Assembly: GCA_965229645.1 (NCBI GenBank)
Contig: OZ245893.1
Coordinates: 448,323 to 512,322, forward strand
Source of the DNA: Alphaproteobacteria bacterium
GTDB lineage: Bacteria; Pseudomonadota; Alphaproteobacteria; UBA7985
DNA: 64,000 bases
Reading direction: 5' to 3'
Positions within the stretch are counted from its first letter, which is position 1. Every line of letters begins with the position of its first letter. Under the pieces are notes generated by a model. That model was not told the origin of the DNA. It was given only the letters and a program-made list of their open reading frames with translations, and made no database searches. The translations under genes were made by a program, and so were the position numbers. This document shows positions 1 to 64,000 of this stretch, piece by piece.

Positions 1-1064
1 GGCCGATGGGTTCCTAAAATCACGGTGCCAAGGGTGCAGAACAGGGCGATCACTTGGATGAGGCCAGAGATGGAATCATCGCCCAGACCGCTGGCCTGCA
101 ACCAGCCTGCCCCGCCCTCCAGATACCCCAGCGCAAGGCCCGCCAGCAAGATGCCCAAGGGATGAAGCCGCCCCAGGAACGCCACGATGATGGCGGTGAA
201 ACCGTAGTTTTGCAGGAAATTGGATTGATCGACCAGATAGCCCGTATCGCCCGTCAAAAAAATCGCGCCCGCGAGGCCCGCCAGCCCGCCCGAACCCAAA
301 AAGGCGATCCAAATCGTCCCCTTGGGGGAGAATCCTGCAAACCGCTCGGCGCGCGCGCTATGGTTGGCCACCGCGAGGCGATAGCCGAGCAAAGTAAGAC
401 CCAAGACAAGCGCGACCAGGGCATAGGCCGCCCACCCCCAGAGCAGGCCCCAGTGCAATTTCGGCCCCTGGGCGAACATCGCGCTGAACTGGAGCGCCTC
501 GGGCAAGCTCTCGGTTTGGGTCGGGACGGGTTTCAGGGCCGCCGCCATCTCCCACGGGCCGTTGGACAAGTAAAACAGGAACTGCGCGCCGACGTAAACG
601 AGCATGAGGCTGACCAGCAGTTCATTGGTATTGGCCAAGGTCCTTAAAGCCGCGGGAATCGCGGCCCAGGCCATGCCGCCCGCCGCCCCCGCCAGCAAAA
701 TGATCGGCAGCGCCCAGGGCGATTGCGGCATGCCCATGCCCAACCACGCGCCAAAACCAACGATGGCGCCCAGGGCAAACTGACCTTCCGCCCCGATGTT
801 CCAGACGTTGGCGCGATACGCAATCGACAGGCCCAAGGCGATCAAGGAGAGGTAAAAGGCGGGGTTGAGCGCCTTGCCCCACTGGGTCAGCGCCCGTTCG
901 GCTTGCCACGGGAAGGTCAGCATTTGCCAAAAGGCCGCAAAAGGCTGCCCGGTCGTGAGCCAGAGGGCAAGGAAGGTCAGGACCAAGGTTAGCGCCAGGG
1001 CCAGCCCCATGGACAGAAGGCTGGCGTGCCATCCCAGGCGGCTGCGCCGTTCCCAGCGGATCAT
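1..1064 (-). CDS. ABC transporter permease (BMP/sugar-type). The start codon is at 1064 and the 3' end runs off the window.
   Basis: My translation of the minus strand from ATG 1064 is stop-free to position 1. It gives a multi-TM hydrophobic protein (…ANVWNIGAEGQFALGAIVGFGAWLG…). The start overlaps the upstream ATPase stop (ATGA). The ORF track omits it, apparently because it has no in-window stop. Confidence 0.7.
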   Translation of the reverse strand, partial: MIRWERRSRLGWHASLLSMGLALALTLVLTFLALWLTTGQPFAAFWQMLTFPWQAERALTQWGKALNPAFYLSLIALGLSIAYRANVWNIGAEGQFALGAIVGFGAWLGMGMPQSPWALPIILLAGAAGGMAWAAIPAALRTLANTNELLVSLMLVYVGAQFLFYLSNGPWEMAAALKPVPTQTESLPEALQFSAMFAQGPKLHWGLLWGWAAYALVALVLGLTLLGYRLAVANHSARAERFAGFSPKGTIWIAFLGSGGLAGLAGAIFLTGDTGYLVDQSNFLQNYGFTAIIVAFLGRLHPLGILLAGLALGYLEGGAGWLQASGLGDDSISGLIQVIALFCTLGTVILGTHR

Positions 1065-2551
1065 GCCGCCAACTCCCCCGCCATGGCCAGGCCCAAGTCG
1101 GCGACGGTCCAGGCCGCAGTGGGTCTGGCAAGGGTCAGGTCCCCGCCTGCGATCACGGCCAACCGGTCGCTCAAGGACAGCAATTCGTCCAAGTCTTGGG
1201 AGATCAGCAGGACCGCGGCCCCTTGATCGGCGCGCAGTTGGATTTCCTGGTGGATGCGGCTGGCCGCCCAGAGGTCAACGCCCCAGGTTGGTTGGTTGAT
1301 GATCAGCAAGTCCAGGCCGACATCCAACTCGCGCCCGACCACGAATTTCTGCAAGTTTCCCCCCGAAAAGCTGCGGGCGCGGGTGTGAGCATCCCCGCCG
1401 CGCACATCGAAGGCTTGGATGATCTTGTCGGCCTGATCGCGGATCCACGCGCGCCGACGCAGCAGCCGACCCACGCCCCTGTGCGGGCCTCGGGTCGCGT
1501 GCTTGGTCAGCAGGGTATTTTCGCTCAAGCGAAAATCGGGGATCGCGGCGTGTCCCAGCCGCTCCTCAGGGACAAAGCGCGCGCCGAGCGCGCGGCGTTT
1601 GCGGGTCGGCAACTTGGTCATGTCCCGATCGCGGAGCCGCAAACACCCGGCGGTGAGGGTGCCGCGCGCGGCTTCGCCCGATAAGAGAGCGAACAGGCGG
1701 TCCTGACCGTTGCCCGCGATGCCCGCCACGCCCAGAATTTCGCCCGCGTGAAGCGTCAAATCGGGGATCGAAAGACCATCGCGGGTCTGGATTCCGCGCG
1801 CTTCCAAGACCTTTGGCGCGCGATCAAAGGTGCGCACCGTTTTCTCATCGCGCGCCAATCGCTGGCCGATCATCATTTCTGCCAGCGCCTCGGTCGGGGT
1901 GTTGCGTGGGTCGCAAGTACCCACGACTTTGCCCGCGCGCAGCACGGTGGCTGCGTCGCACAGCGCCCGGACCTCGCGCATCTTGTGCGAGATAAAGATC
2001 AGGCCGCGCCCCTCATCGCGCAGGGCCTTGAGGGCGGTGAACAGCAGGTCCGCCTCCTGCGGGGTCAGGACCGACGTGGGTTCGTCGAGGACCAGCAGCT
2101 TGGGCTCGGCGAGCAAGGCGCGGACGATTTCAATGCGCTGCTTTTCTCCCGCCGATAGGGTTAGGACCAGGGCGTCGGGGTCGATGTCCAGGCCGTACGC
2201 CTGGCCCATATCCTGAATGCGCGCGCGCAGATCGGGCGGCGGCTTGGCAAGACCCAGACGAATATTCTCGAGCGCGGTCATGCCATCGAACAGGGCAAAG
2301 TGCTGCTGGACCATGCCGATGCCCAGGGCTTGCGCGTCCTGCGGGCTGGTGATCTTTACGGGCGCGCCGTCAAAGTCGATGCGGCCCTGGTCGGGCTGAA
2401 CCAGGCCGAACAGGATTTTCATCAGGGTCGATTTGCCCGCACCATTTTCGCCGAGCAAGGCATGAATTTGCCCCGCCTCCACGCGCAGATCGACCGCCTC
2501 ATTGGCCTGGACGGGTCCGTAGGCCTTGGAAATTCCCGTAAGGCGCAGCAT
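1061..2551 (-). CDS. ABC transporter ATP-binding protein with duplicated ATPase domains (sugar/nucleoside type)
   Basis: A 496-aa ORF with Walker A GENGAGKST, an LSGGQ-like LSAGEKQRI motif and a second NBD (FSGGNLQKF). Confidence 0.85.
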   Translation of the reverse strand: MLRLTGISKAYGPVQANEAVDLRVEAGQIHALLGENGAGKSTLMKILFGLVQPDQGRIDFDGAPVKITSPQDAQALGIGMVQQHFALFDGMTALENIRLGLAKPPPDLRARIQDMGQAYGLDIDPDALVLTLSAGEKQRIEIVRALLAEPKLLVLDEPTSVLTPQEADLLFTALKALRDEGRGLIFISHKMREVRALCDAATVLRAGKVVGTCDPRNTPTEALAEMMIGQRLARDEKTVRTFDRAPKVLEARGIQTRDGLSIPDLTLHAGEILGVAGIAGNGQDRLFALLSGEAARGTLTAGCLRLRDRDMTKLPTRKRRALGARFVPEERLGHAAIPDFRLSENTLLTKHATRGPHRGVGRLLRRRAWIRDQADKIIQAFDVRGGDAHTRARSFSGGNLQKFVVGRELDVGLDLLIINQPTWGVDLWAASRIHQEIQLRADQGAAVLLISQDLDELLSLSDRLAVIAGGDLTLARPTAAWTVADLGLAMAGELAA

Positions 2552-2702
2552 GGGCGGCGGCTAACAGGCTTGTTGGTGGTTGCCAAGCCACCGTCTGTGG
2601 GTAAGGGGGGGCTATGGTTCGGACACGTGCACACCCCAAGGTGCCGACAAGGCCAGGCAAGGCGCAGGGCGCAGAACTCTGCCTGACCTTGGGGCAGGCC
2701 CT

Positions 2703-4781
2703 ATGACCTATCGCCTGGGCGTCGATATAGGCGGGACCTTTACCGATGTGGTGTTGGAGGGCGCGGGTGCCTTGACGAGCGCTAAGGTTTTAACGACCCA
2801 TGGCGCCCCCGAAACGGCGATCTTGACGGGAATGGCCCAGGTCTGCGATCAGGCAGGTATTGCGCCAAGCCAGATCCGCCAGATGATCCACGGGACCACC
2901 CTGGCGACCAACGCCCTGATCGAGCGCAAGGGGGCCAAGACGGCGCTGGTGACGACCCAAGGGTTTCGCGACGTCATCGAGATGCGCACCGAATCGCGGT
3001 TTGAGCAGTACGACCTCAATCTTGAGTTGCCCGCGCCTTTGCTGGCGCGCAACCACCGATACGCGATAGAGGAGCGCATGGCGGCGACGGGGCAGGTCTT
3101 AAGGCCGCTGAACGTTGATCAGCTTGCGGGACTGGTACAGACGCTCAAAGCTGCGGCGTACGAGTCCATCGCCATCGGGTTCCTTCACGCCTACGCCAAC
3201 CCAGTGCACGAACGGCAGGTGGCGGCCGCTTTGGCCGAGGCCTTGCCTGGGGTGCATCTGTCCTTGTCCGCCGAGGTCAGCCCGCAAATGCGCGAGTACG
3301 AGCGGTTCACGACCACGGCGGCCAACGCCTATATCAAGCCGCTGATGAAGTCCTACCTCTCGCGCCTCGCCGCGCGGCTGGCGGCCGCAGGTATGGGCGG
3401 GGACATCTTCCTGATGCACTCGGGCGGCGGGTTGATGAGCCTCGACGACGCCGCAGAATTCCCCGTGCGGTTGGTCGAATCAGGGCCCGCTGGGGGCGCG
3501 GTGTTCGCGGCGCACTTGGCGCGTACCTATGGGCTCGACAAGGTCCTGTCCTTCGACATGGGCGGAACCACGGCCAAAATTTGCCTGATCCAGAACCAAA
3601 CCCCGAAAACGGCGCGGGTCTTTGAGGTCGCTCGGTCGAGCGGATTTAAGAAGGGGAGCGGCATGCCCATTTCCATTCCCGTCATTGACATGGTGGAAAT
3701 TGGTGCAGGCGGCGGGTCCCTAGGACACGTTGATCGCCTATCGCAAATTCGCGTCGGCCCCAAGTCGGCAGGCTCGGAGCCTGGTCCTGCCTGCTATGGC
3801 CGCGGCGGTCGCCAGCCTGGCGTCACCGACGCTGACCTGGTGCTGGGTAAATTGACCGCCGAGGGGTTCGCGGGCGGCAAAATCCCCCTGGATGTGGCGG
3901 CGGCGGAGGCGGCGCTGGTCGCGGAAATTGGCACGCCTTTGGACATGTCGCCCGTGCAAGCGGCCCACGGCATGGCCGAGGTCGTCGATGAGAATATGGC
4001 CAACGCTGCCCGCGTTCATGCCGTCGAAAATGGCGAAGACTTGTCGGGCTATACCATGATCGCGTTCGGCGGCGCGGCCCCTCTGCACGCTGGGCGCTTG
4101 TGCGAGAAACTGGGCATAGGAACCTGCCTGGTCCCCGCAGGCGCTGGGGTCGGGTCGGCCTTGGGGTTTTTGCACGCGCCCTTTAGTTTCGAGGCGACGC
4201 GCACCCGCTACATGCCCTTGCACGAGTTCGACGCAGCAGCGGTGATGGCCCTGCTTGCCGAAATGGCGGGCGAAGCCGAAGGGTTTGTGCGAACCTGCGC
4301 GCAGGACCAGCCCATCGACACCGCCTACCACGCCTTCATGCGCTACCAGGGGCAAGGCTGGGAAATTCCCGTCGCCATTGACGCCGCCATGGCCGCGGAC
4401 CCGACGGCGCAGAGGTTTCTGGCCGCGTTCGAGGCGGCCTATGCGGCCTTGTTTGCGCGTACTGTGGCGGGTTTAGCGGTCGAAATTGTCCTTTGGTCGG
4501 CCAAAGCCAGCACCCCGCCCAAGCTGCCCGAGACCCTTGCGCCGCTGGCCTTTGACTCCTCAGCGCCTGCCGAGGCCGCGCGCGCCATCTTTGATCCCGC
4601 GCTGGGCGCGTTCGTCGAGGGCCAAGAGGTCGGGCGTGCGGCCCTGGCCCCTGGGGCCGGTATCGTGGGGCCCGCCGCTATCACCGAAACCGAAACGACC
4701 CTGATCGTACCCGCCTCGCGGCACGTGGTCGGGCAAAGCGATGGCACCTTGCGCATGTCGGAACGGGAGATGAGCCTATGA
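2703..4781 (+). CDS. Hydantoinase/oxoprolinase A subunit (HyuA family)
   Basis: It starts MTYRLGVDIGGTFTDVV, the typical hydantoinase A N-terminus. The track ORF begins upstream at 2580, but the conserved start is the ATG at 2703. Confidence 0.85.
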   Translation: MTYRLGVDIGGTFTDVVLEGAGALTSAKVLTTHGAPETAILTGMAQVCDQAGIAPSQIRQMIHGTTLATNALIERKGAKTALVTTQGFRDVIEMRTESRFEQYDLNLELPAPLLARNHRYAIEERMAATGQVLRPLNVDQLAGLVQTLKAAAYESIAIGFLHAYANPVHERQVAAALAEALPGVHLSLSAEVSPQMREYERFTTTAANAYIKPLMKSYLSRLAARLAAAGMGGDIFLMHSGGGLMSLDDAAEFPVRLVESGPAGGAVFAAHLARTYGLDKVLSFDMGGTTAKICLIQNQTPKTARVFEVARSSGFKKGSGMPISIPVIDMVEIGAGGGSLGHVDRLSQIRVGPKSAGSEPGPACYGRGGRQPGVTDADLVLGKLTAEGFAGGKIPLDVAAAEAALVAEIGTPLDMSPVQAAHGMAEVVDENMANAARVHAVENGEDLSGYTMIAFGGAAPLHAGRLCEKLGIGTCLVPAGAGVGSALGFLHAPFSFEATRTRYMPLHEFDAAAVMALLAEMAGEAEGFVRTCAQDQPIDTAYHAFMRYQGQGWEIPVAIDAAMAADPTAQRFLAAFEAAYAALFARTVAGLAVEIVLWSAKASTPPKLPETLAPLAFDSSAPAEAARAIFDPALGAFVEGQEVGRAALAPGAGIVGPAAITETETTLIVPASRHVVGQSDGTLRMSEREMSL

Positions 4782-6460
4782 GCCGTGCGGTTTCCTACCA
4801 GATCATGTGGAATCGCCTCATCTCCCTCGTTGAGGAACAGGCCCAAGCCCTGATCCGCACCGCGTTTTCCACCTCGGTCCGCGAAGCCGGCGACCTGTCG
4901 GCGGGGGTCTACGACGTCCAAGGCCGCATGATCGCCCAGGCCGTGACGGGGACGCCTGGCCATGTCAACGCTATGGCTGCGGCGGTGGCGCACTTCATGT
5001 GGCGGATCGGTGTCGAGACCATGGCGCCAGGCGATGTTTATATCACGAATGACCCTTGGGAGGGGACGGGGCATTTGCACGACATTACCGTTGTCACCCC
5101 GACCTTTGTGGAGCAGCGCTTGATCGGCTTTTTTGCCGCCACGGCGCACATCGTCGATATAGGCGGACGCGGTTGGGGCCCCGATGCCAATTCGATCTAC
5201 GAGGAAGGGCTCTATATCCCCCAGATGCGGTTTCTAGATCGCGGGCAGGTGAACCAAACCTTGCTCCAGATCATTCGCGCCAACGTGCGCGAACCCGACC
5301 AGTTGGTCGGCGATGTCTATGCGCTGGCAACTTGCAACGACATCGGTCAGGCGCGGCTCAAGGCCATGATGGCGGAGTTTGCCTTGCAGGACTTGGAGGC
5401 CATTGCGGCCTATATTTTCGACCGCTCGCGCGAAGCAACGGTTGCGGCCCTTGCGGCCCTGCCCAAGGCGGACGCGGCCTACGCCGCGCAAATCGACGGC
5501 TACGCCGCGCCCGTGACCCTGGCCGTGAGGCTCGAGGCCCAGGGCGAGCGCCTGATCTGCGACTTCACGGGGACGAGCGGTCTCGACCCTAAAGGCATCA
5601 ATGTGCCGCTGGTCTATACTGAGGCCTATGCGTGTTACGCGCTGAAGTGCGCCCTTGCGCCCGACATTCCCAACAACTGGGCCTCGCTCGCGCCGTTCCA
5701 GGTCATCGCGCCCGAAAACTGCATCCTAAACGCGGTTCATCCCGCCCCTGTGGCGCTGCGTCATGTCATCGGTCACATGATCCCCGACGTGGTTTACGGC
5801 GCGCTCGACCAGCTGGTTCCTGGCATCGTCCCTGCCGAAGGGGCGGGAGCCTTGTGCAATTTTCAGGTGTCGCTTCGGCCCTTGGGCGCGGGGCAGCGGG
5901 CCGAGGTCTTGACCTTCAACTCGGGCGGGTCAGGCGCACGACCCGCGCGCGACGGCATGAATACGACCGCCTTCCCCTCGGGCGTTATGACCATGCCAGT
6001 GGAGGCGACCGAACAGGCGGGTCCCGTCCTGATCCACCGCAAAGAACTGCGGCCCGACAGCGGCGGCGCGGGGCAGCATCGCGGCGGCCTCGGCCAATAC
6101 ATGTCGGTGGGGGCCTTGGCGGGCTATGCGTTCGATTTCAGCGCCATGTTTGACCGGGTCGATCATCCCGCGGCGGGACGCCAAGGCGGCGGCCTGGGCG
6201 CGCCGACCTTTATTCGCCACCACGACGGCACCGCCATGCGCGGCAAGGGGCGGCAGCCCGTCCCGCCAGGAACGATTGTCGAAATGGGGTTTCCTGGCGG
6301 CGGCGGGTACGGCGACCCCGCGCACCGCGACCAGGCCGCGGTACGGCGCGATTTGGGGCTCGGCTACATCAGCGCGGCGGTGGCGCAACGCGACTACGGT
6401 CTGTCGGACGCGGACGTGGCGCAGGTTCGCGCGCGGGTCGCGGCGGGGGAGGATTTGTGA
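4778..6460 (+). CDS. Hydantoinase B/oxoprolinase subunit (HyuB family)
   Basis: A 560-aa ORF that overlaps hyuA by ATGA. Its N-terminus MSRAVSYQIMWNRLISLVEEQAQ is characteristic of hydantoinase B. Confidence 0.85.
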   Translation: MSRAVSYQIMWNRLISLVEEQAQALIRTAFSTSVREAGDLSAGVYDVQGRMIAQAVTGTPGHVNAMAAAVAHFMWRIGVETMAPGDVYITNDPWEGTGHLHDITVVTPTFVEQRLIGFFAATAHIVDIGGRGWGPDANSIYEEGLYIPQMRFLDRGQVNQTLLQIIRANVREPDQLVGDVYALATCNDIGQARLKAMMAEFALQDLEAIAAYIFDRSREATVAALAALPKADAAYAAQIDGYAAPVTLAVRLEAQGERLICDFTGTSGLDPKGINVPLVYTEAYACYALKCALAPDIPNNWASLAPFQVIAPENCILNAVHPAPVALRHVIGHMIPDVVYGALDQLVPGIVPAEGAGALCNFQVSLRPLGAGQRAEVLTFNSGGSGARPARDGMNTTAFPSGVMTMPVEATEQAGPVLIHRKELRPDSGGAGQHRGGLGQYMSVGALAGYAFDFSAMFDRVDHPAAGRQGGGLGAPTFIRHHDGTAMRGKGRQPVPPGTIVEMGFPGGGGYGDPAHRDQAAVRRDLGLGYISAAVAQRDYGLSDADVAQVRARVAAGEDL

Positions 6461-6612
6461 TACCAGCGGTGAATGGGAATGACTCGAATGATCCCTGGTA
6501 TAAGGGCCGCGACTGCGGCCCCCGCAGCGGCCCCGAGAATAGCGGACACGCGCCTCGGGGTATAAGCGAAGGCCCCGTCGGAGGCGAAACGCGGGCGTTT
6601 CTGCCGTGAGAC
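6461..6612 (+). repeat. Structured GC-rich interspersed element of about 150 bp, copy 1
   Basis: It is about 88% identical to the reverse complement of 19547-19700. It contains internal hairpins (GGGCCGC-gact-GCGGCCC and GAAACGC-ggg-CGTTTC) and a duplicated GGTATAAG motif. Confidence 0.6.
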
Positions 6613-7826
6613 ATAAAACAGCGTTTCACGCGCCCCTGAAGACCCGCTACGACGTCGTGATCGTGGGCGGGGCCATCTACGGGTCGGCGGTGGCCTGGTT
6701 CTTGGCGGACAATCCCGATTTCGACGGGTCGATTTTGGTCGTCGAAATGGACCCCAGTTACGAATTCTGCTCGACCAGCCACACCAACTCGTGCCTGCGT
6801 CAGCAGTTCAGCCAGCGCCTCAATGTGCAAATCTCGCAATTCGCGGCGGCCTATATCAAGGATTTTCCCGCCCGCATGGGCGGGGATGCGCGCGTTCCGC
6901 CAGTGACCCTAAATTCCTACGGTTACATGTACCTGGCGGACACACCCGCGTTTGCGGCGCAGTTGCGGGCCGCGCATAGCGTTCAGGCCGCCTGCGGCGC
7001 AGCGACCCGCCACATGACACCCGCGCAGATCGCGGCGGCCTATCCCTTTTACCATCTGGACGACATCGTGGCGGGCAACCACAATCGCGTCGATGAGGGC
7101 TATTTTGACGGGCCGACGCTCTTTACCTGGTGGCGACGCCTGTCCCAAGAACGCGGGGTCGAATACTGCTGCAACCGCGTCGTCGCCATGGAAACCAATG
7201 CCCAAGGGACGCAGGTGGAACGCCTGACCCTAGAAACGGGGGTGCAGATCGCCTGCGGGACGGTCGTCAACGCCTCGGGGCCGCGCGCGGCGGAGACCAG
7301 CGCCATGGCGGGCCTCGAAATCCCCGTCGAGCCGCGCAAGCGCTTTACCTTCATTTTTGACGCGCAAACCCCGCTCGACCAAGACTTGCCCCTGACCATC
7401 GACCCCTCGGGCGTGCATGTGCGCAGCGATGGGCGCGCTTATTTGGCTGGCTGCGCCCCCGACGACGATGGACCTGTGGCCCCAGATGACTTTGGTATGG
7501 ACAACGACATCTGGCAAGACAAAGCCTGGCCGATCTTAGCCCACCGCATCCCCGCGTTTGAGGCGATCAAGCTGACCCGATCTTGGGTCGGGCACTATGC
7601 TTTCAACCGGCTCGATCAAAACGCCATCGTCGGTCCCCATAGCGGCGTTTCTAACTTCCTATTCATCAATGGGTTTTCGGGCCATGGCTTGCAGCAGTCG
7701 CCAGCGCTCGGGCGCGGTCTTGCCGAATGGATCACCTACGGCGCCTACCGTAGCTTGGATTTGAGTCCCCTAGGCTACGCCCGCATCGAACGGGGCGCGC
7801 CCTTTGTGGAGGCTGCCGTCATATGA
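6606..7826 (+). CDS. FAD-dependent oxidoreductase (DadA/sarcosine-oxidase-beta-like)
   Basis: A 406-aa ORF whose N-terminus YDVVIVGGAIYGSAVAWFLA is a dinucleotide-binding fold. Its GTG start lies inside the repeat element. Confidence 0.75.
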   Translation: MRHKTAFHAPLKTRYDVVIVGGAIYGSAVAWFLADNPDFDGSILVVEMDPSYEFCSTSHTNSCLRQQFSQRLNVQISQFAAAYIKDFPARMGGDARVPPVTLNSYGYMYLADTPAFAAQLRAAHSVQAACGAATRHMTPAQIAAAYPFYHLDDIVAGNHNRVDEGYFDGPTLFTWWRRLSQERGVEYCCNRVVAMETNAQGTQVERLTLETGVQIACGTVVNASGPRAAETSAMAGLEIPVEPRKRFTFIFDAQTPLDQDLPLTIDPSGVHVRSDGRAYLAGCAPDDDGPVAPDDFGMDNDIWQDKAWPILAHRIPAFEAIKLTRSWVGHYAFNRLDQNAIVGPHSGVSNFLFINGFSGHGLQQSPALGRGLAEWITYGAYRSLDLSPLGYARIERGAPFVEAAVI

Positions 7827-8998
7827 TCGCCCTCTCTTCGCGCTTGGACGGCGTTGCTGCCTCCGCCTCCGCCGACATATCGCAGCGCGTCCGCGCCTTG
7901 CGGGCGACGGGGCGCGACCTGATCGACTTGGGCATCGGTCAGCCCGATTTTGATACCCCCGCGCACATCATTGAGGCCGCGCACCGCGCCGCACTCGACG
8001 GGCAAACCCGCTATCCGCCCACCAGCGGCACCGCGGCCTTGAAACAGGCGGTGGCGGAGAAGTTTCAGCGCGACAACGGCTTGAACTATGGCCCCGACCA
8101 AATCTTGATCTCGAACGGCGCCAAGCAAATCCTGTTCAACGGGCTTATGGCAACGCTGGAGGCAGGGGACGAGGTCCTGCTCTGCGCGCCTTACTTTGAT
8201 TCCTATGCCTCCATCGTGCGGGTCTTGGGCGGCGTTCCCGTGGCGCTGCCCGTGCGCGAGGCCGACGGGTTTGTGTTGCAACCGGCCGATCTCGCCGCCG
8301 CGATCACGCCGCGCACCCGCTGGCTGCTGCTCAATTCGCCTGGCAATCCGACGGGCGCTGTCTATGGCCAGGGCGACTATGCGGCGCTGGAACCCGTGCT
8401 GGCTAAGCACGAGCGGGTTGGGATCATGAGCGATGAGATTTACGAGCACATCGTTTTTGATGGCGTTCGACACATGAGCTTCGCCGCCGCCTGCCCGTCG
8501 CTGTTGGATCGAACCCTGACCGTCAACGGCGCGTCCAAGGCCTACGCCATGACGGGCTGGCGCATCGGCTACGGCGGCGGCCCTGCGGACTTGATCAAGG
8601 CCATGGGCGTTGTGCAATCGCAAATTTGCTCAGGCGCCTGTTCGATTGCGCAAGCGGCGGCGGTGGCGGCGCTGACGGGGCCGCAGGACTTCGTGCGCCA
8701 GGCCTGCGCGGCCTACCAGGCGCGGCGCGATCTGGTGGTCGCGGGGATTGCAGGGATTCCAGGCTTAAGTTTGCGCCCGCCAGGGGGGGCATTTTACGCG
8801 CTCATCAACGTTGCGGGGCTGCCCTTTGATACCGACCGTGCGGCGGCACGCTTCTTTTTAGAAACGGCAGGCGTTGCGGGGGTGCCTGGGCATGTCTACG
8901 GCTTGTCGCCGTTTTTCCGACTTTCCCTGGCCGCGTCGGAATCTGCCTTGACCGAAGGGATCGAACGCATGACACGAGCCATAAGGACAGAGCTATGA
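7823..8998 (+). CDS. Pyridoxal-phosphate aminotransferase class I/II (aspartate aminotransferase-like)
   Basis: NSPGNPTGAVY and SKAYAMTGWRIGY motifs, 391 aa, with an ATGA overlap to the upstream gene. Confidence 0.85.
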   Translation: MIALSSRLDGVAASASADISQRVRALRATGRDLIDLGIGQPDFDTPAHIIEAAHRAALDGQTRYPPTSGTAALKQAVAEKFQRDNGLNYGPDQILISNGAKQILFNGLMATLEAGDEVLLCAPYFDSYASIVRVLGGVPVALPVREADGFVLQPADLAAAITPRTRWLLLNSPGNPTGAVYGQGDYAALEPVLAKHERVGIMSDEIYEHIVFDGVRHMSFAAACPSLLDRTLTVNGASKAYAMTGWRIGYGGGPADLIKAMGVVQSQICSGACSIAQAAAVAALTGPQDFVRQACAAYQARRDLVVAGIAGIPGLSLRPPGGAFYALINVAGLPFDTDRAAARFFLETAGVAGVPGHVYGLSPFFRLSLAASESALTEGIERMTRAIRTEL

Positions 8999-9837
8999 GC
9001 AAACTCACAAAACTGGTTTTGACGGGTGCGGCGGGCGCGCTCGGCACCCAACTACGCGCACCCTTGGCCGCCCTCTGCGACACGCTGGTCTCGACCGACC
9101 AAGTAGAAAGCCTCGGCGACTTGTACGAACGCGAAACCTATGTTCAGGCCGACTTGGGCGATCTGGCCGCCATGCGGGCCGTGTGCGCGGGCGCGCATAT
9201 GGTCGTCCACTTTGGCGCCATCGGCAACGAAGCGCCTTTTGACCAAATCCTCCATTCCAATATCGTCGGCGCCTACAATGTGTGGGAGGCTGCCTACGCC
9301 GCCGGCGCGCGACGGGTGGTCTATGCCAGCTCGATCCACGCGGTGGGCATGTACCCCAAACAGACCCGCATCGGGACCGACGTACCCCATCGCCCCGATA
9401 CCTTCTACGGTCTGGCCAAGTGCTTCGCCGAAGACTTGGGGCGGCTCTATTGGGAAAAGCGCGGCTTAGAGTCGGTGCATCTGCGGATCCTCTCGTGCAG
9501 CGGCCCCGTCACCAACGCCCGCGCCTTGGGGTCCTGGTTGTCCTACGGGGACCTGATCCAGCTCGTGCAACGATCGCTCGAGGCCCCGACGGTCGGCTTT
9601 AGTCTCGTCTACGGGGTGTCCAACAACGACCGCACACCCGTTGACAACAGCGCCGCACAATTCTTGGGCTATCGTCCGCAGGACAACGCCGAGGTCTTTG
9701 CGAAGGAAATTCTGGCCAAAGAGCCCCTCCACGACCCCCAAGACCCTGGCCATATGTGCCAAGGCGGCCCCTTTGCCTCCGCCGCGCTGGGCAGCAGCGG
9801 GATCGTTACGGTCAATCGGGAAACGGAAGAGGCTTAG
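8995..9837 (+). CDS. NAD-dependent epimerase/dehydratase, uronate dehydrogenase-like
   Basis: LVLTGAAGALG Rossmann motif. FGAIGNEAPFDQILHSNIVGAYNVWEAA and YASSIHAVGMYP resemble Udh-family proteins. Confidence 0.7.
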   Translation: MSKLTKLVLTGAAGALGTQLRAPLAALCDTLVSTDQVESLGDLYERETYVQADLGDLAAMRAVCAGAHMVVHFGAIGNEAPFDQILHSNIVGAYNVWEAAYAAGARRVVYASSIHAVGMYPKQTRIGTDVPHRPDTFYGLAKCFAEDLGRLYWEKRGLESVHLRILSCSGPVTNARALGSWLSYGDLIQLVQRSLEAPTVGFSLVYGVSNNDRTPVDNSAAQFLGYRPQDNAEVFAKEILAKEPLHDPQDPGHMCQGGPFASAALGSSGIVTVNRETEEA

Positions 9838-10189
9838 GGCGCGCAAGCCAGCTGCGTTGAATCGCGAGATTGCGGAGTTTTTTCGCGATTTTTTTTGACT
9901 GATTCCGATCGAAACGATCAAAATCAATCACATGATGTGCTGGGTTGTCGGGTAGGGGATCGTCGCGTGTTGCCAGGCCCTGAGAAATGCATTCATCCTT
10001 GCTGACGCCCAAGACGCCTACGGTGCGCATTCCTCTACGAATCGCGGCACGCAAACATCCTTGGGCATCTATCCTGTCTTCCGTATCAACCGAAAGCTGT
10101 CCGTGATCTTTGGGCATGGGACAGAAGTTCTCGCTGCTGACACCTTGATTTTGCGGGTTATATTTTTTCGGATCAATCTGACGAAACAA
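9812..10189 (-). CDS. Hypothetical protein (low-GC islet). The start is uncertain and it overlaps the 3' end of the udh-like gene.
   Basis: A 125-aa ORF in lower-GC DNA with no recognisable motif. Confidence 0.3.
   Translation of the reverse strand: MFRQIDPKKYNPQNQGVSSENFCPMPKDHGQLSVDTEDRIDAQGCLRAAIRRGMRTVGVLGVSKDECISQGLATRDDPLPDNPAHHVIDFDRFDRNQSKKIAKKLRNLAIQRSWLARPKPLPFPD
9860..9897 (+). terminator. Possible rho-independent terminator after the udh-like gene
   Basis: AATCGCGA…TCGCGATT inverted repeat followed by a T run (TTTTTTTTGA). The loop is long at 14 nt, so this is a weak call. Confidence 0.3.
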
Positions 10190-10194
10190 AAGGG

Positions 10195-11388
10195 TTAAGA
10201 TCGTGAGCTCTTTGCCTGACCCATTAACTTGACGACGGCTGCGCTGACGTCACTTGGGCTCCCCGAGGCCACTTCAAAATCGCATTCTGCGTCAGATTCC
10301 AAATCGATACCAAAGGCATCTACACGACCATTTTCTTGAAAAATAAGTGAGAAATCCCACTTTTCATAGACAAACTCAAAGTGAATACCCCCTTCCGCTG
10401 TTGGTGCAACGACATGAAAGTTCGGCAGCGGCCTAGCCTTTGCCAGGTAATTGAGGACCTGTGCGATAAGGTGTTGCGAAATGGGCTGTCCGTGTCCTGC
10501 GTCCCAACCCGTCTTCAAGGTTGCGTAGCTTTTGATCGTGTCCGTGAACTCATGGGGCATGGGTTCTGGGGCTTTGCGCGCGCGATCTTTACCCAACCCA
10601 TGTAAAGGGTCTTGCTCCTGTGGGTAATCCATTCGATCAAATGCGTTGTTGAATGAGAGGACGGCAACATTAGGTTTTGAGTCATGCTCGTTGTGTGATC
10701 TTAAAACAGGGGGCGTCCTATCCCGGACAGCGGCAATAAATTCTGCGATTGCCCAATTTTTGGATCCTATTCGCACATCACTTAAAACAGAATCTCCATC
10801 CTCTGGTCTCTTGTACATTCGCGAGAATATTTCGTGCGACTGTCGCGACCATGTGGCGCATATGGGTTGTTCTTGATCAAGATGAGAGTTGAAGACCGAA
10901 AACTCGAGTGCTTCTTCGTTACTTAAGATTTGGGCAAATCTCTCCAAACCTTGCCTCACTGTCTTCTCGTTCCCAGCGTGTGCAAATTTGATGGGGGCTT
11001 CAAGATGAGTCATGATCTTAATGAGCAAGCGGCACCCATTTTCAACATAGTCCTGCGCAGAAACCTCAAGCCTTGCGGCCTGCGGCCTATTCTCCACCAT
11101 GTTGCATTCCAGCAAGGCCGCGGCTTTTTCCCCTCCATCCGAAGTCCAAGAAAAGTGGAATTCAGGCAGAGCGTTTCTCGCAATTCGAGACCGATTGGGG
11201 CGTTCGGCAAGCCAAGCCTCTTTCGCCAGCGCCAAGACCATATCGCGCAGACGCTTAAGGTTATTGCTAACTTGTATGGGACGATGCCCACCGTTGACGG
11301 GATGCCCATGGTTTGCAGTGGTTATGGTAAGGGTCACAGTCATCGCAGCAACTACTCTCCATTGTATCATCCCAGGACGCACTTTCAA
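10195..11388 (-). CDS. Hypothetical protein (low-GC islet)
   Basis: A 397-aa ORF in a roughly 50% GC segment (9840-11640), wedged between high-GC housekeeping genes. No recognisable motifs. Confidence 0.45.
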   Translation of the reverse strand: MKVRPGMIQWRVVAAMTVTLTITTANHGHPVNGGHRPIQVSNNLKRLRDMVLALAKEAWLAERPNRSRIARNALPEFHFSWTSDGGEKAAALLECNMVENRPQAARLEVSAQDYVENGCRLLIKIMTHLEAPIKFAHAGNEKTVRQGLERFAQILSNEEALEFSVFNSHLDQEQPICATWSRQSHEIFSRMYKRPEDGDSVLSDVRIGSKNWAIAEFIAAVRDRTPPVLRSHNEHDSKPNVAVLSFNNAFDRMDYPQEQDPLHGLGKDRARKAPEPMPHEFTDTIKSYATLKTGWDAGHGQPISQHLIAQVLNYLAKARPLPNFHVVAPTAEGGIHFEFVYEKWDFSLIFQENGRVDAFGIDLESDAECDFEVASGSPSDVSAAVVKLMGQAKSSRS

Positions 11389-11647
11389 GGGCGGTCAGCT
11401 TAAACACATTGGTCGAACCCAACCTGAAGAGGGCGGCAAAGTATCTGCGACTCTTGGACAAGGTCTCGCATGTGGCAGAACCCACGTCGGACCGATTTGA
11501 GGAACATCGGCACCAACCAAAGCCATGCAATCGATTCCACACGGGCACGAATAGCGCGTCGAGCACGCCCACAAGACCGAATCGCCCTTGCGTCCTGGGG
11601 GGAAACAGGGTTTAGGCCCTGTTCATATCTGAACATAAGGAAGTTTC

Positions 11648-13018
11648 ATGACAGACATGTCTTGGTCACCGCAGAGTTGGCGGCAGCGGCCTATTGTGCA
11701 AGTGCCTGCCTACGACGATGCGGCGGGCCTGGCGGCGGCGGAGGCGGAGCTGAAGCGCTTACCGCCGCTGGTGTTTGCGGGCGAGGTGCGCAAGCTCAAA
11801 GCGGCCCTGGCCAAGGCAGCTCAGGGCGAGGCCTTTTTGCTGCAGGGCGGCGACTGCGCCGAGGCCTTTTCAGAGTTCCATGCCGACCATATTCGCGACA
11901 CCTTCAAATCGCTGTTGCAAATGTCCGTGGCGCTGACCTTCGGTGCCCATAAGCCAATTATTAAGGTCGGGCGTATGGCGGGCCAGTTTGCCAAGCCGCG
12001 CTCGGCCCCGACCGAAGTGATCGATGGGGTTGAATACCCGTCCTATCGCGGCGACATCATCAACGATATCAGCGCGACGCAGGCGGCGCGGCGCCCCGAC
12101 CCCCAGCGCATGGTCGCCGCCTATCACCAGGCGACGGCCACCTTGAACTTGTTGCGGGCCTTCGCCCAGGGGGGCTTTGCGGACTTGCGCAAAATTCACC
12201 GCTGGACCCTTGATTCCATGGCGGGCAGCCCCGCGACCGCGCGCTACCGTGACATGGCCGAGCGCATCGAGGAAGCCCTTGAGTTTATGCGCGCCTGCGG
12301 TGTCGATTCCGCCAAGACCGCGGCCTTGCGCGAGACGTCCTTCTACACCTCGCACGAGGCCTTGCTGCTCTGGTACGAGGAGGCCCTGACCCGCACCGAC
12401 TCCCTGACGAACAAGGTTTACGATCTATCGGCCCATATGCTCTGGATCGGCGACCGCACCCGTCAACCCGACCATGCCCATGTCGAGTTTTTGTCGGGGG
12501 TTGAAAACCCCATCGGTGTCAAAATCGGCCCCACGACCGATCCTAAGGACCTGGTTGGCCTGTTGACCAGGCTGAACCCTGAAAATGAACCAGGGCGGAT
12601 CACCTTGATCGTCCGCATGGGCCACGACCACGTTCTGGATCGCATGCCCCCGCTGGTGCAAGGTGTGAAAGACAGCGGGCAAGTCGTCGTCTGGTCGTGC
12701 GATCCCATGCACGGCAATACCCATAAGGCCTCGACGGGGTACAAGACCCGCGCCTTCGACCGCATTTTGACCGAAGTCGAGGGTTTTTTCGCGGTTCATC
12801 GTGATCTGGGCACGGTCCCAGGCGGCATTCATATCGAAATGACGGGCAAGGACGTGACCGAGTGCATCGGCGGCGCCCTAAATGTCACCGATGAGGATTT
12901 ATCGAGCCGCTACCATACGCACTGCGACCCGCGGCTGAACGCCAATCAATCGCTGGAGTTAGCGTTTTTGGTCGCCGAACTCCTGGAAAAAGACCGCAAA
13001 GAAAACGCGCGCAACTAG
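11648..13018 (+). CDS. 3-deoxy-7-phosphoheptulonate (DAHP) synthase, class II
   Basis: 456 aa, with a typical class II AroA(II) N-terminus and length, and an LLQGGDCAE motif. Confidence 0.9.
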
Positions 13019-13029
13019 GGTAGACTCCC

Positions 13030-14361
13030 ATGGTCAAAGTTCGTTTTGCCCCTTCGCCGACGGGCAGCCTGCACTTGGGCAACGCCTATGTTGCCGCCCT
13101 CAACTGGTTGTTCGCGCGCGCGCAGGGTGGCGCCTTTCTGCTGCGCATGGACGACACGGATACGCAGCGGTCGCAGGCGGCCCTAGCCGAGCAGATCAAG
13201 GTCGATCTTCGTTGGTTGGGGCTGGATTGGGACGACTATGCCGTGCAGTCGGCGCGCTTGGATCGCTACGCGGCGGCGAAGGCGGCGCTGGCGGCGGCGG
13301 GGCGGCTCTACCCCTGCTACGAAACCCCTGAGGAGTTGGACCTAAAGCGCAAGGTGCAGCAAATGCAGGGCAAGCCCCCCGTCTACGACCGCGAGGCGCT
13401 GGCCCAGACCCCCGAACAGCGCACTGCTTTTGAGGCCGAGGGGCGCGTGCCCCATTGGCGGTTTCGGCTGGATCAGGATGCGGAAGTGACCTGGCAAGAT
13501 GCGGTGCGCGGGCCCCAAGCCATTCGCGCCGAAACCCAGTCAGACCCCGTGCTGATCCGCGCCGATGGCCGTGTCCTCTACACCTTATCCTCGTGCGTGG
13601 ACGACTTGGAGTTGGGGGTGACGCATATTTTACGCGGCGGCGACCATGTTTCTAATACGGTGGCGCAGATTCAGTTGTTCGATTGCCTCAAGGACTTGGG
13701 CTTTGGCGATCAGGTCCCGCAGTTCGGGCATTTGCCGCTGATCTACGATCAGGACGGCGGCAAGCTGTCCAAACGCTTGGATGCCCTGTCGCTGGCGGGC
13801 TTGCGCGACCAGGGGCGGATCGAACCTCAGGCCATCGTTGCCTATATGGCGGGCCTTGGCACCGCCGAAATGCGCGAACCCAGCGAGGACATCGGCGCCT
13901 TGGCGGCGGATTTTGACCTCGGCGCCTTCAATGCGGGCGCGCCGCGCATGGACGTGCGGGAAATCGAACTTTTGAGCGCCAAATTGGTGCGCAAACTGCC
14001 GTACAGCGCGGTTGCCGAGCGCGCGGGCGTGGCGGCCGATGTGTGGACCTTGGTCGCGCCCAATTTGTCCTCGGTCGCCGAGGCGCGCGCTTGGCTGCCG
14101 ATTTTGGACGGGCAGATCGACCCCGTGATTGAGGACCCGGCGTATGTGGCGACGGCGAAGGCGGCCTTTCCCGACGGCCCCGTCGATGCCGCGACGTGGG
14201 GCACCTGGACCGACACGCTGAAGCAGCAGACGGGTCGCAAGGGCAAAAACCTGTTCATGCCGCTGCGCCTCGCGCTGACGGGCCAGGCGCACGGCCCTGA
14301 TATGGCGGGCGTGCTGGCGCGCATGGGCCGCGCGCGCGCGCTTGAACGTTTGGCCAGCTAA
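13030..14361 (+). CDS. gltX: Glutamate--tRNA ligase
   Basis: HLGNAYVAALN HIGH-type motif and a KLSKR motif, 443 aa. Confidence 0.9.
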   Translation: MVKVRFAPSPTGSLHLGNAYVAALNWLFARAQGGAFLLRMDDTDTQRSQAALAEQIKVDLRWLGLDWDDYAVQSARLDRYAAAKAALAAAGRLYPCYETPEELDLKRKVQQMQGKPPVYDREALAQTPEQRTAFEAEGRVPHWRFRLDQDAEVTWQDAVRGPQAIRAETQSDPVLIRADGRVLYTLSSCVDDLELGVTHILRGGDHVSNTVAQIQLFDCLKDLGFGDQVPQFGHLPLIYDQDGGKLSKRLDALSLAGLRDQGRIEPQAIVAYMAGLGTAEMREPSEDIGALAADFDLGAFNAGAPRMDVREIELLSAKLVRKLPYSAVAERAGVAADVWTLVAPNLSSVAEARAWLPILDGQIDPVIEDPAYVATAKAAFPDGPVDAATWGTWTDTLKQQTGRKGKNLFMPLRLALTGQAHGPDMAGVLARMGRARALERLAS

Positions 14362-14372
14362 GGAGGGCGGAC

Positions 14373-15677
14373 GTGGGGTTGCGACTCTACAATAGCATGA
14401 GCCGCAGGCTGGAAGCGTTTCAGCCCATCGACGCCGATCATGTGCGAGTCTACGCCTGTGGCCCAACAGTCTATGACCGCGCCCATGTCGGCAACGCGCG
14501 CGCCAACGTGGTGTTCGATTTGATGCATCGGGTGTTGCGGCACCTCTACGGCGCTGATCACGTGACCTTCGTGCGCAATGTCACCGATGTCGATGACAAG
14601 ATCATCGAGCGCAGCCGCGACAGCGGCGAGACCATCGGCGAACTCACGGCACGGACCCTAGCGGCGTTCCATGAGGACATGGCGACAGTAGGCTGCTTGC
14701 CGCCGACTCTTGAGCCGCGCGCGACCGAGCACATGGCCCATATGATCGCCCTGATCCAGCGCCTCATGGACCAGGGGCAGGCCTACGCCGATGGGACGGG
14801 CAACGTCTTGTTTCGCACCGCGGCCATGCCAACCTACGGGGCCCTATCGCGCCTGTCGCAAGAGGACCTGATCGCGGGCGCGCGCGTCGAGGTCTCCAGT
14901 GCCAAGGAAGACCCGCGCGACTTCGTGCTGTGGAAACCCAAGAAAAACTGGGAACCTGACCATAGTGCCTTCGCTTCGCCCTGGGGCTTGGGGCGGCCTG
15001 GATGGCATATCGAATGCTCGGCCATGGCTTTGGAACACTTGGGCGCGACCTTTGACATCCATATGGGCGGGCTGGACCTGCGCTTTCCCCACCATGAGAA
15101 CGAAATTGCGCAGTCCTGCTGCGCCAATGGAACCGACCAGATGGCCCGTTACTGGGTTCACAATGGCTTTGTGACCGTGGCGGGGGACAAGATGTCTAAG
15201 TCCTTAGGCAATTTTTTCACCGTCCCCGACCTCTTGGCCAAGGGTTTCAAGGGCGAAGCGATCCGGCTTGCGCTCTTGGAAACCCACTACCGCGCGCCGC
15301 TGGATTTGACCGAGGCCAAGCTGCAAGCGGCGCAAAATCGTCTCGACGGCCTTTATCGCGATCGGGCCAAAGGCGTGACGTGGGGGGACCCAGACCTGAG
15401 CGGGCTGATGGAGGATTTGCAAACCTCGCAAGCGCTGACCAATCCAGCAAACTTTCCCGCCTTAGGGCTACTGCAGCAAGACCCCCATGCCTGGTTCCAG
15501 GGCGCGGACGCAGGCGACGCGGAACGGATCGAGCGCCTGATTGCGGAGCGCCGCGCCGCCAAGCAAGCCAAGGAGTTTGCCCGCGCCGATCAGATTCGCG
15601 ATCTCTTGGCTCGCGACGGGATCGTGCTGGAGGATGGTCCAGGGGGGACGACTTGGCGTCGGGCTCAAAGGTCCTGA
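14373..15677 (+). CDS. cysS: Cysteine--tRNA ligase
   Basis: VYACGPTVYDRAHVGNAR HIGH-type motif and a KMSKSLGN motif, 434 aa. Confidence 0.92.
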   Translation: MGLRLYNSMSRRLEAFQPIDADHVRVYACGPTVYDRAHVGNARANVVFDLMHRVLRHLYGADHVTFVRNVTDVDDKIIERSRDSGETIGELTARTLAAFHEDMATVGCLPPTLEPRATEHMAHMIALIQRLMDQGQAYADGTGNVLFRTAAMPTYGALSRLSQEDLIAGARVEVSSAKEDPRDFVLWKPKKNWEPDHSAFASPWGLGRPGWHIECSAMALEHLGATFDIHMGGLDLRFPHHENEIAQSCCANGTDQMARYWVHNGFVTVAGDKMSKSLGNFFTVPDLLAKGFKGEAIRLALLETHYRAPLDLTEAKLQAAQNRLDGLYRDRAKGVTWGDPDLSGLMEDLQTSQALTNPANFPALGLLQQDPHAWFQGADAGDAERIERLIAERRAAKQAKEFARADQIRDLLARDGIVLEDGPGGTTWRRAQRS

Positions 15678-15774
15678 TAAACTTGGTCGCGACAGAGCGC
15701 GCGCAATTCGGCGTTGCGCACTGGACCAGGGGCGCTTCATGCCCTAGTTTACCCTCCGTAAAACTTGGGAGGTT

Positions 15775-16974
15775 ATGAGAACCATGAGACATCTTATTCA
15801 ATCCGCTATGGCGGGCCTGTGCTTGGGCGCGGTCGCGTCGGCGCAGCAAGGCGTTACCGATACGCAAATTCTTCTCGGCTCGCATTCGGCCATGTCTGGG
15901 CCGCTCGCGCCCTGGGGTCAGGCGTCACTGGGCGCAGCGGAGGCGTATTTCGATGCCGTGAACGCCGCTGGCGGCGTCCATGGCCGCGACATAGAGTTGC
16001 AAATTGAGGATCATGCCTACGAGGTGGCAAAGGCCGCCGCAGCGGGCGAGAAACTGGTGATCGACGACGGAGTCTTCGCCATCTTCGCCGCACTCGGCAC
16101 GCCTATGAACAATGCCGTCTTGCCCTTGCAGGAAGAATTTGGCGTTCCCAACGTCTACCCCCTGTCCGCCGCGCGGTCTATGGAGGGCGAGTTGGCCTTC
16201 CAGGGTCTGTCGTCCTACTACGAGCAGATTCAAAAGGGCACGCAATACTTCATTGAGCAGATGGGCGTAACTGCCCCGTGCCTGATCTATTTGGAAACCG
16301 ACTTTGGGCGCGAATCGCTCGACGCCCTGAACGACATCACGGCATCGATGGGCTTGGAGGTGCGGGCGACGGCGGCGCACCAGCCCCGCGATACCGACTA
16401 TGTCGGCTCCTTACTGCGGCTGCAGCGCGAGGGATGCGACTTTATTGCCCTGGGCACCAATTTCCCCGAAGCCATCGCCGCCAAAGCAACGGCAACGCAG
16501 CTCGACTACCAAGTGCCCATGATGGGGTCGACGGCGGTGTTTGAAGACGCGGTCGTTCTGATCGCGCATCAGCAGGGCATTTTGCCCGCGCTTGAGGGCC
16601 TTTACGCGGCGGGTGCGTGGATTTCCGCAACCGATGCCGCGCGTCGATCCCCCGCCGCTGCGGCGTTCAAAAGTGCATGGGAAGAGCGCACGGGTGGCCC
16701 CGTTACGGGCGCAGCCATCATTGGCCGTCTCGGCGCCGAAGTCATGGTCGCAGCCTTGGAAGCCGCAGGGCCTGACCTGACCACCGAGAGCTTCGTGGCA
16801 GCGATGGAGACCATTTCGGTGGACAATATTTTCACCGGCGGCAAAGTCGAGTTCGGCGCAGGGGGGCGCAAAGGATCGTCGGACGTCTTCCTTTCCATGA
16901 TCACCGCCCTCCCGGAGGGCGCGCATCCTGTGTTCAGCCATGCTTGGTTGTTGGTGGAGGAGGAGTCGCTCTAG
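15775..16974 (+). CDS. ABC transporter substrate-binding protein (Leu/Ile/Val-binding LivK-like family)
   Basis: It has a signal peptide (LCLGAVASAQQ) and a periplasmic binding-protein fold typical of branched-chain amino-acid SBPs. Confidence 0.8.
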   Translation: MRTMRHLIQSAMAGLCLGAVASAQQGVTDTQILLGSHSAMSGPLAPWGQASLGAAEAYFDAVNAAGGVHGRDIELQIEDHAYEVAKAAAAGEKLVIDDGVFAIFAALGTPMNNAVLPLQEEFGVPNVYPLSAARSMEGELAFQGLSSYYEQIQKGTQYFIEQMGVTAPCLIYLETDFGRESLDALNDITASMGLEVRATAAHQPRDTDYVGSLLRLQREGCDFIALGTNFPEAIAAKATATQLDYQVPMMGSTAVFEDAVVLIAHQQGILPALEGLYAAGAWISATDAARRSPAAAAFKSAWEERTGGPVTGAAIIGRLGAEVMVAALEAAGPDLTTESFVAAMETISVDNIFTGGKVEFGAGGRKGSSDVFLSMITALPEGAHPVFSHAWLLVEEESL

Positions 16975-17276
16975 TCCCGTTCAGACTTGAAAAGTCTCGC
17001 ATTCAACCGCGTCCAATTCCCCTCCAAAGGAGGGGAATTGGAACATGCGGCCACGGAGTTTGCTGTTGAGATCGTGCGGCATTCGCCGCAACGAGGTGCC
17101 CATGACTCGTTCAGGGTATGGAGAAACCGCAAAAGTGTCATCACCTGCTGCGTCCATCCCTTGGCAGACATTGCGACGAAAGCCACTCGCACTTATCCTG
17201 AAGCGATGGAATGGGCGCCCCCTATAGGTACGAACGTTCAAAACGTTAGTTGGACTTAAAACCCACTGTAGAAAAC

Positions 17277-18530
17277 CTAGAGCTGAGGCGCTTGATGCCC
17301 ACCCTGCTTCTGTCGCTGCACGACGACGAAGAGGACCAGTATGAGGGCAGCGCATACCAGGAAGGGGGCACCGGGCAAGCGGAATGCTTCGGCGTCGGGC
17401 GGCGTCGCCCAGATGAAGGTTCCGACCATGATAAAGGGGGACAGGGTCGAGGCGATGGCGGCCAAGGAGGTGTTGATGCCTTGCAATTCGCCTTGAACGT
17501 CCTTGCCGACCGAATTGGACAGGAGCGACGTGATCATGGGGTTGACCATGACCGAAAGCGCAGAAAAAGGGACCGTCAGGTAGATATGGACGCCGTTTTG
17601 GGCAAAGCCCAACCCCAAAAAGCAGATCAATGCCGCTGCGAGGCCGAGCCTGAGGGTTCGCTCGGGGCCAAAGCGCGTCACCAGCGGCCCGAGCAGGACG
17701 GCCTGAACGAAGGCAAAGGCACCGCCGACCGCGGCCAAAGAGATGCCCACATCCTGTCGATCCCAGCCTGCAACGGCGCGGCCGTAGTAGGACCAGACCG
17801 CAGGATAGACCGTAAAGACCAGGCTGAACAGAAAGGCCGCGAGCAGCCAGCCCTGAATTTCTGGGCGGCGACGAATTTGCCCGAGCGCGCCGAGCGGATT
17901 GGCGCGCGACCACTCGAAGGGGCGACGGTCTTTTTGGTCGAGGGTTTCGGTGAAGAACAAGTAGCCGAAGGCGAAGTTTGCGAAGGCCAAGATGGCGGCG
18001 GCAAAGATGGGCGCGCGCGCATCCAGCCCCGCCAAAACCGCGCCGATGGCCGGGCCCAAAACGAAGCCGATGCCAAAGCCCGCGCCGACGAAACCAAAGT
18101 TGCGCGCCTTACTGGCCGCTGTCGAGATGTCGGCGACGGCCGCGTAGGCGGTGCCGTATGTCGCGCCCGCGATGCCCGCCAAGAGACGCCCGACAAATAG
18201 GACCCATACAGCGCCCGCAAAGCCCAGGATCAAGTAGTCGATGCCAAGGGCGAACAGGGACACCAGCAAGACCCGTCGCCGCCCAAACCGATCGGATAAG
18301 TTGCCGACCGTCGGCCCGAACAGGAACTGCATGCCCATATAGACCGCCATGAGCCACATGCCGACGCCCGCAATCTCGCCAATCGGGTTCGCCTCTTGCG
18401 TTTCTTGCAAGACCTGAGGGTCAAGGCCCCGCAACTCGGCCAGGATATCGGGCAAAACGGGCATGAGCAGGCCGATGCCCATGGCATCGACAATAACGAC
18501 CCCGACGGCGAAGAAGAGTGTTCGGTTCAT
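17277..18530 (-). CDS. MFS transporter (DHA1/Tet-like)
   Basis: 417 aa, with 12 predicted TM helices and a GRRRVLLVSL-type MFS motif. Confidence 0.8.
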   Translation of the reverse strand: MNRTLFFAVGVVIVDAMGIGLLMPVLPDILAELRGLDPQVLQETQEANPIGEIAGVGMWLMAVYMGMQFLFGPTVGNLSDRFGRRRVLLVSLFALGIDYLILGFAGAVWVLFVGRLLAGIAGATYGTAYAAVADISTAASKARNFGFVGAGFGIGFVLGPAIGAVLAGLDARAPIFAAAILAFANFAFGYLFFTETLDQKDRRPFEWSRANPLGALGQIRRRPEIQGWLLAAFLFSLVFTVYPAVWSYYGRAVAGWDRQDVGISLAAVGGAFAFVQAVLLGPLVTRFGPERTLRLGLAAALICFLGLGFAQNGVHIYLTVPFSALSVMVNPMITSLLSNSVGKDVQGELQGINTSLAAIASTLSPFIMVGTFIWATPPDAEAFRLPGAPFLVCAALILVLFVVVQRQKQGGHQAPQL

Positions 18531-18826
18531 AGGGCCCGCGCCTTAAAGCTGTTCGCGCGCTCCATAGAAGCCCGTAGGGTTCTAGGCAATGCGGAACCCA
18601 TACCAAAGGCGTGGCTCACTGAGCCTTTTTCGACGCAAGGTCGACCGCACGGTCCGCCCCTGAAAACATAGGCGCAGTTGAGTGAGAAAAGTCCTTGTTC
18701 GGCTTGTGGCGGTTATGCCATTTGCCTTTGTAAGGGCGCTCGACAGGAGGTTGCTTGCCTTTGGATGGAATACTGCGCCGCAGATTAAGGCGCGCGCTCA
18801 TGCGCAGCGCTGGCTTTTTGGCCCTA

Positions 18827-19201
18827 TCAGGTGGCGGTCGTATTATTCCGCAACCAGGTTACAAGATGGTCGTGCTGAAACGTGCCCTCTTGAAGATGTT
18901 TGATGATAAAATCATAGACGGTGTTCGCGTCGGCGGTCATGTCAAATCCATTGATCATCAGGAACGTGAACGTCACCGCCACGGCCACACGCTTGTTGCC
19001 ATCGACAAAGGGGTGGTTCATCGCCAGGCTTTCCCAAAGCGCTGCGGCCTCTTCGATTAGATCGCCGTAGTGGCCCGTTTGTGGCCGGAATAGGGCGGCG
19101 TCAAGCAAGCCTGCGTCCCGCACACCATCGGCGCCGCCATATCGTTCGATCTGGTCGGCATGAATGGCCAAAACTTCAATGACGGTAAGATAATCCGTCA
19201 C
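18827..19201 (-). CDS. doc: Fic/Doc family toxin (death-on-curing)
   Basis: HPFVDGNKR Fic motif, 124 aa, with a 4-bp overlap to the upstream small gene. Confidence 0.85.
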   Translation of the reverse strand: MTDYLTVIEVLAIHADQIERYGGADGVRDAGLLDAALFRPQTGHYGDLIEEAAALWESLAMNHPFVDGNKRVAVAVTFTFLMINGFDMTADANTVYDFIIKHLQEGTFQHDHLVTWLRNNTTAT

Positions 19202-19428
19202 TTAGCAAGCTTCCTATAGAGGTCGGCGTATTTGTCATGGCTGGACCCATAGGCCGCCAAGACGTGCGCGCGCGGGCGCGCGCGCCGTCTCTTTTCGATC
19301 AAATCTGCAAGCGCCTCGTCAACTAGGGCTTGCAGTTGGCGTCCCTCTGATTTTGCAAGGGCGCGCAATGTCACCAGTGTCTTAGCATTCACCTGCGTTG
19401 CGAATTTTTCGCGTCTCATGTCGTTCAT
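19198..19428 (-). CDS. Antitoxin (Phd/RHH-like) partner of Doc
   Basis: 76 aa, basic and helical, translationally coupled to doc. Confidence 0.6.
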   Translation of the reverse strand: MNDMRREKFATQVNAKTLVTLRALAKSEGRQLQALVDEALADLIEKRRRARPRAHVLAAYGSSHDKYADLYRKLAK

Positions 19429-19508
19429 AGGTCATGCTCCTTTTAGTTCATCAATATCATGAAACGTCATGATAAATCAAGAAACGCCCTTTTCATTCCA
19501 CTGATACC

Positions 19509-19542
19509 AACGGCGAAAAAAGTTGACACTTTTTTCGCCGTT
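19509..19542. terminator. Near-perfect 13-14 bp stem hairpin, a bidirectional terminator-like structure
   Basis: AACGGCGAAAAAAG-ttgacac-(C)TTTTTTCGCCGTT followed by TTTGTG. The loop contains a TTGACA-like hexamer. Confidence 0.45.
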
Positions 19543-19546
19543 TTGT

Positions 19547-19700
19547 GTCTAACGGCAGAAACGCTTCGCGTTTCGCCTCCGACGGGGCCTTCGCTTATAC
19601 CCCGAGGCGCTTTCTTAGCTCATCTCGGGGCCGCTACGGGGGCCGCAGTCGCGGCCCTTATACCAGCGATCTTTAGAGTCATTCTCATTCGCCGCTGGTA
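19547..19700 (-). repeat. Structured GC-rich interspersed element of about 150 bp, copy 2 (inverted relative to copy 1)
   Basis: The reverse complement aligns to 6461-6612 at about 88% identity, and the base changes preserve the hairpins. Confidence 0.6.
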
Positions 19701-19869
19701 TGACACATAAGACTGCCGACACCTGATAGGGGCTCGTCGTGCCGTTGGTGGACGCGGAAAATACTGAATTGAAAATTCAGTATTTTTGAAGGACTAGCGA
19801 CCAAGTGGGAGCGCAGCCTGCGTGGCGCAGACACGCAACTTCAAGGGTCGTTGCAAACGACCCTTGGTA

Positions 19870-20535
19870 TTAGAGGCCGAAGGCTGTTCGAATGCCGCTG
19901 ATCATAAACTGGACGCTGAGGGCCGCCAATATGACCCCCATGATGCGGGTTAGGACCAGATAGACCTGCCTGTTGACCCGATCCCCCAGGGCAATGGTGA
20001 TCATTAGTAAGGCCCCGAACAGTCCGATCACCAATACCAGCGCCAACAGGGCCATGGTGAAGGCGGGGGCGGTGAAACTGGCGCCAGCAGACACGACCAG
20101 CAGGCTGGTCATGGTACCCGCGCCTGCCAACAAGGGAATGGCCAAGGGGAAAATGGCAAGCGCCTGCCACGGCATAGGGTGCGCCTCTGTCGCGCCTTCC
20201 TCCGTCGCGCCCAAAGTCTGCGCAACCTCGTCCGCGCGTCGCTGGCGCTGGGCCGAACGACGCTCGAACACCATATCGATGGCGACGATCAGCAACAGCA
20301 GACCGCCTGTGATTTCTAGGGCCGCAAGAGAAATGCCCAAAAAACCGAGCAGGGAGTTACCAGCAAACGCGAAGGCCAGCAAAATGCCGAGAGCCATGAG
20401 GCAGGACCGCGCGGCGATGGCGCGCTGAACGCCGATGGGATAGGGAGCCATGAGCGCCATGAAGATCGGCACATTGCCGATGGGATCGAGGGTGACGAAC
20501 AGGGTCGCAAAGGCGGCGATGAAGGATTCGATCAT
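19870..20535 (-). CDS. MarC family (UPF0056) integral membrane protein
   Basis: The N-terminus MIESFIAAFATLFVTLDPIGNVPIFMAL is typical of MarC. Confidence 0.8.
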   Translation of the reverse strand: MIESFIAAFATLFVTLDPIGNVPIFMALMAPYPIGVQRAIAARSCLMALGILLAFAFAGNSLLGFLGISLAALEITGGLLLLIVAIDMVFERRSAQRQRRADEVAQTLGATEEGATEAHPMPWQALAIFPLAIPLLAGAGTMTSLLVVSAGASFTAPAFTMALLALVLVIGLFGALLMITIALGDRVNRQVYLVLTRIMGVILAALSVQFMISGIRTAFGL

Positions 20536-20544
20536 GGTCTTGGC

Positions 20545-22041
20545 CTAGCCGCTGAGCGTTCGGCGCACGGCGTCTTGCCAGCCCGCCAACTTGCGCGCGC
20601 GCGTTGGCGCGTCCATGGTGGGATCGAACCGTCGATCCCGCGCCCAGCGTTCGGGCATGGCCTCCGGCGGCGGCACCAGATCCAGGTGCAGGCCCGCGAG
20701 ATAGGCCGCGCCCAGGGCGGTGGTCTCCAGCAATTTAGGGCGCTCCACCGGCGCGTCCAAAACATCGGCCAAGAATTGCATGGTCCAGTCGGAGGCGACC
20801 ATGCCCCCATCGACGCGCAAGGTGGCGGGTTCGTGTCCGCGACCCGCAGCGGCCCAGTCGGCCTGCATGGCCACCCATAGGTCGTGGGTTTGGTAGCAGA
20901 CCGCCTCCAGCGCCGCGCGCGCCAACTCCTTAGGGCCTGTATCGCGCGTTAGCCCATAGAGGGCGCCGCGCGCCTGCGCATCCCAATGCGGCGCGCCCAG
21001 GCCCGTGAAGGCGGGAACTAGATAAACCGATGCCTCCGCCCGCGCGGCGGCGGCCATATCCCCTGTTTGATCGGCGCGCTTGATCAGGCCTAGGCCGTCG
21101 CGCAGCCATTGCACGGCGGCTCCCGCGATGAAAATCGACCCCTCAAGGGCGTACGTCGGCCGGCCGTCCAACTGGTAGGCAAGGGTCGTAAGCAGTTTGT
21201 TGCGCGAGGGGACGGGGCTCGCGCCCGTATTCAGCAAAGCAAAGCAGCCCGTGCCGTAGGTGGATTTGAGCATGCTGGGGCGAAAGCAGGCTTGCCCGAC
21301 GGTCGCGGCCTGTTGGTCCCCCGCGACGCCGCAGATAGGGATGGTGGCGCCGAGCGTCTCGGGGCTGGTGGTGCCAAAGGTCCCGCTGCAATCGCGGACC
21401 TCCGCTAGAGCGCCCATCGGCACCTCGAACAAATCGCACAAGTCTTGCGACCAGCGGCCTTGGTGGATGTCGTAGAGCGCGGTTCGGGCGGCGTTGGTCG
21501 CGTCGGTGACGAAGGCTTTGCCGCCGCTCAGGCGGTACATGAGGTACGTGTCGATGGTGCCGAGCAGCACGTCCCCCGCCGCCACGCGCGCCTTGAGGCC
21601 CTCAACGTGGGTCAGCATCCAGGTAACTTTACTGGCGCTGAAGTAGGGGTCGAGCAGCAGGCCCGTTGTCTGCTGCACGGCGGGTTCATGCCCCGCGTCT
21701 TTCAGTTTTTGGCAGAGGGGTGCGGTGCGGCGGTCTTGCCAGACCAGCGCCCGATGCACGGGCCTGCCAGTTTTGGCCTCAAAGGCGACCAGAGTCTCGC
21801 GCTGGTTGGTCAGGCCGATCCCCGCAATTTGATCGAGCGCCAAGCCGGCCTTGGCAAGGGCCCCGCGAATGACGCCGAGGACGCTTTGCCAGATTTCTTC
21901 GGCGTCGTGCTCGACCCAGCTGGGTCGCGGGAAGTACTGCGGGAATTCCTGCTGGTCGCTCGCCACAAGTCCCAAGGCGGTGTCGAAAATCAACGCGCGC
22001 GATGAGGTGGTGCCTTGGTCGATCGCAAGAATATAGGACAT
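20545..22041 (-). CDS. glpK: Glycerol kinase
   Basis: The conserved N-terminus [19 protein letters not shown] begins at 22041. The track ORF extends 44 codons further upstream. Confidence 0.9.
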
Positions 22042-22094
22042 GAGCAAGGGCCATAGGGCTTTTCTTTGCTGGGGCAAACACCTAGTCGGAGCCC

Positions 22095-23003
22095 ATGGCC
22101 GAAACTCAGATCCTTGACCCCCAACTCTGGCATCAGGTGCGCGACGCCATGGTGGCGGGCCACGGTCTGCCACGGGCGACCTTGGGCGACCAGTTCCTGC
22201 ATGCGGGTGCCAATACGCTGCTGTCGCGGTCGGCCTGGGTTCCTGGCCTGGGGATTGGGGTCAAGTCCTGTTCGGTCTATCCTGAAAATCCCGCGGACCA
22301 CAACCTGCCGACCATCCATGGATCCATGGTGGTGTTCGATGATCGCGACGGCACCGTGCGCGGCACCCTCGATTCCGACCGCGTCACCAACCTCAAGACG
22401 GCAGCAGACTCGGTGCTGGGCAGTTCCCTCTTGGCGCGGCCTGGGGCGCGGCGCTTGCTGATCCTGGGGGCGGGAAAGGTCGCGGCGCACTTGGTCCAAG
22501 CCTACGCCGCGCTCATGCCTCGCTTGGATGAGGTGGTGCTTTGGAACCGCACCCCAGCGCGCGGGGCGGCGCTGGTCCAGGATTTGAACGCAGCGGGGTT
22601 CGCGGTTCAGCAGGCGACCGATCTCGCCGCCGCGGTTCGCGGCGCCCATGTGGTGGCCAGCGCGCTTATGACAAAGGCGCCCGTCCTTCAGGGGACTTGG
22701 GTGCAACCCGGGACGCACTTGGACCTCATCGGTGCCTTCAATCGGTCCATGCGCGAGGGCGACGATGACCTGATCCAAATGGCGCGCCTGTTTTGCGACA
22801 GCCGCGACACAACCGTGGACCATATCGGGGAGTTCTACGACCCGATCCAACGCGGGATCATCGCCGAGGCGGACATCGTTGGCGACTACTACGATCTGAT
22901 CCCAGGCAAAATTGGCCGCTTAAGTGACGACGAGATCACGCTGTGCAAGAACGGCGGCGGCGCGCATCTGGACCTCATGACGGCGCAGGTTTTGCTGGAT
23001 TAG
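22095..23003 (+). CDS. Ornithine cyclodeaminase/mu-crystallin family protein
   Basis: [16 protein letters not shown] Rossmann motif, 302 aa. Confidence 0.75.
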
Positions 23004-23089
23004 GACGCCATCACGAAGGCCTTTGCACGCATTCAGATTTGCTCTAAGCCATGGGGGCACCGACGCCAACGAACCCCAGAGATCGATCT

Positions 23090-24397
23090 ATGGCCATAAC
23101 TTACCTAAAGCGGGCGGCGAAAACCGCCGCGCAAGACCAGGGCGACGTTCGCCATGTCGTGCAAGACATTTTGGATCGGATCGAGGCGGGCGGCGAGGCG
23201 GTCGCCCTTGAGTATGCGGCCAAGTTCGACAAGTACGAGGGCAACCTCATGCTAACCCGCGAAGAGATCGACGCAGCCCAGGCACAAGTTCCGCAAAAGC
23301 TCAAAGACGACATCGCCTTTGCCCACGACAATGTGCGCCGCTTTGCCGAGTTGCAGAAATCGACCTTGGGCGACGTGGAAACCGAAATTCTGCCAGGCTT
23401 GCGCGCAGGGCAGCGGATTATTCCCGTCGATGCGGTCGGCTGTTACATCCCAGGCGGGCGCTATTCGCACATCGCCAGCGCCATTATGACCGTGACAACG
23501 GCCAAGGTGGCGGGGGTGGACCGCATCACCGCCTGTTCGCCGCCGCGCCCAGGGGTGGGGATCGCGCCCGCGATTGTCTACGCTGCGGACCTGTGCGGCG
23601 CCGATCAGATCCTCGCCATGGGCGGGGTCCAGGGCATCGCCGCCATGACTTTTGGGCTGTTTGGTTTGCCCAGGGCCGACATGTTGGTCGGCCCAGGAAA
23701 CCAGTTTGTCGCCGAGGCCAAGCGCATCCTGTTTGGCCGGGTCGGCATCGACATGTTCGCAGGGCCGACCGATAGCTTGATTTTGGCCGATGAGACGGCT
23801 GACCCCCTGATCGTGGCGACCGATTTGGTCAGTCAGGCCGAACACGGCTACAACTCGCCCGTTTGGTTGGTGACCGATGCGCCCGATCTGGCGCACAAGG
23901 TCGCCGAGTTGGTGCCTGGATTAATTGAGGATTTGCCCGCGACCAACGCTGACAACGCCCGCGCAGCCTGGGCGGACTATGCCGAGATTATCGTCTGCGA
24001 CACGCGCGAGGAGATGGCGGCAACCTCTGACCGCACCGCGCCCGAGCATTTGACGGTCCAGGCCAAGGATTTAGATTGGTGGCGGGCGCGCTTACGCTGT
24101 TACGGTTCCTTGTTTTTGGGCGAAGAAACCACGGTGTCCTACGGCGACAAAGCTTCGGGGCCCAACCACGTCTTGCCGACCTCGGGCGCGGCCAAATATA
24201 CGGGCGGCCTCTCGGTCCATAAATACATGAAGATCGTTACCTGGCAGCAAGCGACCCAGGCGGGGTCCAAAGACGTGGGCATCGCGACGGCGCGCATATC
24301 GCGGCTCGAGGGGATGGAGGGGCATGCCCGCGCCGCCGACGTGCGTCTGGCCAAGTATTTTCCTGGCGAGAATTTTGACCTGAGCGCCGCCGAATGA
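23090..24397 (+). CDS. Histidinol dehydrogenase family protein (HisD paralogue, possibly sulfopropanediol 3-dehydrogenase-like)
   Basis: It is HisD-family over its full length, starting MAITYLKRAAKT. The neighbouring genes suggest an organosulfonate role. Confidence 0.8.
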   Translation: MAITYLKRAAKTAAQDQGDVRHVVQDILDRIEAGGEAVALEYAAKFDKYEGNLMLTREEIDAAQAQVPQKLKDDIAFAHDNVRRFAELQKSTLGDVETEILPGLRAGQRIIPVDAVGCYIPGGRYSHIASAIMTVTTAKVAGVDRITACSPPRPGVGIAPAIVYAADLCGADQILAMGGVQGIAAMTFGLFGLPRADMLVGPGNQFVAEAKRILFGRVGIDMFAGPTDSLILADETADPLIVATDLVSQAEHGYNSPVWLVTDAPDLAHKVAELVPGLIEDLPATNADNARAAWADYAEIIVCDTREEMAATSDRTAPEHLTVQAKDLDWWRARLRCYGSLFLGEETTVSYGDKASGPNHVLPTSGAAKYTGGLSVHKYMKIVTWQQATQAGSKDVGIATARISRLEGMEGHARAADVRLAKYFPGENFDLSAAE

Positions 24398-25383
24398 GGG
24401 CGCTGGTCTACGAGGGCGTTGAAACCCTGGCTCTGCGCGAGGTGCCCGACCCTGTGCCCGCCGACGGGGAGGTGTTGGTGCGCGTCGCGGCGTCGGGCAT
24501 TTGCGGGTCGGACATGCATGCCTACTTCGGTCATGATGCGCGGCGGCCCGCGCCGCTGATCCTGGGCCACGAGGCGGCGGGCACCGTCGCCTCGGGCCCC
24601 AAGGCAGGCCAGCGGGTGACGGTCAATCCGCTGGTCAGCTACGGGCAAGGTGCGGCCCGCGTCGGCGGACGGACCAATTTGTGCAGCGCCCGCCAAATTC
24701 TCTCCATGGCCCCGCGTCAAGGCGCCTTTGCCGATCTGATTTCCGTCCCTCCCGACAACCTGATCGCCGTGCCCGACCATGTGCCGCTGACCGCAGCGGC
24801 GCTGGCCGAGCCCTTGGCCTGCGGTTGGCACGCGGTGCGCTTGGGCTTTGAGAAATCCGTGGTTCCCCCCGATCAGGCCCGCTGCCTGGTCTTGGGCGGC
24901 GGGGCCATTGGCTTCGGTGCGGCCTTGGCGCTTCGGGCCTTTGGCGCGGCGCACGTGACCCTGGTGGAACCGCAGGCGGCGCGGCGGCACAATCTCGCCA
25001 ACTATTGCGATTTCGCGCTGCTCGCCGACGCGAGCGAGGCCGAGGCGGGCAGTCAAGACCTGCTGATTGACGCCGTTGGCATCGCCGCGACGCGCGCGGC
25101 GGCCTGCGCCCTCGTCACGCCTGGCGGCGTCATCGCCCACATCGGTTTGGGATCAGCTGAGGGGGGGATCGACGCGCGCTGCTTGACCTTGCAGGAAATC
25201 ACCTTCTTCGGCACCTATACCTATACGCAGGCAGACTTTGCCGCCACAGCCGAGGCCATGTTCGCGGGGCGACTGGGCGACCTGACGTGGCCGCAGCAGC
25301 GCTCCTTGGATCAAGGGATCCAGGCCTTCGCCGACTTGGCAGCGGGGCAAGTGACCGCGCCCAAAATCCTCCTCCAACTCTAA
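24394..25383 (+). CDS. Zn-dependent alcohol dehydrogenase (MDR family)
   Basis: GICGSDMHAY zinc motif, 329 aa, with an ATGA overlap. Confidence 0.8.
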   Translation: MRALVYEGVETLALREVPDPVPADGEVLVRVAASGICGSDMHAYFGHDARRPAPLILGHEAAGTVASGPKAGQRVTVNPLVSYGQGAARVGGRTNLCSARQILSMAPRQGAFADLISVPPDNLIAVPDHVPLTAAALAEPLACGWHAVRLGFEKSVVPPDQARCLVLGGGAIGFGAALALRAFGAAHVTLVEPQAARRHNLANYCDFALLADASEAEAGSQDLLIDAVGIAATRAAACALVTPGGVIAHIGLGSAEGGIDARCLTLQEITFFGTYTYTQADFAATAEAMFAGRLGDLTWPQQRSLDQGIQAFADLAAGQVTAPKILLQL

Positions 25384-25400
25384 CCGATCGGACCCCACCC

Positions 25401-25898
25401 ATGAACCTCTCGCAAACCATGGTCGATACGCTGGTTGCCAACCAGATCGGCTTCGTCACCACCGTCCCCTGCAAGCAGTTGGCGGGCGTGATCGCCGAGT
25501 TGGAACAGCGCCAAGACGTGCAGCATATGCCGTGCAATAAGGAAGACGAGGGCATGGGCCTGTGCGCGGGTGCCTTCATGGGCGGCACGCGCGCAGCGAT
25601 CATCATGCAGAACACGGCCCTCGGCGTTACCGTCAACACGCTGGTGACCCTAACGCAGTTCTATCGCTTGCCGCTGCCCATGCTGATTTCCTATCGCGGC
25701 GAATTGGGCGAACCCGTGGCGTGCCAGGTGGAAATGGCGGTCCATACCAAGGCTTTGCTCGACCAACTCCATATCCCCACCTACCACTTCCATCGGCCCG
25801 AGGACGTGCAGGAATTCGACGCGATTTTGAAGTATGGCTTTATGGCCAGCAAACCCGTTGCCATCTTGACCGACGCCACGTTCTGGGGAGGGTACTAG
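25401..25898 (+). CDS. comD: Sulfopyruvate decarboxylase alpha subunit-like protein (TPP enzyme, N-terminal half)
   Basis: About 165 aa, a split TPP-dependent decarboxylase of ComD type. The start is set at MNLSQ. Confidence 0.7.
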   Translation: MNLSQTMVDTLVANQIGFVTTVPCKQLAGVIAELEQRQDVQHMPCNKEDEGMGLCAGAFMGGTRAAIIMQNTALGVTVNTLVTLTQFYRLPLPMLISYRGELGEPVACQVEMAVHTKALLDQLHIPTYHFHRPEDVQEFDAILKYGFMASKPVAILTDATFWGGY

Positions 25899-25900
25899 CC

Positions 25901-26455
25901 ATGATTAGATCCGAAATTTTGACCGAACTGGCGCCCCTTATCCGCGATCACTTGGTGGTCTGCAACATCGGCTTGCCCAGCCAAGAAATGCACCAGATCG
26001 ACGACCAGCCGACCAATTTTTACATGCTCGGCACCATGGGCTTGGCTTCGTCCATCGGCTTCGGCTTGGCCCAAACCACGGACAAGAAGGTGCTGGTGAT
26101 CGACGGCGATGGCTCGGTTTTGACCAACCTGGGTACCCTGCCGACCATCGCCAACAACCCGACCAACAACTTCATTTTGCTGATTATCGACAACGGGTCC
26201 TACGGGTCCACGGGCGACCAGCCGACCTATGCAGGGGCCAAGACCAACTTGGCCGCGGTCGCGCGCGCGTGCGGATGCGACCAAGTCGTCGAGGTGCAGG
26301 ACGTCGAGACGCCCGCCGCCGTCGCCGCGGCTCTGGCGGGGGATGACATGACGATCATCGTCAGCAAGTGCGACAGCGGCAATGTCAAGGTGCCCGTCAT
26401 CCCCCTCGACCCCGTCGTCATTCGCCATCGCTTTATGGAGGCGGTCAAGGCCTAA
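25901..26455 (+). CDS. comE: Sulfopyruvate decarboxylase beta subunit-like protein (TPP-binding)
   Basis: GDGS…N TPP-binding motif (LVIDGDGSVLTNLG). It starts 3 nt after comD. Confidence 0.7.
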   Translation: MIRSEILTELAPLIRDHLVVCNIGLPSQEMHQIDDQPTNFYMLGTMGLASSIGFGLAQTTDKKVLVIDGDGSVLTNLGTLPTIANNPTNNFILLIIDNGSYGSTGDQPTYAGAKTNLAAVARACGCDQVVEVQDVETPAAVAAALAGDDMTIIVSKCDSGNVKVPVIPLDPVVIRHRFMEAVKA

Positions 26456-26461
26456 GGCCTC

Positions 26462-27571
26462 GTGTTTCGGCCACAGCTTTACGACTACCACAGCCTAAGG
26501 GCGCGGGCCAAGGCGCGCCTGCCCTGGATGGTGTTCGACTATATTGACGGCGCGGCGGGACAGGGCGGCGGCGTCGCGGCCAATCGCGCCGCCTTTGCCG
26601 CTATCCCGCTGCGCCCAAGGGTCCTGGTGGACGTGCGGCACCGCGACCTCAGCTGCCAGGTACTGGGCCAACCTTGCAGCGTTCCCTTTGGCATCAGCCC
26701 CATGGGTCTGTGCAACTTGGCCCATCCGCAGGCCGACCGCGCCTTCGCTGCCTTTGCCGTGCGCACGGGCGCGCCCGTCGGGCTTTCCACGTTCGGCTCG
26801 ACCGACCTCGAAACCATGGCCCAGTGGTCCGAGGGCAAGGCCTGGTTTCAACTCTACTTCAGCGGCGACGGCAGCGCGTCCCTGGCGCTGGCCGCGCGCG
26901 CGCAGGCGGCGGGGTATCAGACGCTGGTCCTGACCTTGGACGTGCCCGAGGTCGGCTACCGCCCGCGTGAGTTGCGCCACGGTTTCAAAATGCCGTTTCG
27001 GATCGGTCTCTCGCAAGCCTTCGACTTCGCGTGCCATCCGCGCTGGTCCGTGCGTGCGCTCTTAAGCGGCCCGCCGCGTTTGGCCAACTTCGACACGCTA
27101 GGCTACGATCTGGACCGCACCGAAAGCCGCGCAGGGGCCGACTGGACCTTCGTGCAAAAACTGCGCGAGCTCTGGACCGGCAAGCTGGTAGCCAAGGGTA
27201 TAACGCACGCAGGCGATGCCAAAGCCCTGGTGCAGGCTGGGGTCGATGCCATCCAAGTTTCCAGCCACGGCAGTCGACAAGTTGAAGGCGCAGTGCCGCC
27301 AATTTCAGCGTTGCAAGAGGTTCGCCAAGCACTGGGGCCGACTTTCCCCCTGTTCTACGATAGCGGCCTGCAATCAGGGGAGGACGTGGTCCGCGCCTAC
27401 TTGGCGGGCGCGGACTTCGTCTTCCTAGGCCGCTACGCCCAATTCGCCGCCGCCGCAGGCGGGGCTAGGGCGGTTCGTAACGCAACGGACTTCTTATGCG
27501 AACAGATCAGCAATACCCTGGCGCAACTCGGCAAAACATCAGTCTGCGAGTTGAGCGGGGTCAAGGCATGA
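26462..27571 (+). CDS. FMN-dependent alpha-hydroxy-acid dehydrogenase (L-lactate dehydrogenase LldD-like, candidate sulfolactate dehydrogenase)
   Basis: 369 aa, LldD/glycolate-oxidase family (…SSHGSRQVEG…). Confidence 0.8.
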   Translation: MFRPQLYDYHSLRARAKARLPWMVFDYIDGAAGQGGGVAANRAAFAAIPLRPRVLVDVRHRDLSCQVLGQPCSVPFGISPMGLCNLAHPQADRAFAAFAVRTGAPVGLSTFGSTDLETMAQWSEGKAWFQLYFSGDGSASLALAARAQAAGYQTLVLTLDVPEVGYRPRELRHGFKMPFRIGLSQAFDFACHPRWSVRALLSGPPRLANFDTLGYDLDRTESRAGADWTFVQKLRELWTGKLVAKGITHAGDAKALVQAGVDAIQVSSHGSRQVEGAVPPISALQEVRQALGPTFPLFYDSGLQSGEDVVRAYLAGADFVFLGRYAQFAAAAGGARAVRNATDFLCEQISNTLAQLGKTSVCELSGVKA

Positions 27572-27871
27572 GCGCCAGCGGCCATTCTTGTCAAACTCAG
27601 ATGGGTGGCGTTGCACCCATTTGGCGATCCGTGAGAACAAGCGTGCCTGATCGAGAGGTTTTTTGCGACCAAGCAAGACCTACGGGAAACCGAGCGACAT
27701 CTTATCATTCGATTTGGCGGCATGATGGTGGCGGGGACTGTTGTTGCGGTGCCTTGGTTGAACTTCTCTAGTCTAAGAGCGTACCTTGTTTCAGGGCTTA
27801 TATCACGGAAGGATGACCGAACCCACCTACCGACGAGCGTCCAAGCGCCAAACCCGAGCCTAGACGTCCGC

Positions 27872-27974
27872 ACCCGACGTCATCCAGCGCGGAGCGGAGC
27901 GAAGTCGCAGGATCCAGCACCGATCGTTTCGGGAAGTCCAGACGAAACGACCTTTGTGCGGTGCCAAACGACGG
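27872..27974. repeat. Interspersed repeat of about 100 bp, copy A
   Basis: It shares a CGTCATCCAGCGCGGAGCGGAGCGAAGTCGCAGGATCCAGCAC core and flanking similarity with 48965-49064. Confidence 0.4.
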
Positions 27975-28212
27975 CGGCATGATAGTGACGGGAATTATTC
28001 GTGTGGGGGCCTTATTTAGGCTTCTGTATCCCAAGGCCTCATCTTGTTTTAGGGCTATGACTAGCAACTCAACTTTACACAAAGTCCTTCAGAATAAGGA
28101 CCCGCAAGGACTTTGACGCACGAATCCCCGCGTCATACCAGCGGCAAGAATGAGCGACTCTTAATTTTAGGTATTCCCAAGGTGGTCCAATTCTGATTCG
28201 ATGCAGGGATCA

Positions 28213-28343
28213 TTGAATGAGACCTCAGCATAAATCAAAGAACCAAAAACTGACCGCAATATGTAGTATCCATTCGCCTCAATTAGCCCAATATATTTTA
28301 GCTGTGAGATTTGAAATCGAATTATGCTGAGGTCTCTGAATAG
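28213..28343. repeat. MITE-like 131-bp element with terminal inverted repeats
   Basis: TGAATGAGACCTCAGCATAA … TTATGCTGAGGTCTCTGAATA gives a perfect 15-bp inverted repeat, about 20 bp if two mismatches are allowed, bracketing 90 bp of AT-rich DNA directly upstream of IS630 orfA. Confidence 0.5.
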
Positions 28344-28352
28344 GAGTATGAT

Positions 28353-28865
28353 ATGAGTGCAGCGGTTCCCATTACTCGTCTTGACAAGAGTGCCGATGAT
28401 TTGCGGGCGCTGGCACGCAAGGCGAAGAACGGTCGAGTTGGCGGGCGATTGCTTTCCATAGCACTTGTTTTGGAAGGTGTGTCTCGTAAGTACGCAGCAG
28501 AAAGTAACGGCATGGACCGACAGTCGCTACGTGATTGGATCCATCGCTATAATGACGAAGGCGTTGGGGGTTTGGAAGATCGCAAAGGCGCAGGAGCCAA
28601 GCCCCGCATCAAAGGATCTGAGATGGACCAACTTGCAGCTTGGGTAAAGGCTGGTCCTGACGTTGAGCGCGATGGCGTTGTACGTTGGCGACGCAAAGAC
28701 TTAGCAGATCGGGTCAAACAAGAAATGAAGATCGAGGTGAGTGAGCGCACGGTGGGGAACTACTTGGACAAGCTGGGTTTTCGGCGTATGACAGTGCGGC
28801 CCGAACACCCCAAAACCGACAAAGAGGCCCAGGAGGCGCTAAAAAAAACTTCTCAAAGATCATAA
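28353..28865 (+). CDS. IS630-family transposase orfA (HTH/winged-helix part)
   Basis: 170 aa, and LSIALVLEGVSRKYAAESNGMDRQSLRDWIHRYNDEG is a helix-turn-helix. Confidence 0.8.
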   Translation: MSAAVPITRLDKSADDLRALARKAKNGRVGGRLLSIALVLEGVSRKYAAESNGMDRQSLRDWIHRYNDEGVGGLEDRKGAGAKPRIKGSEMDQLAAWVKAGPDVERDGVVRWRRKDLADRVKQEMKIEVSERTVGNYLDKLGFRRMTVRPEHPKTDKEAQEALKKTSQRS

Positions 28866-28873
28866 GGGATATT

Positions 28874-29416
28874 TTGCCTGACTACGCCCGCGAAAAAACC
28901 CTTGAGGTTTGGTTTCAGGATGAGGCGCGCGTAGGTCAGAAGGGCACAGTGACGCGTATTTGGGCGCCTCAGGGCACTCGCCCGCGTGCGCCGCGTGATA
29001 CACGTTATCAATGGAGCTATATCTTCGGGGCTGCCTGTCCCGAACGGGGTGTCGCCGCGGGGCTGGTCTTGCCTTATGTGAACACCGAGGCGATGAACTT
29101 GCACTTAGCGGAAATCTCCAAAACGGTTGCTACTGGTGCGCATGCGATCCTTGTGCTTGATTGCGCAGGTTGGCATCTGGCTAACAAACTAGAGATACCC
29201 CAGAATATCACGCTCCTAAAATTGCCGCCCTACTCGCCAGAGCTCAACCCTATGGAAAACGTCTGGCAATATCTGCGAGCAAACAAACTCGCACTATCGG
29301 TATTCGACACATACGAGGAAATTCTTCAAAAGTGCGCTGAGGCATGGAACTTCTTTGCCAATGACCCAAGGCGCATAATGTCGGTGACTAAACGCGATTG
29401 GGCAACGGTCATTTAA
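28874..29416 (+). CDS. IS630-family transposase orfB (DDE domain)
   Basis: WFQDEARVGQKGT…LVLDCAGWH…YSPELNPMENVW is an IS630/Tc1-like DDE region. Confidence 0.8.
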   Translation: MPDYAREKTLEVWFQDEARVGQKGTVTRIWAPQGTRPRAPRDTRYQWSYIFGAACPERGVAAGLVLPYVNTEAMNLHLAEISKTVATGAHAILVLDCAGWHLANKLEIPQNITLLKLPPYSPELNPMENVWQYLRANKLALSVFDTYEEILQKCAEAWNFFANDPRRIMSVTKRDWATVI

Positions 29417-29698
29417 TTTTTCCGTTGGTATGAGTGGATCACTGGGATCAAGGGTCACCTCGAAGGGTAGTTTTCGCGTTCGCACTATTTGGCGATAGAG
29501 CATGGAGATGACTTGCGACGGCTTAAGGCCCAACTCGGCTATCACCGCATCGCCTTGTTCCTTGAGATCGGCATCGATGCGCGAACTAACGCGCGCTTCT
29601 TGGGGCACGGCAGTAGTCTTTATGGGTTAGAGGCAATATCAATCGTTTGTACGCCAAACGTCACCCAAATCAAGACATCTTTTCAGGGCAATCGCACT

Positions 29699-30799
29699 TC
29701 AAAATCCTTGAATGAGTGTCTTTAAGAACTCGTTGCTCCATCCCGCGCGTTTGAACTTGACGCGATTTGAGGACTTGTCGTTGTTAGCCTTTATGATGTT
29801 CAAAGCAATGCGCCGTAAGGCAGCAAAGTTTGCAGGTGCGTTGCCCTTTCTCGCACGATGGAAGTCCTCGTTCATCACGACATCTAGGGACCAATGTAAA
29901 CTATTTTCAATCTGCCAATGACCACGGATTAGATTGGCAGCCTCCTGAGCGGTGCTCTGCTTTGACATAAGATAAGTCCGCTCTTCTTGGCTAACTTTCC
30001 CATCAACTTCACGCTTATACAACACATGGACGAAAGCAGAAAGGTGGGGCCAATCATGGGTTTGTGTCACATAATCTGGGACCTCATAAACTCTATAGCG
30101 GCGCTCCTCAATACGGCCATGGTCAGCATCCGTGGAACTGTACTCATTCGCCCAAATCGTTTGTGGGTCTGCAATAAAGGTCTGAATATCGTTCATCAAC
30201 CCCTTCTGGTTGGCCTTGAGTTGTATGCAATACTCTGCACCTTGAGCGGCGATCAGTTCACAGGTCTCGCGTTGGCAGTGCAGGGCGTCGGCGGTAAGAG
30301 TGATACCACGAATATCAAGCATCTGGATCAACTCACGCAGCGCTAAAATCTCACTGCCTGCCTTAGCGCTTTGAGTAATACCAAGACTTAACCGCGCCCC
30401 ATGGGCAAACGCTGTGACCAGGTTAAGGTTTGACTTCTTGGCAGCTTTATCAAAGCTCCCACGCAACTCCTTACCATCAATAGCAATGGCCTTTTGCTTT
30501 TCATCAGTGTTTGCAAAATCAGCTTGAAACTTTTCAAAAAACGCCTGAAAACTGTCTGGCTTCATCAACTGAAACAGGCGTGAAAATGCGTCGTGACTGG
30601 GTAAACCCAGAGGAAGTTCCAGAAACTCGCGCAAAAAATCCTCCTTGCTGCGAGCAAAATGTTCCATGTCCACTGCCGTTTCACCCCCACATAGGGCGCA
30701 CAAAAGGCTTATCGTCATCAAGTCGCAGAACTTGTGACGTGGGGCATTGCTCGTGCGAGGATCATCTAACTCGTTGAAATAATTGACTAGTAAGGGCAT
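29699..30799 (-). CDS. ISAs1-family transposase (H-repeat-associated type)
   Basis: The N-terminal FNELDDPR motif and 366-aa length are typical of ISAs1. Confidence 0.8.
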   Translation of the reverse strand: MPLLVNYFNELDDPRTSNAPRHKFCDLMTISLLCALCGGETAVDMEHFARSKEDFLREFLELPLGLPSHDAFSRLFQLMKPDSFQAFFEKFQADFANTDEKQKAIAIDGKELRGSFDKAAKKSNLNLVTAFAHGARLSLGITQSAKAGSEILALRELIQMLDIRGITLTADALHCQRETCELIAAQGAEYCIQLKANQKGLMNDIQTFIADPQTIWANEYSSTDADHGRIEERRYRVYEVPDYVTQTHDWPHLSAFVHVLYKREVDGKVSQEERTYLMSKQSTAQEAANLIRGHWQIENSLHWSLDVVMNEDFHRARKGNAPANFAALRRIALNIIKANNDKSSNRVKFKRAGWSNEFLKTLIQGF

Positions 30800-30885
30800 G
30801 TGTCGGCTCCATCTCGTGATGGAGACCGCCGAGTCCCTTTAGAACAAATTGTCAACTCTCAAGTGCGATTCCCCTGGACATCTTT

Positions 30886-31020
30886 TTCACCCGTGGAGAA
30901 GTGAATTTCAGCGCCGACCTCATTGATTGCTCTGCGATCTGTGCCCGCAAAAGCGTCGCGCACGAGCAGGTCGCCGAGGGCGCAGTAAGTGTGTTCGTTG
31001 GCCAGTTTGGCGCGGGTGTC
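30886..31020 (-). pseudogene. Diverged fragment of a glycerate kinase 3' end (last 45 or so codons), copy C
   Basis: The minus-strand translation MTLKADTRAKLANEHTYCALGDLLVRDAFAGT aligns to the C-terminus of the intact kinase at 40134 (MTLNAETRAQLANNDAYPALQTLGGLIVRGATGT). Confidence 0.55.
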
Positions 31021-31107
31021 GGCCTTGAGGGTCATCTTCTTGAAGGCGGAACGTAAAGCGCCAACGCGGCTTTGCTCAGAATCTATTTGGCGAGGCGCTG
31101 ATCTCAG

Positions 31108-31389
31108 CTAACTGACAGCCTGATGGATGATTGATTTTATCAGCGTTTGGTAGGGCACGCCGTCGCGAAACGCCTGCGCCTTCACACGTGCAAGGTCGCT
31201 ATGGGCGATGCGGATCGAAATTTTCTCGCTTCCTTCATTGAGCCTGTTGCGCGCCGCTTCCTGCATTTGGGCTTTGAGTTCAGGGGTGAGAAGGCTCTCC
31301 CTGGGCACATGGGCGTCGGATTCAAGGGCCTCTACCAACTCTCGCTCCTCCTCATCGAGGGTGTTCTCTACATAGGGGTCTTTTTTCAT
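31108..31389 (-). CDS. brnA: BrnA antitoxin (RHH-type)
   Basis: 93 aa. It overlaps brnT by 4 bp (ATGA) and has a typical BrnA C-terminal ribbon-helix-helix. Confidence 0.75.
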   Translation of the reverse strand: MKKDPYVENTLDEEERELVEALESDAHVPRESLLTPELKAQMQEAARNRLNEGSEKISIRIAHSDLARVKAQAFRDGVPYQTLIKSIIHQAVS

Positions 31390-31679
31390 GAGGCGTCCTT
31401 CTTCAAGTAAAAGGCCGTTTCGTTACGGCTGGGAAATACGGTTTTGAGAAACCAGGTACCGTCATCCTCCATCACGAAAGGAACGACGTAGGCGTAGTTT
31501 TCGATGTTGAGGATAGCGAGGCGCTGATGGGCACTTGTTGGGTGAGGTCGCACGTCAAGGATTCGACCATCAGCAATCGCGACGACGCAGTCGGCAAAAG
31601 TCACGCCATTACGAGAGGTTTCCGCTTGAAGTTTCTTCTCCTTTTCACTGCTCCAGCGGAACTTTTGCATGTCTTCCAT
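31386..31679 (-). CDS. brnT: BrnT toxin (DUF497 ribonuclease)
   Basis: 97 aa, with DUF497-like motifs (WSSEKEKKLQAE and TFADCV). Confidence 0.8.
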   Translation of the reverse strand: MEDMQKFRWSSEKEKKLQAETSRNGVTFADCVVAIADGRILDVRPHPTSAHQRLAILNIENYAYVVPFVMEDDGTWFLKTVFPSRNETAFYLKKDAS

Positions 31680-31745
31680 TGTATGGACAAACGAGTCGTT
31701 GTCAAAGGAATTTCAAGAAATGGGTTCAGATTGAGGCGGGTCACT

Positions 31746-32115
31746 CAACCTCACCCCCGCACGAAAATCTGTAGGTCCGCCACGTTGGTTCCCGTTGCGC
31801 CGCGCACGATGAGGCCGCCGAGGGCTTTTCGGGCAGGGTAGGCGTTGTTGTTGGTCAGTTGGGCACGGGTGTCAGCAGTGAGGTCATGGTATGATCGACT
31901 AGGTCGCCCGCAGCGTCGTTGGGGCCGTCGATGCCAGCGGTGCTGCCGCTCAAGAAGGCTCAGGGGTCTGGCAGATCCTCTAGGCAGGTCAGGACATGGG
32001 GGGCGAGATCCTGACTAAGGCCGTCCATGCCCGTGCCGCGCAAGATAAGGGTGGTTTCGCCGCCTCAGACCAGCGTGGGCGGGTCGGTGCTGCGGATATG
32101 ATCGGCGATTTGGCC
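31746..32115 (-). pseudogene. Decayed copy of the glycerate kinase 3' end (about 120 codons), copy B
   Basis: It is about 80% identical to 40134-40500 and contains frameshifts and an in-frame stop. Confidence 0.75.
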
Positions 32116-32213
32116 GTTGGTAGTACTTGCGCGCAACTCCCTTTGTGAGCAAGCGGGCAACGGCTCGTCGTCCTCTGGACTCTGCGGGGCCATTCCCTTG
32201 GCGTGAATAGATT

Positions 32214-34001
32214 GTGGATTTTGTTCCAGTTACTCCCTATTCGGAATCTATGCACCTGAAGGATCATAGATGGTATGGCTTTTGGACCATGGGCTCAATC
32301 CCGCACGCGCATGATTTGGGTGCGCTAAGGTTCGCCGATCTTTGCAAGCCTGCCGCCGATTGGCCCCATGGCGACGAGGCTGCAGAGGATCCAAGACGCC
32401 AAGAACGACCGAGTTTTAGACAGGTCGCCCCGTGGCTGCCTGGTCAAATGGACAAAACCCTTCTTGCCGATCCCCAGCTCGCGGCCACGCCCCTATTTGG
32501 TACCTTAAAACCTCAATCGGTTGCGGGAGATATGTTGCCAGAAATGAGGGCGATTTTGGGGGGGAACAAGCCAGATACCTGCAAAGTCTATGAACTCAGC
32601 AGCAAGACCATTGCTTTGCTCAACAGGGGCAGAATTTACCGTCCAACTGTGGGGGAAGACGATCGAGTTACCTATGCCTTGGGCTTCAAGCTTTCTAGGG
32701 CCGCTCACTACAGGCTGTTTGGCGACGCCTCTTCGCCCAACCCTTGGCAAGTTTTGAGTAAGAGGAACTGGCAAATCGTCCAAGAACGCCAACGGCTTGA
32801 CGAGGTGCGGGTTCAAAATCACGAAAATTTGCCAAGGCCTTCCACGGTTATTCCTTTGCAAATCCATCGGCTCGTCGTCTGGCACTTTGCTGAGGGCCGC
32901 CTCATTGCCGTCCCCGAGATCGGCATCGCGGACGATGGAGACGAGGGCCACGCATACCCGTTCGACCTTGCGTGGGAATTGGCAGATGGACTGTCGCGCT
33001 TAGGCGAACTTGTGTGGCTTGGGTATGGCGCAGAACAAAGCGGCGTCGCCTATGCTGAGGGCCAAGATCTTGTTCCAATGTGGATTGAGACTGGCGAGCT
33101 AAGTCTCGGCAAAATTCTGTCCCGCCTTTTGCTAGGTGAGTATGCAGTCTATCAACGTGATCGCCGCACATTTGGCTATAGCTATGCCCGTCTTAAAGAT
33201 ACGAATACAAAGGGGCAGCAAAGCGAACTAAGGCTTGCCGCAGTCCGTGCAGCCCTAAGCCTCACATCCGACTACGATGTGGCCGACCCTGTGCCGTTTG
33301 CTGGGATTGCGCAACCGTTTCAAAACATGGTTCATGCCGCTGGGTTGGAAGGGGCCTGTACGCTGGTTGCCGATCACTCGGACGGACGCAACTTGAGCTT
33401 TCTCGACGACTTTCGCACCAATAGGATCGAACAGGAGTATCGTCTTTTGTTGGTTCTGGCAATTTATCAACGTTATGAAGGGCTTCGTTTGTTGCGGAAA
33501 ATCAGTAAGGGGGTTGAGGGGGAAAAGCGTGATATCCACCAGCGCTTGGCCGAGTTGGACGCGCTCTATAACCAGGTTGCAAACTTGCAAGCCCGCTATC
33601 GCGATCATCAACTGAGCGCGGTGGGTACGCAGTTACTGTTCAACCGTCTTGTCCGAACCCAGTTGGGCCTGGACGAGATCGAGGTCCAACTCAACCAAGA
33701 CATGAGGCTGGTCTTTGAGCGGGAACAAGCCGCCGCTGCCGCCGAAAATGCCCGCGAAGACGCGAAAATGATGCGTGCGCAAGGCAAAATGCAAGCCTGG
33801 GCCAAATGGTTCGGCGCTTTGAGCGCAGGCTTTCTTGCCTTTGTTACAACGCTGCAGATTGGGACTTTGACCGATCAACTCCCCTGGTTGCCCAGGGATG
33901 AGTGGCTTATCCTCCTTGCGGTCGGGGTAGCTCTGTTCGCGGCCTTTGCAGCTTATGTAGCGGGACATGGACTCACGAAACGTGCCCCTGACGTTTCTTA
34001 G
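32214..34001 (+). CDS. Hypothetical 595-aa protein with a central coiled-coil region and two C-terminal TM helices. It is the only unassigned cargo gene of the Cas13a island.
   Basis: The ORF has a GTG start at 32214 (an alternative ATG is at 32250). It is lower in GC than the genome. The C-terminus WAKWFGALSAGFLAFVTTLQIG…WLILLAVGVALFAAFAAYVAG forms two TM helices. It ends 70 bp before the terminal repeat of array 1. Confidence 0.6.
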   Translation: MDFVPVTPYSESMHLKDHRWYGFWTMGSIPHAHDLGALRFADLCKPAADWPHGDEAAEDPRRQERPSFRQVAPWLPGQMDKTLLADPQLAATPLFGTLKPQSVAGDMLPEMRAILGGNKPDTCKVYELSSKTIALLNRGRIYRPTVGEDDRVTYALGFKLSRAAHYRLFGDASSPNPWQVLSKRNWQIVQERQRLDEVRVQNHENLPRPSTVIPLQIHRLVVWHFAEGRLIAVPEIGIADDGDEGHAYPFDLAWELADGLSRLGELVWLGYGAEQSGVAYAEGQDLVPMWIETGELSLGKILSRLLLGEYAVYQRDRRTFGYSYARLKDTNTKGQQSELRLAAVRAALSLTSDYDVADPVPFAGIAQPFQNMVHAAGLEGACTLVADHSDGRNLSFLDDFRTNRIEQEYRLLLVLAIYQRYEGLRLLRKISKGVEGEKRDIHQRLAELDALYNQVANLQARYRDHQLSAVGTQLLFNRLVRTQLGLDEIEVQLNQDMRLVFEREQAAAAAENAREDAKMMRAQGKMQAWAKWFGALSAGFLAFVTTLQIGTLTDQLPWLPRDEWLILLAVGVALFAAFAAYVAGHGLTKRAPDVS

Positions 34002-34071
34002 GCCTGCAATAAACCAGTTCATCAAAACGCGGTGAGGACTTCCAAAACCGCACCCCCACGCCAGGCGGCGC

Positions 34072-35427
34072 GAAGGGGACGGTTTTCAAATCGCCAGGGT
34101 TGGGACCGTCGCCTGGGGTGAATCACTGCTCGAGGAGGGTGCAGGCGGCTTTCAAATAGCCGTGGTTGGGACCGGCTGTTGCTTCCATGACACCGTGGCA
34201 CTGGGTGCAGGCGGCTTTCAAATAGCCGTGGTTGGGACCGTCTGCGGGCACGGGCTCCCAGATCATCGAGGTGCAGGCGGCTTTCAAATAGCCGTGGTTG
34301 GGACCCGCAGACGGTTCGCTGTACGACGTCTACCGGGTGCAGGCGGCTTTCAAATAGCCGTGGTTGGGACCACAAGCACTTTCGATCCGAAATACAAACC
34401 AGGTGCAGGCGGCTTTCAAATAGCCGTGGTTGGGACCTATCCCAACGGGGATTATACGGGCGACTTTGGTGCAGGCGGCTTTCAAATAGCCGTGGTTGGG
34501 ACCGGTGGACCGTGAGGACAAGGGTAAGCAGACGGTGCAGGCGGCTTTCAAATAGCCGTGGTTGGGACCGAAATCCCAGGCGGTGATACAAATTCCGAAG
34601 GTGCAGGCGGCTTTCAAATAGCCGTGGTTGGGACCGCGGATCCTGTACGTTCACGATGTTGCCCCGGTGCAGGCGGCTTTCAAATAGCCGTGGTTGGGAC
34701 CGATCAACGGGCAAAACGTTTTTACGGTTGGGGTGCAGGCGGCTTTCAAATAGCCGTGGTTGGGACTGGCATCTTTCCTTGCTCATCTAGCTTCCTGGGT
34801 GCAGGCGGCTTTCAAATAGCCGTGGTTGGGACCTCAACTTCAAGCAATACTCTGGATTTGCAGGGTGCAGGCGGCTTTCAAATAGCCGTGGTTGGGACCC
34901 GGCTTCTGGTGTAATAGGAATTTTGCTCGGGTGCAGGCGGCTTTCAAATAGCCGTGGTTGGGACCCGATGCTGTAGGCGCCCTTCTGGTCGAGTAGGTGC
35001 AGGCGGCTTTCAAATAGCCGTGGTTGGGACCCCAAGGCTGCGTCGGCGTTCATGCCGAACAGGTGCAGGCGGCTTTCAAATAGCCGTGGTTGGGACCTTG
35101 AACGCGATCCAGATCAAACGCCGATGGGGTGCAGGCGGCTTTCAAATAGCCGTGGTTGGGACCGGGTCGCTCGGTCATGGCCAAGCAGCGCCAGGTGCAG
35201 GCGGCTTTCAAATAGCCGTGGTTGGGACCGCCCGAAGGCTCGCCGAGACGGGCAGGGTTGGTGCAGGCGGCTTTCAAATAGCCGTGGTTGGGACCCATTG
35301 TACCACATGCGGTACACGCCTGGGAGGTGCAGGCGGCTTTCAAATAGCCGTGGTTGGGACCGACTGTGACGGGCGACGTTGCAACCGACTTGGTGCAGGC
35401 GGCTTTCAAATAGCCGTGGTTGGGACC
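34072..35427 (-). CRISPR. CRISPR array 1 with 21 repeats of 36 nt (one degenerate at 34072-34107) and 20 spacers of uniform 30 nt
   Basis: The plus-strand repeat is GGTGCAGGCGGCTTTCAAATAGCCGTGGTTGGGACC, with an exact 66-bp period from 34138 to 35427. Repeat 10 ends in T. The degenerate repeat is at the cas13a-distal end. Confidence 0.95.
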
Positions 35428-35515
35428 AGGATTGTTGCAAGTCATTAAAAATGCTTCGGAATCCTGGGTGAGTCGGATTAGGAATTACCTTGATTGGCAC
35501 TTTGTCAAGACTGGA
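35428..35515 (-). promoter_or_regulatory. Putative leader/promoter of array 1 (AT-richer, between the cas13a stop and the first repeat)
   Basis: Inferred from the array polarity and AT content. Confidence 0.4.
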
Positions 35516-38500
35516 TCAGTCATTTTTTCCTTGTCCATAAGCAAGTTTCTCTAGGGTTTTCAAGAACGTAGTGGAAACGCGGTCCACCTCGAACTTTGCC
35601 TCCGTAAAGGAAGCAAGATGCCAGACGGGAACTGCGCTCAGCCCACCTTCTTGAGGTTTATGGAGGCGGTGCTCATCGCAAGTTTCCCATCTGACTTCAA
35701 TACCTTCATCGAGCATGAGATCCTTGATTGCCTTTGATACGGCGTTGCGCAATTTGCGATCATAGGTCATGAGCCTGCGGACGTCGTTGATAAGGCTGGT
35801 GAGATTGAGCCCCGGCTTCAAGATTGTAAAGTGCGCGAAGGCGTTGCGAATTTTGGCCTGTTCCTCGCCAAAATACTTGTTGTAAAGAGATTGATTGTCT
35901 TGCGTGAGGTTTTCCAACACAAGTGGGCCGCGTTTGAAGCTGGGTCGGTCGCTCAATTTCTTGGCGAATTCATACAGATCCTGGTTTCCATGGCCCTGTT
36001 GACGTTGATAGAGCGCTAAGGCGACGAAAAGCGCATCCCGCTCCCACGTTGCGCTAAAATCGATGAGGCGAGAGACCAGTCGCATGAGCAAAATATGAAG
36101 GCGTGTCATGTCGCTGAGCCGCACCCGTTCCGCTAAGAACTTAAATTTGTTTAGCGCCTCCGTGATCTTTTGATACTCGGCGGTTTCTTCTGCATCCAGG
36201 TGATTTTTCTTCGACTTAACGATTTTATTGTGAAGATCGTGCTTCTTCTTCTCAAAACCCGCAACACGAGGTAAGTCACGCAAGTAGCTGGACACCTCAG
36301 CTTCGGAAATTTTGCTGGTCGCGTGCAGGTTTTGTAGGAGGGGCAAGGTGCCAAAGCGCAAAATTTGTCGTAAGCCAGTTTTGAGACCTTCAACGCGTCG
36401 TTCCTCTGCGGCCTTCGCACCAACGGACAAATCTTGCTGCGGGGCAAAGACCCGCTGGAAATGGCCCCGATCTTCAAAAAGGTCCGCCACGTCGGCCAAA
36501 CCGCCCGACGTTTCAAGGATGTTGACCATGTGCGCGCCAGCCATTTTTCCGTAGAGCAGACAAAGATCGCGCAGTTTGCGAGCGTAGTCGCTGTGCTCAT
36601 CGGGACGCGTCTCTTTGGTTTCCAGAACGCGGGCCTTGACGAACTGAGTCATGAGTCGGCTGGTATCCTGCACTGGCACCAAGTAGAGAAACACGTAAAA
36701 CAAGGCCTCCCAATCTTCGAGATCTCGATCTAGACCAGCGTCTTCAAAGGCGGGGGGATGCGCGACATATGTTCGTTTCTCCAGTCGGCCGCGCGCGAGC
36801 CATTGGAAGGGTTTGCCTTGCGGCGACTCTAGGAATTGGGCGAAGAGCAGGGCGAAGAAATCACATTTCAAGTCCTCGATCGCGTGAGAGTTCTTTCGTG
36901 CTTTCTTTCTGTCGGCCACGTAGGTTCGATTCTGCCGCGTTTCGGCGGCGACAACTTGGGTCAGTTGATCGAACCATTCTTGGAGATTCTTGCCAGGATG
37001 CAGTTGCGGGACTTGGGTCAAGCGCGACTCAACTAGGTCCGCGAAGGGCCCCGTGTTGTTCATGGCCTTGGCACGCGCGGTCGCCTCTCTAATTACTTGG
37101 TCGGCCGCATCGGCGAACTTTGACGTGCCGTTGTTTTCTATCAGCCAAACCCGAAAGGCAGAATTGTAGATCAGTTGCAAAGCACCGAAATGACAGGTCG
37201 CCGCTTCGTCATTTTTTGTTACCGTACTTATCTTATCGGGGAACTGCGATCGGGTGTCGTCTTTTGGGAAATGGCCTTTAAGGTTGTGATTGCGATGCAG
37301 GATCCGCCCAAATCGAGGGATCAGCAAATCGCGATCGGGCTCGAGCAGTGAGGCCTTGAACAGGTCCTCAACCTCTCTATGGCCAGGAACAAACCACGGC
37401 ACCTTTAGGGCCATGATCACATCCTTAGATCGCTGCTTCAGGCCCCGCATGTCGGTTTCTAGCCGTGCGCGCGCGAAGGCGAGCAAGTCAGAAAAGCCCT
37501 CGACGTCGTTCCAATTCCCCGCAACTTCAAGTTTGTGAAGGCTGGCCTTGAGCTTCGCGGCGTCGCCAAAATGAAAGACTTGAGTGCGCAATCGCGCCGC
37601 CACCCTCAGTAGTGCGAACAACCGTTGCTTTGCCAGTTGCTCATCTTCGGTCGCAAAGACCGAGTCATCCCCGTGGGAGTCACCGCCAGCCTCGTTCAAA
37701 GGATCGCCAAAGACAAGTTTGGCCATGCGGTTATAGTGCGGCAAACCCACGAAACACTTCGTGGTCGCCTTTATTCCGACCTCATTCGAAAGAATGTCGT
37801 CGTCCACATAAGCCGTTTCAGGGCCGAAAATTTCACCTTTTGGATCGGCCCAGTATTTTAAGGTGCGGCTAGCTTGCGAAATGGCGGTGCGCCAGAATCG
37901 TTCGAAGGCTTCGGAGTGCTTAAGCGCCGTGAGCGCAGACGACGTTTTTAGGGCCTGCATGCAGGCGGGCATCTGCTCTGCCGAGTGCGCGCGTCGGGCC
38001 GCGTGGTAGATATTACGGCCTTCGCGGATCAAGGCGGTCATGGTGGCGTTGCCTTGCTTGCGGTTTAGGGCACGCACCAGCGACGCCATGTCGGCGGGCA
38101 AGCGATAGGAAAGCGGTGTGCGCGTGTTTTGGAGGTGCCGAGTGGACTTGCGTACCTTGTTGGCGTAGAATTTTTTGACCTGGTTGTGCAGGTCAAGCAA
38201 GTCGCGATCGGACGAAGTGAACTTTTGGCCTGGCTTTTTTAAGGGCGCAAAGTGGTCCGATAAGATCTTCCCAAAAAGTGTCGTGCCAACAGGCTCGTTC
38301 TGACTTTCGCGCCTGCGCACCTCTGAAAAAATATGGGCGGCTACGTTGGCGTACGTCCCTTGCTGATAGGCCTTAAGGCGCGGCTCGGACAGCTCCAAGC
38401 TCGGGCGCTCTGTGTTTTGGGCCGCGGTCCAAAGGTTGGAGGTCCTAATGCTATTGGCCCGGTGCCAAATCAATCCGTGACCAGATTTTTTTTGACCCGA

Positions 38501-39016
38501 GGCCGAGACTTTCGCGGTGAACAGGTGGGCGTCGATGTTTTGGGCAATCTGCTTGTAGTTGGGGTTTCCTTGCGCGTCTTGCGCCCAGAGGGCTGTCTTG
38601 AGGCGTCCATAAATTCGATCAGGCTGAGCGCCCGCAGGGGCCCTGTCCCTTAAGGCCCTCAAGTCCTCCTCGGCCGTTGGAAAGTCCGCGTAGGGATGCA
38701 GCTTCGCCCGCCAAAATTCGAACTTGGCGCCGACGTTCTTACGGCTGATAAGTTCCCACACGGCCTGGCCCAACTGCTCGCGCCGTTCGTAGCGCTCAAC
38801 AGACATGAGGCGCAGGTTCTTTTCTTTGGTGAGGACCTTGTCCAGAATTCCGATATATTGCCGCATCAGAATTTTGGCCTCTTTCGATATGAGGGTATGG
38901 AGGTCAGCGTCTCGGTTCTGCTCAGACACAGTGGGCCGCGTTACCTCGACGCGACGCTCCAATTTTGAACCGTCCCAATGCGTTTTACTGTTGCCGATTG
39001 ATGAGATGATTTTCAT
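35516..39016 (-). CDS. cas13a: Cas13a (C2c2), the type VI-A CRISPR RNA-guided RNase
   Basis: 1166 aa, flanked on both sides by CRISPR arrays. It has two R-x4-H HEPN motifs, RTQVFH at aa 476-481 and RNAFAH at aa 1057-1062, a placement that matches Cas13a. It is lower in GC than the flanking DNA. Confidence 0.85.
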   Translation of the reverse strand: MKIISSIGNSKTHWDGSKLERRVEVTRPTVSEQNRDADLHTLISKEAKILMRQYIGILDKVLTKEKNLRLMSVERYERREQLGQAVWELISRKNVGAKFEFWRAKLHPYADFPTAEEDLRALRDRAPAGAQPDRIYGRLKTALWAQDAQGNPNYKQIAQNIDAHLFTAKVSASGQKKSGHGLIWHRANSIRTSNLWTAAQNTERPSLELSEPRLKAYQQGTYANVAAHIFSEVRRRESQNEPVGTTLFGKILSDHFAPLKKPGQKFTSSDRDLLDLHNQVKKFYANKVRKSTRHLQNTRTPLSYRLPADMASLVRALNRKQGNATMTALIREGRNIYHAARRAHSAEQMPACMQALKTSSALTALKHSEAFERFWRTAISQASRTLKYWADPKGEIFGPETAYVDDDILSNEVGIKATTKCFVGLPHYNRMAKLVFGDPLNEAGGDSHGDDSVFATEDEQLAKQRLFALLRVAARLRTQVFHFGDAAKLKASLHKLEVAGNWNDVEGFSDLLAFARARLETDMRGLKQRSKDVIMALKVPWFVPGHREVEDLFKASLLEPDRDLLIPRFGRILHRNHNLKGHFPKDDTRSQFPDKISTVTKNDEAATCHFGALQLIYNSAFRVWLIENNGTSKFADAADQVIREATARAKAMNNTGPFADLVESRLTQVPQLHPGKNLQEWFDQLTQVVAAETRQNRTYVADRKKARKNSHAIEDLKCDFFALLFAQFLESPQGKPFQWLARGRLEKRTYVAHPPAFEDAGLDRDLEDWEALFYVFLYLVPVQDTSRLMTQFVKARVLETKETRPDEHSDYARKLRDLCLLYGKMAGAHMVNILETSGGLADVADLFEDRGHFQRVFAPQQDLSVGAKAAEERRVEGLKTGLRQILRFGTLPLLQNLHATSKISEAEVSSYLRDLPRVAGFEKKKHDLHNKIVKSKKNHLDAEETAEYQKITEALNKFKFLAERVRLSDMTRLHILLMRLVSRLIDFSATWERDALFVALALYQRQQGHGNQDLYEFAKKLSDRPSFKRGPLVLENLTQDNQSLYNKYFGEEQAKIRNAFAHFTILKPGLNLTSLINDVRRLMTYDRKLRNAVSKAIKDLMLDEGIEVRWETCDEHRLHKPQEGGLSAVPVWHLASFTEAKFEVDRVSTTFLKTLEKLAYGQGKND

Positions 39017-39166
39017 GCCGAACCTCAGCCAAAGTACCTAAGTGCCAATTCACGGACGTTGCCTCGTGAACCTCAGGTCTTTGGGGTTAGAGAACCGCTG
39101 TTACAAAAACAAGGGCTTCGATAGAGTCTCAACGCACGAGTACGAGGGCCGTCGCAACGGGCTGCT

Positions 39167-39894
39167 GGGTGTTACTGTAGCCGATGTTTGAACCGAGGTC
39201 GTCCTCGAGTCATCCCAAAGTTGGGGGTGTTGGCGGCTGTCACTGTAGCCGATGTTTTAACCCACGGACAGCTGAAAGAAGGAGGTACCTATCAAGGGTT
39301 TTGGCGGCTGTCACTGTAGCCGATGTTTTAACCCACGGACAGCTGAAAGAAGGAGGTACCTATCAAGGGTTTTGGCGGCTGTCACTGTAGCCGATGTTTT
39401 AACCCAGACCCCGAAAACGTCAATGTAGTTGAAGTCGGTGTTGGCGGCTGTCACTGTAGCCGATGTTTTAACCTCCTACAAAATTCCGGGGGGGAGTCTA
39501 ACTCTCACGGTGTTGGCGGCTGTCACTGTAGCCGATGTTTTAACCCAGTTCGATGGACTGGTGGGCGGATCCGCCAGGGTGTTGGCGGCTGTCACTGTAG
39601 CCGATGTTTTAACCGAAGGTTTTGTAGCCAGCTTTACCCCGTATAGTGGGTGTTGGCGGCTGTCACTGTAGCCGATGTTTTAACCGACGAGGAATACATC
39701 CTCGTCATGACACCCTGGTGTTGGCGGCTGTCACTGTAGCCGATGTTTTAACCAAAATAAGAAGGCTGACGTAAAAGTCAGACTTCGGTGTTGGCGGCTG
39801 TCACTGTAGCCGATGTTTTAACCTGGGCTACGGCTTGTTTGTGCCGCACAACGACGCGGTGTTGGCGGCTGTCACTGTAGCCGATGTTTTAACC
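39167..39894 (-). CRISPR. CRISPR array 2 with 11 repeats of 37 nt (one truncated terminal repeat and two G-to-T variants) and 10 spacers of 31-35 nt
   Basis: The plus-strand repeat is GGTGTTGGCGGCTGTCACTGTAGCCGATGTTTTAACC. Repeats 2 and 3 read GGTTTTGG…. Spacers 1 and 2 are identical. The truncated repeat (39167-39194) lies next to cas13a. Confidence 0.95.
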
Positions 39895-40133
39895 TCACGT
39901 CTTCTAGCCCCGCTCTGGGCTTGAAGAAAGTACTTTTTTTCTGAACCAAACCCGAAACGGTGACCCAAACGCCATCTCATACGAAGAGAAAGTGGCTGTA
40001 GGACGTGGCAAAATCCTTGTCCAGCTTAGCCTTTGCAGAAAATCTGAACCAAAATCGTCGATTTCCCACGCCAACAGGGTCAATATGTCCAGTATTCTGG
40101 GGTCAGGGATACGAGAACGCAGAGCCGCCATTT
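39895..40133 (-). promoter_or_regulatory. Putative leader of array 2
   Basis: It lies at the non-degenerate end of the array and contains an A/T run (GTACTTTTTTTCTG). Confidence 0.4.
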
Positions 40134-41366
40134 TCACCCCCGCACAAAAATCTGCAGGTCCGCCACGTTGGTTCCCGTTGCGCCGCGTACGATGAGGCCG
40201 CCGAGGGTTTGGAGGGCGGGGTAGGCGTCGTTGTTGGCCAGTTGGGCGCGGGTTTCGGCGTTCAGGGTCATGGTATGATCGACCAAGCCGCCAGCGGCGT
40301 CGGTGGGGCCGTCGATGCCGTCGGTGCCGCCGCTTAGGAAGGCCCAGGGGCCTGGCAGGTTTTCTAGGTGGGTTATGACATGGAGCGCGAGCTCCTGATT
40401 GCGGCCGCCTTTGCCTGTGCCCTGCACGGTGACGGTGGTTTCGCCGCCCCAGAGCAGCGTGGGGGCAGGGGTGTTGCGGATGTCTTGGGCGATTTGGGCG
40501 GCGGCGGCTTGGACGTCGCCCGTAAGGGCCGCGTTCATGATCTTGGCCTGGCCTGCGCTGGCCATGGCGCGCAGGCTTTGGGCGTTGGAGCCGATCAAGG
40601 CGTTGTCGGCGGGCGGGAGTTCGGTTCGGTTCTTGGGCAGGCGCGGCGTCGCGGCGGTAAGCGCGTCTTGGACGGCGCGCGGCAGGCGCGGCCAGATCTG
40701 CGCCTTGTGTAAAGCGGTCACGGCGTCTTGAGCCGTGCCTAAGGGCGGCGTGGTGGGGCCGCTGGCGACGGCGCGCAGATCATCGCCGATGACGTCGGAG
40801 AGGATCAGCGCGCGCACCTGGGCGGGGGCGGCGAGGGCGCTGAGGCCGCCGCCCTTCAGCTGCGAGAGGTTTTGCCGAACCAAGTTGATGGCCTCAATCG
40901 GCATCCCAGCGGCCAGCATAAGATCGTTGGTGGCTTGCTTGTCGTCCAGGGTCAGGCCAGGGAGCGGGCAGGGCAGGAGCGCGGAGCCCCCACCCGAGAG
41001 CAGCAGCACGATCTCTTCGTCCGCGCCCGCGCGCTGGGCAAGGTCCTTGACCTGCTGCGCCGCCGCTAGGCCCGCCGCGTCGGGGCGGGGATGGCCCGCG
41101 CCCAGGACCTGCGCGCCCGCGACGGGCTGGACGTTTCCGTAGGAGGTCACGGCCAGGGCCGATCTTGGGGTTACAAACTCAAGGGCCGCGCGCATCATGG
41201 CGCAGGCGGCCTTGCCGACGGCGATCAGGTGCGGGTGGGCGGCGGGTGGGTTGGCCTTAAGCGCGCGGCGAACGGCAGCGGCGGGGTCGGCGGCGTCGAT
41301 GCCGACCTGGAACAGGTCTAAGACGCAGGATCTTAAATCCTTCATTTCGCTAGGGAGGTCAGGCAC
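40134..41366 (-). CDS. Glycerate kinase (MOFRL/GckA-TtuD family)
   Basis: 410 aa, with MOFRL-family motifs (GKAACAMM…LLSGGGSALL). The start may instead be the MKDL methionine at 41345. Confidence 0.85.
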   Translation of the reverse strand: MPDLPSEMKDLRSCVLDLFQVGIDAADPAAAVRRALKANPPAAHPHLIAVGKAACAMMRAALEFVTPRSALAVTSYGNVQPVAGAQVLGAGHPRPDAAGLAAAQQVKDLAQRAGADEEIVLLLSGGGSALLPCPLPGLTLDDKQATNDLMLAAGMPIEAINLVRQNLSQLKGGGLSALAAPAQVRALILSDVIGDDLRAVASGPTTPPLGTAQDAVTALHKAQIWPRLPRAVQDALTAATPRLPKNRTELPPADNALIGSNAQSLRAMASAGQAKIMNAALTGDVQAAAAQIAQDIRNTPAPTLLWGGETTVTVQGTGKGGRNQELALHVITHLENLPGPWAFLSGGTDGIDGPTDAAGGLVDHTMTLNAETRAQLANNDAYPALQTLGGLIVRGATGTNVADLQIFVRG

Positions 41367-42380
41367 CGTCCTTCAGCGTCGAACAGATGAATGTGCTGCG
41401 GATCGAAGGTCAGCTTGACGGCATCGCCCTCGCGCAGCCCATCGCTCAAATGGCCGCGCGCGACCAGGCTGTCGCCGCCCTCGGTTTCGACATGGTAAAA
41501 GCTATCTGCGCCCAAGTGTTCGGTGACCGAAATGGTGCCCGCCAGGCCTTTGCCGCGCTTGCTGATCTTCATATGCTCGGGCCGGATGCCCAGGTGCTTC
41601 GGCGTGCCGTCCTTGACCTCGCGTTCAGTCGTGCCGCCAGCGTCGGTCATGGGCAAGATGTTCATTTTCGGCGAACCGATGAAGGTGGCGACGAACAGGT
41701 TGCCTGGATTGGTATAGAGCGCGAGCGGCGTGCCGATCTGCTCGATTTTGCCCGCTGAAAACACCACGATGCGGTTGGCGAGCGTCATGGCTTCGACCTG
41801 GTCGTGGGTCACGTAGATCATGGTCGCTTGCAGTTGACGGTGCAGCTTGGCGATTTGCACGCGCATTTCCACCCGTAGCGCCGCGTCCAAATTCGACAAG
41901 GGCTCGTCGAACAGGAACGCCTTGGGGTTGCGGACGATGCAGCGGCCAATGGCGACCCTTTGCCGTTGCCCGCCGCTCAGTTCCTTGGGCTTGCGGTCCA
42001 AGAGCGCGGTGAGTTGCAGGACCTCCGCCGCCCGATCCACCTCCGCATTTGCCGCCGCCTTGCCCATGCCCGCGACGCGCAAGGGAAAGGCCATGTTGTC
42101 GCGCACCGACTTGTGCGGATAGAGCGCATAAGACTGGAACACCATGGCAAGGCCGCGCTCAGCCGCCGTCAGGCTCGTAACATCTTCCCCGTCGAGGGCG
42201 ATGGTGCCCGCGCTGCTTTCCTCCAGCCCCGCGATCAGGCGCAGCATGGTGGACTTGCCGCAGCCCGACGGGCCGACGAAGACCACGAACTCCTTGTCGT
42301 CGATGTCCAGATCAACGCCCTTGATCACGCTGAGGTTGCCGAAGGCTTTTTTGAGGTTTGAGATTTGGATGCGCGCCATG
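41342..42380 (-). CDS. Sugar ABC transporter ATP-binding protein (MalK/UgpC-like)
   Basis: The conserved start MARIQISNLKKAFG…GPSGCGKST is at 42380, with LSGGQRQRVAIGR, and the ORF is 346 aa. The track ORF extends 130 codons further upstream. Confidence 0.85.
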
Positions 42381-42381
42381 C

Positions 42382-43632
42382 TTAGGCCTCCTGTGCCCAC
42401 GCCAGATAGACCGCTGCGGTCCAGGTGAAGGATGTCCCGCCCAGGCCCGCGCCGTCGAGCGGATTGAAGTATTCGTAGAAGCCTGCGCGGCGGGCCAGCG
42501 CCGCCGTATCGCGGCGTAGGCGTTGCGCGCGGGTCGTCTCGCCCACGCGTGCTAACCCCAGGCCGATCCGGTTGTTCAGCACAAACCAAACCGGCCCGCG
42601 CCAGTAGCGCGCGGGGTCGAAGCCCCGATGATCGGGATCGAAACTGGGCATGAGGAAGCGCACCTTGCCCGCGATGCGGTCGAAATGATCCAAGGTTGCG
42701 CCCAAATGGTCGTCCATGCCCGCGTAGGGCCCCAAAAAACTGGCCGAGGTGATGGCGTCCGACTGCCACCCCGTTTCCAGATCGCGGCTGACGAACGCCT
42801 GCGCCTTAGGGTTCCAAAGCGAGCGCCAGCCCGTCTCCAAGGTAGCAATGCGCCGCTGCGTCGCGGCGGTCGGCATGTTCAGGCGCGTGAGGAGGGCCTG
42901 GAGGTCGCGTTCGGCGGCGAGCAGGATCGCGGTCATGCCCGCGCACGCCATGCGAAACGGGCTGGTACGGCCCAGCGCCTGCTGATCCCACTTCAGCTTA
43001 CGACCCTGATGGACCAGGGTCAGATAACGGTCGTACTCTGCCTTGGTCGGGCGTTGGTCGGCGGCCACATGCTCCAGATCGCGGCGGCGGTAGGCCCCGA
43101 GGCCCGTGTCGGGCACAATGCGCGCCATGGCGCCGTCCCAGTCGCTCAGATTATCGCGGCCCGATTCCCAAGGGTGGACGACGAAAATCGCGCCCTGATC
43201 GTCCTGGCGGGCCTGCGTGAACCAGACGTGCCACGCCTCCAGCCGGCGAACGACGTCGCGCAAACCAGCCAGGGCGACGCCGTTCTCGCAAATCTGTCGC
43301 AAGATCGAGGCGGCGACGGGCGGCTGCGTAATGCCGCTGGTGGGCACGTCTTGGCCCGTTTGCCAGACCTCGGGACCTGGGAAGTAGCCCGCATGATCGC
43401 CGCGAAAGACGATGTGCGGGACCATGCCGTCGGCCCATTGCGCCGACAGCAGCAGGGCGATTTCGCCGAAGGCGCGCTCGGGATCGTGCAGCGCATAGCC
43501 GAGGGCGGCGAAGGCAGAATCCCAGTTGAACTGCACGGGGTAAAGCCCGTGGGTCGGGACCGAATACGTGCCCCGATCGTTGGCGGCCAGGATCGCTCGA
43601 GCCTGATCGGGCAGGTTCCAGGCTTGTTCCAT
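42382..43632 (-). CDS. GH63-like glycoside hydrolase (mannosyl-/glucosyl-glycerate hydrolase-like)
   Basis: About 416 aa from MEQAWNL. It has an (alpha/alpha)6-type hydrolase signature (YPVQFNWDSAF…HPWESGRDN). Its position between transporter and glycerate kinase genes supports the call. Confidence 0.6.
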   Translation of the reverse strand: MEQAWNLPDQARAILAANDRGTYSVPTHGLYPVQFNWDSAFAALGYALHDPERAFGEIALLLSAQWADGMVPHIVFRGDHAGYFPGPEVWQTGQDVPTSGITQPPVAASILRQICENGVALAGLRDVVRRLEAWHVWFTQARQDDQGAIFVVHPWESGRDNLSDWDGAMARIVPDTGLGAYRRRDLEHVAADQRPTKAEYDRYLTLVHQGRKLKWDQQALGRTSPFRMACAGMTAILLAAERDLQALLTRLNMPTAATQRRIATLETGWRSLWNPKAQAFVSRDLETGWQSDAITSASFLGPYAGMDDHLGATLDHFDRIAGKVRFLMPSFDPDHRGFDPARYWRGPVWFVLNNRIGLGLARVGETTRAQRLRRDTAALARRAGFYEYFNPLDGAGLGGTSFTWTAAVYLAWAQEA

Positions 43633-44870
43633 CAACCCTTGACCCCGCCCGAGGTCAGACCCTGCACCATGAAGCGTTCGGCCCACAAGAACAGCACCAC
43701 GATGGGCACGGTGGCGACGACGGCGGCGGCCATCAGGTCTTGTTCGGCAACCTCCGAGGAGTTCATGGAGTTGATCCCGATGGGCAAGGTAAAGCTGGCT
43801 TGATCGGACAGCAGCATGAAGGCGATCAGGAATTCATTCCAAGCGATCATGAACACATAGAGCGCCACCGAAGCGATGGCGGGCAGGGCCAGCGGGATGG
43901 TGATCGACCAAATGACCCGCAGGCGCGAACACCCGTCCATGAGCCCCGCTTCCTCCAACTCGGCGGGCAGGCCGCGGAAGTAGCCTTGCAACATATAGAG
44001 CGCCACGGGCAAAGTGGTGGCGGGATAGACCAGCAGCAGGCCCCAGGCATTGCGCAGCCCCAGGTTGGTCAGCATCACAAACAGGGGAATGACCAGGACA
44101 ATGACGGGCACCAAATAGATCATCAGGACCGAGCGGGACAGGAGGCGCTGGCCAGGAAAGGTCAGGCGCGAGATGGCGTAGGCCCCAGGGACCGCCAGCG
44201 CCAGCGTCAAGACCACGGTAAGCAAGCTAACCCAGACCGAATTGAGAAAGTAGCGCCCAAAGAAATTTGACGCGATGGCGCCCGCGTCCGCCGCGAACAA
44301 GTTGTAGTAGGCGCGGAACGGGTCCAGCGTCGCTTTGGCACCGCCGCCCAGCGCGGCAAAGTCGTGCCTCGCGCCCGAGGGCGTAGTGTACAGGCTGCCC
44401 GAGATCATGAGGAACAGGGGCACCGTCACAATAAGGCCGAAGAACAGCAGGCCCAGCCCGCGCACGGCGCGCGCCAGGCTGGCCTCGACCCGATAGCGAT
44501 TGAGCGCGCTGCCCGCTAAGGGTGACAGAGTGTGGGAACTGACCCCGACGGTGAGAAGGGCCGCCGCGATCAGCGCGCCGAGCGAGACCAGCGGCGTGGC
44601 GAGGAGCGACTGCCCGAAGGGGTGGCCAAGAGTCAGGGCAGTCACCAGCAGGGCCAAAGCCAGGCCCAAGAGCGGCAGTTTGACGCTCACCTGTTCGCCC
44701 GTCAGCGCGGCCCCCGCGCCGACTCCGACGCCCGCCAGCAACCACAAGAGATACCAGGGACGATAGCCCTCGCCCGTGATCAGCGAGGCGAGCAGCCCGA
44801 CCGTGAGCGCGATCACCAGCGCCCATATCCCCGTCACGGCCCCATGCAGGGCGAGGCGGCGGGCGTTCAT
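43632..44870 (-). CDS. Sugar ABC transporter permease (UgpE/MalG-like)
   Basis: Its start MNARR is coupled (ATGA) to the upstream permease stop. It is a multi-TM protein with an EAA-like loop. Confidence 0.8.
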   Translation of the reverse strand: MNARRLALHGAVTGIWALVIALTVGLLASLITGEGYRPWYLLWLLAGVGVGAGAALTGEQVSVKLPLLGLALALLVTALTLGHPFGQSLLATPLVSLGALIAAALLTVGVSSHTLSPLAGSALNRYRVEASLARAVRGLGLLFFGLIVTVPLFLMISGSLYTTPSGARHDFAALGGGAKATLDPFRAYYNLFAADAGAIASNFFGRYFLNSVWVSLLTVVLTLALAVPGAYAISRLTFPGQRLLSRSVLMIYLVPVIVLVIPLFVMLTNLGLRNAWGLLLVYPATTLPVALYMLQGYFRGLPAELEEAGLMDGCSRLRVIWSITIPLALPAIASVALYVFMIAWNEFLIAFMLLSDQASFTLPIGINSMNSSEVAEQDLMAAAVVATVPIVVLFLWAERFMVQGLTSGGVKG

Positions 44871-46189
44871 AGCCCTTCCTCGCGCGGTGATACCCAAAAA
44901 TACAGGGCCGCGAAGCCGCACAAGATGGCGAAGATCAGGACCGCCACGGCGGAGGCCGCGCCGAAGTTGTCGATGGAAAACCAGCGATAGACTTCGATGG
45001 TGAGGGTCTGGGTCCCCGACCCGCCGCCGGTCAGCAAGAAGATGTCCTCGAACTTGTTGAAGGTCCAAATAAAGCGCAGCAAGAACAGCACCGACATGAT
45101 GCCGATCAGCATGGGCATGGACAGGGCGAAGAACTGCTGGAACGGCGAGGCGCCGTCCATGGTCGCCGCCTCGTACATATCTTGGGGGATCGACTGTATG
45201 CGCGCCAAGATGAACAAGAAGGCCAGCGGGAAGTAGCGCCAAGCCTCAAAGACGATGACCGAGGTGAGGGCGACGGGAAAGGTCATTTCCAGGCCCAAGA
45301 AGGTGAAGGTCTGCGAAGTTTTTCCGAAGAAATTAAATGGGCGATCCAGCGCGCCCATCTGCACGAACAGATCGTTCAAGGACCCGTTGGTTGGGTTCAA
45401 CAAGGCGACCCAGGTCAACGCCACGGCGATCACGGGCGCGACGTAGGGAAACAGCAGCAGGCCGCGAAACACCGACCGGCCCCGAAACGGTTGATTGAGC
45501 AACAGGGCGGCAAACAGCCCGATCAGGATCGCGCCGAAGGTGGAGAAGAAGGTGTAGGCGAAGGTGGTGCCCAAAATGCCCCAGAAATTGCGCGTATTGA
45601 CCGCCTTGGTGAAATTCTCGCCCGTTAGCGGCTGGGCAATCAAAGGGTTGGGAACCGTACCCAAGACCTGAAAGTTGGGGTCGTGGGCGTCGAGGCGGGC
45701 GGCGTCAAAGCCCGGGGCCGCGGTCACGCTGAGGTTGAGACGCTGCGAAAATCGCTCGTCCAAGTTCACATCGCCAAAGCGGCAGGTCAGGCGGCCCGCG
45801 CGCAAAGCACAACGCGGGTCGAGTTCCGCCGCTACCAGGTCTTGCGGCCAGTCGGCCTCAAAGCCAAAGCTGCTATAAACGAGACCCGCGTTAGCGGGAA
45901 TTCGGGCGGTGAAGCGGTAGATCGCCGCGTCCCCCGCAGCGTCCACATCACCGCGCAGCCGCTCGGAAAGTTGCGCGCGCGGCGGGCTCAAATCCTCCAG
46001 CTCGATATTCTTGCCCGCGATCCAAAAGGTGGTCAGCAACGGCAACAGCACGACGCCGAGGACCACCAAAATTCCAGGCAAGGTCAGGGCCAAGGCCAGG
46101 CGGCTGGTCCGCCGCGACATGCGCCCAGGTTTGTGGACCAAAGGCGCGTCAGCGACTGACTCGGCGGGTTGAGGAAGCGATGCGGACAC
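44867..46189 (-). CDS. Sugar ABC transporter permease (UgpA/MalF-like)
   Basis: A multi-TM protein with a large periplasmic loop. The start may be the MSRRTSR methionine at 46120. Confidence 0.8.
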   Translation of the reverse strand: MSASLPQPAESVADAPLVHKPGRMSRRTSRLALALTLPGILVVLGVVLLPLLTTFWIAGKNIELEDLSPPRAQLSERLRGDVDAAGDAAIYRFTARIPANAGLVYSSFGFEADWPQDLVAAELDPRCALRAGRLTCRFGDVNLDERFSQRLNLSVTAAPGFDAARLDAHDPNFQVLGTVPNPLIAQPLTGENFTKAVNTRNFWGILGTTFAYTFFSTFGAILIGLFAALLLNQPFRGRSVFRGLLLFPYVAPVIAVALTWVALLNPTNGSLNDLFVQMGALDRPFNFFGKTSQTFTFLGLEMTFPVALTSVIVFEAWRYFPLAFLFILARIQSIPQDMYEAATMDGASPFQQFFALSMPMLIGIMSVLFLLRFIWTFNKFEDIFLLTGGGSGTQTLTIEVYRWFSIDNFGAASAVAVLIFAILCGFAALYFWVSPREEGL

Positions 46190-46259
46190 GGGAGGCTTTT
46201 AACCGAAAAAGAAAAAGACGAGGGGGCCAAAAGCGGCCCCCTCGCATCGAACCAAGGGC

Positions 46260-47612
46260 TTAATCGATCTTCGCCAGCTCTTCGTTCATGAGGGCGATGG
46301 TCGCCTCTGCGTCGCGCGCGCCGTCGACAAACTCGCGGACCAAGGTGTTGAGCACGCGCGAGTTGTTGATCTTAGACGCAAGCGCCAGTTGCCCCTCGGT
46401 CACGCCCCAACGGCTCGGTGTTTCCAGGCCCGACGCGATGGCGGCGATCACGTCCGCTGGATAGAGATCTGCCAGGGGCGCTTTGCGATCGACGCCGACG
46501 GGCAAGGTGGACCAAAGGTCAACGTACTCGGTTGAGCCCGCCTCGGGGCCCAGACGCACGGGGAACTTGCCTTCGGGCGCGATCGACAAGGTGCTTGCGT
46601 AGCCGTCGGAGAGCGAATACTCGATGAAGGCCGTCGCGGCCTCTTCTTCCTCAGAATCGGCCATGACCGAGAGGAAGCGCACATCGGCCCAGCCCGCGCC
46701 CGCTGGGTTCGACGGTCCAGCAAGGGAGGAAACGATGCCCGTCATGGCCGCCAGTTCGGTCGTGGTCGGGTCATCGTTGATGGCGGGGGCCGCCGAATCG
46801 CGCAAGCCTGCCAATTCATCCAAGATGAATGGCGACCAAATGATCATGGCCGCTTCGCCCGCGAAGTACATGGACCGGGCTTGCTTCCAGTAAAGTTCGC
46901 CATCGGGGGAGGCATCGACCAGGGTTTTGTAGAACTCCAGCACTTCGGTAGTTGCCGCGGCATCCAGTTTCATCAGGCCGTTCGCATCGACCGGGGAGAC
47001 GCCGTTGGCCAGGAACACATGTTCCAGCACCTGCGACATGAAGCCTTCGTCGACCTTGGTCGGGGCGACGAAACCGTACATGCTCGGGGGATTGTGCAGG
47101 GCGGCGATGGCAGCCTCAATATCGGCGTAGGAATCGGGCGCTTCGAGGCCCATTTCCGCAAATAGATCGGCGCGATAGACCACCAACTGCGTCCAGCCAT
47201 CGACGGGCGCGCCCGCGTAGTCGCCGTCGAACGCGGCCATGTTCAGCGCGCCGCTGCGGAAGGTATCGACGCCGAGGTTTTCAACCGCTTCGGTGGTGGC
47301 ATCGATATTGATCAGGCCCGCCTCCGCCCAGGGCAGGGCGTACTGCAGGGGGTAGTAGACCACGTCGGGCAGGTCGCCCGCAGCGAAAGCGGCCGCGGCG
47401 CGGGTGCCCATTTCGGATTCCGTGACGGGAATCACTTGTACGATGATGCCCGTTTCTTCGCCAAAATCGGCGGCGAGCGCCACCTGCTTGGCCAGACGGT
47501 CGGGCTGTTCTTCGGTGGTCCAGAACTTGATGGCCTGGGCCTGGGCCACATTGACGGCGCCAAGGGCGACGGTGGCGGCAAGAATCGCTTTTCTCATGAG
47601 AAACTCCTTCAA
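46260..47612 (-). CDS. Extracellular solute-binding protein (family 1), sugar ABC transporter
   Basis: It has a signal peptide (AILAATVALGAVNVAQAQA) and is 450 aa. Confidence 0.8.
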   Translation of the reverse strand: MKEFLMRKAILAATVALGAVNVAQAQAIKFWTTEEQPDRLAKQVALAADFGEETGIIVQVIPVTESEMGTRAAAAFAAGDLPDVVYYPLQYALPWAEAGLINIDATTEAVENLGVDTFRSGALNMAAFDGDYAGAPVDGWTQLVVYRADLFAEMGLEAPDSYADIEAAIAALHNPPSMYGFVAPTKVDEGFMSQVLEHVFLANGVSPVDANGLMKLDAAATTEVLEFYKTLVDASPDGELYWKQARSMYFAGEAAMIIWSPFILDELAGLRDSAAPAINDDPTTTELAAMTGIVSSLAGPSNPAGAGWADVRFLSVMADSEEEEAATAFIEYSLSDGYASTLSIAPEGKFPVRLGPEAGSTEYVDLWSTLPVGVDRKAPLADLYPADVIAAIASGLETPSRWGVTEGQLALASKINNSRVLNTLVREFVDGARDAEATIALMNEELAKID

Positions 47613-48680
47613 CTATAAAGCGGGTGAGGTCGATCCACGCAGGATCAAGGTAGGCTGAATCAGCCGTTGCAAGTCTCGGGGCGCTTGGCCCTGGATGAGA
47701 CCGACAATCATGGTCGCCATAGCTGCGCCGCAGTCGGCCGCAGAATGGGAAAGGGTGGTAATCGGGGGGTTGAAGACTTCGGCAAGGCGTACGCCGTCGT
47801 AGCCTGTGATGGACAGGTCGTCGGGAATACGAACGCCGAGGGCGCCCGCGGCGGAAACCGCGCCCATGGCCATGGCGTCGTTGGCGCAAATGAGGGCGGT
47901 AAAGTCGCGCGTGTTGGCCACGGCGTGGGTCAGCGCGCGCCGTCCAGCCTCGGCGGAAAAATCCCCGTCGAAACGATCGGCCAGTGCGAGGCCCGCGTCG
48001 GCCAGCGCACGCGCAACCCCCGCTTCACGGTACTGGCTGCTGTACACCTTTGGATCGCCCGCCAGATAAGCGATGCGCCGATGGCCTTGTTCGATCAAAT
48101 GCTGGGCGACGCGGAAAAATCCCTGCTCGGCGTCGATATCGAGCCAGGCCTGATCGTCTTGACCCTCAAACCGCCCCTGGGCCACAAACGGAAGGCCGTG
48201 GGCCGTCAGATAGGCAAGGCGGGGGTCCTGGTGGCGGGTACCCATTAGAATAAACCCATCGACCTTCCCCTCCTGGGCCAAACGCGCGTAAGCCGCGACC
48301 TCTTGACTGGGGTCGGCAACAGCGTGGAGCAGCAAATCGTGCCCCCGCTCGGCCAAGGCCAGCGCCAGGGCGTTGGTGAATTCGGATTGATAGGCGGACC
48401 GCAGGCCCGAGGCGCTGATGGCGGTCACAAAGCCAATGGCCTCAGCTTTGCCGCGCGAAAGCTGCCGCGCGCGGCTGGACGCCTGATACCCCAATTCCGC
48501 CGCGGCCAGCCGCACACGCCGCTTGGTCGCCTCGGCGATGTCGGGATAGTCATTGAGCGCGCGGGACAGGGTCGGTTTGGTCAAGCCTGTCCGCTGCGCC
48601 AACTCGGCCAAAGTCGCCCGCTTCGGTCCCTCGGGCACGATTGGCGGCGCAACGGCAGGCATGGCGGCAGGTTCTGGCAT
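47613..48680 (-). CDS. LacI-family transcriptional regulator
   Basis: N-terminal HTH ATLAELAQRTGLTKPTLSRALN plus a periplasmic-binding-like domain. The track ORF is 355 aa, but the functional start probably lies downstream of its first M. Confidence 0.85.
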   Translation of the reverse strand: MPEPAAMPAVAPPIVPEGPKRATLAELAQRTGLTKPTLSRALNDYPDIAEATKRRVRLAAAELGYQASSRARQLSRGKAEAIGFVTAISASGLRSAYQSEFTNALALALAERGHDLLLHAVADPSQEVAAYARLAQEGKVDGFILMGTRHQDPRLAYLTAHGLPFVAQGRFEGQDDQAWLDIDAEQGFFRVAQHLIEQGHRRIAYLAGDPKVYSSQYREAGVARALADAGLALADRFDGDFSAEAGRRALTHAVANTRDFTALICANDAMAMGAVSAAGALGVRIPDDLSITGYDGVRLAEVFNPPITTLSHSAADCGAAMATMIVGLIQGQAPRDLQRLIQPTLILRGSTSPAL

Positions 48681-48964
48681 GGTAAGGCAAGTCTCTTGAT
48701 CGCGCCTCTACCGAAATCGGTTTCGGAGTCAATCAGAATTTTGAACCCTAAGCCAGTCTCGGGCGATTCAAGACCAGGTCATCGGCGTGGGCGACGCGAA
48801 GTCGTAGGATCTGGGCACCTGCTGTTTCCGCTCGAACGGAAAGCGGGCACAAGGAGGAAGCAGGCAACCCAAAGTCGGCACCCATCGTTTTCACGGCTGG
48901 AGTTCAGTGATGGATGCTGCGACTGCGCGCTGCATGACATCGCGAGAGGATCTCGGGACACTCG

Positions 48965-49064
48965 ACCCCCGTCATCCAGCGCGGAGCAAAGCGAAGTCGC
49001 AGGATCCAGCACTGGTCGGCGGCAGGCAGTCCAGATGGCACGAACTTCGCGTTGCGCCAAACGA
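48965..49064. repeat. Interspersed repeat of about 100 bp, copy B
   Basis: It shares a core of about 45 bp (43 of 45 or so identical) with 27872-27974. Confidence 0.4.
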
Positions 49065-49203
49065 TCCCCGACAGGCAGACCCATGCCCAATTCCCCTTCC
49101 TGGAAAAGGGGGCAGGCGCAGCCCGACGGGCACTCGTCGATGACGCCCGCCGCCTAGGCGGGTCGCGATGGCCCGCCTAGATAAGAACCCTGGATGCGCG
49201 GCC

Positions 49204-51693
49204 CTAAGCGCGCATCTTGCCGCCGTTCGGGTCGTAGGCGGCGGCCCCCAGAACTTTGGCGGGATAGCGGGTGCCGAGGATTTCGACCTCTAGGGCCGTG
49301 TCTGCCACCGCCAGGGCCGTGGGGACGTAGCCTAGGGCCATGGATTGGCCCGTATGGTGGGCAAAGCCGCCCGAGGAGACGTAGCCGACCGCCTCGTCGC
49401 CGTGCAAGATGGCTTCGTCGTTGGATACGTCGGTGTCGGGGGAATCGATGGTTAGGGTGACCAAGCGCCGCGCCGGGCCGCGCTCGCGTTCGGCCAGGGC
49501 GGCGGCTTTGCCGACAAAATCCTTATCCCACTTGATGAACAGGTCGAGGCCCGATTCCGCGGCGGTGAAGTCTGGTCGGAAGTCGAGGCCCCAGGCGCCC
49601 CAGCCCTTTTCCAAGCGTAGGGACATGAGCGCCCGCGCGCCGTACCACTTCAGGCCGTCCGCGCCGAAAAGGTCCTCGGCGGCGCGTTCCAAGGCCTCGG
49701 CCAAGCGAATTTGGAAGTGCGGCGCGCAGTAAATTTCGTAGCCCAGTTCGCCCGAAAACGACACGCGGTTCAGGATGCAGGGGACCCCGCCGACGAAGGT
49801 TTGGCGGGTATCGCGGAACTTCAACCCCTCCGCCGAGCAATCGTCACGGCATACCTGTTGCAACACGGCGCGCGACTGCGGCCCCGAAAGTGCGATGCCG
49901 TGATAAGCGTCGGAGGCGTTTTGATACGCGACTCCCGTTTCGGGCAAATACTTCAAGAACCAGCGCCGATGCGCCTCCTGCATCACCCCCGATCCAAACA
50001 GCATGAAGTGATCGTCGGCCAAGCACGCGACGGTCAAATCGCCGTAGAGTTTGCCCTTTTCGGTCAGCATGGGCGTCAACGCCAGGCGACCTGGGCGGGG
50101 AATGCGGCCTGCCAGCATGTGGTTCAAGAACGCGCGCGCGCCAGGGCCCTTGAGCTCATGCTTGGCAAAGTTGGCGACCTCAATGGCGCCGACCCCGGTG
50201 CGCACCGCCGCGCACTCGGCGGCGACGTAGGCATGGGCGCGGGAGCGATGGAACGTCGGCTCCTCGTGGGCATCCTCGGGACCATGGGAGAACCATTGAG
50301 CATTTTCGAGGCCAAAGCTCGCGTCCATGACCGCGCCCTTGGCCAGCAAGCGATCGTAGAGCGCCGTGGTTTTCTGCTTGCGACCCTTGGGCAAGGTTTC
50401 GTTGGGGAAGGTCATGACGAAGCGCCGTTCGTAGTTCTCGGTCGATTTGATCGTGCCCCAATCGGGGGACGTCCAGTCGCCGAAGCGGGCCGCGTCCATG
50501 GCCCAAACGTCGATGGAGGGTTCGCCGTCGATCATCCATTCGGCCAAGGTCAGGCCGACGCCGCCGCCTTGGCAGAACCCCGCCATGACGCCGACGGCGA
50601 CCCAGGTGTTGCGCATCCCTGGCACGGGGCCGATCATGGGGTTGCCGTCGGGGCCAAAGGTAAAGGGGCCGTTGATGGTGGTGCGGATGCCCGCCTCGCC
50701 CAGGGCAGGGACGCGCTCAAAGGCCAGTTCCAGCCGGTCGGCGATGGCCTCCAGATTCGGTTCCAGCAGTTCGTGGCCAAAGTCCATCGGCGTCCCGTCC
50801 ACCTTCCACGGGGTCGCTGCGGGTTCGTAGGTGCCGAGCAGCATGCCGTCGCGTTCCTGGCGGAAGTAGATATTGGCTTCGTAGTCGATGCCGCAGGGCA
50901 GGCGATGGTCCGCTTGCGCGATGGCGTCGATTTTCTCGGTCAGCAGATAGTGGTGTTCCATGGGTTGCACGGGGATATGGAGGCCCTGCATGCGCCCGAC
51001 TTCGCGCGCCCAGAGGCCGCCGCAATTGACGATATGTTCGCCATGGACGCTGCCCTTGGGCGTTGTCACGTCCCAGGTGCCGTCGGCGCGTTGCTTTAGG
51101 CCCGTGACCGGGGTGTGGGTGAAGTACTGCGCGCCGTGGACGCGCGCGGACTTGGCGAAGGCATAGGTGGCACCCGAAGGGTCGAGGTCGCCGTCCTGAT
51201 CGTCCCACAGCGCCGCCAGATAGTGTTCGGGGTTGATCAGCGGATGGCGGTCGGCGACTTCCTTGGGCGAAATGAACTCCTGCGAAAGGCCCATATAGCG
51301 CGCTTTGGACCGTTCCCGCTTTAGGTAGTCGTACCAGGCTTGGGTCGAGGCGAGGTAGAAACCGCCCGTCATGTGCAGGCCGACCGAGTGGCCCGAGGTT
51401 TCCTCGATCTCCTTGTAGAGATCGATGGTATAGCCCTGCAGGCGTGAGATATTGGGGTCGGACGACAAGGTATGGATTTGGCCCGCCGCGTGCCACGATG
51501 AGCCCGAGGTCAATTCATCGCGTTCCAGCAAGATCACATCCTTCCAGCCAAACTTGGCGAGGTGGAACAGGATGGAGCAGCCGACGACGCCGCCGCCGAT
51601 GACGACAACCTTGGCGTGGCTCGGCGGGGTTTTGCCTTTGCTGGTCTCGTCAGTTTGCTTGTTGAGGGTCGATTGGGCAAGGGATGCGGTCAT
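49204..51693 (-). CDS. Dimethylglycine/sarcosine dehydrogenase family protein (FAD oxidoreductase plus folate-binding aminomethyltransferase domains)
   Basis: 829 aa, with N-terminal VVVIGGGVVGCS and a C-terminal GcvT-like domain. Confidence 0.85.
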   Translation of the reverse strand: MTASLAQSTLNKQTDETSKGKTPPSHAKVVVIGGGVVGCSILFHLAKFGWKDVILLERDELTSGSSWHAAGQIHTLSSDPNISRLQGYTIDLYKEIEETSGHSVGLHMTGGFYLASTQAWYDYLKRERSKARYMGLSQEFISPKEVADRHPLINPEHYLAALWDDQDGDLDPSGATYAFAKSARVHGAQYFTHTPVTGLKQRADGTWDVTTPKGSVHGEHIVNCGGLWAREVGRMQGLHIPVQPMEHHYLLTEKIDAIAQADHRLPCGIDYEANIYFRQERDGMLLGTYEPAATPWKVDGTPMDFGHELLEPNLEAIADRLELAFERVPALGEAGIRTTINGPFTFGPDGNPMIGPVPGMRNTWVAVGVMAGFCQGGGVGLTLAEWMIDGEPSIDVWAMDAARFGDWTSPDWGTIKSTENYERRFVMTFPNETLPKGRKQKTTALYDRLLAKGAVMDASFGLENAQWFSHGPEDAHEEPTFHRSRAHAYVAAECAAVRTGVGAIEVANFAKHELKGPGARAFLNHMLAGRIPRPGRLALTPMLTEKGKLYGDLTVACLADDHFMLFGSGVMQEAHRRWFLKYLPETGVAYQNASDAYHGIALSGPQSRAVLQQVCRDDCSAEGLKFRDTRQTFVGGVPCILNRVSFSGELGYEIYCAPHFQIRLAEALERAAEDLFGADGLKWYGARALMSLRLEKGWGAWGLDFRPDFTAAESGLDLFIKWDKDFVGKAAALAERERGPARRLVTLTIDSPDTDVSNDEAILHGDEAVGYVSSGGFAHHTGQSMALGYVPTALAVADTALEVEILGTRYPAKVLGAAAYDPNGGKMRA

Positions 51694-52517
51694 GGGTTTG
51701 GGTCCTCCATCATTTGGTCTATGTGATCGCCGTTGGCGTTGTCGAGCATGTCGGCGAAGTTCCCGTCCCCCAGCATGCGTTGACCCACGCAGAGCAGGGT
51801 CGCTTGTAGGCGGCGCAACAGGCCCGTTCCCAGGGAAATGCGGGCAACGCCCAAGGCGGCAAAGTCGGCGCGCCGCTGGGTGGCGAAGGCCCCCACCGCC
51901 AGGGCATTAAACGGGACGTCCGTGCAACGCACCAGACGCTGCAAATCCGCCAAGGTTTCGGGCATGGGCGCATAGACGCAATCAGCGCCCGCAGCGGCGA
52001 AGGCGAGCAACCGCTGCTCGGCCTCGTTCACGTCGTAGGTCCCATTCATGAGACCGTCGGCGCGGGCAACCAGGACAAAATCTTGCGGCAAGGCCCGTGC
52101 CGCAGCGCTGGCGGCGCGGATCCGCTCCACCGCCAAATCAAAGGCGTAGGGCCGGGCGTCGGGCAAATGGGTGTCTTCGATACTGCACCCCGCCAGGCCG
52201 ACCTCTGCGGCGAGAGTGATGGTGGTCGCCACCGTTTCGGGTGCGTGGCCGTAGCCGTTTTCAAAGTCGCCAGAAACGGGCACCTTGACCGCGCTGACCA
52301 GCTCTTGGGCATGGGCCAAAGCCTCGTCGCGCGTGACCTGGCCCATATCGACGCGCCCCAGGGTGAAGGCGTGGCCGCCCGATGTGGTGGCGATGGCCTG
52401 GGCGCCCAAGGCTTCCAAGACCTTGGCCGACCCGCGATCCCAGGCGTTCATTAGGAGGAACGGGTCGCCTGGCGCGTGAAGGGCGCGGAAGTCAGTTTTG
52501 GCGCTAGTACCAGGCAT
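51690..52517 (-). CDS. Isocitrate lyase/PEP mutase family protein
   Basis: LLMNAWDRGSA is the family motif. The start is set at MPGTSAK. Confidence 0.75.
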   Translation of the reverse strand: MPGTSAKTDFRALHAPGDPFLLMNAWDRGSAKVLEALGAQAIATTSGGHAFTLGRVDMGQVTRDEALAHAQELVSAVKVPVSGDFENGYGHAPETVATTITLAAEVGLAGCSIEDTHLPDARPYAFDLAVERIRAASAAARALPQDFVLVARADGLMNGTYDVNEAEQRLLAFAAAGADCVYAPMPETLADLQRLVRCTDVPFNALAVGAFATQRRADFAALGVARISLGTGLLRRLQATLLCVGQRMLGDGNFADMLDNANGDHIDQMMEDPNP

Positions 52518-54012
52518 CGGGCAACTCGGACTTGCGCCGTTCGACGAACGCCCGCAACTCTTCATCGACGGCGGCGTCGATGGCAGGCGCCTCGTAGTCG
52601 TTCAGCAGTTGGTTCCAGCGCTCGAAGGCGCGCTGATACGTATCCTTGGCGCCGCGTTCTTCCCAGCTTTCGACATTCTCGGAATCCGACAGGGCGGGTT
52701 CGTAGAAGGCGGTCGTATAGTTGGCCATGGTGTGGCCCGAGCCCAAGAAGTGGCCCGCAGGTTCGACGTCGTCGTAGGCGGTCTTGCCCAGCCCATTGTC
52801 GGAAACGTCCAACCCGCCGAGCAGTTTTTGGTAGCCGCCCAGACGGTCGGCATCGATCACGAGCTTTTCATAGCCCGTACACAGCCCCCCTTCGAGCCAT
52901 CCGGCCGAGTGCAGCACAAAATTCGCGCCCGCCAGCGCCGTTGAGTGCATGGAATCGGCGCTCTCCGCCGCGGCCTGCGCGTCGGGAATTTTTGACGCGG
53001 TGAGGGACCCGCCGCAGCGTAACGGCAAGTTCAACCGACGCGCCAACTGCCCGATCACGTAGTTCGACAGCGTCGGTTCGGGCATGCCGAAGGTCGGCGC
53101 GCCCGACTTGAGCGACATGGACGACAGGAAGTTGCCCATGATGAAGGGCGCGCCGGGGCGCACGAGCTGCGAATAGGCGCCGCACACCATGGCCTCGGCC
53201 ACCGCTTGCGCGATGGAGGCCGCTGTGGTGACGGGCCCCATGGCACCCGACAGGATAAAGGGCACGACCACAATGCCTTGCCCGTTGCCGCAGTAGGTCT
53301 GGATCGCCTGGGTCACGACGCGGTCGACCAACAAGGGCGAGTTGGTATTGACATTGCCCATGATCACGCAGTTGTTCTCAAAGGTCTCGTTGCCGTGCAA
53401 AATGCGGGCCATATCGACGCTGTCCTGGGCGCGCGACTGCTCGGTAATGGCGCCCAAACCAGGCTTGTCGCTGTAGCGCATATGCAGGTACAACATGTCC
53501 AAGTGTCGCTTGGAAACGGGAACATCGCAGGGTTCGACGATCACCAGGCCCGTATGGTGCAAGCTGTCGAGCGACTGGGCGATCTTCACCAGTTTCTCAT
53601 GGTCCTCCATGGTGCCGTAGCGCCGCCCCTTTTCCAAGTCTCGGCAAAAGGGCGGGCCGTAGATGGGGGCGAAGACCTGGTTGGTGCCACCGATGGTCAC
53701 GGTCTTGGCGGGATTGCGCGCCACTTGTTGGAATTGCGACGGCGCGGTTTTTAGGAGTTCGCGGATATGGGCCGCGTCGGCAACGACACGCGTGTCCTTG
53801 ACCTGCGCCCCCGCCGCGCGCCAGTGGTCCAATGATCGGGGATCATCGCGAAATTCTAGGCCAACATTTTCGATCAGCCAGTCGGCCTGTTGCTCAATTT
53901 TGACCAAACTCTCTTCGTCCAAGGCGTCGAAATAGGGCAAGCGCCGCTGGATGAAGGCAGGCGCGGCTTGCGCGGCGGGGCGGGCGGCGGAAGCGCGGGA
54001 GCGTCGTGCCAT
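52504..54012 (-). CDS. Trimethylamine methyltransferase (MttB) superfamily protein, non-pyrrolysine, glycine-betaine methyltransferase-like
   Basis: 502 aa with no internal stop, MttB-like throughout. Confidence 0.85.
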   Translation of the reverse strand: MARRSRASAARPAAQAAPAFIQRRLPYFDALDEESLVKIEQQADWLIENVGLEFRDDPRSLDHWRAAGAQVKDTRVVADAAHIRELLKTAPSQFQQVARNPAKTVTIGGTNQVFAPIYGPPFCRDLEKGRRYGTMEDHEKLVKIAQSLDSLHHTGLVIVEPCDVPVSKRHLDMLYLHMRYSDKPGLGAITEQSRAQDSVDMARILHGNETFENNCVIMGNVNTNSPLLVDRVVTQAIQTYCGNGQGIVVVPFILSGAMGPVTTAASIAQAVAEAMVCGAYSQLVRPGAPFIMGNFLSSMSLKSGAPTFGMPEPTLSNYVIGQLARRLNLPLRCGGSLTASKIPDAQAAAESADSMHSTALAGANFVLHSAGWLEGGLCTGYEKLVIDADRLGGYQKLLGGLDVSDNGLGKTAYDDVEPAGHFLGSGHTMANYTTAFYEPALSDSENVESWEERGAKDTYQRAFERWNQLLNDYEAPAIDAAVDEELRAFVERRKSELPDAWY

Positions 54013-54111
54013 GGCGGATCCTTGAGGGTTGTCTGGGCTCGGTCCCTTTTAGTCGCTCGACAAAGTCGGGGAAACCTTGAAAATTTCTTGGGGTTTGCAT
54101 AAGCCAAATTT

Positions 54112-54990
54112 ATGCAAAATCGCCGCAAACTGTTTAGGTGCATGAACCAGTTGCAGTCGTTTGAGGCCGCAGCCCGCCACAGTTCCTTCACCTTGGCGGC
54201 GCAAGACCTGGGCGTCACGCAACCTGCGATCAGCGCGGCGGTGCGACAACTGGAAGCCCAGCTCGGGATCTCCCTGTTTCACCGCACCCATCGGCGCATT
54301 CGCCTAACCCCCGAGGGCAAGGACCTTTACTTGGAGGCGCGGGCGGCCTTCGACGATCTGGAGCGGTGCGTGCAGCAGCTGGACCAGCACGGCCAAGGCC
54401 ACCATGTCACCCTGTCCTGTTCCACGGCCTTTGCCAATCACTGGTTTGTGCCGCGGCTAGGGGCGTTTCAGCAGGCGCACCCCCATATCGACCTGCGGGT
54501 GCAGACCACGGACCGCGATTTGGACCTGCGCGACGACAAGGCCGATCTGTGCGTGCGGCGGGGCCAAGGCCTTTGGCCTGGGTATGGCGTGGCGCGACTG
54601 GCTGAGGATCTCTTATTTCCCGTCGCCGCGCCAGGGTACGCGCGGCAGCAGGAGGCGTGGATGCACCAGCGCTTGATCCATTTGGAGGAACCCTATCGAC
54701 CGCGCCCTGGCTGGGGCGATTTCTTTCGCGCCGTTGGGCTGCCCGTGCCCACGGCCTTGGGCTTGCGCCTCAACGACTATGCGCTCGTGATCCAAACCGC
54801 CATGGCAGGGCAGGGGATCGCGCTGGGGTGGTCGCACATCGTCGCCGCCCCCATGGCCCAAGGTTTATTGGTGCAGGTGGGCGATAAGAAGTGGCGCACG
54901 GGCCTCAGCCACGACCTGATCTGGCCGCTCAGCGCGCCAGACCGCCCGCACGTTCATGAGGTGCGGGAATGGATGTTGCAGCAAGGCTGA
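54112..54990 (+). CDS. LysR-family transcriptional regulator
   Basis: N-terminal HTH LQSFEAAARHSSFTLAAQDLGVTQPAISAAVRQLE. Confidence 0.85.
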   Translation: MQNRRKLFRCMNQLQSFEAAARHSSFTLAAQDLGVTQPAISAAVRQLEAQLGISLFHRTHRRIRLTPEGKDLYLEARAAFDDLERCVQQLDQHGQGHHVTLSCSTAFANHWFVPRLGAFQQAHPHIDLRVQTTDRDLDLRDDKADLCVRRGQGLWPGYGVARLAEDLLFPVAAPGYARQQEAWMHQRLIHLEEPYRPRPGWGDFFRAVGLPVPTALGLRLNDYALVIQTAMAGQGIALGWSHIVAAPMAQGLLVQVGDKKWRTGLSHDLIWPLSAPDRPHVHEVREWMLQQG

Positions 54991-55080
54991 GGTGACGGTG
55001 TTCCAGGGTCTCGACATCCCCTAGCGATGCCATGCAGCCTTTCGTCACGGCGTTCCGCTTCAAGCGGCGCGCAAGGTCCC

Positions 55081-55491
55081 TTAGCCGCCGCTCGCAGCCG
55101 TGCCCGCGCTGACCAAATCGCCGTCGCCGACGACGAAGAGGCGGTAGTAACTGCCGAAGGGTCCCCATTGATAAACCTCGCCGGTTCGTCGATCGCGTCG
55201 GAAGTCCCAGCAGAACCAGCTTCCCGCATCTTCACCTTCATAGGTATAGCAAACATGACCGTTTTTTATGTGGTAGAGGCCCCTGTTTAGGAGGTCTCCT
55301 TCGTGCCAAATCGCCGCTCCTTCGGCGCTATGGTATTCGTAACTTTCGGCAATTTCCCAGTCGTGGGCACCGATGGTTTTTCCTGCTAAAAAGGCCGCAA
55401 TTTCCTTGTCCGTCATGGGGTCCTGGTTCAACTGCGCCGTCGCTGCACCGCCCCATAGGATCAGGACAAGACCGAGACGCAAGACAGGCAT
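55081..55491 (-). CDS. Secreted hypothetical protein
   Basis: Signal peptide MPVLRLGLVLILWGGAATAQ, about 136 aa. Confidence 0.5.
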   Translation of the reverse strand: MPVLRLGLVLILWGGAATAQLNQDPMTDKEIAAFLAGKTIGAHDWEIAESYEYHSAEGAAIWHEGDLLNRGLYHIKNGHVCYTYEGEDAGSWFCWDFRRDRRTGEVYQWGPFGSYYRLFVVGDGDLVSAGTAASGG

Positions 55492-55574
55492 GCCCGTCCC
55501 TTGCCGCAATTTTTGGGAACGATCAAGATTTGCACCATCTCGACAGGCAGGCTTTAGAAAGATAAGCGCCCCTC

Positions 55575-56789
55575 ATGAGTTCTGCCTTGCCCCCGCACAG
55601 CAAACCCGACTTGGCTGACTTCGATTGGGCCGATCCGCTGAAGTTGACGGCGAGTTTGAGCGCGGAGGAACAGGCCCTCCAAGAGGCGACGGCGGCCTTT
55701 GCGGCGGAAAAGTTGGCGCCGCGCGTGACCGCGGCCTTCGCGAACGAAACGGTGGACCCTGACATTTTTGCGGAGATGGGGGCCATGGGACTGCTCGGCA
55801 CCACCATCCCCGAAGCCTACGGCGGGCTCGGCGGGTCCTACGTCTCCTACGGGTTGGTCGCACGGGAGATTGAGCGCGTCGATAGCGGCTATCGTTCGAT
55901 GATGTCGGTGCAATCCTCACTCGTCATGTACCCAATCTTTGCCTATGGGTCGCAGGCGCAACGGCAGAAGTACCTGCCCAAGCTCGCGCGTGGGGAATGG
56001 ATCGGATGCTTTGGTTTGACCGAACCTGGGGCTGGGTCGGACCCTGCGGGGATGGCCACCCGCGCGGAGAAAACAGATTCGGGCTATCGCTTGCACGGGT
56101 CAAAGATGTGGATTTCCAATTCCCCTATCGCCGATGTGTTCGTGGTTTGGGCCAAATCCGACGCCCATGGCGGCAGCATCAAGGGCTTCGTCCTCGACAA
56201 GGGGTTGGCGGGGCTCAGCGCGCCGAAGATCGCGGGCAAGCTATCCTTGCGCGCCTCGGTAACGGGCGAGATCGTGCTCGACGGCGTTGAGGTGGGGGAG
56301 GACGCCTTGCTCGCCAACGTAGCTGGCCTCAAAGGACCGTTTGGGTGCTTGAACCGCGCGCGCTACGGCATCGCTTGGGGCGTCATGGGCGCGGCCGAGG
56401 CGTGCTGGCATACGGCGCGGCAATACACCCTGGACCGTCATCAATTCGGGAAACCTTTAGCGCAGACCCAGCTCGTGCAGCGCAAGTTGGCCGACATGCA
56501 AACCCAGATCGCCTACGGCCTGCAAGCAGCCTTACGCGTTGGGCGCTTGATGGACGAGGCGCAGGCGGCTCCGGAGATGATTTCCCTGATCAAGCGCCAG
56601 AACTGCGGCCAGGCCTTGGCCGTGGCGCGGGAAGCACGCGACATGCTCGGCGGCAATGGCATCAGCCAGGACTTCCCGATTTTCCGCCACATGGTCAACC
56701 TCGAGACGGTCAATACTTACGAGGGCACGCACGATGTCCATGCCCTGATCCTAGGGCGGGCGCAGACGGGTTTGCAGGCCTTCTTCTAA
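55575..56789 (+). CDS. Glutaryl-CoA dehydrogenase-like acyl-CoA dehydrogenase
   Basis: 404 aa with an acyl-CoA dehydrogenase fold and a GcdH-like N-terminus. Confidence 0.85.
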
Positions 56790-56799
56790 GTTCTGACGG

Positions 56800-58032
56800 A
56801 TGTTTCATCTGGACCGCGTTGTTGCCGAGGGGCTTTGTACGGGCTGCGGCCTGTGCGCGGGCATCAGCGATCAGATCGACATGCACGTGGCCAACAGCGG
56901 CTATGAGCGCCCAGTTGCCAGCGATCAGCCGCTTCCGACCGCGCTGCAAACCGTGCTGGCCGATGCGTGCCCTGGGGTTCATGTGCGCGGGCTGGATACC
57001 GACACCATTGCCGCTGCACCCCACCACGATGCGGTCTGGGGACCCTACGAGCGTCTGGTCAAGGCCCATGCTAGCGATCCCGAGGTGCGCCATCGCGCCT
57101 CGACGGGCGGGGTTCTGACCGCCTTGGCGCAGTACCTGCTCGCGAGTGGGCGGGCGGCGTTCATTTTGCACGTTCGCGCTGGGGGGCGCGATCCTAGTTT
57201 TGGTCAAATGCACCTATCAACCGACCCCAAGCAGGTCCTCGACGGCGCAGGGTCGCGCTATGGCCCCGCGGCCCCCTTGGAGCGCATCGATCAAGTCCTC
57301 GACCGTGGTCAACCCTTCGCGTTCGTCGGCAAGCCCTGCGATATTTCGGCTCTGCGCGCCCTGGGCGACCACGACGCCCGCGTCGGGGAGTTGGTTGTGG
57401 CCTATCTGACCATGGTCTGCGGCGGGTACGGCCCGCCCCAATCGACCCATGCCTTCTTCGAACGCCTCGGAACCCATCGCGATCAGGTCGCCCAGGTACG
57501 CTACCGTGGCTACGGCTGCCCTGGGGCAACGCGGGTGCAAACCCACGAAGGCGAGGTTTTTGAGGCCAGCTATGAGGATTTTTGGGGAACCGATTCCAGC
57601 ATGTGGCAACTGCCCTGGCGCTGCAAAATTTGCCCCGACGGCATCGGCGACGGGGCAGACGTGGCCGCGGCGGACGACTGGCCTGGTGCAACGCCAGATA
57701 GGGAGGCGGCGCAGTCCGACCCTGGAACCAACGCCGTCATCGTCCGCACCCAGGTGGGCGCGGCGCTGATGCAGGCGGCGGAGGCGGCGGGATTTCTGAC
57801 GCTCGGTGCCGAGGTGACGCCTGCCTACATGACCTCGATCCAGCCGCATCAGATGCGCAAGAAATTCTCGGCCCTATCCCGTTGGCGGGGCTTGACCGAG
57901 GTTGGACGTCTGCAACCGCGGTCAACCAATTTGCGACTGGAAGACCTGACGGCACAGCTAAGCCGCGAACAAGCCGCCGAACAGATCGACGGCGTGAAGG
58001 TCCGCGTCGCGGCGGGTAGAGCGGTGGATTAG
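56800..58032 (+). CDS. FrhB-family (coenzyme F420 hydrogenase/dehydrogenase beta subunit-like) Fe-S flavoprotein
   Basis: N-terminal cysteine cluster [11 protein letters not shown], and FrhB-like length and motifs. Confidence 0.6.
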
Positions 58033-58296
58033 GGCCCAAGTCATGACTGGTGCCCAATCATGAACGCTATGTTGTCTTAGGAATCTCAGCATAAATCGCG
58101 CCCATACAACAGGGAAGTGAGGGGGTGGCAGATCAGGGACGAAAAGGATGTGCCCTTTATGGCTGGTATACGGGAGGTGTAGACGGCGTGTTGTGCAAGC
58201 GCCCTGGCTAGAACGCGCAGGGGCGGGATTTACCTTTGTCGGCAAGGGCGCTACTTAAGCGGGACCAGGTTCTATGAACGAAAGGGAGCCCTCCCC

Positions 58297-60114
58297 ATGC
58301 CCCACCATCCCAACCCTCTTCCTTACACTGCGCCGCTTCGCGATATGAAGTTTGCCTTGCGCGAGCTTTGGGACGGCGATTCGCTGCATTTGTTGCCAGG
58401 CCTGGAGGAGGCGACGCCCGACGTGATCGACGCGGTGTTGGAGGAAGGCGCGAAGTTTTGCGTTCAGGAGCTGCTGCCGATCAATCGCGATGGCGACGAA
58501 CTCGGCTGCACTTGGGACAACGGCGTGGTACGCACGCCGCCAGGGTTTAAAGCCGCCTACGACAAATTTTGCGACGGCGGCTGGCAGGGCCTGTCGGTAC
58601 CGCAGGCCCAGGGTGGGCAAGGCTTGCCCCATACGCTCGACCTGTTGTTCAACGAAATGGTGGTGTCCACCAATATGGCCTTTGGCATGTACCCTGGCCT
58701 GACCGCGGGCGCCATCAACGCGCTCATGGCCCATGCGCGCGAGGACTTGCGGCAGACCTACCTGCCAAAGATGGTGCAAGGGACTTGGTCGGGGACCATG
58801 TGCTTGACCGAACCGCACTGCGGCACGGACCTGGGCCTGATCCGCACCAAGGCCGAACCGCAGCCCGACGGCACCTACGCGGTGACGGGGCAGAAAATCT
58901 TCATTTCCGCAGGAGAGCATGACCTGAGCGAGAATATCGTCCACCTCGTGCTCGCCAAGCTGCCCGACGCGCCCCCAGGGGTCAAAGGCATTTCCCTGTT
59001 CCTGGTTCCGAAGTTCCTGCCCGATTCCGACGGCAGCCCTGGTGCTCGTAACGCCGTCCAGTGTCCCCGAATTGAGGAAAAGATGGGGATTCACGGCAAT
59101 GCTACGGCTGTTTTGGACTTCGATAAGGCCGTAGGCTTCCAGGTCGGGCAACCGCATAAGGGCCTTGAGGCCATGTTCGTCATGATGAACAGCGCGCGCT
59201 TGGGCGTTGGCATTCAAGGGCTCGGTATCGGGGAAGCAGCCTATCAGGCCGCCGTGGCTTACGCCAAAGACCGGCTGCAGATGCGCGCCCTCGGCGGCGC
59301 TAAGGCCCCCGAGAAGGCCGCCGACCCGATCCTGGTGCATCCCGATGTTCGGCGCATGCTCATGAAAATGAAAGCCCATGTGGAGGGCAATCGTGCGCTC
59401 TCGACCTGGGTCTGCCTGGCCCTAGACAAGTCGTTTCATGCCCCAACCGCTGAAGAACGACGCGCTAATGACGATCTGGTCCAACTCATGACCCCGATTG
59501 TGAAGGCCTACTTTACCGATACCGCGCTGGCCTCGGCTTCAGATTCCGTCCAGGTCTTGGGCGGCCATGGCTACATACGCGAATGGGGGCGGGAGCAGTT
59601 GTTGCGCGATGCCAAAATCGCCCAGATTTACGAGGGCACCAACGGCATTCAGGCGCTCGATCTGGTCGGCAGGAAGCTCAGCGCGCACTTTGGCCGCTAC
59701 CTTAGGGCCTTCTTTCATCCCGTCGCCGAGTTTATCGAGGCAGAGCAGCAGACTCCTGAACTTAAGGCCTACGTTCCCGAACTCGCCAAGGCCTTTGCCA
59801 TGCTCCAAGAAACAACGCAGTTTATCCTTATGAACGGCGCGCGCGACCCCGAAGAGGCAGGCGCGGCCGCGAGCGACTACTTGCGCTTGTTCGCGCTCAC
59901 CGCGCTCGCGTACCTTTGGGCCAAGACCGTCAAAGTCGCCGCCGCCGAGCCAGACGGCCCCGATGCGGCCTTTTACAAGGGCAAAATCATGACGGCGCAG
60001 TTCTTTTATCGGCGCATCCTCCCCGAAGTTTCAGCTTTGAGGAAGATGGTGCTGGCGGGCAAAGAAACGCTCATGCAGATGCCCGAGGATTGGTTTGACC
60101 TTGAAGCGGCTTAA
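58297..60114 (+). CDS. Long-chain acyl-CoA dehydrogenase (FadE-like, with a C-terminal extension)
   Basis: 605 aa, with acyl-CoA dehydrogenase motifs and a long C-terminal domain. Confidence 0.85.
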   Translation: MPHHPNPLPYTAPLRDMKFALRELWDGDSLHLLPGLEEATPDVIDAVLEEGAKFCVQELLPINRDGDELGCTWDNGVVRTPPGFKAAYDKFCDGGWQGLSVPQAQGGQGLPHTLDLLFNEMVVSTNMAFGMYPGLTAGAINALMAHAREDLRQTYLPKMVQGTWSGTMCLTEPHCGTDLGLIRTKAEPQPDGTYAVTGQKIFISAGEHDLSENIVHLVLAKLPDAPPGVKGISLFLVPKFLPDSDGSPGARNAVQCPRIEEKMGIHGNATAVLDFDKAVGFQVGQPHKGLEAMFVMMNSARLGVGIQGLGIGEAAYQAAVAYAKDRLQMRALGGAKAPEKAADPILVHPDVRRMLMKMKAHVEGNRALSTWVCLALDKSFHAPTAEERRANDDLVQLMTPIVKAYFTDTALASASDSVQVLGGHGYIREWGREQLLRDAKIAQIYEGTNGIQALDLVGRKLSAHFGRYLRAFFHPVAEFIEAEQQTPELKAYVPELAKAFAMLQETTQFILMNGARDPEEAGAAASDYLRLFALTALAYLWAKTVKVAAAEPDGPDAAFYKGKIMTAQFFYRRILPEVSALRKMVLAGKETLMQMPEDWFDLEAA

Positions 60115-60217
60115 AGCGGAGTCCATGTCGATTGCAACAATCGACGCTGGGAACATCTGCGCCAGCAGGTCAGTCATCGTTTCCGCTGGTATATGGATGG
60201 AGTTCTGCGCAGGGACG

Positions 60218-60301
60218 TGGTGGAGGGGACTGGATTCGAACCAGTGTACCCGAAGGACCGGATTTACAGTCCGGCGCATTTAACCGCTCTGCCACCCCTC
60301 C
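60218..60301 (-). tRNA. tRNA-Tyr (GTA)
   Basis: The reverse complement GGAGGGGTGGCAGAGCGGTTAAATGCGCCGGACTGTAAATCCGG…GTTCGAATCC…CCACCA folds as a cloverleaf with a long variable arm and a GTA anticodon. Confidence 0.85.
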
Positions 60302-60397
60302 ACGTGCTTTTGCATGGCTTTACCCCTGCTAGAGCGCCCTAAACGCAAAGACCCCAGCGAAGTCAAGGCTTGCCGTGGGCCATCGCGAAAATAGGTT

Positions 60398-61180
60398 GTG
60401 CGGGTGAGCCCGCGCAAAAACCCTGACCCGCGTCTTTATCTTTACGGACTTCACGCCGTTCGGGCGGCCCTCGCGAATCCGCACAGAAAGATCCTGAACC
60501 TTTTGGTGGCTTTGCCGCCCGATCACGCCAATCGAAAAATTCTAGAACAAGATCTGGCACAACATCCCAACCCGCCCCACGTCAGCGAAACTGCGCGCGG
60601 GCATTTGGACAAGCTGGTCGGCAAAGAGGCGGTGCACCAGGGTCTGGCGGCGTTCGTCAAACCCCTGGCCAATCTGGATCCGCGCGCGTTTTTGCGGGCG
60701 CGGACAGAGGCTTTGCCCGCCGTCGCGATCCTCGATCAAGTGACCGACCCGCACAATATCGGCGCCGTGCTTCGTTCCGCCGCCGCCTTCGGGATCGGCG
60801 CCCTTATGACGCCCGCGCGCCATACCCCGAGCGAATCTGGTCTGATCGCGCGGATCGCCAGTGGCGGCCTCGAGGTTGTGCCTTGGCTGCGCGTGCGCAA
60901 CTTGGCCGACGCGTGTTTGGTCTTGCAAGAGTTTGGCTACCGCCTTTCTGGCTTGGCAAGCGATGGGCCGGGCTTGGTCCAGGCGTCCGCCTTCGCCGAT
61001 CCTGCGCCCCAAGCTCTGATCTTCGGGGCCGAAGGGGAGGGGATGCGCCAGCGGACCCGCAGTCTGTGCGACCAAGTGCTGCGCCTGCCGACCCGCTCGC
61101 CCGTTTCGGACCTGAACGTTTCCAACGCTGCCGCCGTGACGTTTTTTGCGCTGCAGCAGGCCTGGGTCGCCGCGGAATGA
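60398..61180 (+). CDS. TrmH/SpoU-family rRNA 2'-O-methyltransferase (RlmB-like)
   Basis: LYGLHAVRAAL and the SPOUT motif DQVTDPHNIGAVLRSAAAFG. Confidence 0.85.
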   Translation: MRVSPRKNPDPRLYLYGLHAVRAALANPHRKILNLLVALPPDHANRKILEQDLAQHPNPPHVSETARGHLDKLVGKEAVHQGLAAFVKPLANLDPRAFLRARTEALPAVAILDQVTDPHNIGAVLRSAAAFGIGALMTPARHTPSESGLIARIASGGLEVVPWLRVRNLADACLVLQEFGYRLSGLASDGPGLVQASAFADPAPQALIFGAEGEGMRQRTRSLCDQVLRLPTRSPVSDLNVSNAAAVTFFALQQAWVAAE

Positions 61181-61220
61181 GCCTTGCTTTGACCACCGAG
61201 AGTGCCTAGGGCAGCCCCGC

Positions 61221-61311
61221 TGGTGAGATGGCCGAGTGGCTTAAGGCGCACGCCTGGAACGCGTGTATAGGGGAAACTCTATCGTGGGTTCGAATCCCAC
61301 TCTCACCGCCA
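61221..61311 (+). tRNA. tRNA-Ser (GGA)
   Basis: GGTGAGA acceptor stem pairing with TCTCACC-G-CCA, a long variable arm, a TΨC arm GGTTCGAATCC and the anticodon loop CTGGAAC. Confidence 0.85.
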
Positions 61312-61422
61312 TCGAGGTAAAGCGCCCATTCAAGCGCGAAGTACCCTTTATGGGGGTGACGGGTCAGAGACGTGAGGACACCCAGTTCGGTGCAAATCAG
61401 GAGGGGAACCAAGAACGATAGT

Positions 61423-61647
61423 ATGAGTCTTGGCGCTGACCTATTTGTGGGTACCGCGTGGACTTTTGCCAGTCTGAATTTTGATGGCCAGCTCGATTCT
61501 CCTTTCATTAAGGAATCTGCTTCCAAAGTTTTGGAAATCCCATTCGGCAGTGTGGGGCAGATAAAGTTGGTCAACATATTCTGCTGGCTGAATGAGTATG
61601 CAGTATCTGGCGACGGAACAGAAAACCAACTAAAAACAACGCCTTAG
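61423..61647 (+). CDS. Small hypothetical protein at the start of the tRNA-Ser island
   Basis: A 74-aa ORF ending 11 bp before the GmrSD start. It has no motif, so confidence is low. Confidence 0.3.
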   Translation: MSLGADLFVGTAWTFASLNFDGQLDSPFIKESASKVLEIPFGSVGQIKLVNIFCWLNEYAVSGDGTENQLKTTP

Positions 61648-61658
61648 GAGAAATAGTT

Positions 61659-64000
61659 ATGGACGAACCAAAATCATTAGATAGCCTATTTAGAGAAAAG
61701 ATATTCAGGATTCCTGATTATCAAAGGGGTTATGCTTGGCAAAAAAGCCAGCTCAAGGATTTTTGGGAAGACCTCATCAACCTGTCTGGTGACCGCTCGC
61801 ATTATACTGGCGTTCTTACCCTGAAAGAAGTCGGCTCAAAAGAAGTCGCGGAAGCGGATAATGAATTTTGGCTGATAGATGATCATTCATACAGGATATA
61901 TCATGTCGTTGATGGCCAGCAACGCCTTACAACATTCGTGGTGTTCTTGCAGGCATTTATTGGCTTTGTGAAGAATCTAGACGGTAATGCAGATAAATCT
62001 GATCATGAAATATATATCACTGATAGCCTCAACTTAGAGGCCATTGTCAATAAATATTTATTCAAAACCAAACCTACTGGTGACCAGTATCGGACATATA
62101 AGTTTGGTTACACTGTCGACAATCCAAGTTACGAGTATCTTCGACACAAAATTTTCAACGAAGGCGGAACACCATCCATTGAAGAGACCTTTTACACCCT
62201 GAACTTGCGCAACGCGAGGCACTATTTTTGTGAACAGTTGAGAGAACTCCATGCCCACGCCCGAATGACTGGCCTTCAAGAAATATACAAAAAATTGACC
62301 AAGCGCTTTCTGTTTAATGAGTATGTCATCAAGGACGAATTTGATGTATTTGTTGCTTTTGAAACAATGAACAATCGAGGAAAGCGTCTTTCTGACTTGG
62401 AACTTCTTAAAAATCGCCTCATTTATCTGACAACACTATATACCGATGAAGAACTTGACGCCGCTGAACGCAAAAGCCTTAGAGGCGCAATAAACGGGGC
62501 TTGGAAAGAAGTATATTATCAATTGGGTAGAAATGACAAGCGCCCACTAAATGATGATGACTTTCTAAGAGCTCATTGGATTATGTATTTTCAATACTCT
62601 CGAAAAAAGGGAAATGATTACATAAGATTCCTGCTTGATGAACAGTTCTCCCCGCAGAAGATTCATGAAAAAATTGAACGTGAAGTAATGCTTGAAATGC
62701 CCGAGGAGCAACTTACCGATTCCGAGATAGATAATGCGAGTAGAGATGATGTCACTCCAGTTTATGTCACGAATTCAGAGGATGATTTCATAGATTTTGT
62801 GAACGCCAATACCAAGGTTGGCGCAGCAGGTAAGGGTTACATGCAGGCTATTCGAGGTCTAGAAGAAATGATCGGGGAGCCGATTTTTAACTTGCGCTCT
62901 TTGGATCAACTGAAGGTGTTAAAAATGCGACTCGCTAACAATGGCGATCTTCACGATTTTAATGTGAGGACGAATAATAGGGCGACCGGTGCAGCGATTG
63001 GCAAGCTAATCGAATTTTGCAGCAGGGAATTAAAAAGCACTGATGTGAAAGAAGTGGCTCATTTACAGCCAGTTGAGATCAGACAATACGTAGACGATTT
63101 AAAGGAATCAGCCGTTCATTGGTTCAATTCCTACTACCCCAATTTGGCTACTGGGCTATCAGATACAGAGAAAAACGCTATTGATCGATTAAACAGAATT
63201 GGTATGGGATATTTTCGTCCTCTCGTAATGTCGGTTTTTAAGAACGAGAGAAATTCTGAAGATAGAACAGATATTCTTGATCAAATTGAACGCTTTATCT
63301 TTATTGTTTTTCGGTTGTGTCAAACTCGTAGCAATTTCAAGGATAGCGAATTTTACAATGCATCACGCGAGCTCAATCGGGGTGAATTGACTCTTGATGA
63401 CATAAAGAAAAAGCTAGATGTGGCTGCATCATCATACTTCCATGATGACAACACGCTCAATTCAGATTACTTCTACAACTATCTTTACAAGAGATTCAAC
63501 AGCGAAGGTAAAAGCGGATACTATGGTTGGCATGGCCTGCGTTACTTCCTGTATGAATATGAGCTCAATCTGCTCTCCCAAAGCAGACAGAGAAAAGTGG
63601 CATGGGAAGATCTGCTCAAAACGCCAAGGGATAAGGTTTCCATTGAGCATGTGTTTCCGCAAGCTCCTACCAAAGATTGGAGAGAGGTGTTCGCTGGGGT
63701 GGATGAAGACGACTACCCGCTATATAGTGGATCCATAGGAAACTTATTGGTTTTGTCAATGTCTATAAATAGCTCACTTCAGAATGATGATTTTGATGAT
63801 AAGAAAAGACCGAAATTCAACGAATCAGGCGAGAAAATAAGAAATGGCTATTCAGACGGTTCTCACTCTGAGATTGAAGTTGCCCAGCATGATAAATGGA
63901 CACCTGCGCACTTAGAGGAGCGCGGCCTGCGCCTGTTGAACTTCATGGAAGATAGGTGGCGCATGAAGTTTAAGAGTGAGGAAGTTAAAAAGTCGCTGCT
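61659..64000 (+). CDS. GmrSD-like type IV restriction endonuclease (DUF262 ParB-like N-terminal plus DUF1524 His-Me finger), 3'-partial at the window edge
   Basis: A good RBS (AGGAG) precedes the ATG at 61659. The N-terminus has IPDYQRGYAW and DGQQRLTT (DUF262), and the C-terminal region has SIEHVFPQ (DUF1524). It lies in AT-rich DNA that looks about 40% G+C by eye. No in-frame stop occurs before the window end, and the ORF track omits it for that reason. Confidence 0.8.
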   Translation, partial: MDEPKSLDSLFREKIFRIPDYQRGYAWQKSQLKDFWEDLINLSGDRSHYTGVLTLKEVGSKEVAEADNEFWLIDDHSYRIYHVVDGQQRLTTFVVFLQAFIGFVKNLDGNADKSDHEIYITDSLNLEAIVNKYLFKTKPTGDQYRTYKFGYTVDNPSYEYLRHKIFNEGGTPSIEETFYTLNLRNARHYFCEQLRELHAHARMTGLQEIYKKLTKRFLFNEYVIKDEFDVFVAFETMNNRGKRLSDLELLKNRLIYLTTLYTDEELDAAERKSLRGAINGAWKEVYYQLGRNDKRPLNDDDFLRAHWIMYFQYSRKKGNDYIRFLLDEQFSPQKIHEKIEREVMLEMPEEQLTDSEIDNASRDDVTPVYVTNSEDDFIDFVNANTKVGAAGKGYMQAIRGLEEMIGEPIFNLRSLDQLKVLKMRLANNGDLHDFNVRTNNRATGAAIGKLIEFCSRELKSTDVKEVAHLQPVEIRQYVDDLKESAVHWFNSYYPNLATGLSDTEKNAIDRLNRIGMGYFRPLVMSVFKNERNSEDRTDILDQIERFIFIVFRLCQTRSNFKDSEFYNASRELNRGELTLDDIKKKLDVAASSYFHDDNTLNSDYFYNYLYKRFNSEGKSGYYGWHGLRYFLYEYELNLLSQSRQRKVAWEDLLKTPRDKVSIEHVFPQAPTKDWREVFAGVDEDDYPLYSGSIGNLLVLSMSINSSLQNDDFDDKKRPKFNESGEKIRNGYSDGSHSEIEVAQHDKWTPAHLEERGLRLLNFMEDRWRMKFKSEEVKKSL

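Follow-up and report, generated by a model that had tools for sequence, protein, structure and literature searches.

The intact glycerate 2-kinase-type gene that ends a sugar operon is followed downstream by two decayed partial copies of its own 3′ end. In the reading that fits best, to which we give about an even chance, these two copies (B and C) mark the distal junctions left behind by old insertions, each through a single crossover (Campbell-type), at the end of the operon's last gene. The window, i.e. the whole stretch of DNA that was analysed, comprises 64,000 nt from an Alphaproteobacteria bacterium (UBA7985; GCA_965229645.1, contig OZ245893.1, positions 448,323 to 512,322).

The kinase gene (410 aa, DUF4147 and MOFRL by Pfam; 40134-41366, minus strand) closes a conserved operon of LacI, SBP, two permeases, an MGH1-like hydrolase, an ABC ATPase and the kinase, which is also conserved in the related loci L027, L031 and L032. 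GC content is 0.45-0.59 in the island beyond it (27572-40133) and 0.62-0.70 in the flanks, and the conserved flank on the far side is an LldD-like FMN-dependent dehydrogenase gene (26462-27571, plus strand; Pfam), syntenic in L001 and L028-L030. The sequence matching the fragments at the intact gene, denoted copy A, runs from gene nt 867 to 5 nt past the stop codon (40129-40500, minus strand), and is aligned with L001 at ∼90% identity, unbroken across the stop codon into the CRISPR leader. Between strains, the most divergent stretch is the 3′ third of the kinase together with this leader (2-9 differences per 80 nt), and the upstream ATPase gene shows mostly 0-2 differences per 80 nt.

When the kinase gene was searched against the whole window, two significant extra matches were obtained, B and C, both on the same strand as the gene, while the best chance match was 28 nt with E 4e-4. 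B extends over 31746-32116 (minus strand; gene nt 867 to stop+5), of which 31751-32116 is aligned with gene nt 867-1233 at 82.0% over 367 nt (E 8e-102); at the protein level two frames are matched with 52% and 84% identity (E 2e-39), and two in-frame stops and, near 31882, a frameshift break the reading frame. C is far more decayed: 30976-31035 matches gene nt 1096-1155 at 81.7% over 60 nt (E 1e-10), and its protein alignment reaches 58% across 31 aa (E 8e-4). C is 81% identical over its first 83 aligned nt and its tail, with an 18-nt insertion, is poorly conserved, a contrast that stays below significance (p = 0.13). Since weak homology of this tail continues as far as GGGTGAAAA (a score reached in 12/1000 shuffles), C covers about 30887-31035 on the minus strand in this alignment, i.e. 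gene nt 1096 to the stop codon. Thus the sequence-only reading was right in describing an intact kinase gene with two homologous, same-strand partial copies of its end inside the island, and the positions that it gave are accurate within about 15 nt. B and C are nearest to the kinase of their own clade (69-86% identity vs 52-70% for the next best), and both appear as GC-rich islets (0.64 and 0.605) amid DNA of 0.45-0.55 GC.

A, B and C form direct repeats of the kinase 3′ end, in one orientation, at the ends of the elements. Their 5′ boundaries are staggered (nt 867 and nt 1096), and similarity in all three ends 4-5 nt past the stop codon; TGAGGTTG is common to B and the intact kinase copies of L001 and L027. 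The best-conserved block across the three copies is 28 nt long, at nt 1158-1185. Beyond the stop codon each copy adjoins other DNA, namely the Cas13a locus for A, a brnTA-like cassette for B and a terminator-like hairpin for C, and no significant similarity was found among these three downstream sequences past the shared boundary. As three different sequences begin no more than 5 nt past the stop, at least two insertions took place at the same point, or came with a ready-made gene end.

Judged from its substitutions, B is composed, mosaic-like, of a stub that is old and decayed and a tail that is young, as expected of a crossover scar. The stub (gene nt 867-1157; 31827-32116, minus strand), which holds both stops and the frameshift, has 48 private changes in 291 nt (16-17%), distributed 9:13:16 over codon positions, and is equidistant from this species and L001 (5:5). 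The tail (gene nt 1158 to stop+5; 31746-31826, 81 nt, minus strand) has 1 private change in 76 nt, and over nt 1158-1233 it groups with this species' own kinase alleles (4:0). The contrast between stub and tail is significant (Fisher p = 1e-4), with a changepoint at nt 1157 that was reached by 31/2000 permutations. The private divergence of the stub, ∼0.17, exceeds the per-lineage divergence at four-fold sites since the L001 split, ∼0.09, so that an old stub must have been joined to, or refreshed by, a young tail. The end of copy A is 95% identical to the B tail and host-like in composition (GC3 0.80); if the crossover fell within the last 80 nt, no difference is expected. The young tail could equally come from gene conversion from A.

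The module between A and B carries a type VI-A CRISPR-Cas locus, in which cas13a (1166 aa; 35516-39016, minus strand) was recognised through precomputed Pfam matches of its orthologues (PF28192/PF28350), a local Pfam scan of the window's own gene having returned no match. Two CRISPR arrays lie on either side of cas13a, where one had been described before. Array 2 (37-nt repeat, 11-12 units; 39152-39927) with its leader is placed directly against the kinase stop codon (39152-40128, minus strand; repeat detection and homology), and is homologous in L001 and L027; array 1, found by repeat detection, has a 36-nt repeat with a 66-nt period and ∼21 units (34071-35440, strand not assigned). The far end of the module is an orphan gene of 595 aa (583 aa as called) with a 96-nt upstream region (32118-34001, plus strand), whose protein has two clusters only in a collection of 5.8 billion proteins, and homology with L001 ends exactly at 32118, the edge of this region.

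Between B and C, the brnTA-like toxin-antitoxin cassette occupies 31097-31717 (minus strand; limits set by comparison with L061, L033 and L064), with genes at 31386-31679 and 31108-31389 and a promoter-like TTGACA-16-TACAAT at 31705-31678 (consensus scan). By Pfam, the antitoxin matches CopG_antitoxin (CopG/BrnA) with 29.0 bits at a cut-off of 28, and the BrnT match of the toxin is weak, 14.8 bits vs a cut-off of 34.5. The cassette is found elsewhere without kinase pieces, in the L001 genome 870 kb away. In L061, from another metagenome, a relative of it lies between 89-nt repeats (97% identical) of the 5′ end of an aldo-keto reductase gene, which is kept intact, and thus gene-end repeats around brnTA are not kinase-specific. 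The three mismatches of this repeat all fall within 11 nt, a clustering that is expected of recombination between diverged homologues and not of a fresh target duplication.

Past C, with the ISAs1 element removed, a terminator-like hairpin follows after ∼35 nt (29644-29660, minus strand). It is the sole such hairpin on the kinase strand in the consensus scan and a candidate for the original kinase terminator; the hairpin followed by the end of a convergent gene looks like the original downstream DNA. This convergent DUF1640/CCDC90-like gene shows a mirror duplication of its own 3′ end around a 174-nt piece: a 5′-truncated, frameshifted remnant (27634-27798, plus strand), orthologous to a 75-aa gene of L001 (14539-14766), and a displaced second copy of the 3′ end with 27 nt of downstream sequence (27973-28056, plus strand), 27716-27798 and 27973-28056 being 70% identical over 84 nt (E 7e-8). 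In the order of modules proposed earlier, these two remnants are to be added between the IS elements and the LldD-like gene. The ISAs1-family element (29684-30876, minus strand; Pfam, 16-nt terminal inverted repeats) made a 10-nt target duplication, GACATCTTTT; its insertion is strain-specific and recent, with the site free of ISAs1 in L029 and L030. The IS630-family element (28133-29433, plus strand) consists of an HTH ORF and a DDE_3 ORF (Pfam) between imperfect 26-nt terminal inverted repeats.

All modules are present in each of four strains, and only IS elements vary between them; no empty site with a single kinase 3′ end and no module-less variant was found among the relatives searched. 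In L001, from a related species with an 88% identical kinase, the junction of the Cas13a module is the same to the nucleotide, and window positions 27772-32117 are missing, i.e. B, brnTA, C and the IS elements. Its breakpoints match exactly the left edge of B (32117/32118) and the DUF1640-like stop region (27771), the boundaries of the missing block are not att-to-att, and for 56 nt at its junction no counterpart was detectable in the window. L001 itself is a degenerate locus, with the operon cut to 315 nt of the ATPase gene and cas13a removed beside an IS3, and is thus a weak witness in either direction.

No integrase or recombinase was found among the ORFs of the island and the low-GC3 ORFs of the window, nor is one on record for L027-L030, which match window positions 21047-49124, nor was one seen in the L001 island, read by ORF and sequence rather than by Pfam. 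The sequence-only reading had proposed successive site-specific insertions and had noted the lack of an integrase. The successive insertions agree with the co-oriented copies, their common 3′ boundary and the mosaic of B; their site-specific part is not supported, as nothing shows the action of a site-specific recombinase and no empty site came to light.

In the crossover reading, an incoming circular DNA would carry a segment homologous to the kinase 3′ end, and a crossover within this segment would leave the kinase intact while the former gene end and the incomer's non-functional stub would be pushed downstream. C, the terminator and the convergent DUF1640-like gene end would represent the original junction, the brnTA cassette would have arrived second, and the Cas13a module, now between A and B, last; we infer both the crossover and this order of events. 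Either RecA, through the homologous tail, or a site-specific recombinase that was lost or lies elsewhere could have made the crossovers. The modules would now be fixed, integrase-less remnants, comparable to cis-mobilizable elements, with present variation coming from IS elements. Because L001 has the Cas13a module without B, brnTA and C, this model needs a precise deletion in L001 or an independent acquisition there. In its favour, the same cassette shows this architecture at another gene in L061, and the kinase 3′ third with the leader is where strains diverge most; against it, brnTA also occurs without kinase pieces and no empty site was found among the relatives searched.

The arrangement of L001 could also be taken as the starting point. 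In that case 27772-32117 would stem from a different allele of this locus, as a piece with the kinase 3′ part, brnTA, C, intergenic DNA and the DUF1640-like 3′ end, and would have been joined to an L001-like order of kinase, Cas13a module and DUF1640-like gene; homology would have served on one side, the other join being illegitimate. B would then be a truncated second kinase allele instead of the attachment scar of the Cas13a module, and only C an insertion scar. We consider such a one-piece import rather doubtful. It agrees with L001 being the window without precisely this block, the breaks lying where B starts (its first base) and in the DUF1640-like stop region, and with the block being 99.7-100% identical among the four strains while the kinase genes there differ by 2-6%. 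Moreover, the left junction (stop+5, then leader) is common to L001 and this species at ∼90%, like the rest of the genome, suggesting that the Cas13a module is older than the L001 split and did not itself create B. However, the illegitimate join must fall exactly at the end of the module, the young B tail needs a separate gene conversion, and two DUF1640-like 3′ ends only 174 nt apart are left unexplained; the 56 junction nt of L001, with no match detected in the window, also speak against it, and the even spread of the stub's private changes, at about twice the neutral divergence since the L001 split, makes an arrival after that split hard to fit.

A hotspot that is still active, where modules are moved in trans by a tyrosine or serine recombinase that is encoded elsewhere and has its recognition core within the last ∼80 nt of the kinase, is distinctly unlikely: different cargos do sit at one nucleotide-level junction, the B tail is young, the block at nt 1158-1185 is the best conserved in all three copies, a serine recombinase lies beside brnTA relatives in L064/L065 with a remnant in L061, and trans-mobilised integrase-less elements are documented at 3′ ends of protein genes (PMC7563491), but module presence is constant among the four strains, the ORFs scanned in the window hold no recombinase, no kinase-tail sequence was found in viral contigs, the kinase is not duplicated at any of 23 more distant kinase loci, C is too decayed for a working site, and the L061 repeat shows the same cassette at an unrelated target. 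Replication slippage or unequal exchange could also have produced local segmental duplications of the kinase 3′ end first, with cargo entering between the copies later and decay thereafter. This would suit the origin of B and C from this clade's own kinase lineage, the duplicated end of the convergent gene and the high activity of IS elements at the locus. Yet in successive duplicates two cargos would have to hit precisely the join at stop+5, the mosaic of B is unexplained and a cargo-free tandem copy is seen in no locus, so that we hold it to be highly improbable.

Should the scars indeed stem from crossovers, the end of a glycerate kinase operon in an uncultured alphaproteobacterium joins the protein-gene 3′ ends that collect foreign DNA, and a type VI-A (Cas13a) locus and a toxin-antitoxin pair are the cargo of integrase-less, repeat-bounded modules, which bears on how defence systems travel. 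It is conceivable, though unlikely, that both units may move between strains as repeat-flanked, recombinase-less cassettes with the decayed gene-end stub riding along, the last ∼80 nt being swapped with the functional gene at each single crossover, made either by RecA alone or by an unrecognised trans-acting recombinase with its core at nt 1158-1185. L061 with its 89-nt repeat would in that case be a second instance of a general mobility of defence cassettes by which the target gene is preserved.

Genomic islands stand in tandem at tRNA genes, the comparison drawn in the sequence-only reading, and at tmRNA genes, where successive integrations leave displaced gene-end copies in one orientation; here, in contrast, the target is protein-coding and no integrase lies beside any copy. 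For ISCR1 regions, Campbell insertion of circular intermediates has been proposed, with partial duplications of the 3′ conserved segment of class 1 integrons. That proposal shares with our locus a partial duplicate of an adjacent conserved sequence flanking cargo, with one fixed boundary and variable extent, and ascribes insertion to RecA instead of an integrase, but the rolling-circle IS and the integron are absent here.

A protein-coding target, which had been regarded as unusual, is well documented (PMC7563491, PMC13626634). In Streptococcus thermophilus and S. salivarius, ICEs, IMEs and integrase-less CIMEs or microCIMEs accrete at the 3′ ends of fda, rpsI, rpmG and rplL (PMC7563491; Pavlovic et al. 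2004 and Bellanger et al. 2011, as cited in PMC5812530). As here, elements follow one another downstream of a protein-coding gene, with a repeat of its 3′ end at every junction; recombination genes are missing from the inner elements, and adaptive and defence-type genes are among the cargo. A gene-less microCIME (130-220 bp) is comparable to the 174-nt piece that separates the two DUF1640-like ends. The streptococcal composites, however, always include or clearly derive from an element with a tyrosine integrase, while none is seen in five loci here, and their att repeats are short, whereas ours are long (∼370 and ∼150 nt) and decayed. In E. coli K-12, the cryptic prophage e14 lies in icd, with a displaced C-terminal pseudogene, icdC (PMC13626634, citing Hill et al. 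1989). Here too an intact metabolic gene runs into an element with a displaced C-terminal copy at its far end, and in e14 recombination between both copies gives a functional chimeric gene; e14 differs in being a single element with a single displaced copy, its own integrase and excision on SOS induction. Since streptococci (fda, rpsI and rpmG) and E. coli (icd) already provide this principle, the understanding of such islands is unchanged. Among the leads, the mosaic of B (old stub, young tail) and the gene-preserving repeat of L061 are of most use, and together they bear on whether such cassettes move by homology alone.

The intact kinase gene (40134-41366, minus strand) encodes a 410-aa protein of the glycerate 2-kinase type with DUF4147 and MOFRL. 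When this gene was searched against the whole window, two extra matches were obtained, both on the kinase strand: B (31751-32116, minus strand), which equals gene nt 867-1233 with 82.0% identity over 367 nt (E = 8e-102), and C (30976-31035, minus strand), which equals gene nt 1096-1155 with 81.7% identity (E = 1e-10); the best remaining match was a 28-nt chance match (E = 4e-4). This search confirmed the two displaced kinase ends in the same orientation that the sequence-only reading had proposed, and its coordinates for them were good. Chance similarity is ruled out by these E values, and an origin of B or C as xenologues of a distant taxon is ruled out as well, the nearest relative of both being the kinase of their own clade. 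B is interrupted by two in-frame stops and, near 31882, by a frameshift; C extends, strongly decayed and with an 18-nt insertion, up to GGGTGAAAA, a match to the intact gene's stop region with a score reached by 12 of 1000 shuffles. Moreover, TGAGGTTG is common to B and to the intact kinase copies of L001 (the locus of a related species) and L027 (a further assembly of the window's species). In a three-way alignment with the 3′ end of the intact gene (A), and in tests of the downstream flanks, similarity among A, B and C stops 4-5 nt past the stop codon, with no homology in the flanks beyond. Both B and C are GC-rich islets within low-GC surroundings.

The GC content is 0.45-0.59 across the island (27572-40133) versus 0.62-0.70 outside. 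From the kinase stop outward, the order is CRISPR leader and array 2 (39152-39927), cas13a, array 1 (34071-35440), a 595-aa gene on the opposite strand (32214-34001) and B; then a brnTA-like cassette (promoter near consensus), C, an ISAs1 element that has duplicated 10 nt of its target, a 250-nt stretch containing the sole terminator-like hairpin on the kinase strand, and IS630; and finally a displaced DUF1640/CCDC90-like 3′ end, 174 nt, a truncated copy of that gene and the LldD-like gene. The two DUF1640/CCDC90-like ends (27716-27798 and 27973-28056) share 70% identity (E = 7e-8); thus, the 3′ end of the convergent gene was duplicated too. The arrays flanking cas13a have related yet different repeats, GGTGCAGGCGGCTTTCAAATAGCCGTGGTTGGGACC and GGTGTTGGCGGCTGTCACTGTAGCCGATGTTTTAACC, and within array 2 two neighbouring units (39225-39366) duplicate each other at 99%, including the spacer. 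Neither cas1 nor cas2 is present in the island, and a search of JGI metagenomes by repeat pattern for related Cas13a arrays gave 14 single chance matches and no array. The 595-aa protein has no Pfam match and only two clusters (the window species and L001) among 5.8 billion proteins; since the gene always adjoins Cas13a arrays, it may have an accessory role. No tRNA or other RNA gene that could offer an alternative att site lies within the island. No recombinase-family match was found among the island ORFs or among low-GC3 ORFs elsewhere in the window, which agrees with the absence of an integrase in the sequence-only reading.

The two parts of B differ in age. The stub (gene nt 867-1157) has 48 private changes in 291 nt, distributed 9:13:16 over codon positions, and is equidistant from the window species and L001 (5:5 informative sites), whereas nt 1158-1233 have one private change in 76 nt and group with the window species (4:0; Fisher p = 1e-4 for stub versus tail). 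A maximum chi-square test places the changepoint at nt 1157, with a value that 31 of 2000 permutations attain. Divergence at four-fold sites between the window and L001 is 0.167 and the private branch of the stub is ∼0.17, hence this branch is about twice one lineage's share since the split, and the tail is younger than the split. We infer from these counts that an old non-coding stub got joined to a young gene tail, or that the tail was refreshed. A crossover near nt 1157 would leave just such an old stub with a young tail, a pattern that gene conversion from A could mimic. The intact gene has a host-like end (GC3 0.80) and composition revealed no replacement kinase end, but with a crossover so near the stop codon this host-like end is uninformative.

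Among 5.8 billion proteins the kinase has only two close clusters, with 95% and 88% identity, the next being at 60%; exact-protein look-ups of the window kinase and of P0121 returned no record. All modules are present in three more assemblies of the same species (L027/L028, L029 and L030; flank identity 98-99%), and the strains differ in IS elements and array content: ISAs1 at the window's site is missing in L029 and L030, and L028 has additional IS copies. Differences among strains amount to 0-0.3% for B, brnTA, C and the 595-aa gene, and to 2-3% for cas13a. Sharply different module alleles bounded by A and B were ruled out, as cas13a is 97-98% identical and a figure of 91% was due to array spacers. 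Compared with L027, the window has 2-9 differences per 80 nt in the kinase 3′ third plus leader versus mostly 0-2 per 80 nt in the upstream ATPase gene. The stretch 40001-40560 (kinase 3′ third and CRISPR leader) is the most divergent between strains, with two allele types ∼6-7% apart, of which L029 is a recombinant; the five bases past the kinase stop differ as one block (AAAAT versus GGTTG). A sister strain (L028 4527-7150 and 13382-14797; L027 12626-13852) carries an extra IS4-like element, ISAs1 at a different position and, between two blocks of array, an unknown ORF of 471 aa; in the same strain, cas13a is shortened to 1081 aa, with an IS256-family transposase gene at its start.

In the related species, the L001 kinase is 88% identical with synteny on the LldD side, and ∼90% identity to the window is continuous across the kinase stop into the leader and array 2. 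At L001 11977-13309, an IS3-family element (inverted repeats of 27 nt) has a truncated CRISPR repeat on one side and the middle of the 595-aa gene on the other; in this species, an IS-associated deletion took away cas13a, array 1 and part of the gene for the 595-aa protein. Window positions 27772-32117 are wholly missing from L001, where homology restarts at 32118, immediately beside B's left edge, and at the DUF1640-like stop (27771). The 56 unrelated nt between these breakpoints have no significant counterpart in the window (112 of 300 shuffles). The brnTA pair of this genome (80.5% nt identity) lies 870 kb distant with no kinase fragment nearby. As the operon upstream of the kinase was lost too, L001 is a rearranged locus and no ancestral reference. 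In relatives at 59-60% kinase identity, the kinase is the last gene of a conserved operon (LacI, SBP, two permeases, MGH1-like hydrolase, ABC ATPase) and is followed by unrelated, partly mobile DNA. A duplicated kinase end occurs at none of 23 other loci, and the empty site with a single kinase end for which the sequence-only reading would have relatives checked was not found for this clade. Two exact patterns, a C-terminal profile and the back-translated ATGTNVAD motif retrieved nothing kinase-like from viral contigs, and a plasmid search returned nothing but a Paracoccus kinase homologue.

The brnTA cassette was also found in other settings. On a metagenome contig (L061), the pair (BrnT 86% identical) adjoins an N-terminal remnant of a serine recombinase inside a 1102-nt insert, which is bounded by an 89-nt direct repeat with 97% identity (720-808 and 1911-1999). 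The repeated sequence runs from 42 nt upstream of an aldo-keto reductase gene through its first 47 nt and leaves that gene intact; the three mismatches of the repeat all fall within 11 nt, a clustering that would be expected for two diverged homologues recombining and not for a fresh target duplication. In L064/L065, the pair lies beside a complete resolvase gene with no repeat, and in L033, the brnTA locus of the L001 genome, it lies inside long tandem arrays (8800-11900; periods ∼150 nt and 48 nt), some units of which read as 50-aa ORFs. One copy of the 48-nt unit is present in the window at 48895-48942, in the interval separating the LacI gene from the next operon. Kinase fragments as a component of the cassette are ruled out, homologous cassettes in L033, L061 and L064 being without any. 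Given the reductase repeat in L061, gene-end repeats around the cassette are thus not kinase-specific, which points to a general insertion mode sparing the target gene and makes a single dedicated kinase-specific integrase less likely.

Our favoured reading, with roughly even confidence, is that circular incoming DNA carrying a segment homologous to the kinase end entered by single crossovers of the Campbell type, one after another. The original junction would have consisted of C with the terminator and the end of the convergent gene, brnTA would have arrived second, and the Cas13a module would be the last arrival or the last re-insertion. The crossovers may have been made by a site-specific recombinase, now lost or remote, or by RecA using the conserved tail; with RecA, any repeat-flanked module could loop out and re-enter by homology alone. 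Such crossovers explain why the copies share a boundary at the stop codon, why their left boundaries are staggered, why three different sequences lie downstream and why B is a mosaic; counted against them are the L001 arrangement, the lack of a recombinase gene and of presence/absence variation. The successive insertions at the kinase 3′ end proposed by the sequence-only reading are upheld in part, by the common boundary, the three downstream sequences and the B mosaic, but not by a recombinase or an empty site. L001 is best fitted if block 27772-32117 came in, or was left over, as a single piece from another allele of this locus, but the B mosaic and the two DUF1640-like ends then require extra events, and we regard such a single import as unlikely. 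A hotspot still active and served by a remote integrase is more doubtful still, and we give very little weight to local duplications first with cargo arriving later.

Other features of the window were noted. A tRNA-Ser (GGA) gene (61222-61311) is followed by ORF-poor DNA of 38-45% GC up to the window end (64000). A classical tRNA-associated island is the probable explanation, and any integrase of it would lie past that end. Two minus-strand ORFs (125 and 397 aa; GC3 0.49-0.50; no Pfam match) at 9812-11388, amid high-GC3 metabolic genes, are a second small foreign patch. No gene-end repeats were found around this patch or after the tRNA-Ser gene. A REP-like element of ∼120-160 nt common to both species recurs in intergenic regions (window 6495-6616 and 19504-19700; L001 268-454, 6041-6305 and 14923-15074), including beside the DUF1640-like gene in L001, and a short Fic/DOC-family ORF (124 aa, window 18827-19201) adjoins one such element.

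The displaced kinase ends are real, their interpretation as traces of insertion is partly supported, and the kind of arrangement is already known; the parts worth pursuit are the Cas13a cargo, the stub/tail mosaic of B and the L061 parallel. PMC7563491, and references in PMC5812530, describe tandem accretion behind the protein-coding genes fda, rpsI, rpmG and rplL, including integrase-less CIMEs and gene-less microCIMEs, and e14/icd/icdC is the classic pair of intact gene and displaced C-terminal pseudogene (PMC13626634). Unlike the integrase-driven family, the kinase locus yielded neither a recombinase nor an empty site, and for a shared core it offers a possible candidate in nt 1158-1185, the best-conserved block across A, B and C; the structure at the kinase end works like the fda, rpsI, rpmG and rplL accretions and like e14/icd/icdC.

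Follow-up and report, generated by a model that had tools for sequence, protein, structure and literature searches.

A divergent CorA-like membrane protein family found beside cas13a in type VI-A CRISPR loci

The cas13a island and its membrane protein gene

The window (the whole 64-kb stretch of DNA that was analyzed) carries an island with cas13a, two CRISPR arrays, and a gene for a CorA-like membrane protein. These features were annotated as follows.

32250 to 34001, plus strand: gene for the CorA-like membrane protein (P0001, 583 amino acids), from the open reading frame (ORF), an identical database entry, the family alignment, and dN/dS
32250 to 33380, plus strand: predicted cytoplasmic part, residues 1 to 377, from the AlphaFold model, invariant alignment columns, and Foldseek alignments
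33411 to 33812, plus strand: residues 388 to about 521, predicted to form a helical bundle and a long stalk helix that continues into TM1, from the secondary structure of the model
33813 to 33872, plus strand: predicted first transmembrane helix (TM1), approximately residues 522 to 541 of P0001, from hydropathy, a GMN search, and alignments
33897 to 33971, plus strand: predicted second transmembrane helix (TM2), approximately residues 550 to 574 of P0001, with a short basic tail behind it at the C terminus, from hydropathy and the model
34072 to 35427, minus strand: CRISPR array 1, with 21 repeats of 36 nt (GGTCCCAACCACGGCTATTTGAAAGCCGCCTGCACC on the minus strand) and 30-nt spacers
35516 to 39016, minus strand: cas13a, 1166 amino acids (PADLOC, 2.8e-135)
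39159 to 39894, minus strand: CRISPR array 2, with a related 37-nt repeat in 10 full copies and one degenerate copy

Both HEPN R-x4-H motifs of the predicted Cas13a were intact (RTQVFH at 475 and RNAFAH at 1057) and lined up with their counterparts in seven other Cas13a proteins; identity to the Cas13a proteins of other loci was only 24 to 28%. The repeat of array 1 was homologous to the repeats of VI-A/RT1 loci. With a Cas13a containing two HEPN motifs and an array of approximately 36-nt stem-loop repeats, the locus was classified as type VI-A. In a relative locus (L001), cas13a has been lost and array 2 is still present. Degenerate repeats were located at the low-coordinate ends of both arrays, which fits transcription from the minus strand together with cas13a, and the membrane protein gene is therefore convergent with the array. 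The degenerate terminal repeat of array 1 begins at position 34072 and faces the gene, 70 bp after the stop codon ending at 34001, so both the distance and the orientation given in an earlier reading of the sequence alone (the sequence-only reading) were borne out.

The GC contents of the membrane protein gene (0.546) and cas13a (0.542) were low compared to those of the flanks (0.625 to 0.635), as were their GC3 values (0.58 and 0.64, respectively, versus 0.83 in a neighboring host gene). The base composition of the gene is foreign, like that of cas13a, in agreement with the low GC content that had been described as common to the gene and the island. The remaining island genes were two IS elements and a BrnT/BrnA-like pair, leaving this gene, as first noted, the sole cargo gene that is neither Cas, mobile, nor toxin-antitoxin related. 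Comparison with the copy in L001 gave a dN/dS of 0.20, with flanking host genes at 0.11 to 0.27; the window copy is under purifying selection. A scan for promoters and terminators around the gene was uninformative.

The ORF listing places the reading frame at 32214 to 34001 on the plus strand (595 amino acids from a GTG start), and the identical protein in databases contains 583 amino acids from an ATG start at 32250. The ATG at 32250 is predicted to be the likelier start because it retains the conserved N-terminal beta-strand motif of the family (xDHRxxxF), a strand that would be removed by a start at the ATG at 32289, the position annotated in the relative P0002. The ORF at 32250 to 34001 is a genuine gene; the 595-amino-acid ORF originally described was thus real, with 583 amino acids as its more likely length.

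Hydropathy revealed two hydrophobic C-terminal helices (approximately residues 534 to 553 and 562 to 586 in the 595-amino-acid numbering), with basic residues before TM1 and after TM2 and an acidic loop between the helices, a charge distribution that fits both termini lying in the cytoplasm (N-in, C-in). The cytoplasmic part of the AlphaFold model consisted of an N-terminal domain of approximately 190 residues and an alpha/beta domain that matched the cytoplasmic domain of CorA (Foldseek). Long helices followed at residues 388 to 542 of P0001, the last running directly into TM1, and model helices at residues 474 to 542 and 551 to 577 covered both transmembrane segments. The long coiled coil and two-helix membrane anchor of the sequence-only reading are both present as helices, and the model recasts them as a putative CorA-like stalk and pore hairpin.

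A rare family with a CorA-like fold

A phmmer search against 1.84 billion representative proteins produced 130 matches at an E value of ≤1e-3, all full-length and 500 to 600 amino acids long. As judged by sequence searches, these constitute a rare family of about 130 sparse clusters, all unnamed and covered by no domain database. Named alphaproteobacterial sources were Thalassospira, Cohaesibacter, Hyphomicrobiales, and an Alphaproteobacteria metagenome-assembled genome, and the family extended to other Proteobacteria. Alignments revealed motifs conserved from the N terminus through TM2, including N-terminal motifs specific to the family (LARQYTSDY, DFxNVxH, EGA, and MHN). Most family-invariant residues were in the cytoplasmic part (R155, E243, W256, R306, F357, E367, and G368). 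The window protein deviated at 11 of 37 highly conserved positions, including R336, Y338, H406, H461, and N462, and because of these losses, its mode of action may differ from that of the other family members.

The protein had no significant match in Pfam, NCBIfam, PADLOC, or PHROGs, and no PADLOC cas model, including those for Csx27 and Csx28, matched it at an E value of ≤0.1. Several weak matches were rejected as composition matches confined to the transmembrane hairpin, including SLATT_4 (NCBIfam; 10.8 bits and E value of 0.33 versus a cutoff of 55), TIGR01620, and, in some members, holin, DUF2207_C, and DUF2975. Matches of the family profiles to PDB sequences were attributed to Lpp coiled-coil noise and to an artifact of tandem RecA fusion constructs, and the “PLMP_corA-like” entry in the supplement of Altae-Tran et al. 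was found to be a different protein, acidic and repeat rich. A word-indexed protein search with either the single sequence or the family alignment recovered one truncated relative and otherwise just the query protein, and the same search with the window Cas13a returned nothing besides that Cas13a. No matches to P0001, P0008, or the window Cas13a were found among PLSDB plasmids (tblastn), and no family relative was found in a scan of viral contigs. A search for related loci with a narrow family alignment produced one genome locus and two short metagenome loci.

The Foldseek search with a predicted structure that had been suggested as a check identified CorA-family channels as the only best PDB matches of two independent models. 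The AlphaFold models of P0001 (m82adc1e48ba6; pLDDT of 85.1, pTM of 0.83) and P0008 (pLDDT of 91.9, pTM of 0.88) were compared to the PDB with Foldseek. The top 35 matches for P0001 were all CorA, and the top 50 for P0008 were CorA-family chains (CorA and CmaX), with E values of approximately 5e-4, probabilities of up to 1.00, and alignments of 300 to 350 columns, equivalent to full-length CorA. The predicted topology was also that of CorA, with an alpha/beta cytoplasmic domain and a stalk helix continuous with TM1.

Sequence similarity to CorA was found in part of the family. Four distant members (P0085, P0119, P0121, and P0122) have the motif [FYL]GMN[FL] where TM1 ends, and positions of the C-terminal Pfam CorA profile matched P0122 (21.3 bits, E value of 1.9e-4) and P0121 (16 bits, E value of 7.7e-3). 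No family member reached the gathering score of Pfam CorA (PF01544, 27 bits), none of the 40 members of alignment A1 matched it at an E value of ≤0.1, and searches of PDB sequences with the family profiles found no CorA. In the alignment and the GMN search, GMN was absent from the window protein, in which the corresponding stretch is TTLQIG, and from the Cas13a-linked members. The clade with GMN was homologous to the Cas13a-linked clade (hhalign probability of 100%, E value of 2.5e-46, 429 columns). The family is accordingly placed in the CorA channel superfamily, with the window protein as a divergent member that has lost GMN.

Genomic neighborhoods of the family genes

Genomic context was readable for 11 independent loci out of the approximately 130 clusters, and Cas13a or a VI-A-type repeat adjoined the family gene in 9 of them (the window, L002, L003, L006-8, L009, L010, L011, L012, and L016). 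The gene neighborhood check on co-occurrence with cas13a was therefore positive, with linked copies in widely separated lineages. The usual order was cas13a, array, RT-cas1, cas2, array, and family gene. The Cas13a-adjacent relatives were only 23 to 30% identical to the window protein, and the Cas13a proteins of the linked loci were only 24 to 40% identical to one another; the divergence of the family protein was correlated with that of its Cas13a (Pearson 0.71, Spearman 0.57). All nine linked members fell within one half of the family tree.

Homologs were not found to be widespread outside CRISPR or defense settings, as the two loci without Cas13a nearby had defense-like rather than housekeeping surroundings. 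One of these members (P0034) adjoined a PDC-S05-like gene, and the other (P0137) was in an operon with Metallophos and SHOCT genes, beside GmrSD and an AAA_15/21 ATPase. A Metallophos gene was adjacent in 2 of the 11 loci (L003 and L015), with none in the window, and PD-(D/E)xK genes were seen beside some family members. No cas10 or cmr genes were present in the gene tables of the examined loci, and no NrN, DEDD nuclease, or SAM-AMP lyase was seen beside the family genes there.

Three explanations other than a partnership with Cas13a were weighed against these neighborhoods. The protein could be a self-contained abortive-infection or defense protein that travels with Cas13a on shared mobile islands and has no functional coupling to it. 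The two members without Cas13a nearby fit such a protein, as do the integrases, IS elements, and TraG-like genes that flank several loci. Chance colocation on islands would yield varied neighbors, but 9 of the 11 loci share one very rare neighbor at a fixed position just past the array or cas2. The link also spans Cas13a lineages as divergent as those above, with correlated divergence, and the linked members are confined to one half of the tree, all of which makes this explanation rather improbable.

A role in the adaptation module (RT-Cas1 and Cas2), such as nucleic acid uptake or spacer acquisition instead of Cas13a interference, would fit the six loci in which the gene comes after RT-cas1, cas2, and the second array. 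However, no RT-Cas1 or Cas2 was found by tblastn in the 64 kb of the window, where the gene has been kept, nor beside the gene/cas13a pair in L016, where the kept gene directly faces cas13a, and some members are outside CRISPR loci. The link is therefore to the effector rather than to the adaptation module, and an adaptation role was considered very improbable. Passenger cargo of the island with no defense role, the alternative raised in the sequence-only reading, has the absence of annotation in its favor and nothing beyond; it is contradicted by the conserved synteny with Cas13a and the purifying selection and is scarcely credible. The candidate Cas13a-associated membrane factor put forward there is supported as an association by the linked loci and the correlated divergence. 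The family is best described as a conserved accessory of type VI-A loci, and the window protein is probably a previously unrecognized Cas13a helper.

Proposed role and comparison with known systems

Among RNA-targeting CRISPR effectors, Cas13a is the founding member, and it is in wide use as a tool; type VI-A has nonetheless been treated until now as having no dedicated accessory protein. The 2025 update of the CRISPR classification lists accessories only for other subtypes and states that more probably await discovery (PMC12669027), and the present family goes unmentioned in the published accounts of VI-A/RT1 loci (PMC6753606). Type III-B and VI-B/RT systems have known CorA-like partners; no report of a membrane accessory was found for VI-A in the literature that could be searched, consistent with the initial statement that no partner had been established for this subtype.

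The protein is likely to act either as a channel or pore tied to Cas13a activation or as a divalent-cation modulator. A CorA-superfamily VI-A accessory forming a channel that is gated by Cas13a activation, depolarizes the membrane, and reinforces growth arrest was judged somewhat better than an even bet. Several copies of the protein, probably five, would assemble like CorA into a channel in the inner membrane. The cytoplasmic domain would sense activated Cas13a, through either direct contact or a product of Cas13a RNase activity, and opening of the channel would allow ion flow and membrane depolarization, which would strengthen the Cas13a-imposed growth arrest of infected cells. Csx28 acts in this way with Cas13b, and CorA is believed to do so in type III-B systems. 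The absence of the Mg2+-selectivity motif GMN, lost from the Cas13a-linked branch, points to a pore of lower selectivity rather than to a housekeeping magnesium channel. To our knowledge, Cas13a makes no second messenger, and the activating signal is therefore speculative.

Alternatively, the protein could be a divalent-cation transporter that tunes Cas13a up or down through the intracellular Mg2+ or other metal available to the metal-dependent HEPN RNase, acting as a regulator and not as an effector of death or dormancy. The CorA-like fold (Foldseek), the retention of GMN by some family members, and an acidic residue that most Cas13a-linked members conserve in the alignment at the outer end of TM1 are consistent with transport. 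Transport of divalent ions (Zn2+, Ni2+, and Cd2+) and modulation of Cas13b have been described for the CorA of VI-B/RT-Cas1 loci (NAR 2024, Toro laboratory, PMC11662929); in this one experimentally tested type VI CorA case, Cas13b interference was lowered, which counts against the proposed reinforcing role. However, neither the window protein nor the rest of the Cas13a-linked half of the family has the GMN selectivity filter, and the cytoplasmic part is approximately 200 residues larger than that of transport CorA and has its own invariant polar residues, which appears more sensor-like. The transporter explanation was considered unlikely, with an appreciable chance of being correct.

A specific form of the gated channel was given a small chance. 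In this form, a ligand-gated CorA-type channel would sense a small product of Cas13a, such as RNA fragments with a 2′,3′-cyclic phosphate end or a specific cleaved tRNA, and the Metallophos or PD-(D/E)xK neighbors would be an off-switch, like NrN for type III-B CorA. If this is correct, RNA cutting in a class 2 CRISPR system would be connected to membrane depolarization by something akin to a second messenger.

A conserved membrane partner would imply that membrane effects may belong to natural Cas13a immunity, as they do with Csx28 in Cas13b systems and with CorA in type III systems. In addition, the CorA scaffold would have been recruited at least three times to RNA-sensing CRISPR systems or inherited across them, and the family would provide a concrete candidate for enforcing or tuning Cas13a-induced dormancy.

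Csx27 and Csx28 are of small size and fold differently; Csx28 assembles as an octamer, contains a divergent HEPN domain, and forms a pore that depolarizes the membrane once Cas13b is activated. Like the present protein, they are membrane proteins encoded beside a Cas13 effector, and the Csx28 mechanism is the analogy for the proposed role. The CorA-like protein described here has three times their size and is paired with Cas13a rather than Cas13b. Csx27 and Csx28, the precedents first named for this gene, hold as membrane partners of Cas13, but the nearest parallels are the CRISPR-associated CorA proteins from type III-B and VI-B/RT loci.

The ligand of the type III-B CorA is SAM-AMP, and the protein requires its membrane domain (PMC10600005, Chi et al. 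2023). [quoted passage not shown] They are thought to be gated pores and are often paired with a phosphodiesterase, as Metallophos genes are with the present family in 2 of 11 loci. The partner there is the Cas10 complex and here Cas13a; with no Cas10 in the examined family loci, there is no known source of SAM-AMP. The window protein also differs in having no GMN, in being missed by CorA sequence models, and in its own N-terminal motifs.

The CorA of VI-B1/RT-Cas1 loci (“Cas13b + CorA,” UAS-21 in Altae-Tran et al. 2023) is likewise a CorA-type protein with two transmembrane helices tied to a Cas13 effector, in loci with RT-Cas1 and Cas2. Those proteins are recognizable CorA homologs from the type III CorA-1 group, occur in Bacteroidetes, and pair with Cas13b, whereas the partner of the present family is Cas13a, its hosts are Alphaproteobacteria and other Proteobacteria, and Pfam does not recognize it.

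Canonical CorA/ZntB/Mrs2 proteins (PF01544) share with the predicted structure the cytoplasmic alpha/beta domain, long stalk, TM1, short periplasmic loop, TM2, and N-in/C-in topology. They are also the best fold matches in the PDB, and GMN is correctly placed in the four distant members. The present protein differs by approximately 200 extra N-terminal residues, sub-threshold sequence similarity, and defense rather than housekeeping contexts, and its Cas13a-linked branch differs by the absence of GMN. The location inside a CRISPR-cas locus is conserved, as it is for CRISPR-associated CorA effectors, but the subtype here is VI-A.

Gene, island and selection

The gene lies in the Cas13a island of the window, among the following features (window positions).

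27772-32117: block missing from the close genome L001, holding two IS elements (IS630-like and DDE_Tnp_1)
30953-31035 and 31746-32116: two partial extra copies of the DUF4147/MOFRL gene 3' end, 65-88% identical (compare 40134-40500)
31108-31679: BrnT/BrnA-like toxin-antitoxin pair
32214..34001, plus strand: ORF of the gene under study
34072..35427, minus strand (probable): CRISPR array 1
35516..39016, minus strand: cas13a
39159..39894, minus strand (probable): CRISPR array 2

The ORF had been described from the sequence alone as encoding 595 aa, the length obtained with a GTG start. The ORF is real, but its likeliest start is the ATG at 32250, from which the identical product in the public protein collection (P0001, 583 aa) begins; this start was adopted because it retains the first beta-strand with its xDHRxxxF motif, conserved across the family. 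Hydropathy analysis recovered the two C-terminal transmembrane (TM) helices of the earlier description; the pair is flanked on both sides by basic residues and joined by an acidic loop, which fits a predicted N-in, C-in hairpin. The stop codon ends at 34001, and the 70-bp gap between it and array 1, whose degenerate terminal repeat starts at 34072, was confirmed. Degenerate repeats occupy the low-coordinate end of both arrays, so that the arrays are probably read, like cas13a, on the minus strand; this makes the gene and array 1 convergent, as had been proposed. The lower GC content attributed to the island was also confirmed: base composition is foreign in both the gene and cas13a (GC, 0.546 and 0.542 versus 0.625-0.635 in the flanks; GC3, 0.58 and 0.64 versus 0.83 in a neighboring host gene). 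At the right end of the window (61000-64000), GC content drops from ~0.63 to 0.41, which suggests a further foreign segment unrelated to the Cas13a island.

Cas13a was identified by PADLOC (2.8e-135), with both HEPN motifs intact, and is short (1166 aa, versus 1330-1442 aa in RT-Cas1-linked loci). It is a deep, so far singleton lineage, since a word-indexed search of 5.8 billion proteins detected no relative and identity to Cas13a of the other loci was only 24-28%. Neither RT-Cas1 nor Cas2 was found within the window by tblastn. The first two full units of array 2 (39225-39366), 99% identical across all 71 nt and with the same spacer, are a duplicated repeat-spacer unit adjoining the degenerate terminal repeat.

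The insertion is shared by the L001 genome (~86% nucleotide identity), where it is flanked, as in the window, by FMN-dehydrogenase and DUF4147/MOFRL genes, and the island is therefore older than the split of the two species. There, an IS3-family element (11045-12288, within L001 9831-12840) has replaced array 1 and cas13a together with the 3' half of the gene, leaving array 2 and a 343-aa stump (P0002) that is 84% identical to the window protein; this island is a decayed copy of that in the window. Across the 335 shared codons the gene is maintained by purifying selection (dN/dS, 0.20; flanking host genes, 0.27 and 0.11). The block at 27772-32117 is a later addition, with the MOFRL 3'-end copies bracketing the BrnT/BrnA-like pair, and resembles a scar left by repeated insertion at a single hot spot.

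A protein family beside Cas13a

The window protein had no significant match in Pfam, PADLOC, PHROGs, or NCBIfam, and in the word-indexed search of 5.8 billion proteins it was matched only by itself and by the L001 stump. When 1.84 billion cluster representatives were searched exhaustively with phmmer, 130 proteins were found at E <= 1e-3 (35 of them at E <= 1e-10), nearly all of 500-600 aa and most aligning across the greater part of their length. Sources included Thalassospira, Cohaesibacter, a Hyphomicrobiales MAG, and Candidatus Contendobacter, and the relatives, where named, are called "hypothetical protein." Conserved motifs run the length of the alignment (LARQYTSDY, DFxNVxH, EGAAT, YLPxxxLNLH, and FRFxxVSxxSMHN, followed by the two-TM hairpin). 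None of 40 members had a convincing Pfam family, and the family profile had no match among PDB sequences.

Loci of relatives were picked by length of surrounding sequence or by peptide pattern, blind to gene content. Five relatives (P0006, P0007, P0008, P0013, and P0014; 27-30% identical to the window protein) lie in the single-strand order cas13a, array, RT-cas1, cas2, (array), family gene. The pattern scan also yielded L003, an Alphaproteobacteria MAG locus in which a P0038-like member is accompanied by Cas13a (PADLOC, 3.5e-102), RT-Cas1, and two arrays. The distant P0029 (locus L016; E 1e-13 to the window protein) faces Cas13a (1.2e-126) in the convergent layout of the window, with a solitary VI-A-type repeat between the two genes and no adaptation genes. 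The contig of P0003 opens with a VI-A-type repeat, and P0003 follows ~160 nt downstream. No cas gene was found near P0034, which adjoins a PDC-S05-like gene, or near P0137, which lies between Metallophos and SHOCT genes beside GmrSD and an AAA_15/21 ATPase.

Linkage to VI-A, the CRISPR subtype using Cas13a, was thus present at 9 of 11 informative loci, a pattern not due to chance because Cas13a is very rare. The Cas13a proteins of linked loci are only 24-40% identical to one another, which indicates old, separate lineages, and accessory divergence tracks Cas13a divergence (Pearson, 0.71; Spearman, 0.57; 21 non-independent pairs). In a rough neighbor-joining tree, all nine linked members fell in one half and both unlinked members in the other. 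Since the window and L016 lack RT-Cas1 and Cas2, linkage is to the effector and array rather than to the adaptation module. A conserved Cas13a-linked family is very likely, and the sequence-only reading of the protein as a candidate Cas13a-associated membrane factor gains support from these neighborhoods, the kind of evidence by which that reading had itself asked to be judged. The window protein is among the most divergent members: of 37 positions highly conserved in the family, it lacks 11 (R336, Y338, H406, H461, and N462 among them); given its outlier Cas13a as well, this pair may differ in detail from the others.

Several further features were observed at loci of relatives (locus positions).

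L006 9000-9537, L010 8255-8905, and L012 9677-10001: sites where the family gene follows a second array in RT-Cas1-type loci
L009 11817-14669: short TraG/VirD4-like ATPase, Phage_CP76-like protein, and Card1-like PD-(D/E)xK protein
L016 630-2610: TraG-like ATPase and CP76-like protein
L003 12904-13613: CP76-like and PD-(D/E)xK proteins
L010 973-5082: cas13a split into two ORFs (973-3402 and 3418-5082), apparently disrupted
L003 1813-3734: family gene in two overlapping ORFs with an unrelated stretch between, apparently disrupted
L002 2312-7111: 1599-aa helicase-nuclease (DUF4011, AAA_11, AAA_12, MTES_1575, and DUF3320) following the P0003 gene

In RT-Cas1-type loci the family gene starts just 65-140 bp past the second array on the strand of the cas genes, unlike the convergent gene of the window, and could be expressed there by read-through from that array. 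The TraG-like, CP76-like, and PD-(D/E)xK proteins recurring beside VI-A loci may be further accessories or parts of a carrier mobile element.

Probable relationship to CorA and proposed mechanism

The window protein was modeled with AlphaFold2 from a 40-sequence alignment. The model was confident (pLDDT, 85.1; pTM, 0.83) and comprised N-terminal and alpha/beta domains, a helical bundle, a ~70-residue helix running into TM1, and TM2. The sequence-only reading had left the protein unrecognized; when the predicted structure was compared to PDB with Foldseek, the best 35 matches were all CorA chains (E from 6e-4; probability up to 0.99), with alignments of ~320 columns spanning the whole CorA chain. 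Rigid-body scores were low (TM, 0.12-0.29), and the modeled topology is accordingly called CorA-like, close structural identity being unproven.

The last 110 residues of every family member were searched for G[MVI]N. The CorA signature GMN occurred exactly at the end of TM1 in four distant members (P0085, P0119, P0121, and P0122), as FGMNL, FGMNF, LGMNL, or YGMNF. Two of these matched positions 207-290 of the 292 in Pfam CorA, both under the curated threshold (P0122, E 1.9e-4; P0121, E 7.7e-3). Profile-profile comparison joined the GMN clade to the Cas13a-linked clade from the N terminus to TM1 (probability, 100%; E 2.5e-46; 429 columns). Through this homology and the signature of the GMN clade, the family likely constitutes a divergent branch of the CorA superfamily.

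The GMN signature is lost in the Cas13a-linked half of the family, including the branch of the window protein, in most members of which an acidic residue is conserved instead close to the outer end of TM1 (glutamine in the window protein). This loss speaks against a simple Mg2+ channel. Chief among the rival readings is a cation transporter with a modulatory role: the one CorA of a type VI system that has been tested moves divalent ions and reduces interference by Cas13b (PMC11662929). A pore effector is instead tentatively proposed, by analogy with Csx28 and Cas13b and with the type III-B CorA, which binds SAM-AMP and requires its TM domain (PMC10600005). The protein would assemble as an oligomeric channel whose cytoplasmic part would sense activated Cas13a; the channel would open and pass ions, and the flow would depolarize the cell, strengthening Cas13a-imposed dormancy. 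The analysis shows the CorA-like architecture, the membrane hairpin, conserved cytoplasmic polar residues, conserved Cas13a linkage, and purifying selection. The combined description of a Cas13a-linked pore effector of the CorA superfamily is slightly favored.

Candidate partners and comparison with known systems

Phosphoesterases of the Metallophos family, orthologous to each other (42% identical) and bearing PPP/ApaH-like motifs (GDVHG, GDLVDRG, and GNHD), directly adjoin the family gene at a Cas13a locus (L003, 3731-4468) and at a locus without CRISPR (L015, 3279-4040), and may be functional partners. At L009, the Card1-like PD-(D/E)xK protein (nuclease domain, without CARF) follows the family gene. 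These neighbors recall the obligate pairing of type III CorA with NrN, a DEDD nuclease, or a lyase and hint at a ligand-gated design. Most Cas13a-linked loci, the window included, have no such enzyme neighbor.

The gene is absent from both papers defining VI-A/RT-Cas1 systems (PMC6753606 and PMC11662929); the word "membrane" appears nowhere in the 2019 paper (PMC6753606), and the 2024 paper describes CorA for VI-B only (PMC11662929). The 2025 CRISPR classification update lists accessories for VI-B, II-C, VI-F, and V-A2, with more awaiting discovery (PMC12669027). Among the CRISPR-linked modules catalogued by Altae-Tran et al. are "Cas13b + CorA" and "PAP_phosphatase_CorA," and none pairs Cas13a with such a protein. 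The full-text literature searched, which covers few subscription journals so that an earlier mention is possible, contained nothing else on CorA or membrane accessories with Cas13a. CRISPR-associated CorA-type membrane proteins are already known; the apparent novelty is that a separate, unannotated family lacking GMN accompanies subtype VI-A.

Follow-up and report, generated by a model that had tools for sequence, protein, structure and literature searches.

How a type VI CRISPR system without cas1 and cas2 is supplied with spacers is a question that has received answers only recently, from crosstalk with type II-C systems, seen in Listeria and Flavobacterium, and from variants that carry RT-Cas1. 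The 64-kb stretch of alphaproteobacterial DNA analyzed here (the window) contains a natural case, in which two arrays with different spacer length regimes surround one effector gene, cas13a, and both are visibly active in sister strains, whose distinct spacers number more than 170. The original prediction for this locus offered three readings of the arrangement: one effector tolerating two crRNA scaffolds, one array being the relic of a second, lost type VI system, or loading of the two arrays by different adaptation machineries.

The cas13a gene (35516-39016, minus strand) is intact and encodes a protein of 1166 amino acids. The open reading frame (ORF) matched the NCBIfam model NF038188 with 491 bits (cutoff 150) across residues 1-1158, and the PADLOC Cas13a match had an E value of 2.8e-135. 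Both HEPN R-x4-H motifs are present, RTQVFH at 477-482 and RNAFAH at 1057-1062, and in an alignment of 18 homologues R477 and H482 of the first and R1057, N1058, and H1062 of the second were invariant. The Cas13a family model, the two HEPN motifs, and the repeat layout described below all fit type VI-A, to which the locus is assigned on these sequence features. Beyond the two arrays, no further CRISPR array and no second effector was found in the 64-kb window, in keeping with the prediction that the arrays flank a single cas13a. PADLOC and Pfam scans yielded no match to RVT_1, Cas_Cas1, or Cas2 among the 54 window ORFs and no cas9/cas1/cas2 type II-C locus in the window; cas1, cas2, and reverse transcriptase genes are thus absent from the 25 to 35 kb around the cas13a locus. 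Searches by tblastn with the RT-Cas1 and Cas2 proteins of two RT-Cas1-linked loci, L040 and L060, found no match in the window or in three close relatives (L006 to L008), and the best 120 of 1607 homologues of the L060 RT-Cas1 included none from this organism's contigs, which is a weak negative. None of 177 spacers could be matched to a protospacer. IS elements border the cas13a locus and have also invaded it.

Array 1 (34072-35427, minus strand) consists of twenty 36-nt repeats, GGTCCCAACCACGGCTATTTGAAAGCCGCCTGCACC in crRNA sense, and 20 spacers. The full repeat reads GGTGCAGGCGGCTTTCAAATAGCCGTGGTTGGGACC on the plus strand, its 20 copies spanning 34138-35427, and a degenerate terminal copy lies at 34072-34107. 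Because the period is 66 nt throughout, every spacer is 30 nt long. Array 2 (39158-39894, minus strand) consists of ten 37-nt repeats, GGTTAAAACATCGGCTACAGTGACAGCCGCCAACACC in crRNA sense; the repeat GGTGTTGGCGGCTGTCACTGTAGCCGATGTTTTAACC occurs in 10 copies at 39226-39894 with periods of 68 to 72 nt, and a degenerate copy lies at 39158-39194. Its 10 spacers measure 34, 33, 31, 34, 32, 35, 32, 34, 34, and 31 nt, and a tandem duplicate accounts for 2 of the 10, leaving 9 unique. The dimensions first given for the arrays, a 36-nt repeat with 20 spacers of exactly 30 nt and a 37-nt repeat with spacers of 31 to 35 nt, are thereby borne out.

The strand and repeat anatomy in that prediction proved wrong. 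The evidence of relatives, covariance models, and spacer polarity agrees in placing the functional strand of both arrays, as predicted from sequence, on the minus strand with cas13a. The cas13a genes of L002 (39% Cas13a identity) and L005 are followed on their own strand by an array whose repeats end in GACTGCACC, and some 50 more relatives likewise have a downstream array on the cas13a strand. Covariance models built from the repeats of relatives match both window arrays on the minus strand only, and in this orientation the degenerate repeats form the 3' end of each array. VI-A crRNAs have a repeat-guide layout (PMC13187072), and the last repeat would otherwise give an extraneous crRNA. The order on the minus strand is leader 2, array 2, cas13a, leader 1, and array 1.

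In crRNA sense, the array 1 repeat is GGUCCCAACCA-CGGCU-AUUUGAA-AGCCG-CCUGCACC and the array 2 repeat is GGUUAAAACAU-CGGCU-ACAGUGAC-AGCCG-CCAACACC. Both fold into a 5-bp stem that is capped by a loop of 7 or 8 nt and followed by an 8-nt 3' flank abutting the spacer. As had been noted before, they share the stem and differ in the loop: the stem CGGCU/AGCCG is identical, and the main differences lie in the loop, of 7 nt in array 1 and 8 nt in array 2, and in the 5' flank. The 8-nt 3' handles have 6 of 8 bases in common and differ at positions 3-4 (UG versus AA). Overall the repeats are 70% identical, with GGT at the leader-facing end in both. Since the minus strand is functional, the 11 nt that were said to differ at the cas13a-proximal end are the leader-facing 5' flank and not the spacer-adjacent handle, and 6 of those 11 bases are in fact identical. 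Across 24 relatives, all stem cells (100%) are paired, with compensatory changes in four of the five pairs. Both of the type VI-A repeat models hit array 1 (18.9 and 31.6 bits), in each case solely on the minus strand. Array 2 gave no match to the canonical 7-nt-loop model and matched the 8-nt-loop model with 21.1 bits (E value of 3e-5, minus strand), below the 31.6 bits of array 1 with the same model; in repeat sequence, array 2 does not resemble RT1 more closely than array 1 does.

Leader 1 (35428-35515, minus strand) comprises the 88 nt from the cas13a stop to the first array 1 repeat. It is near-identical across four strains, and its repeat-proximal end, GACTTGCAACAATCCT, is similar to the leaders of related downstream arrays, for example L010 and L019. 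Leader 2 (39895-40133, minus strand) comprises the 239 nt from a glycerate-kinase stop to the first array 2 repeat and is conserved in the relatives L006 to L008 and L213. It contains an A-tract motif, TTTGGTTCAGAAAAAAA, at 39934-39950, which lies 39 nt upstream of the first repeat; L002, the closest relative by Cas13a, has the same motif, and there the corresponding distance is 41 nt. Comparison of leader 1 with leader 2 found no similarity. The region between the array 2 trailer and the cas13a start codon (39017-39157, minus strand) shows conservation across strains, and L007 carries an IS element close to it.

The activity of the arrays can be judged by comparing the window with four strain-level or near-species genomes (L006 to L008 and L213) that have the same repeats and leaders. 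Three of the four relatives (L006 to L008) retain both arrays, and among the genomes that have it Cas13a is 96 to 97% identical. Array 1 holds 20, 16, 55, and 79 spacers in the four strains comprising the window and L006 to L008, and only trailer spacers are common; the window and L008 have the trailer spacer in common, and the cas13a-proximal spacers are unique. The array 1 of L008 also contains large internal duplications. In array 2, the last spacer, CCCAACTTTGGGATGACTCGAGGACGACCTC, is common to all four strains, and new, strain-specific spacers sit at the leader 2 end. In L213, where the flanks are about 87% identical, cas13a is missing through a recent IS3-mediated deletion whose cut passes through a repeat, and array 2 remains with exact repeats and 7 unique spacers of 31 to 37 nt. 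Strain-specific spacers at the leader end, together with common ones at the trailer, mean that both arrays acquire in situ; the comparison shows, as far as sequence can, that both are actively extended at their leader ends. An inert relic of a lost second type VI system, as one reading had it, does not fit the exact repeats and strain-specific leader-end spacers of array 2 in five genomes. A recombinational origin of array 2 from another VI-A lineage is possible.

Spacer length separates the arrays in every genome compared, each array holding its own regime. In the four strains, 137 of 152 unique array 1 spacers (90%) are exactly 30 nt (standard deviation, 0.34), and the 25 unique array 2 spacers range from 29 to 36 nt (standard deviation, 1.5), or from 29 to 37 nt overall with L213 included. 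This difference is far beyond chance, with a Mann-Whitney p of 2.6e-7 for the window alone and, over the 152 and 25 unique spacers, p values of 4e-22 for location and 3e-18 for spread (Levene). The GC content of the spacers, 0.53 to 0.54, is below the 0.60 of the window, as expected for foreign DNA.

Related cas13a arrays give these regimes a context. Most of the approximately 60 related loci with a detectable array have one downstream array of the 36/30 type, and stand-alone relatives almost always have 36-nt repeats and spacers of 30 ± 1 nt. Array 1 matches this usual pattern. Longer, variable spacers like those of array 2 are seen mainly at RT-Cas1-linked loci. Four RT-Cas1-Cas2-linked loci, L040, L060, L209, and L211, have mostly 37-nt repeats (36 to 37 nt in L211), usually 8-nt loops, and spacers of 29 to 41 nt; arrays at the RT-Cas1-linked L210 and L211 can be mostly 30 to 31 nt.

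The best reading of these observations, to which we assign a rough probability of 0.55, is that one effector is served by two array-specific adaptation inputs in trans. Spacer length would be set by the Cas1-Cas2 integrase and prespacer trimming and not by the array. If so, given that the window has no adaptation genes, two different trans modules encoded elsewhere are most likely, each of which would recognize its own leader-repeat junction; one would insert 30-nt spacers into array 1 with almost no spread, the other spacers of 29 to 37 nt into array 2. For array 1, a speculative candidate is a type II-C-like Cas1-Cas2, which gives a 36-nt repeat and 30-nt spacer regime. The II-C trans-adaptation pattern of a 36-bp repeat, 30-nt spacers, and insertion at the cas13a-proximal end is indeed found in array 1, and in array 1 only. 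For array 2, one might speculate on a machinery that measures spacers less strictly, for example RT-Cas1-Cas2 or the Cas1-Cas2 of a type I or III system. Among the three readings first offered, loading by different machineries is best supported, by inference from the in-situ polarity, the separate length regimes, and the lack of adaptation genes in the window, although the machineries themselves were not found in those 64 kb. Because no adaptation module was found, the case for two machineries turns on the rule that the integrase dictates spacer length.

Downstream of acquisition, each leader probably drives transcription of its own array. By analogy with other Cas13a enzymes, a cut upstream of the stem is expected to remove much of the repeat 5' flank. 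Since the 5-bp stem is the same and the 8-nt 3' handle is near-identical, the repeat anatomy suggests that the single Cas13a would process both pre-crRNAs. One effector tolerating two scaffolds is plausible, with indirect support from the stem, the handle, the covariance matches, and the single effector in the window. We further propose, tentatively and at somewhat less than even odds, that one stand-alone Cas13a is fed by two independent distant channels, a strict 30-nt II-C-like DNA channel into the downstream array and a loose-ruler channel, possibly RT-Cas1 and potentially RNA derived, into the upstream array, with the leaders and repeat 5' flanks as the address labels that keep the channels apart.

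Could a single trans module serve both arrays, the lengths differing through array-intrinsic features? The 37- versus 36-nt repeat and the different leaders would then have to alter second-site integration or prespacer trimming. The window reveals no second module, and indeed none at all, the repeats are 70% identical and have GGT in common at the leader-facing end, and the II-C integrase is known to act promiscuously on differing arrays (bioRxiv 10.1101/2024.10.25.620265). However, where one integrase acts on two arrays, their spacer lengths are equal, as in Listeria, where II-C and VI-A arrays both average 30 bp (bioRxiv 10.1101/2024.10.25.620265). Moreover, array 2 repeats are always 37 nt long, which places the variation in the spacer, fixed before integration, and the two leaders are without similarity; a single module is therefore unlikely.

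It is also improbable that array 2 belongs to another system, a second VI-A or RT-Cas1 locus located elsewhere or recently lost, with its adjacency a recombination accident and Cas13a using array 1 only. Array 1 does have the canonical position and regime of the clade, while array 2 fails the canonical 7-nt-loop model, has the 37-nt repeat and 8-nt loop of the VI-A/RT1 architecture (PMC6753606), and persists in L213 without cas13a. Yet that loss of cas13a is a recent IS3-mediated deletion through a repeat, and in four strains array 2 immediately precedes cas13a on the strand that they share. Its stem and handle are conserved with array 1, its leader is homologous to that of L002, the closest Cas13a relative, and no second effector was found within 64 kb. 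The idea that neither array acquires in this lineage, strain differences reflecting horizontal exchange or recombination of ready-made array segments, draws on the lack of nearby adaptation genes, the IS elements, and the L008 duplications, but is rendered very improbable by the strict polarity of both arrays (unique at the leader end, shared at the trailer), the more than 150 different spacers among genomes with such similar Cas13a proteins, and the low spacer GC.

With two array-specific trans inputs to one effector as the preferred reading, the locus bears on how integrases are addressed to arrays, and on the role of the leader and repeat 5' flank in this, on the acceptance of two handles by one Cas13a, and on the pooling of DNA- and RNA-derived memories by one effector. 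In addition, the natural variation between the two repeats marks Cas13a handle positions that may tolerate change.

Known systems match the window in part. Listeria seeligeri VI-A likewise has cas13a without cas1 or cas2 at the locus; there the VI-A array is filled in trans by a type II-C Cas1-2, and the new spacers, of 30 bp or in some cases 29 bp, enter at the end next to cas13 (bioRxiv 10.1101/2024.10.25.620265). Array 1 and about 50 related loci have exactly this pattern of a 36-nt repeat, 30-nt spacers (rarely 29), and cas13-proximal entry. Unlike L. seeligeri, the window has the upstream array 2, with its own leader, 37-nt repeat, and 29- to 37-nt spacers, which the II-C ruler does not explain. 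VI-A/RT1 loci (Toro et al. 2019), such as those of Rhodovulum kholense DSM 19783 (L040) and Rhizobium sp. FKY42 (L209), have one or two arrays around cas13a, as in the window (PMC6753606, PMC11662929), and their arrays combine 37-nt repeats that form a 5-bp stem and 8-nt loop with spacers of 30 to 49 nt (PMC6753606). Array 2 is similar in its 37-nt repeat, 5-bp stem, 8-nt loop, and variable spacers of at least 30 nt, and array 1 is not, but in sequence the 8-nt-loop model favors array 1 over array 2. Also similar to the window, L040 and L209 each have two arrays with related but distinct repeats, with compensatory stem changes. However, RT-Cas1 and Cas2 adjoin cas13a at VI-A/RT1 loci and are absent from the 64-kb window, only array 2 has the RT1-like architecture, with array 1 strictly at 30 nt, and the window Cas13a is 26 to 27% identical to VI-A/RT1 Cas13a. 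The VI-B system of Flavobacterium columnare, also an RNA-targeting type VI without adaptation genes at the locus, obtains its spacers via a co-resident type II-C module (PMC8092290); it differs in having Cas13b, a guide-repeat crRNA layout, one type VI array, and one donor machinery. In Hohaiivirga grylli (L037), a single cas13a has an array on either side in the same orientation, as in the window, but the leaders are duplicated, the repeats differ at two 5'-flank positions, and both arrays have 28- to 29-nt spacers; from these features, the Hohaiivirga arrays are read as a simple duplication with a single length regime.

The locus is built around a single cas13a gene (35516-39016, minus strand) encoding a protein of 1166 amino acids, which scored 491 bits with NCBIfam NF038188 (cutoff, 150), matched the PADLOC Cas13a model with an E value of 2.8e-135, and has both HEPN motifs intact. 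Array 1 lies downstream of the gene, at 34138-35427 on the minus strand, and contains 20 copies of a 36-nt repeat with a constant period of 66 nt, giving spacers that are all 30 nt long; a degenerate repeat copy is found at 34072-34107. Array 2 lies upstream, at 39226-39894 on the same strand, and contains 10 copies of a 37-nt repeat with periods of 68 to 72 nt, giving spacers of 31 to 35 nt, with a degenerate copy at 39158-39194. The original prediction had described both arrays and the open reading frame correctly, coordinates included. Tandem Repeats Finder detected no further array in the 64-kb window, and an Rfam search of the region gave no family match.

Both arrays are read in the crRNA sense from the minus strand, the same strand as cas13a. 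Four lines of evidence support this, among them the layout in relatives, covariance models, and the position of the degenerate repeats. A single Cas13a protein used as the query found no relatives in genome contigs; an alignment query then succeeded, and a Cas13a-alignment scan of GTDB species genomes gave 80 loci. In the closest relatives (P0002, 39% identity, loci L001 to L004; Pararhizobium sp. IMCC3301, locus L005), the array lies just 3′ of cas13a on the same strand, with the repeats GGTAAGACTACGGCTATTTCGACAGCCGACTGCACC and …CCACTGCCAAAATGAAGGCAGACTGCACC, respectively. Across the scan, the array detector recovered this arrangement in about 50 of the 80 loci, with repeats ending in GACT(G/A)CACC. 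Two covariance models trained on the repeats of relatives alone, one from 24 sequences with a 7-nt loop and the other from 7 with an 8-nt loop, matched the window arrays exclusively on the minus strand, and covariation supported the 5-bp stem, with 100% of cells paired and double changes in four of the five pairs. In the minus-strand reading, each array has its degenerate repeat at its 3′ end, consistent with the repeat-guide order of VI-A crRNAs (PMC13187072). The plus strand on which the repeats had originally been read was thus the wrong one, as relatives, covariance models, and degenerate repeats all point to the minus strand, and spacer polarity likewise rules out the plus-strand reading. 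When read on the plus strand, the array 2 repeats (39234-39893) resemble intrinsic terminators, every one scoring as a hairpin with a T-rich tail behind it, and such hairpins would disfavor antisense transcription through the array.

In the crRNA sense, the array 1 repeat is GGUCCCAACCA-CGGCU-AUUUGAA-AGCCG-CCUGCACC, and the array 2 repeat is GGUUAAAACAU-CGGCU-ACAGUGAC-AGCCG-CCAACACC. The two are about 70% identical overall. The stem is identical, the loop is 7 nt in array 1 versus 8 nt in array 2, and identity is 6 of 8 positions in the 3′ handle and 6 of 11 in the 5′ flank. The 11 nucleotides that had been described as differing at the cas13a-proximal end are this 5′ flank, which faces the leader. 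Processing in other Cas13a systems removes much of the repeat's 5′ flank. Each array has its own leader, joined to the first repeat at …CAACAATCCT|GGTCCC (leader 1) and …GAAGACGTGA|GGTTAA (leader 2). A motif in leader 2, TTTGGTTCA(G/A)AAAAAAA, also occurs in the leader of L002, the locus of the closest Cas13a relative, at a similar distance from the first repeat (39 nt in leader 2 versus 41 nt in L002), so array 2 belongs to this lineage rather than being a foreign type I or type III array.

The 90%-identity cluster of the window Cas13a yielded three metagenomic contigs (L006, L007, and L008) carrying the same locus in sister strains, with Cas13a proteins 96 to 97% identical and flanks 91 to 99% identical to those of the window. 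Both arrays recur in all three, with matching leaders, repeats, and positions. Array 1 contains 20, 16, 55, and 79 spacers in the four strains; the trailer spacer is the sole overlap between the window and L008, the last three spacers are the sole overlap between L006 and L007, and the cas13a-proximal spacers are all unique to one strain. Array 2 contains 10, 7, 7, and 10 spacers. All four strains have its trailer spacer in common, a few internal ones recur in pairs of strains and keep their order, and each strain has leader-end spacers of its own. Such polarity, with unique spacers at the leader end and shared ones at the trailer end, marks both arrays as still acquiring spacers at their leader ends. 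A more distant relative, L213 (flanks about 87% identical), keeps leader 2 and exact array 2 repeats with seven unique spacers of 31 to 37 nt; cas13a is deleted there along with array 1 and the 3′ portion of the orphan gene next to it, and an IS3-family element (11045-12840 of L213) sits inside the eighth repeat. The suggestion that one array might be the relic of a second, lost type VI system is not supported, given the strain-unique leader-end spacers of array 2 and its exact repeats even in L213.

The strains also differ by insertions and duplications. One repeat-spacer unit of array 2 (39226-39404; spacer CTTGATAGGTACCTCCTTCTTTCAGCTGTCCGTG) is tandemly duplicated in the window, accompanied by a repeat variant (…CCAAAACC), and is present as a single copy in L007. 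In L007 (8310-9983 and 15679-17602), an IS256-family element (Transposase_mut) splits cas13a around codons 80 to 86, and a 1.9-kb insertion lies in array 1, which still has 55 spacers. In L008 (15749-17268), an 11-spacer block of array 1 is repeated, with a third, partial copy; this is a genuine duplication within the array or else an artifact of long-read assembly. The locus is bordered by a glycerate kinase/ABC transporter operon on one side and an orphan gene on the other, with insertion sequence elements around it. An ISAs1-family transposase gene (29699-30799, minus strand; NF033564, 330 bits) lies on a segment of roughly 1.2 kb that is absent from the syntenic L006 to L008, indicating a recent insertion. 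Two small overlapping reading frames at 31108-31679 (minus strand), encoding a CopG/BrnA-like antitoxin of 93 amino acids and an unassigned partner of 97 amino acids, are conserved in L006 and L008 and probably constitute a toxin-antitoxin pair. The orphan reading frame (32214-34001, plus strand; 595 amino acids, or 583 in another call) adjoins the array 1 trailer and encodes a protein with a coiled coil ahead of two transmembrane helices at its C terminus. It had no match in Pfam, NCBIfam, PADLOC, or PDB, and its homologs are found at the species level only. It is present in all sister strains and absent from other cas13a loci; with no family match and this distribution, a role as an accessory or adaptation factor was set aside.

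The two arrays differ in spacer length across the strains. Of 152 unique array 1 spacers from the four strains, 137 are exactly 30 nt, and the rest are 28 to 31 nt (standard deviation, 0.34), with the deviations occurring only in long-read metagenome assemblies. The 25 unique array 2 spacers are 29 to 36 nt, with a mean of 32.6 and a standard deviation of 1.5. The arrays are separated both in length (Mann-Whitney, P = 4e-22) and in its variance (Levene, P = 3e-18). A spacer found in several strains does not change in length from one to another, which excludes assembly noise as the source of the variation; each array has a stable length regime of its own. Spacer GC content is 0.53 to 0.54 in both arrays, versus 0.60 for the window. 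The first base of array 1 spacers (crRNA sense) is G in only 17 of the 152, and other positions show no comparable bias.

No adaptation genes are encoded locally. PADLOC and Pfam identified no CRISPR protein other than Cas13a among the 54 reading frames of the window, and tblastn with RT-Cas1 and Cas2 queries from two cas13a loci that carry them (L040 and L060) found neither in the window or the sister loci. Among the best 120 of 1607 homologs of the L060 RT-Cas1, none came from contigs of this organism. The 177 unique spacers gave one chance match only against 50,697 phage genomes and no self-targets in the window or any of the loci, and four leader-end spacers had no match in IMG/VR; these searches yielded no protospacer for PAM or strand analysis. 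The repeat cores of both arrays likewise had no match in IMG/VR or plasmids. A degenerate repeat pattern, GGTGNNGGCGGCTN{7,8}AGCCGNNNNNNNNACC, proved too loose for metagenome contigs, giving at least 120 single chance matches, with no arrays among those listed.

Judged by its position, repeat architecture, and ruler, array 1 is the one canonical for this Cas13a clade; array 2 comes in addition, lies upstream, and has a separate leader. Spacer length is set by the Cas1-Cas2 integrase and by prespacer trimming, and where one integrase serves two arrays, as in Listeria, their spacers are of equal length. The simplest explanation is therefore that two different adaptation machineries load the arrays in trans, each module being addressed by its own leader-repeat junction. 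Of the three alternatives originally offered, this is the best supported, given the separate, stable regimes and the lack of local adaptation genes; the machineries themselves, and their identity, we infer. The single Cas13a presumably uses both crRNA families, since stem and handle are shared, there is one effector, and both arrays are maintained.

In nearly all stand-alone cas13a relatives, of whatever host phylum, a single array follows the gene, its repeat being 36 nt with a 7-nt loop and its spacers 30 ± 1 nt. All-against-all clustering of flanking reading frames from about 85 loci revealed no conserved cas1 family beside cas13a; among these loci, RT-Cas1-Cas2 was present only in L040 and L060, and the only recurring neighbors were restriction-modification systems and housekeeping genes. 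Type I restriction-modification operons (HsdR, HsdM, and HsdS) lie within 10 kb of stand-alone cas13a genes in unrelated phyla (L009, L015, L021, L028, L045, and L064), which fits the cooperation reported between Cas13 dormancy and restriction-modification. Only a minority of the related loci have spacers that are longer or vary in length, among them two with no local adaptation module, L032 and L077. The L032 array (Thiothrix fructosivorans) has 37-nt repeats and 32- to 35-nt spacers, and a TnpB/Cas12f-like reading frame (OrfB_IS605 and TNB domains; 8749-9849) lies immediately upstream of its cas13a. In the single array of L077 (13806-15394; spacer periods, 65 to 74 nt), the first 11 nt of the repeat switch from ATTGAAGATAA in the older half to AAACGAGATAA in the newer half, and the leader-proximal repeat or the adaptation partner may have changed during the history of the array.

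RT-Cas1-Cas2 also adjoins cas13a in L209 (Rhizobium sp. FKY42) and L211, as it does in L060. L060 and L209 have 37-nt repeats, with L209 having two arrays whose repeats are distinct; the repeats of L211 are 36 to 37 nt, with a 7-nt loop, and its spacers are mostly of 30 nt with a tail to 36 nt. L040 (Rhodovulum kholense DSM 19783), a published VI-A/RT1 system, has two flanking arrays with 37-nt repeats. These (9177-9575 and 14219-14456) differ by compensatory stem changes (CCGCU/AGCGG versus CGGUC/GACCG), with spacers of 29 to 38 nt beside RT-Cas1 and of 30, 30, and 30 nt downstream of cas13a, and form a parallel to the window on a small scale. In a Stappia locus (L210, 10001-21591), an RT-Cas1 47% identical to the cas13a-linked ones lies in a type III locus (Cas10 and RAMPs), indicating that the same RT-Cas1 family serves type III and type VI-A.

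Published work agrees with this comparison. VI-A/RT1 arrays combine 37-nt repeats, a 5-bp stem, and an 8-nt loop with spacers of 30 to 49 nt (PMC6753606), and an RT-linked VI-A system acquired spacers mostly of 34 to 35 bp (PMC11662929). The likeness of array 2 to the RT1 arrays is one of architecture and not particularly of sequence. The 8-nt-loop repeat model scored higher for array 1 than for array 2, and some RT-Cas1-linked arrays (L210 and L211) have spacers mostly of 30 to 31 nt. The Listeria seeligeri VI-A array, which has a 36-bp repeat and no cas1-2, is loaded in trans at its cas13-proximal end by a type II-C Cas1-2, with spacers of 30 bp and some of 29 bp (bioRxiv 10.1101/2024.10.25.620265), and a Flavobacterium VI-B array is also served by a II-C module (PMC8092290). 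VI-A loci without cas1-2, adaptation in trans, a pair of arrays flanking a single cas13a, and distinct repeats in one locus were already known. What is new here, across more than 170 spacers from sister genomes, is that the two arrays beside one stand-alone cas13a are both active and follow different spacer-length regimes, each of them stable.

Follow-up and report, generated by a model that had tools for sequence, protein, structure and literature searches.

A divergent Cas13a with two co-oriented CRISPR arrays in an alphaproteobacterial genomic island, a probable stand-alone type VI-A system

Introduction

RNA-detection and RNA-knockdown tools rest on Cas13a enzymes, and the Cas13a family is already well known. 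To our knowledge, RcCas13a of Rhodobacter capsulatus is the only biochemically and structurally characterised member of its alphaproteobacterial branch. We have analysed a window of 64,000 nucleotides from another alphaproteobacterium (GCA_965229645.1, OZ245893.1:448323-512322), in which a first-pass annotation, made from the sequence alone, had read one large gene as a type VI-A effector standing alone between CRISPR arrays. Does this locus encode an intact CRISPR-Cas system, and do both arrays belong to it? We show that the gene encodes a genuine but divergent Cas13a, to which no other protein found is more than 41% identical, and that both arrays are co-oriented with it. The locus is not a new kind of system; it is very probably an intact stand-alone type VI-A system, with one Cas13a effector and two arrays working through an RcCas13a-like mechanism.

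Results

The large gene encodes a divergent Cas13a

35516..39016, minus strand: cas13a coding sequence, 1166 aa (ATG-started ORF, profile, fold, dN/dS)

This ORF is the largest of the low-GC island, as annotated at first. Its product matched the NCBIfam equivalog profile NF038188 (cas13A_C2c2) with 491 bits (cutoff 150, E 9e-147) and over its full length (aa 1-1158 against profile positions 1-1191 of 1192), and the PADLOC Cas13a model PDLC02152 with an E-value of 2.8e-135, confirming the proposed Cas13a identity. A Pfam profile search of the 1166-aa protein gave no Cas13a match; its relatives carry the precomputed Pfam annotations Cas13a_endoribonuclease and Cas13a_C, and the newer families PF28192 and PF28350 were seen in precomputed annotations alone.

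An AF2 model of the protein (pLDDT 87.6, pTM 0.87) was searched with Foldseek. The best match was RcCas13a (7os0, E 9.5e-45, TM 0.79/0.82), followed by the Lse, Lbu, Lba and Lsh Cas13a proteins; all of the top 26 matches were Cas13 and none was a non-Cas protein. The model aligns to 7os0 over its whole length, and the modelled protein thus has a Cas13a fold with the collinear domain order NTD, Helical-1, HEPN1, Helical-2 and HEPN2, in line with the initial assignment. Another Cas13 subtype was ruled out, since Cas13d matches reached a TM of only ~0.25.

RcCas13a, whose host is likewise an alphaproteobacterium, was also the best sequence match among solved structures (HMMER E 2e-63, compared with ~1e-15 for LbuCas13a), although its identity to the 1166-aa protein is only ~23%. 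Among ~15 billion proteins, the nearest relative is a metagenomic Cas13a (P0002, 1263 aa, ENA; loci L001-L004), 39-41% identical over its full length, and the Cas13a of Pararhizobium sp. IMCC3301 (WP_306267475.1, P0003) is a further full-length relative at 28% identity. The placement in a sparsely sampled, Rhodobacter-type branch was therefore correct. The sparse sampling concerns this branch, the wider Cas13a family comprising 499 clusters at 50% identity.

The C-terminus sets the protein apart from its best-studied relative. RcCas13a bears a C-terminal cold-shock-like domain of ~120 aa, described as unique to it (Kick et al. 2022, PMC8776769). The 1166-aa protein, shorter than the 1304-aa RcCas13a PDB chain, ends shortly after HEPN2 and lacks this domain, which is thus not clade-wide.

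Catalytic and processing residues are conserved

37571..37588, minus strand: HEPN1 catalytic motif R477-T-Q-V-F-H482 (aligns to RcCas13a R464/H469)
35831..35848, minus strand: HEPN2 catalytic motif R1057-N-A-F-A-H1062 (aligns to RcCas13a R1052/H1057)
35669..35758, minus strand: predicted pre-crRNA processing site R1087, N1091, H1116 within HEPN2 (RcCas13a alignment)

The R/H pairs R477/H482 and R1057/H1062 align with those of RcCas13a and of Lbu-type chains and are invariant in 78/78 family members, in keeping with the view that RTQVFH and RNAFAH are the catalytic HEPN dyads. RNAFAH lies at aa 1057-1062, as annotated; RTQVFH occupies aa 477-482 rather than 476-481. The HEPN1 residues were mapped in the full-length alignment; phmmer with the HEPN1 region alone, too short a query, returned no Cas13a match. 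The protein was also said to hold exactly two R-x4-H motifs, but we counted five (starting at aa 35, 289, 477, 748 and 1057), where ~3 are expected by chance from composition. A function for the three extra motifs was rejected because they are not conserved among family members.

A separate pre-crRNA processing site is predicted from the alignment. R1087, N1091 and H1116 correspond to RcCas13a R1085, N1089 and H1113, which mutagenesis has shown to be required for pre-crRNA processing (PMC8776769); R1087 and N1091 are invariant in the 78 family members, and H1116 is found in 75 of them. With the HEPN tetrad and the processing triad, each of the seven RcCas13a residues of mapped function is thus conserved at its equivalent position.

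Three other residues depart from the family consensus. T478, the second residue of the HEPN1 motif, is unusual (N in 51/78, H in 20/78, T in 4/78). T790, common to P0002 and the 1166-aa protein, stands where 72/78 members have His, and the equivalent RcCas13a residue, H788, contacts crRNA C-1. A795 replaces a consensus Trp. Judging from the alignment, these substitutions could alter activity or recognition of the crRNA 3' flank.

The first-pass annotation had stressed a likeness to LbuCas13a of Leptotrichia buccalis (PDB 5xwy/5xwp), which holds for the length (1159 against 1166 aa) and for the motifs: RNYIAH of its HEPN2 aligns with RNAFAH, and the processing helices YDRKLKNAV and YDRKLRNAV align between the two proteins. 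However, the match is looser than that to RcCas13a. The overall modelled fold is the same (Foldseek E ~1e-17), but identity is 13-14%, TM 0.41-0.59, and sequence similarity is detectable in the C-terminal ~270 residues only (E ~1e-13 to 1e-15). LbuCas13a belongs to a different Cas13a clade, and its repeat is shorter with a CCCC/GGGG stem.

Two CRISPR arrays are co-oriented with cas13a

34072..35427, minus strand: array A1, downstream of cas13a, 21 repeats of 36 nt and 20 spacers
35428..35515, minus strand: putative A1 leader, 88 nt, from the cas13a stop codon to the first repeat (polarised spacer turnover)
39158..39894, minus strand: array A2, upstream of cas13a, 11 repeats of 37 nt and 10 spacers
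39895..40133, minus strand: putative A2 leader, between the glycerate kinase gene and the first repeat (conserved across strains)

The gene is indeed bracketed by CRISPR arrays. The A1 repeat is GGTCCCAACCACGGCTATTTGAAAGCCGCCTGCACC and its spacers are exactly 30 nt in 20/20 cases; the A2 repeat is GGTTAAAACATCGGCTACAGTGACAGCCGCCAACACC and its spacers measure 31-35 nt, spacers 8 and 9 being identical. The two repeats are distinct sequences that have in common the stem CGGCU/AGCCG and the terminal CACC. Folded on the cas13a strand, they show the geometry noted at first for Cas13a repeats: an 11-nt 5' flank, a 5-bp stem, a loop of 7 nt in A1 and 8 nt in A2, and an 8-nt 3' flank ending in CACC. 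When five repeat types of the clade are compared, 25/25 cells of the stem are paired and two of its five pairs change on both sides, a sign of covariation. An Rfam scan of the island yielded no family.

Almost all repeats are identical or one base off (20/21 in A1, 10/11 in A2), and the last repeat of each array, at its 3' end on the cas13a strand, is degenerate. A1 and A2 are co-oriented with cas13a, as judged from these degenerate terminal repeats and the polarised spacer turnover described below. On the plus strand, A2 repeats resemble intrinsic terminators. A promoter consensus scan of both leaders found nothing convincing.

The RcCas13a repeat (Table S2 of PMC8776769) has the 11/5/8/5/8 layout of A2, A1 differing by its 7-nt loop, and the 3' flanks are related (Rc ACUGAACC, A1 CCUGCACC, A2 CCAACACC). 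At repeat position -5, where RcCas13a makes a base-specific contact, A1 and the Rc repeat have G and A2 has A. R. capsulatus SB1003 also carries two arrays around cas13a, together with a cas1 gene (Kretz et al. 2024, PMC11089165). The 3' flank differs among the native repeats of this species, whose arrays hold 4 and 2 spacers, compared with 20 and 10 here, where the two repeats are clearly distinct. Downstream of its cas13a, the P0002 locus carries an array of 36-nt repeats and 30-nt spacers; the repeat shows the CGGCU/AGCCG stem of A1 and A2 and the flank ACUGCACC. Unlike the window, this locus has no upstream array. At the Pararhizobium locus, no array at all lies within 10 kb.

Spacers turn over at the leader end in related strains

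Two related strains, L006 and L008, were compared with the window. The L006 Cas13a is 96% identical to the window copy (dS 0.056), with a dN/dS of 0.34, similar to that of the adjacent housekeeping glycerate kinase (0.40). A1 of L006 has the same repeat and 16 spacers, all of 30 nt (16/16), of which only the oldest spacer, with the terminal repeat, is homologous to the window's. Likewise, the oldest spacer and the degenerate terminal repeat are all that the A2 arrays of the two strains have in common. Since only the trailer-end spacer of each array is common to both strains, spacer turnover has taken place at the leader end; moreover, the complete replacement of leader-side spacers at a cas13a dS of 0.056 requires recent acquisition. 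The last 120 nt of the A2 leader are ~95% conserved across the window, L006 and L008, in which all leader-side spacers differ. In L008, at ~87% nucleotide identity to the window, cas13a was lost through an IS3-associated deletion and an A2-type array with 7 unique spacers is retained. A metagenome scan for the two-repeat pattern returned only five chance matches, in which arrays and cas13a were absent.

Do both arrays serve Cas13a? A1 alone may be cognate, A2 being used, or at least built, by another CRISPR-Cas system from elsewhere in the genome and owing its position to history. Several observations point this way: the spacer-length rules differ, A2 spacers ranging over 31-37 nt in the three strains; the 66-nt period of A1 recurs beside Cas13a relatives of 39% and 28% identity, and upstream arrays are absent from the loci of the nearest relatives; at position -5, A2 lacks the G that RcCas13a contacts and has A; and L008 keeps A2 despite the deletion of cas13a. 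However, the unique spacers of L008 may be older than the IS3 deletion, and the layout of the A2 repeat is exactly that of RcCas13a, with the stem and last four nucleotides of A1. A2 moreover adjoins cas13a in the same orientation in two strains, and the cas13a of R. capsulatus, too, is accompanied by two arrays, with repeats of varying 3' flank. We thus consider a separate owner for A2 possible but unlikely, and favour the use of both arrays by Cas13a.

The island encodes no other Cas family

The island (27600-40133) has a GC content of 0.54 compared with 0.625-0.635 in its flanks, in agreement with the lower GC first noted for the cas13a region. It is rich in IS and toxin-antitoxin genes and its content varies between strains, all of which lends partial support to the horizontal acquisition suggested at first; however, the island predates the split from the ~87%-identical relative.

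A PADLOC search of 49 larger and 20 small ORFs of the window, all small intergenic-gap ORFs included, found Cas13a as the only Cas family, and cas1 or cas2 had no match in any ORF of the 64 kb. That no other cas gene lies nearby, as the first-pass annotation stated, thus holds for the whole window. The locus differs in this from that of R. capsulatus with its cas1 gene and resembles the P0002 and Pararhizobium loci, which have no called cas1 or cas2 in their vicinity. Cas1/Cas2 are frequently missing from type VI loci, and a VI-B system has been demonstrated to acquire spacers in trans (PMC11662929).

The neighbour of A1 is a lineage-specific, membrane-anchored coiled-coil protein of 583-595 aa (595 aa in the window). 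It had no Pfam, PADLOC or PHROG match, no relative was found beside other cas13a genes, the P0002 and Pararhizobium loci included, and its AF2 model, built from two sequences, was unusable (pLDDT 36). A more elaborate scheme, which we judge quite improbable, would have two in-trans adaptation machineries write the two arrays that feed one Cas13a, and/or make this neighbour a new accessory effector. In the first version, one machinery would apply a strict 30-nt ruler to A1 and the other a loose 31-37-nt ruler to A2, and A2 may then still be acquiring spacers even where cas13a is lost; in the second, the 583-595-aa protein may serve Cas13a by analogy to Csx28 and Cas13b.

Spacer targets and the state of the system

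No protospacer was found by blastn of the spacers against 50,697 phage records and 72,556 plasmids, nor by exact-core scans of IMG/VR; within the window, outside the arrays, no self-target was found with up to 5 mismatches.

Could the locus be a decaying relic, its Cas13a catalytically impaired or unexpressed and its arrays fossil? The lack of adaptation genes over 64 kb and of protospacer matches, the unusual T478 and T790 and the loss of the gene to an IS element in a sister lineage, in an island crowded with such elements, would all be expected of a relic. Yet the ORF is intact, spans the full length and retains all catalytic and processing residues, its dN/dS is 0.34, the repeats are nearly uniform, and the leader-side spacers were wholly replaced in recent time. 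All together, these features make decay very unlikely.

A mainly non-defence role, for example stress-linked regulation of host transcripts rather than immunity to phages and plasmids, could also be envisaged, given that no spacer matches a known phage or plasmid and that the cas13a and array promoters of R. capsulatus are induced by stress and in stationary phase (PMC11089165). However, in that organism Cas13a levels had no effect on stress resistance, and growth arrest occurred only with protospacer RNA (PMC11089165). Here, the spacers have no match with up to 5 mismatches in the rest of the window, and their rapid, strain-specific turnover is the signature of an arms race, unlike that of fixed regulatory guides. 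We regard such a role as very improbable.

Discussion

The intact stand-alone type VI-A system that we favour can be described by analogy to RcCas13a. The leader of each array would drive its transcription on the minus strand. Cas13a would bind the repeat hairpin and, by means of R1087, N1091 and H1116, cut the pre-crRNA on the 5' side of the stem, a few nucleotides away from it; the product would have a 5' handle of ~30 nt and, after it, a spacer of 30-35 nt. Once this spacer pairs with a complementary transcript of a phage or plasmid, R477/H482 and R1057/H1062 would come together in one composite HEPN RNase site, and cleavage of target and bystander RNAs at this site would arrest growth of the infected cell. 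New spacers would enter at the leader ends through a Cas1-Cas2 integrase with its genes in another part of the genome.

These findings leave the understanding of Cas13a unchanged. Nevertheless, a compact, intact and very divergent Cas13a, with two natural repeat variants and a substitution at a crRNA contact, is a reasonable candidate for ortholog mining. Moreover, the comparison of the three strains offers a clean natural case of rapid, polarised type VI spacer turnover without a local cas1-cas2, which bears on how type VI systems acquire their spacers.

A divergent Cas13a in the low-GC island

The largest open reading frame of the island is present as the first-pass annotation had described it, between one CRISPR array downstream (A1) and one upstream (A2):

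35516..39016, minus strand: cas13a, 1166 aa, ATG start
35427..34072, cas13a strand: A1, 21 repeats of GGTCCCAACCACGGCTATTTGAAAGCCGCCTGCACC, the last with 9 mismatches; 20 spacers, each exactly 30 nt
39894..39158, cas13a strand: A2, 11 repeats of GGTTAAAACATCGGCTACAGTGACAGCCGCCAACACC, the last with 8 mismatches; 10 spacers of 31-35 nt

The GC content of the cas13a segment (about 27600-40133) is 0.54 against 0.625-0.635 for its flanks, in agreement with the earlier remark on a lower-GC cas13a in a high-GC host. Profile searches identified the protein as Cas13a: residues 1-1158 matched positions 1-1191 of 1192 in the NCBIfam equivalog NF038188 (491 bits, E 9e-147; cutoff 150 bits), and the PADLOC Cas13a model matched at E 2.8e-135. 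An older copy of Pfam gave no match; the newer families Cas13a_endoribonuclease and Cas13a_C are precomputed annotations on relatives. Among solved structures, the top sequence match was Rhodobacter capsulatus Cas13a (RcCas13a, 7os0_A, E 1.9e-63), while matches to the Lbu- and Lse-type enzymes were limited to the C-terminal ~270 residues (E about 1e-13 to 1e-15). A confident AlphaFold2 model computed from a 78-sequence alignment (mean pLDDT 87.6, pTM 0.87) also retrieved 7os0 first when compared with the PDB in Foldseek (E 9.5e-45, TM 0.79 and 0.82, whole chain), followed by the Lse, Lbu, Lba and Lsh Cas13a structures and then Cas13d; the top 26 matches were all Cas13 and none was a non-Cas protein. 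The protein is thus a new, divergent Cas13a of an RcCas13a-like alphaproteobacterial clade, and apart from two factual slips (see below) the original interpretation is upheld by profile, fold and residues. The stand-alone configuration itself is already well known and no surprise for the specialist.

Among 5.8 billion clusters, a word-indexed search returned the protein itself, an ENA metagenomic protein (39% identity) and the Cas13a of Pararhizobium sp. IMCC3301 (28%), and no others. Exhaustive phmmer against 1.84 billion cluster representatives gave 499 matches at E <= 1e-3 and 243 at E <= 1e-30, mostly full-length with 28-35% identity, the best reaching 41%. The Cas13a family is therefore large, while the protein's own branch is, as had been anticipated, thinly sampled. 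GlpK, encoded in the same window, shares 63-65% identity with its best named relatives, all Alphaproteobacteria (Bauldia, Oceanibium, Hyphomicrobiaceae, Labrys, Rhodobacter and others). No CRISPR array was detected by Tandem Repeats Finder within 10 kb on either side of the Pararhizobium gene (CP132336.1, 896851-920543), which appears to be array-less.

Catalytic and processing residues

The protein had been said to carry exactly two R-x4-H motifs. It carries five, with about three expected by chance given its composition; RTQVFH lies at aa 477-482, one residue away from the assigned 476-481, and RNAFAH was correctly placed at aa 1057-1062. The right two motifs had nevertheless been picked, although the motif pattern does not set them apart: across 78 aligned full-length members of the family, R477, H482, R1057 and H1062 are the sole invariant R-x4-H residues. 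The other three motifs fall in variable columns and were rejected as functional sites.

In RcCas13a the HEPN tetrad is R464/H469 and R1052/H1057, and mutagenesis assigned pre-crRNA processing to R1085, N1089 and H1113 (Kick et al., PMC8776769). HMMER alignment places R477/H482 on the first HEPN pair, R1057/H1062 on the second, and R1087/N1091/H1116 on the processing residues. The tetrad, R1087 and N1091 are conserved in 78/78 members and H1116 in 75/78. Three positions depart from consensus: T478 in HEPN1 (N in 51/78, H in 20/78, T in 4/78), A795 (Trp in most of the 78) and T790 (His in 72/78), the last shared with P0002, the nearest relative; in RcCas13a the corresponding residue, H788, contacts C-1 of the crRNA (PMC8776769). 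A ~120-aa cold-shock-like C-terminal domain, described as unique to RcCas13a (PMC8776769), is absent here. Between the window and the 96%-identical copy at a related metagenomic locus (L006), cas13a has a dN/dS of 0.34, and is therefore under purifying selection; the value for the adjoining glycerate kinase gene is 0.40.

Array structure and spacer turnover

In the cas13a orientation each repeat forms a CGGCU/AGCCG stem of 5 bp that closes a loop of 7 or 8 nt, preceded by 11 nt of 5' flank and followed by 8 nt of 3' flank, which bears out the Cas13a geometry first proposed. The RcCas13a repeat, GCCUCACAUCA-CCGCC-AAGACGAC-GGCGG-ACUGAACC (PMC8776769, Table S2), has a layout identical to that of A2 (11/5/8/5/8). 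Of the nucleotides contacted base-specifically in RcCas13a (PMC8776769), C-7 and C-1 occur in both A1 and A2, and G-5 in A1, where A2 has A. When five repeat types from this clade are compared (A1, A2, the P0002 locus, a Hyphomicrobiales MAG and Rc), the stem stays paired in 25/25 cells and two of its five pairs vary on both sides, a covariation score reached by 1/500 shuffles; covariation in five sequences is supportive of the hairpin, not conclusive. Spacers 8 and 9 of A2 (repeats 8-10, window 39226-39404) are identical, and the repeats ahead of them are copies of one variant (...CCAAAACC); here a single repeat-spacer unit has been duplicated in tandem.

Degenerate terminal repeats stand at the 3' ends of both arrays on the cas13a strand. 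Taken in the opposite direction (plus strand), A2 repeats resemble intrinsic terminators, which speaks weakly against transcription in that direction. The L006 locus (ENA) has the same synteny and both arrays. Its A2-type array, which includes one 16-nt "spacer", agrees with that of the window in the last spacer and the degenerate terminal repeat alone, and its remaining six spacers are different; its A1-type array holds 16 different 30-nt spacers, with a final spacer and terminal repeat that are diverged homologues of those in the window. This pattern is as expected for acquisition at the leader end after the strains split (cas13a dS 0.056). The two loci are ~99% identical over window 26000-34000 (dS 0.005 for the 595-aa gene beside A1) and just ~94% over 35500-42000, the stretch spanning cas13a through glycerate kinase (cas13a dS 0.056), a shift that suggests a recombination breakpoint near A1.

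At the same chromosomal site in a third strain (L008, ~87% nucleotide identity), a deletion has removed cas13a, A1 and the 3' portion of the 595-aa gene, leaving a truncated 595-aa gene, an IS3 element and an orphan A2-type array. The eighth repeat of this array is cut mid-sequence exactly at the end of the IS (GGTTAAAACAT, then TGAACCG...); each of its seven spacers is unique, and the leader shares ~95% identity with those of the other two strains.

L008 11045-12840: junction of the IS3-family element and the orphan A2-type array

No spacer of the window or L006 matched phage records by blastn, and none of the window matched plasmid records; exact-core scans of IMG/VR with the spacers of all three strains found nothing. 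Nor did any window or L006 spacer match the window outside the arrays at <=5 mismatches.

Adaptation and the 595-aa neighbour

Among the top 25 families listed (to E 3.5e-11) by PADLOC for the 49 larger ORFs of the window, no Cas family besides Cas13a was found, nor in two further PADLOC scans of 20 small ORFs that include all small ones in intergenic gaps; the earlier statement that no cas1, cas2 or other cas gene lies near cas13a thus holds for the window ORFs scanned. Cas1/Cas2 are often missing from type VI systems, and acquisition in trans was demonstrated for a VI-B system (PMC11662929); the absence of local Cas1/Cas2 is normal. In R. capsulatus two arrays also flank cas13a, and cas1 is present there (PMC11089165), whereas none is found here; the two-array arrangement therefore has precedent.

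Spacers of exactly 30 nt, as in A1, also occur in arrays beside 39%- and 28%-identical relatives, against 31-37 nt for A2 across the three strains; the strain that lost cas13a has kept an A2-type array with spacers of its own. Possibly A1 and A2 were written by two integrases, or by one with a leader- or repeat-dependent ruler.

32214-34001, plus strand: orphan gene of 583-595 aa, convergent with A1; start codon probably 32250

Its product combines, towards the C-terminus, a coiled coil with one or two transmembrane helices and has no Pfam, PADLOC or PHROG match; its AlphaFold2 model (pLDDT 36) is too low for use. Homologues are confined to the lineage of the window, with none at the other cas13a loci examined. 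A dN/dS of 0.24 shows that the gene is real, and its product could be a Cas13a accessory or unrelated island cargo.

Other cargo and defence genes

The island around cas13a also carries mobile and toxin-antitoxin cargo (window 28353-31679):

28353-29416: IS630-type transposase, two ORFs
29294-29608, minus strand: RelB-like antitoxin ORF adjoining the IS630-type transposase
29699-30799, minus strand: ISAs1-type DDE transposase, missing in L006
31108-31679, minus strand: BrnT/BrnA-like (CopG antitoxin) pair

Elsewhere in the window lie:

9812-11388, minus strand: PDC-M32B (125 aa, E 7e-27) and PDC-M32A (397 aa, E 2e-13), PADLOC
17277-18530, minus strand: MFS transporter resembling the Tet(A)/(B)/(C) tetracycline efflux family
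61222-61311, plus strand: tRNA-Ser (GGA), then a 41%-GC segment up to 64000

The PDC-M32 pair, in a local GC dip (0.49), is a candidate two-gene defence system. The transporter scored 270 bits, far below the curated cutoff of 475 bits, and was rejected as a tet gene. A protein in the 41%-GC segment (window 61222-64000, plus strand), which exits the window, matched HEC-06, Orf5, SspE N-terminal and type IV restriction enzyme models (E 1.6e-49) and may be read as GmrSD-like; the segment has the appearance of another defence island, inserted at the tRNA gene.

A working model

Given the identity, fold and residues of the protein, and the repeat structure, orientation and turnover of its arrays, the best-supported reading is that the locus would be a functional stand-alone type VI-A system working like RcCas13a; its catalytic steps and in-trans adaptation are modelled on the homologue and the literature. 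The arrays would be transcribed from the minus strand and their transcripts processed by Cas13a itself at R1087/N1091/H1116, a few nt 5' of the hairpin, yielding crRNAs with a ~30-nt handle and a 30-35-nt spacer. Pairing with target RNA would then assemble the composite HEPN site, which would cut target and bystander RNA, and Cas1-Cas2 encoded elsewhere would insert new spacers at the leaders. The Cas13a described here is a useful ortholog, and its locus offers a natural case of spacers turning over where no adaptation genes lie close by.
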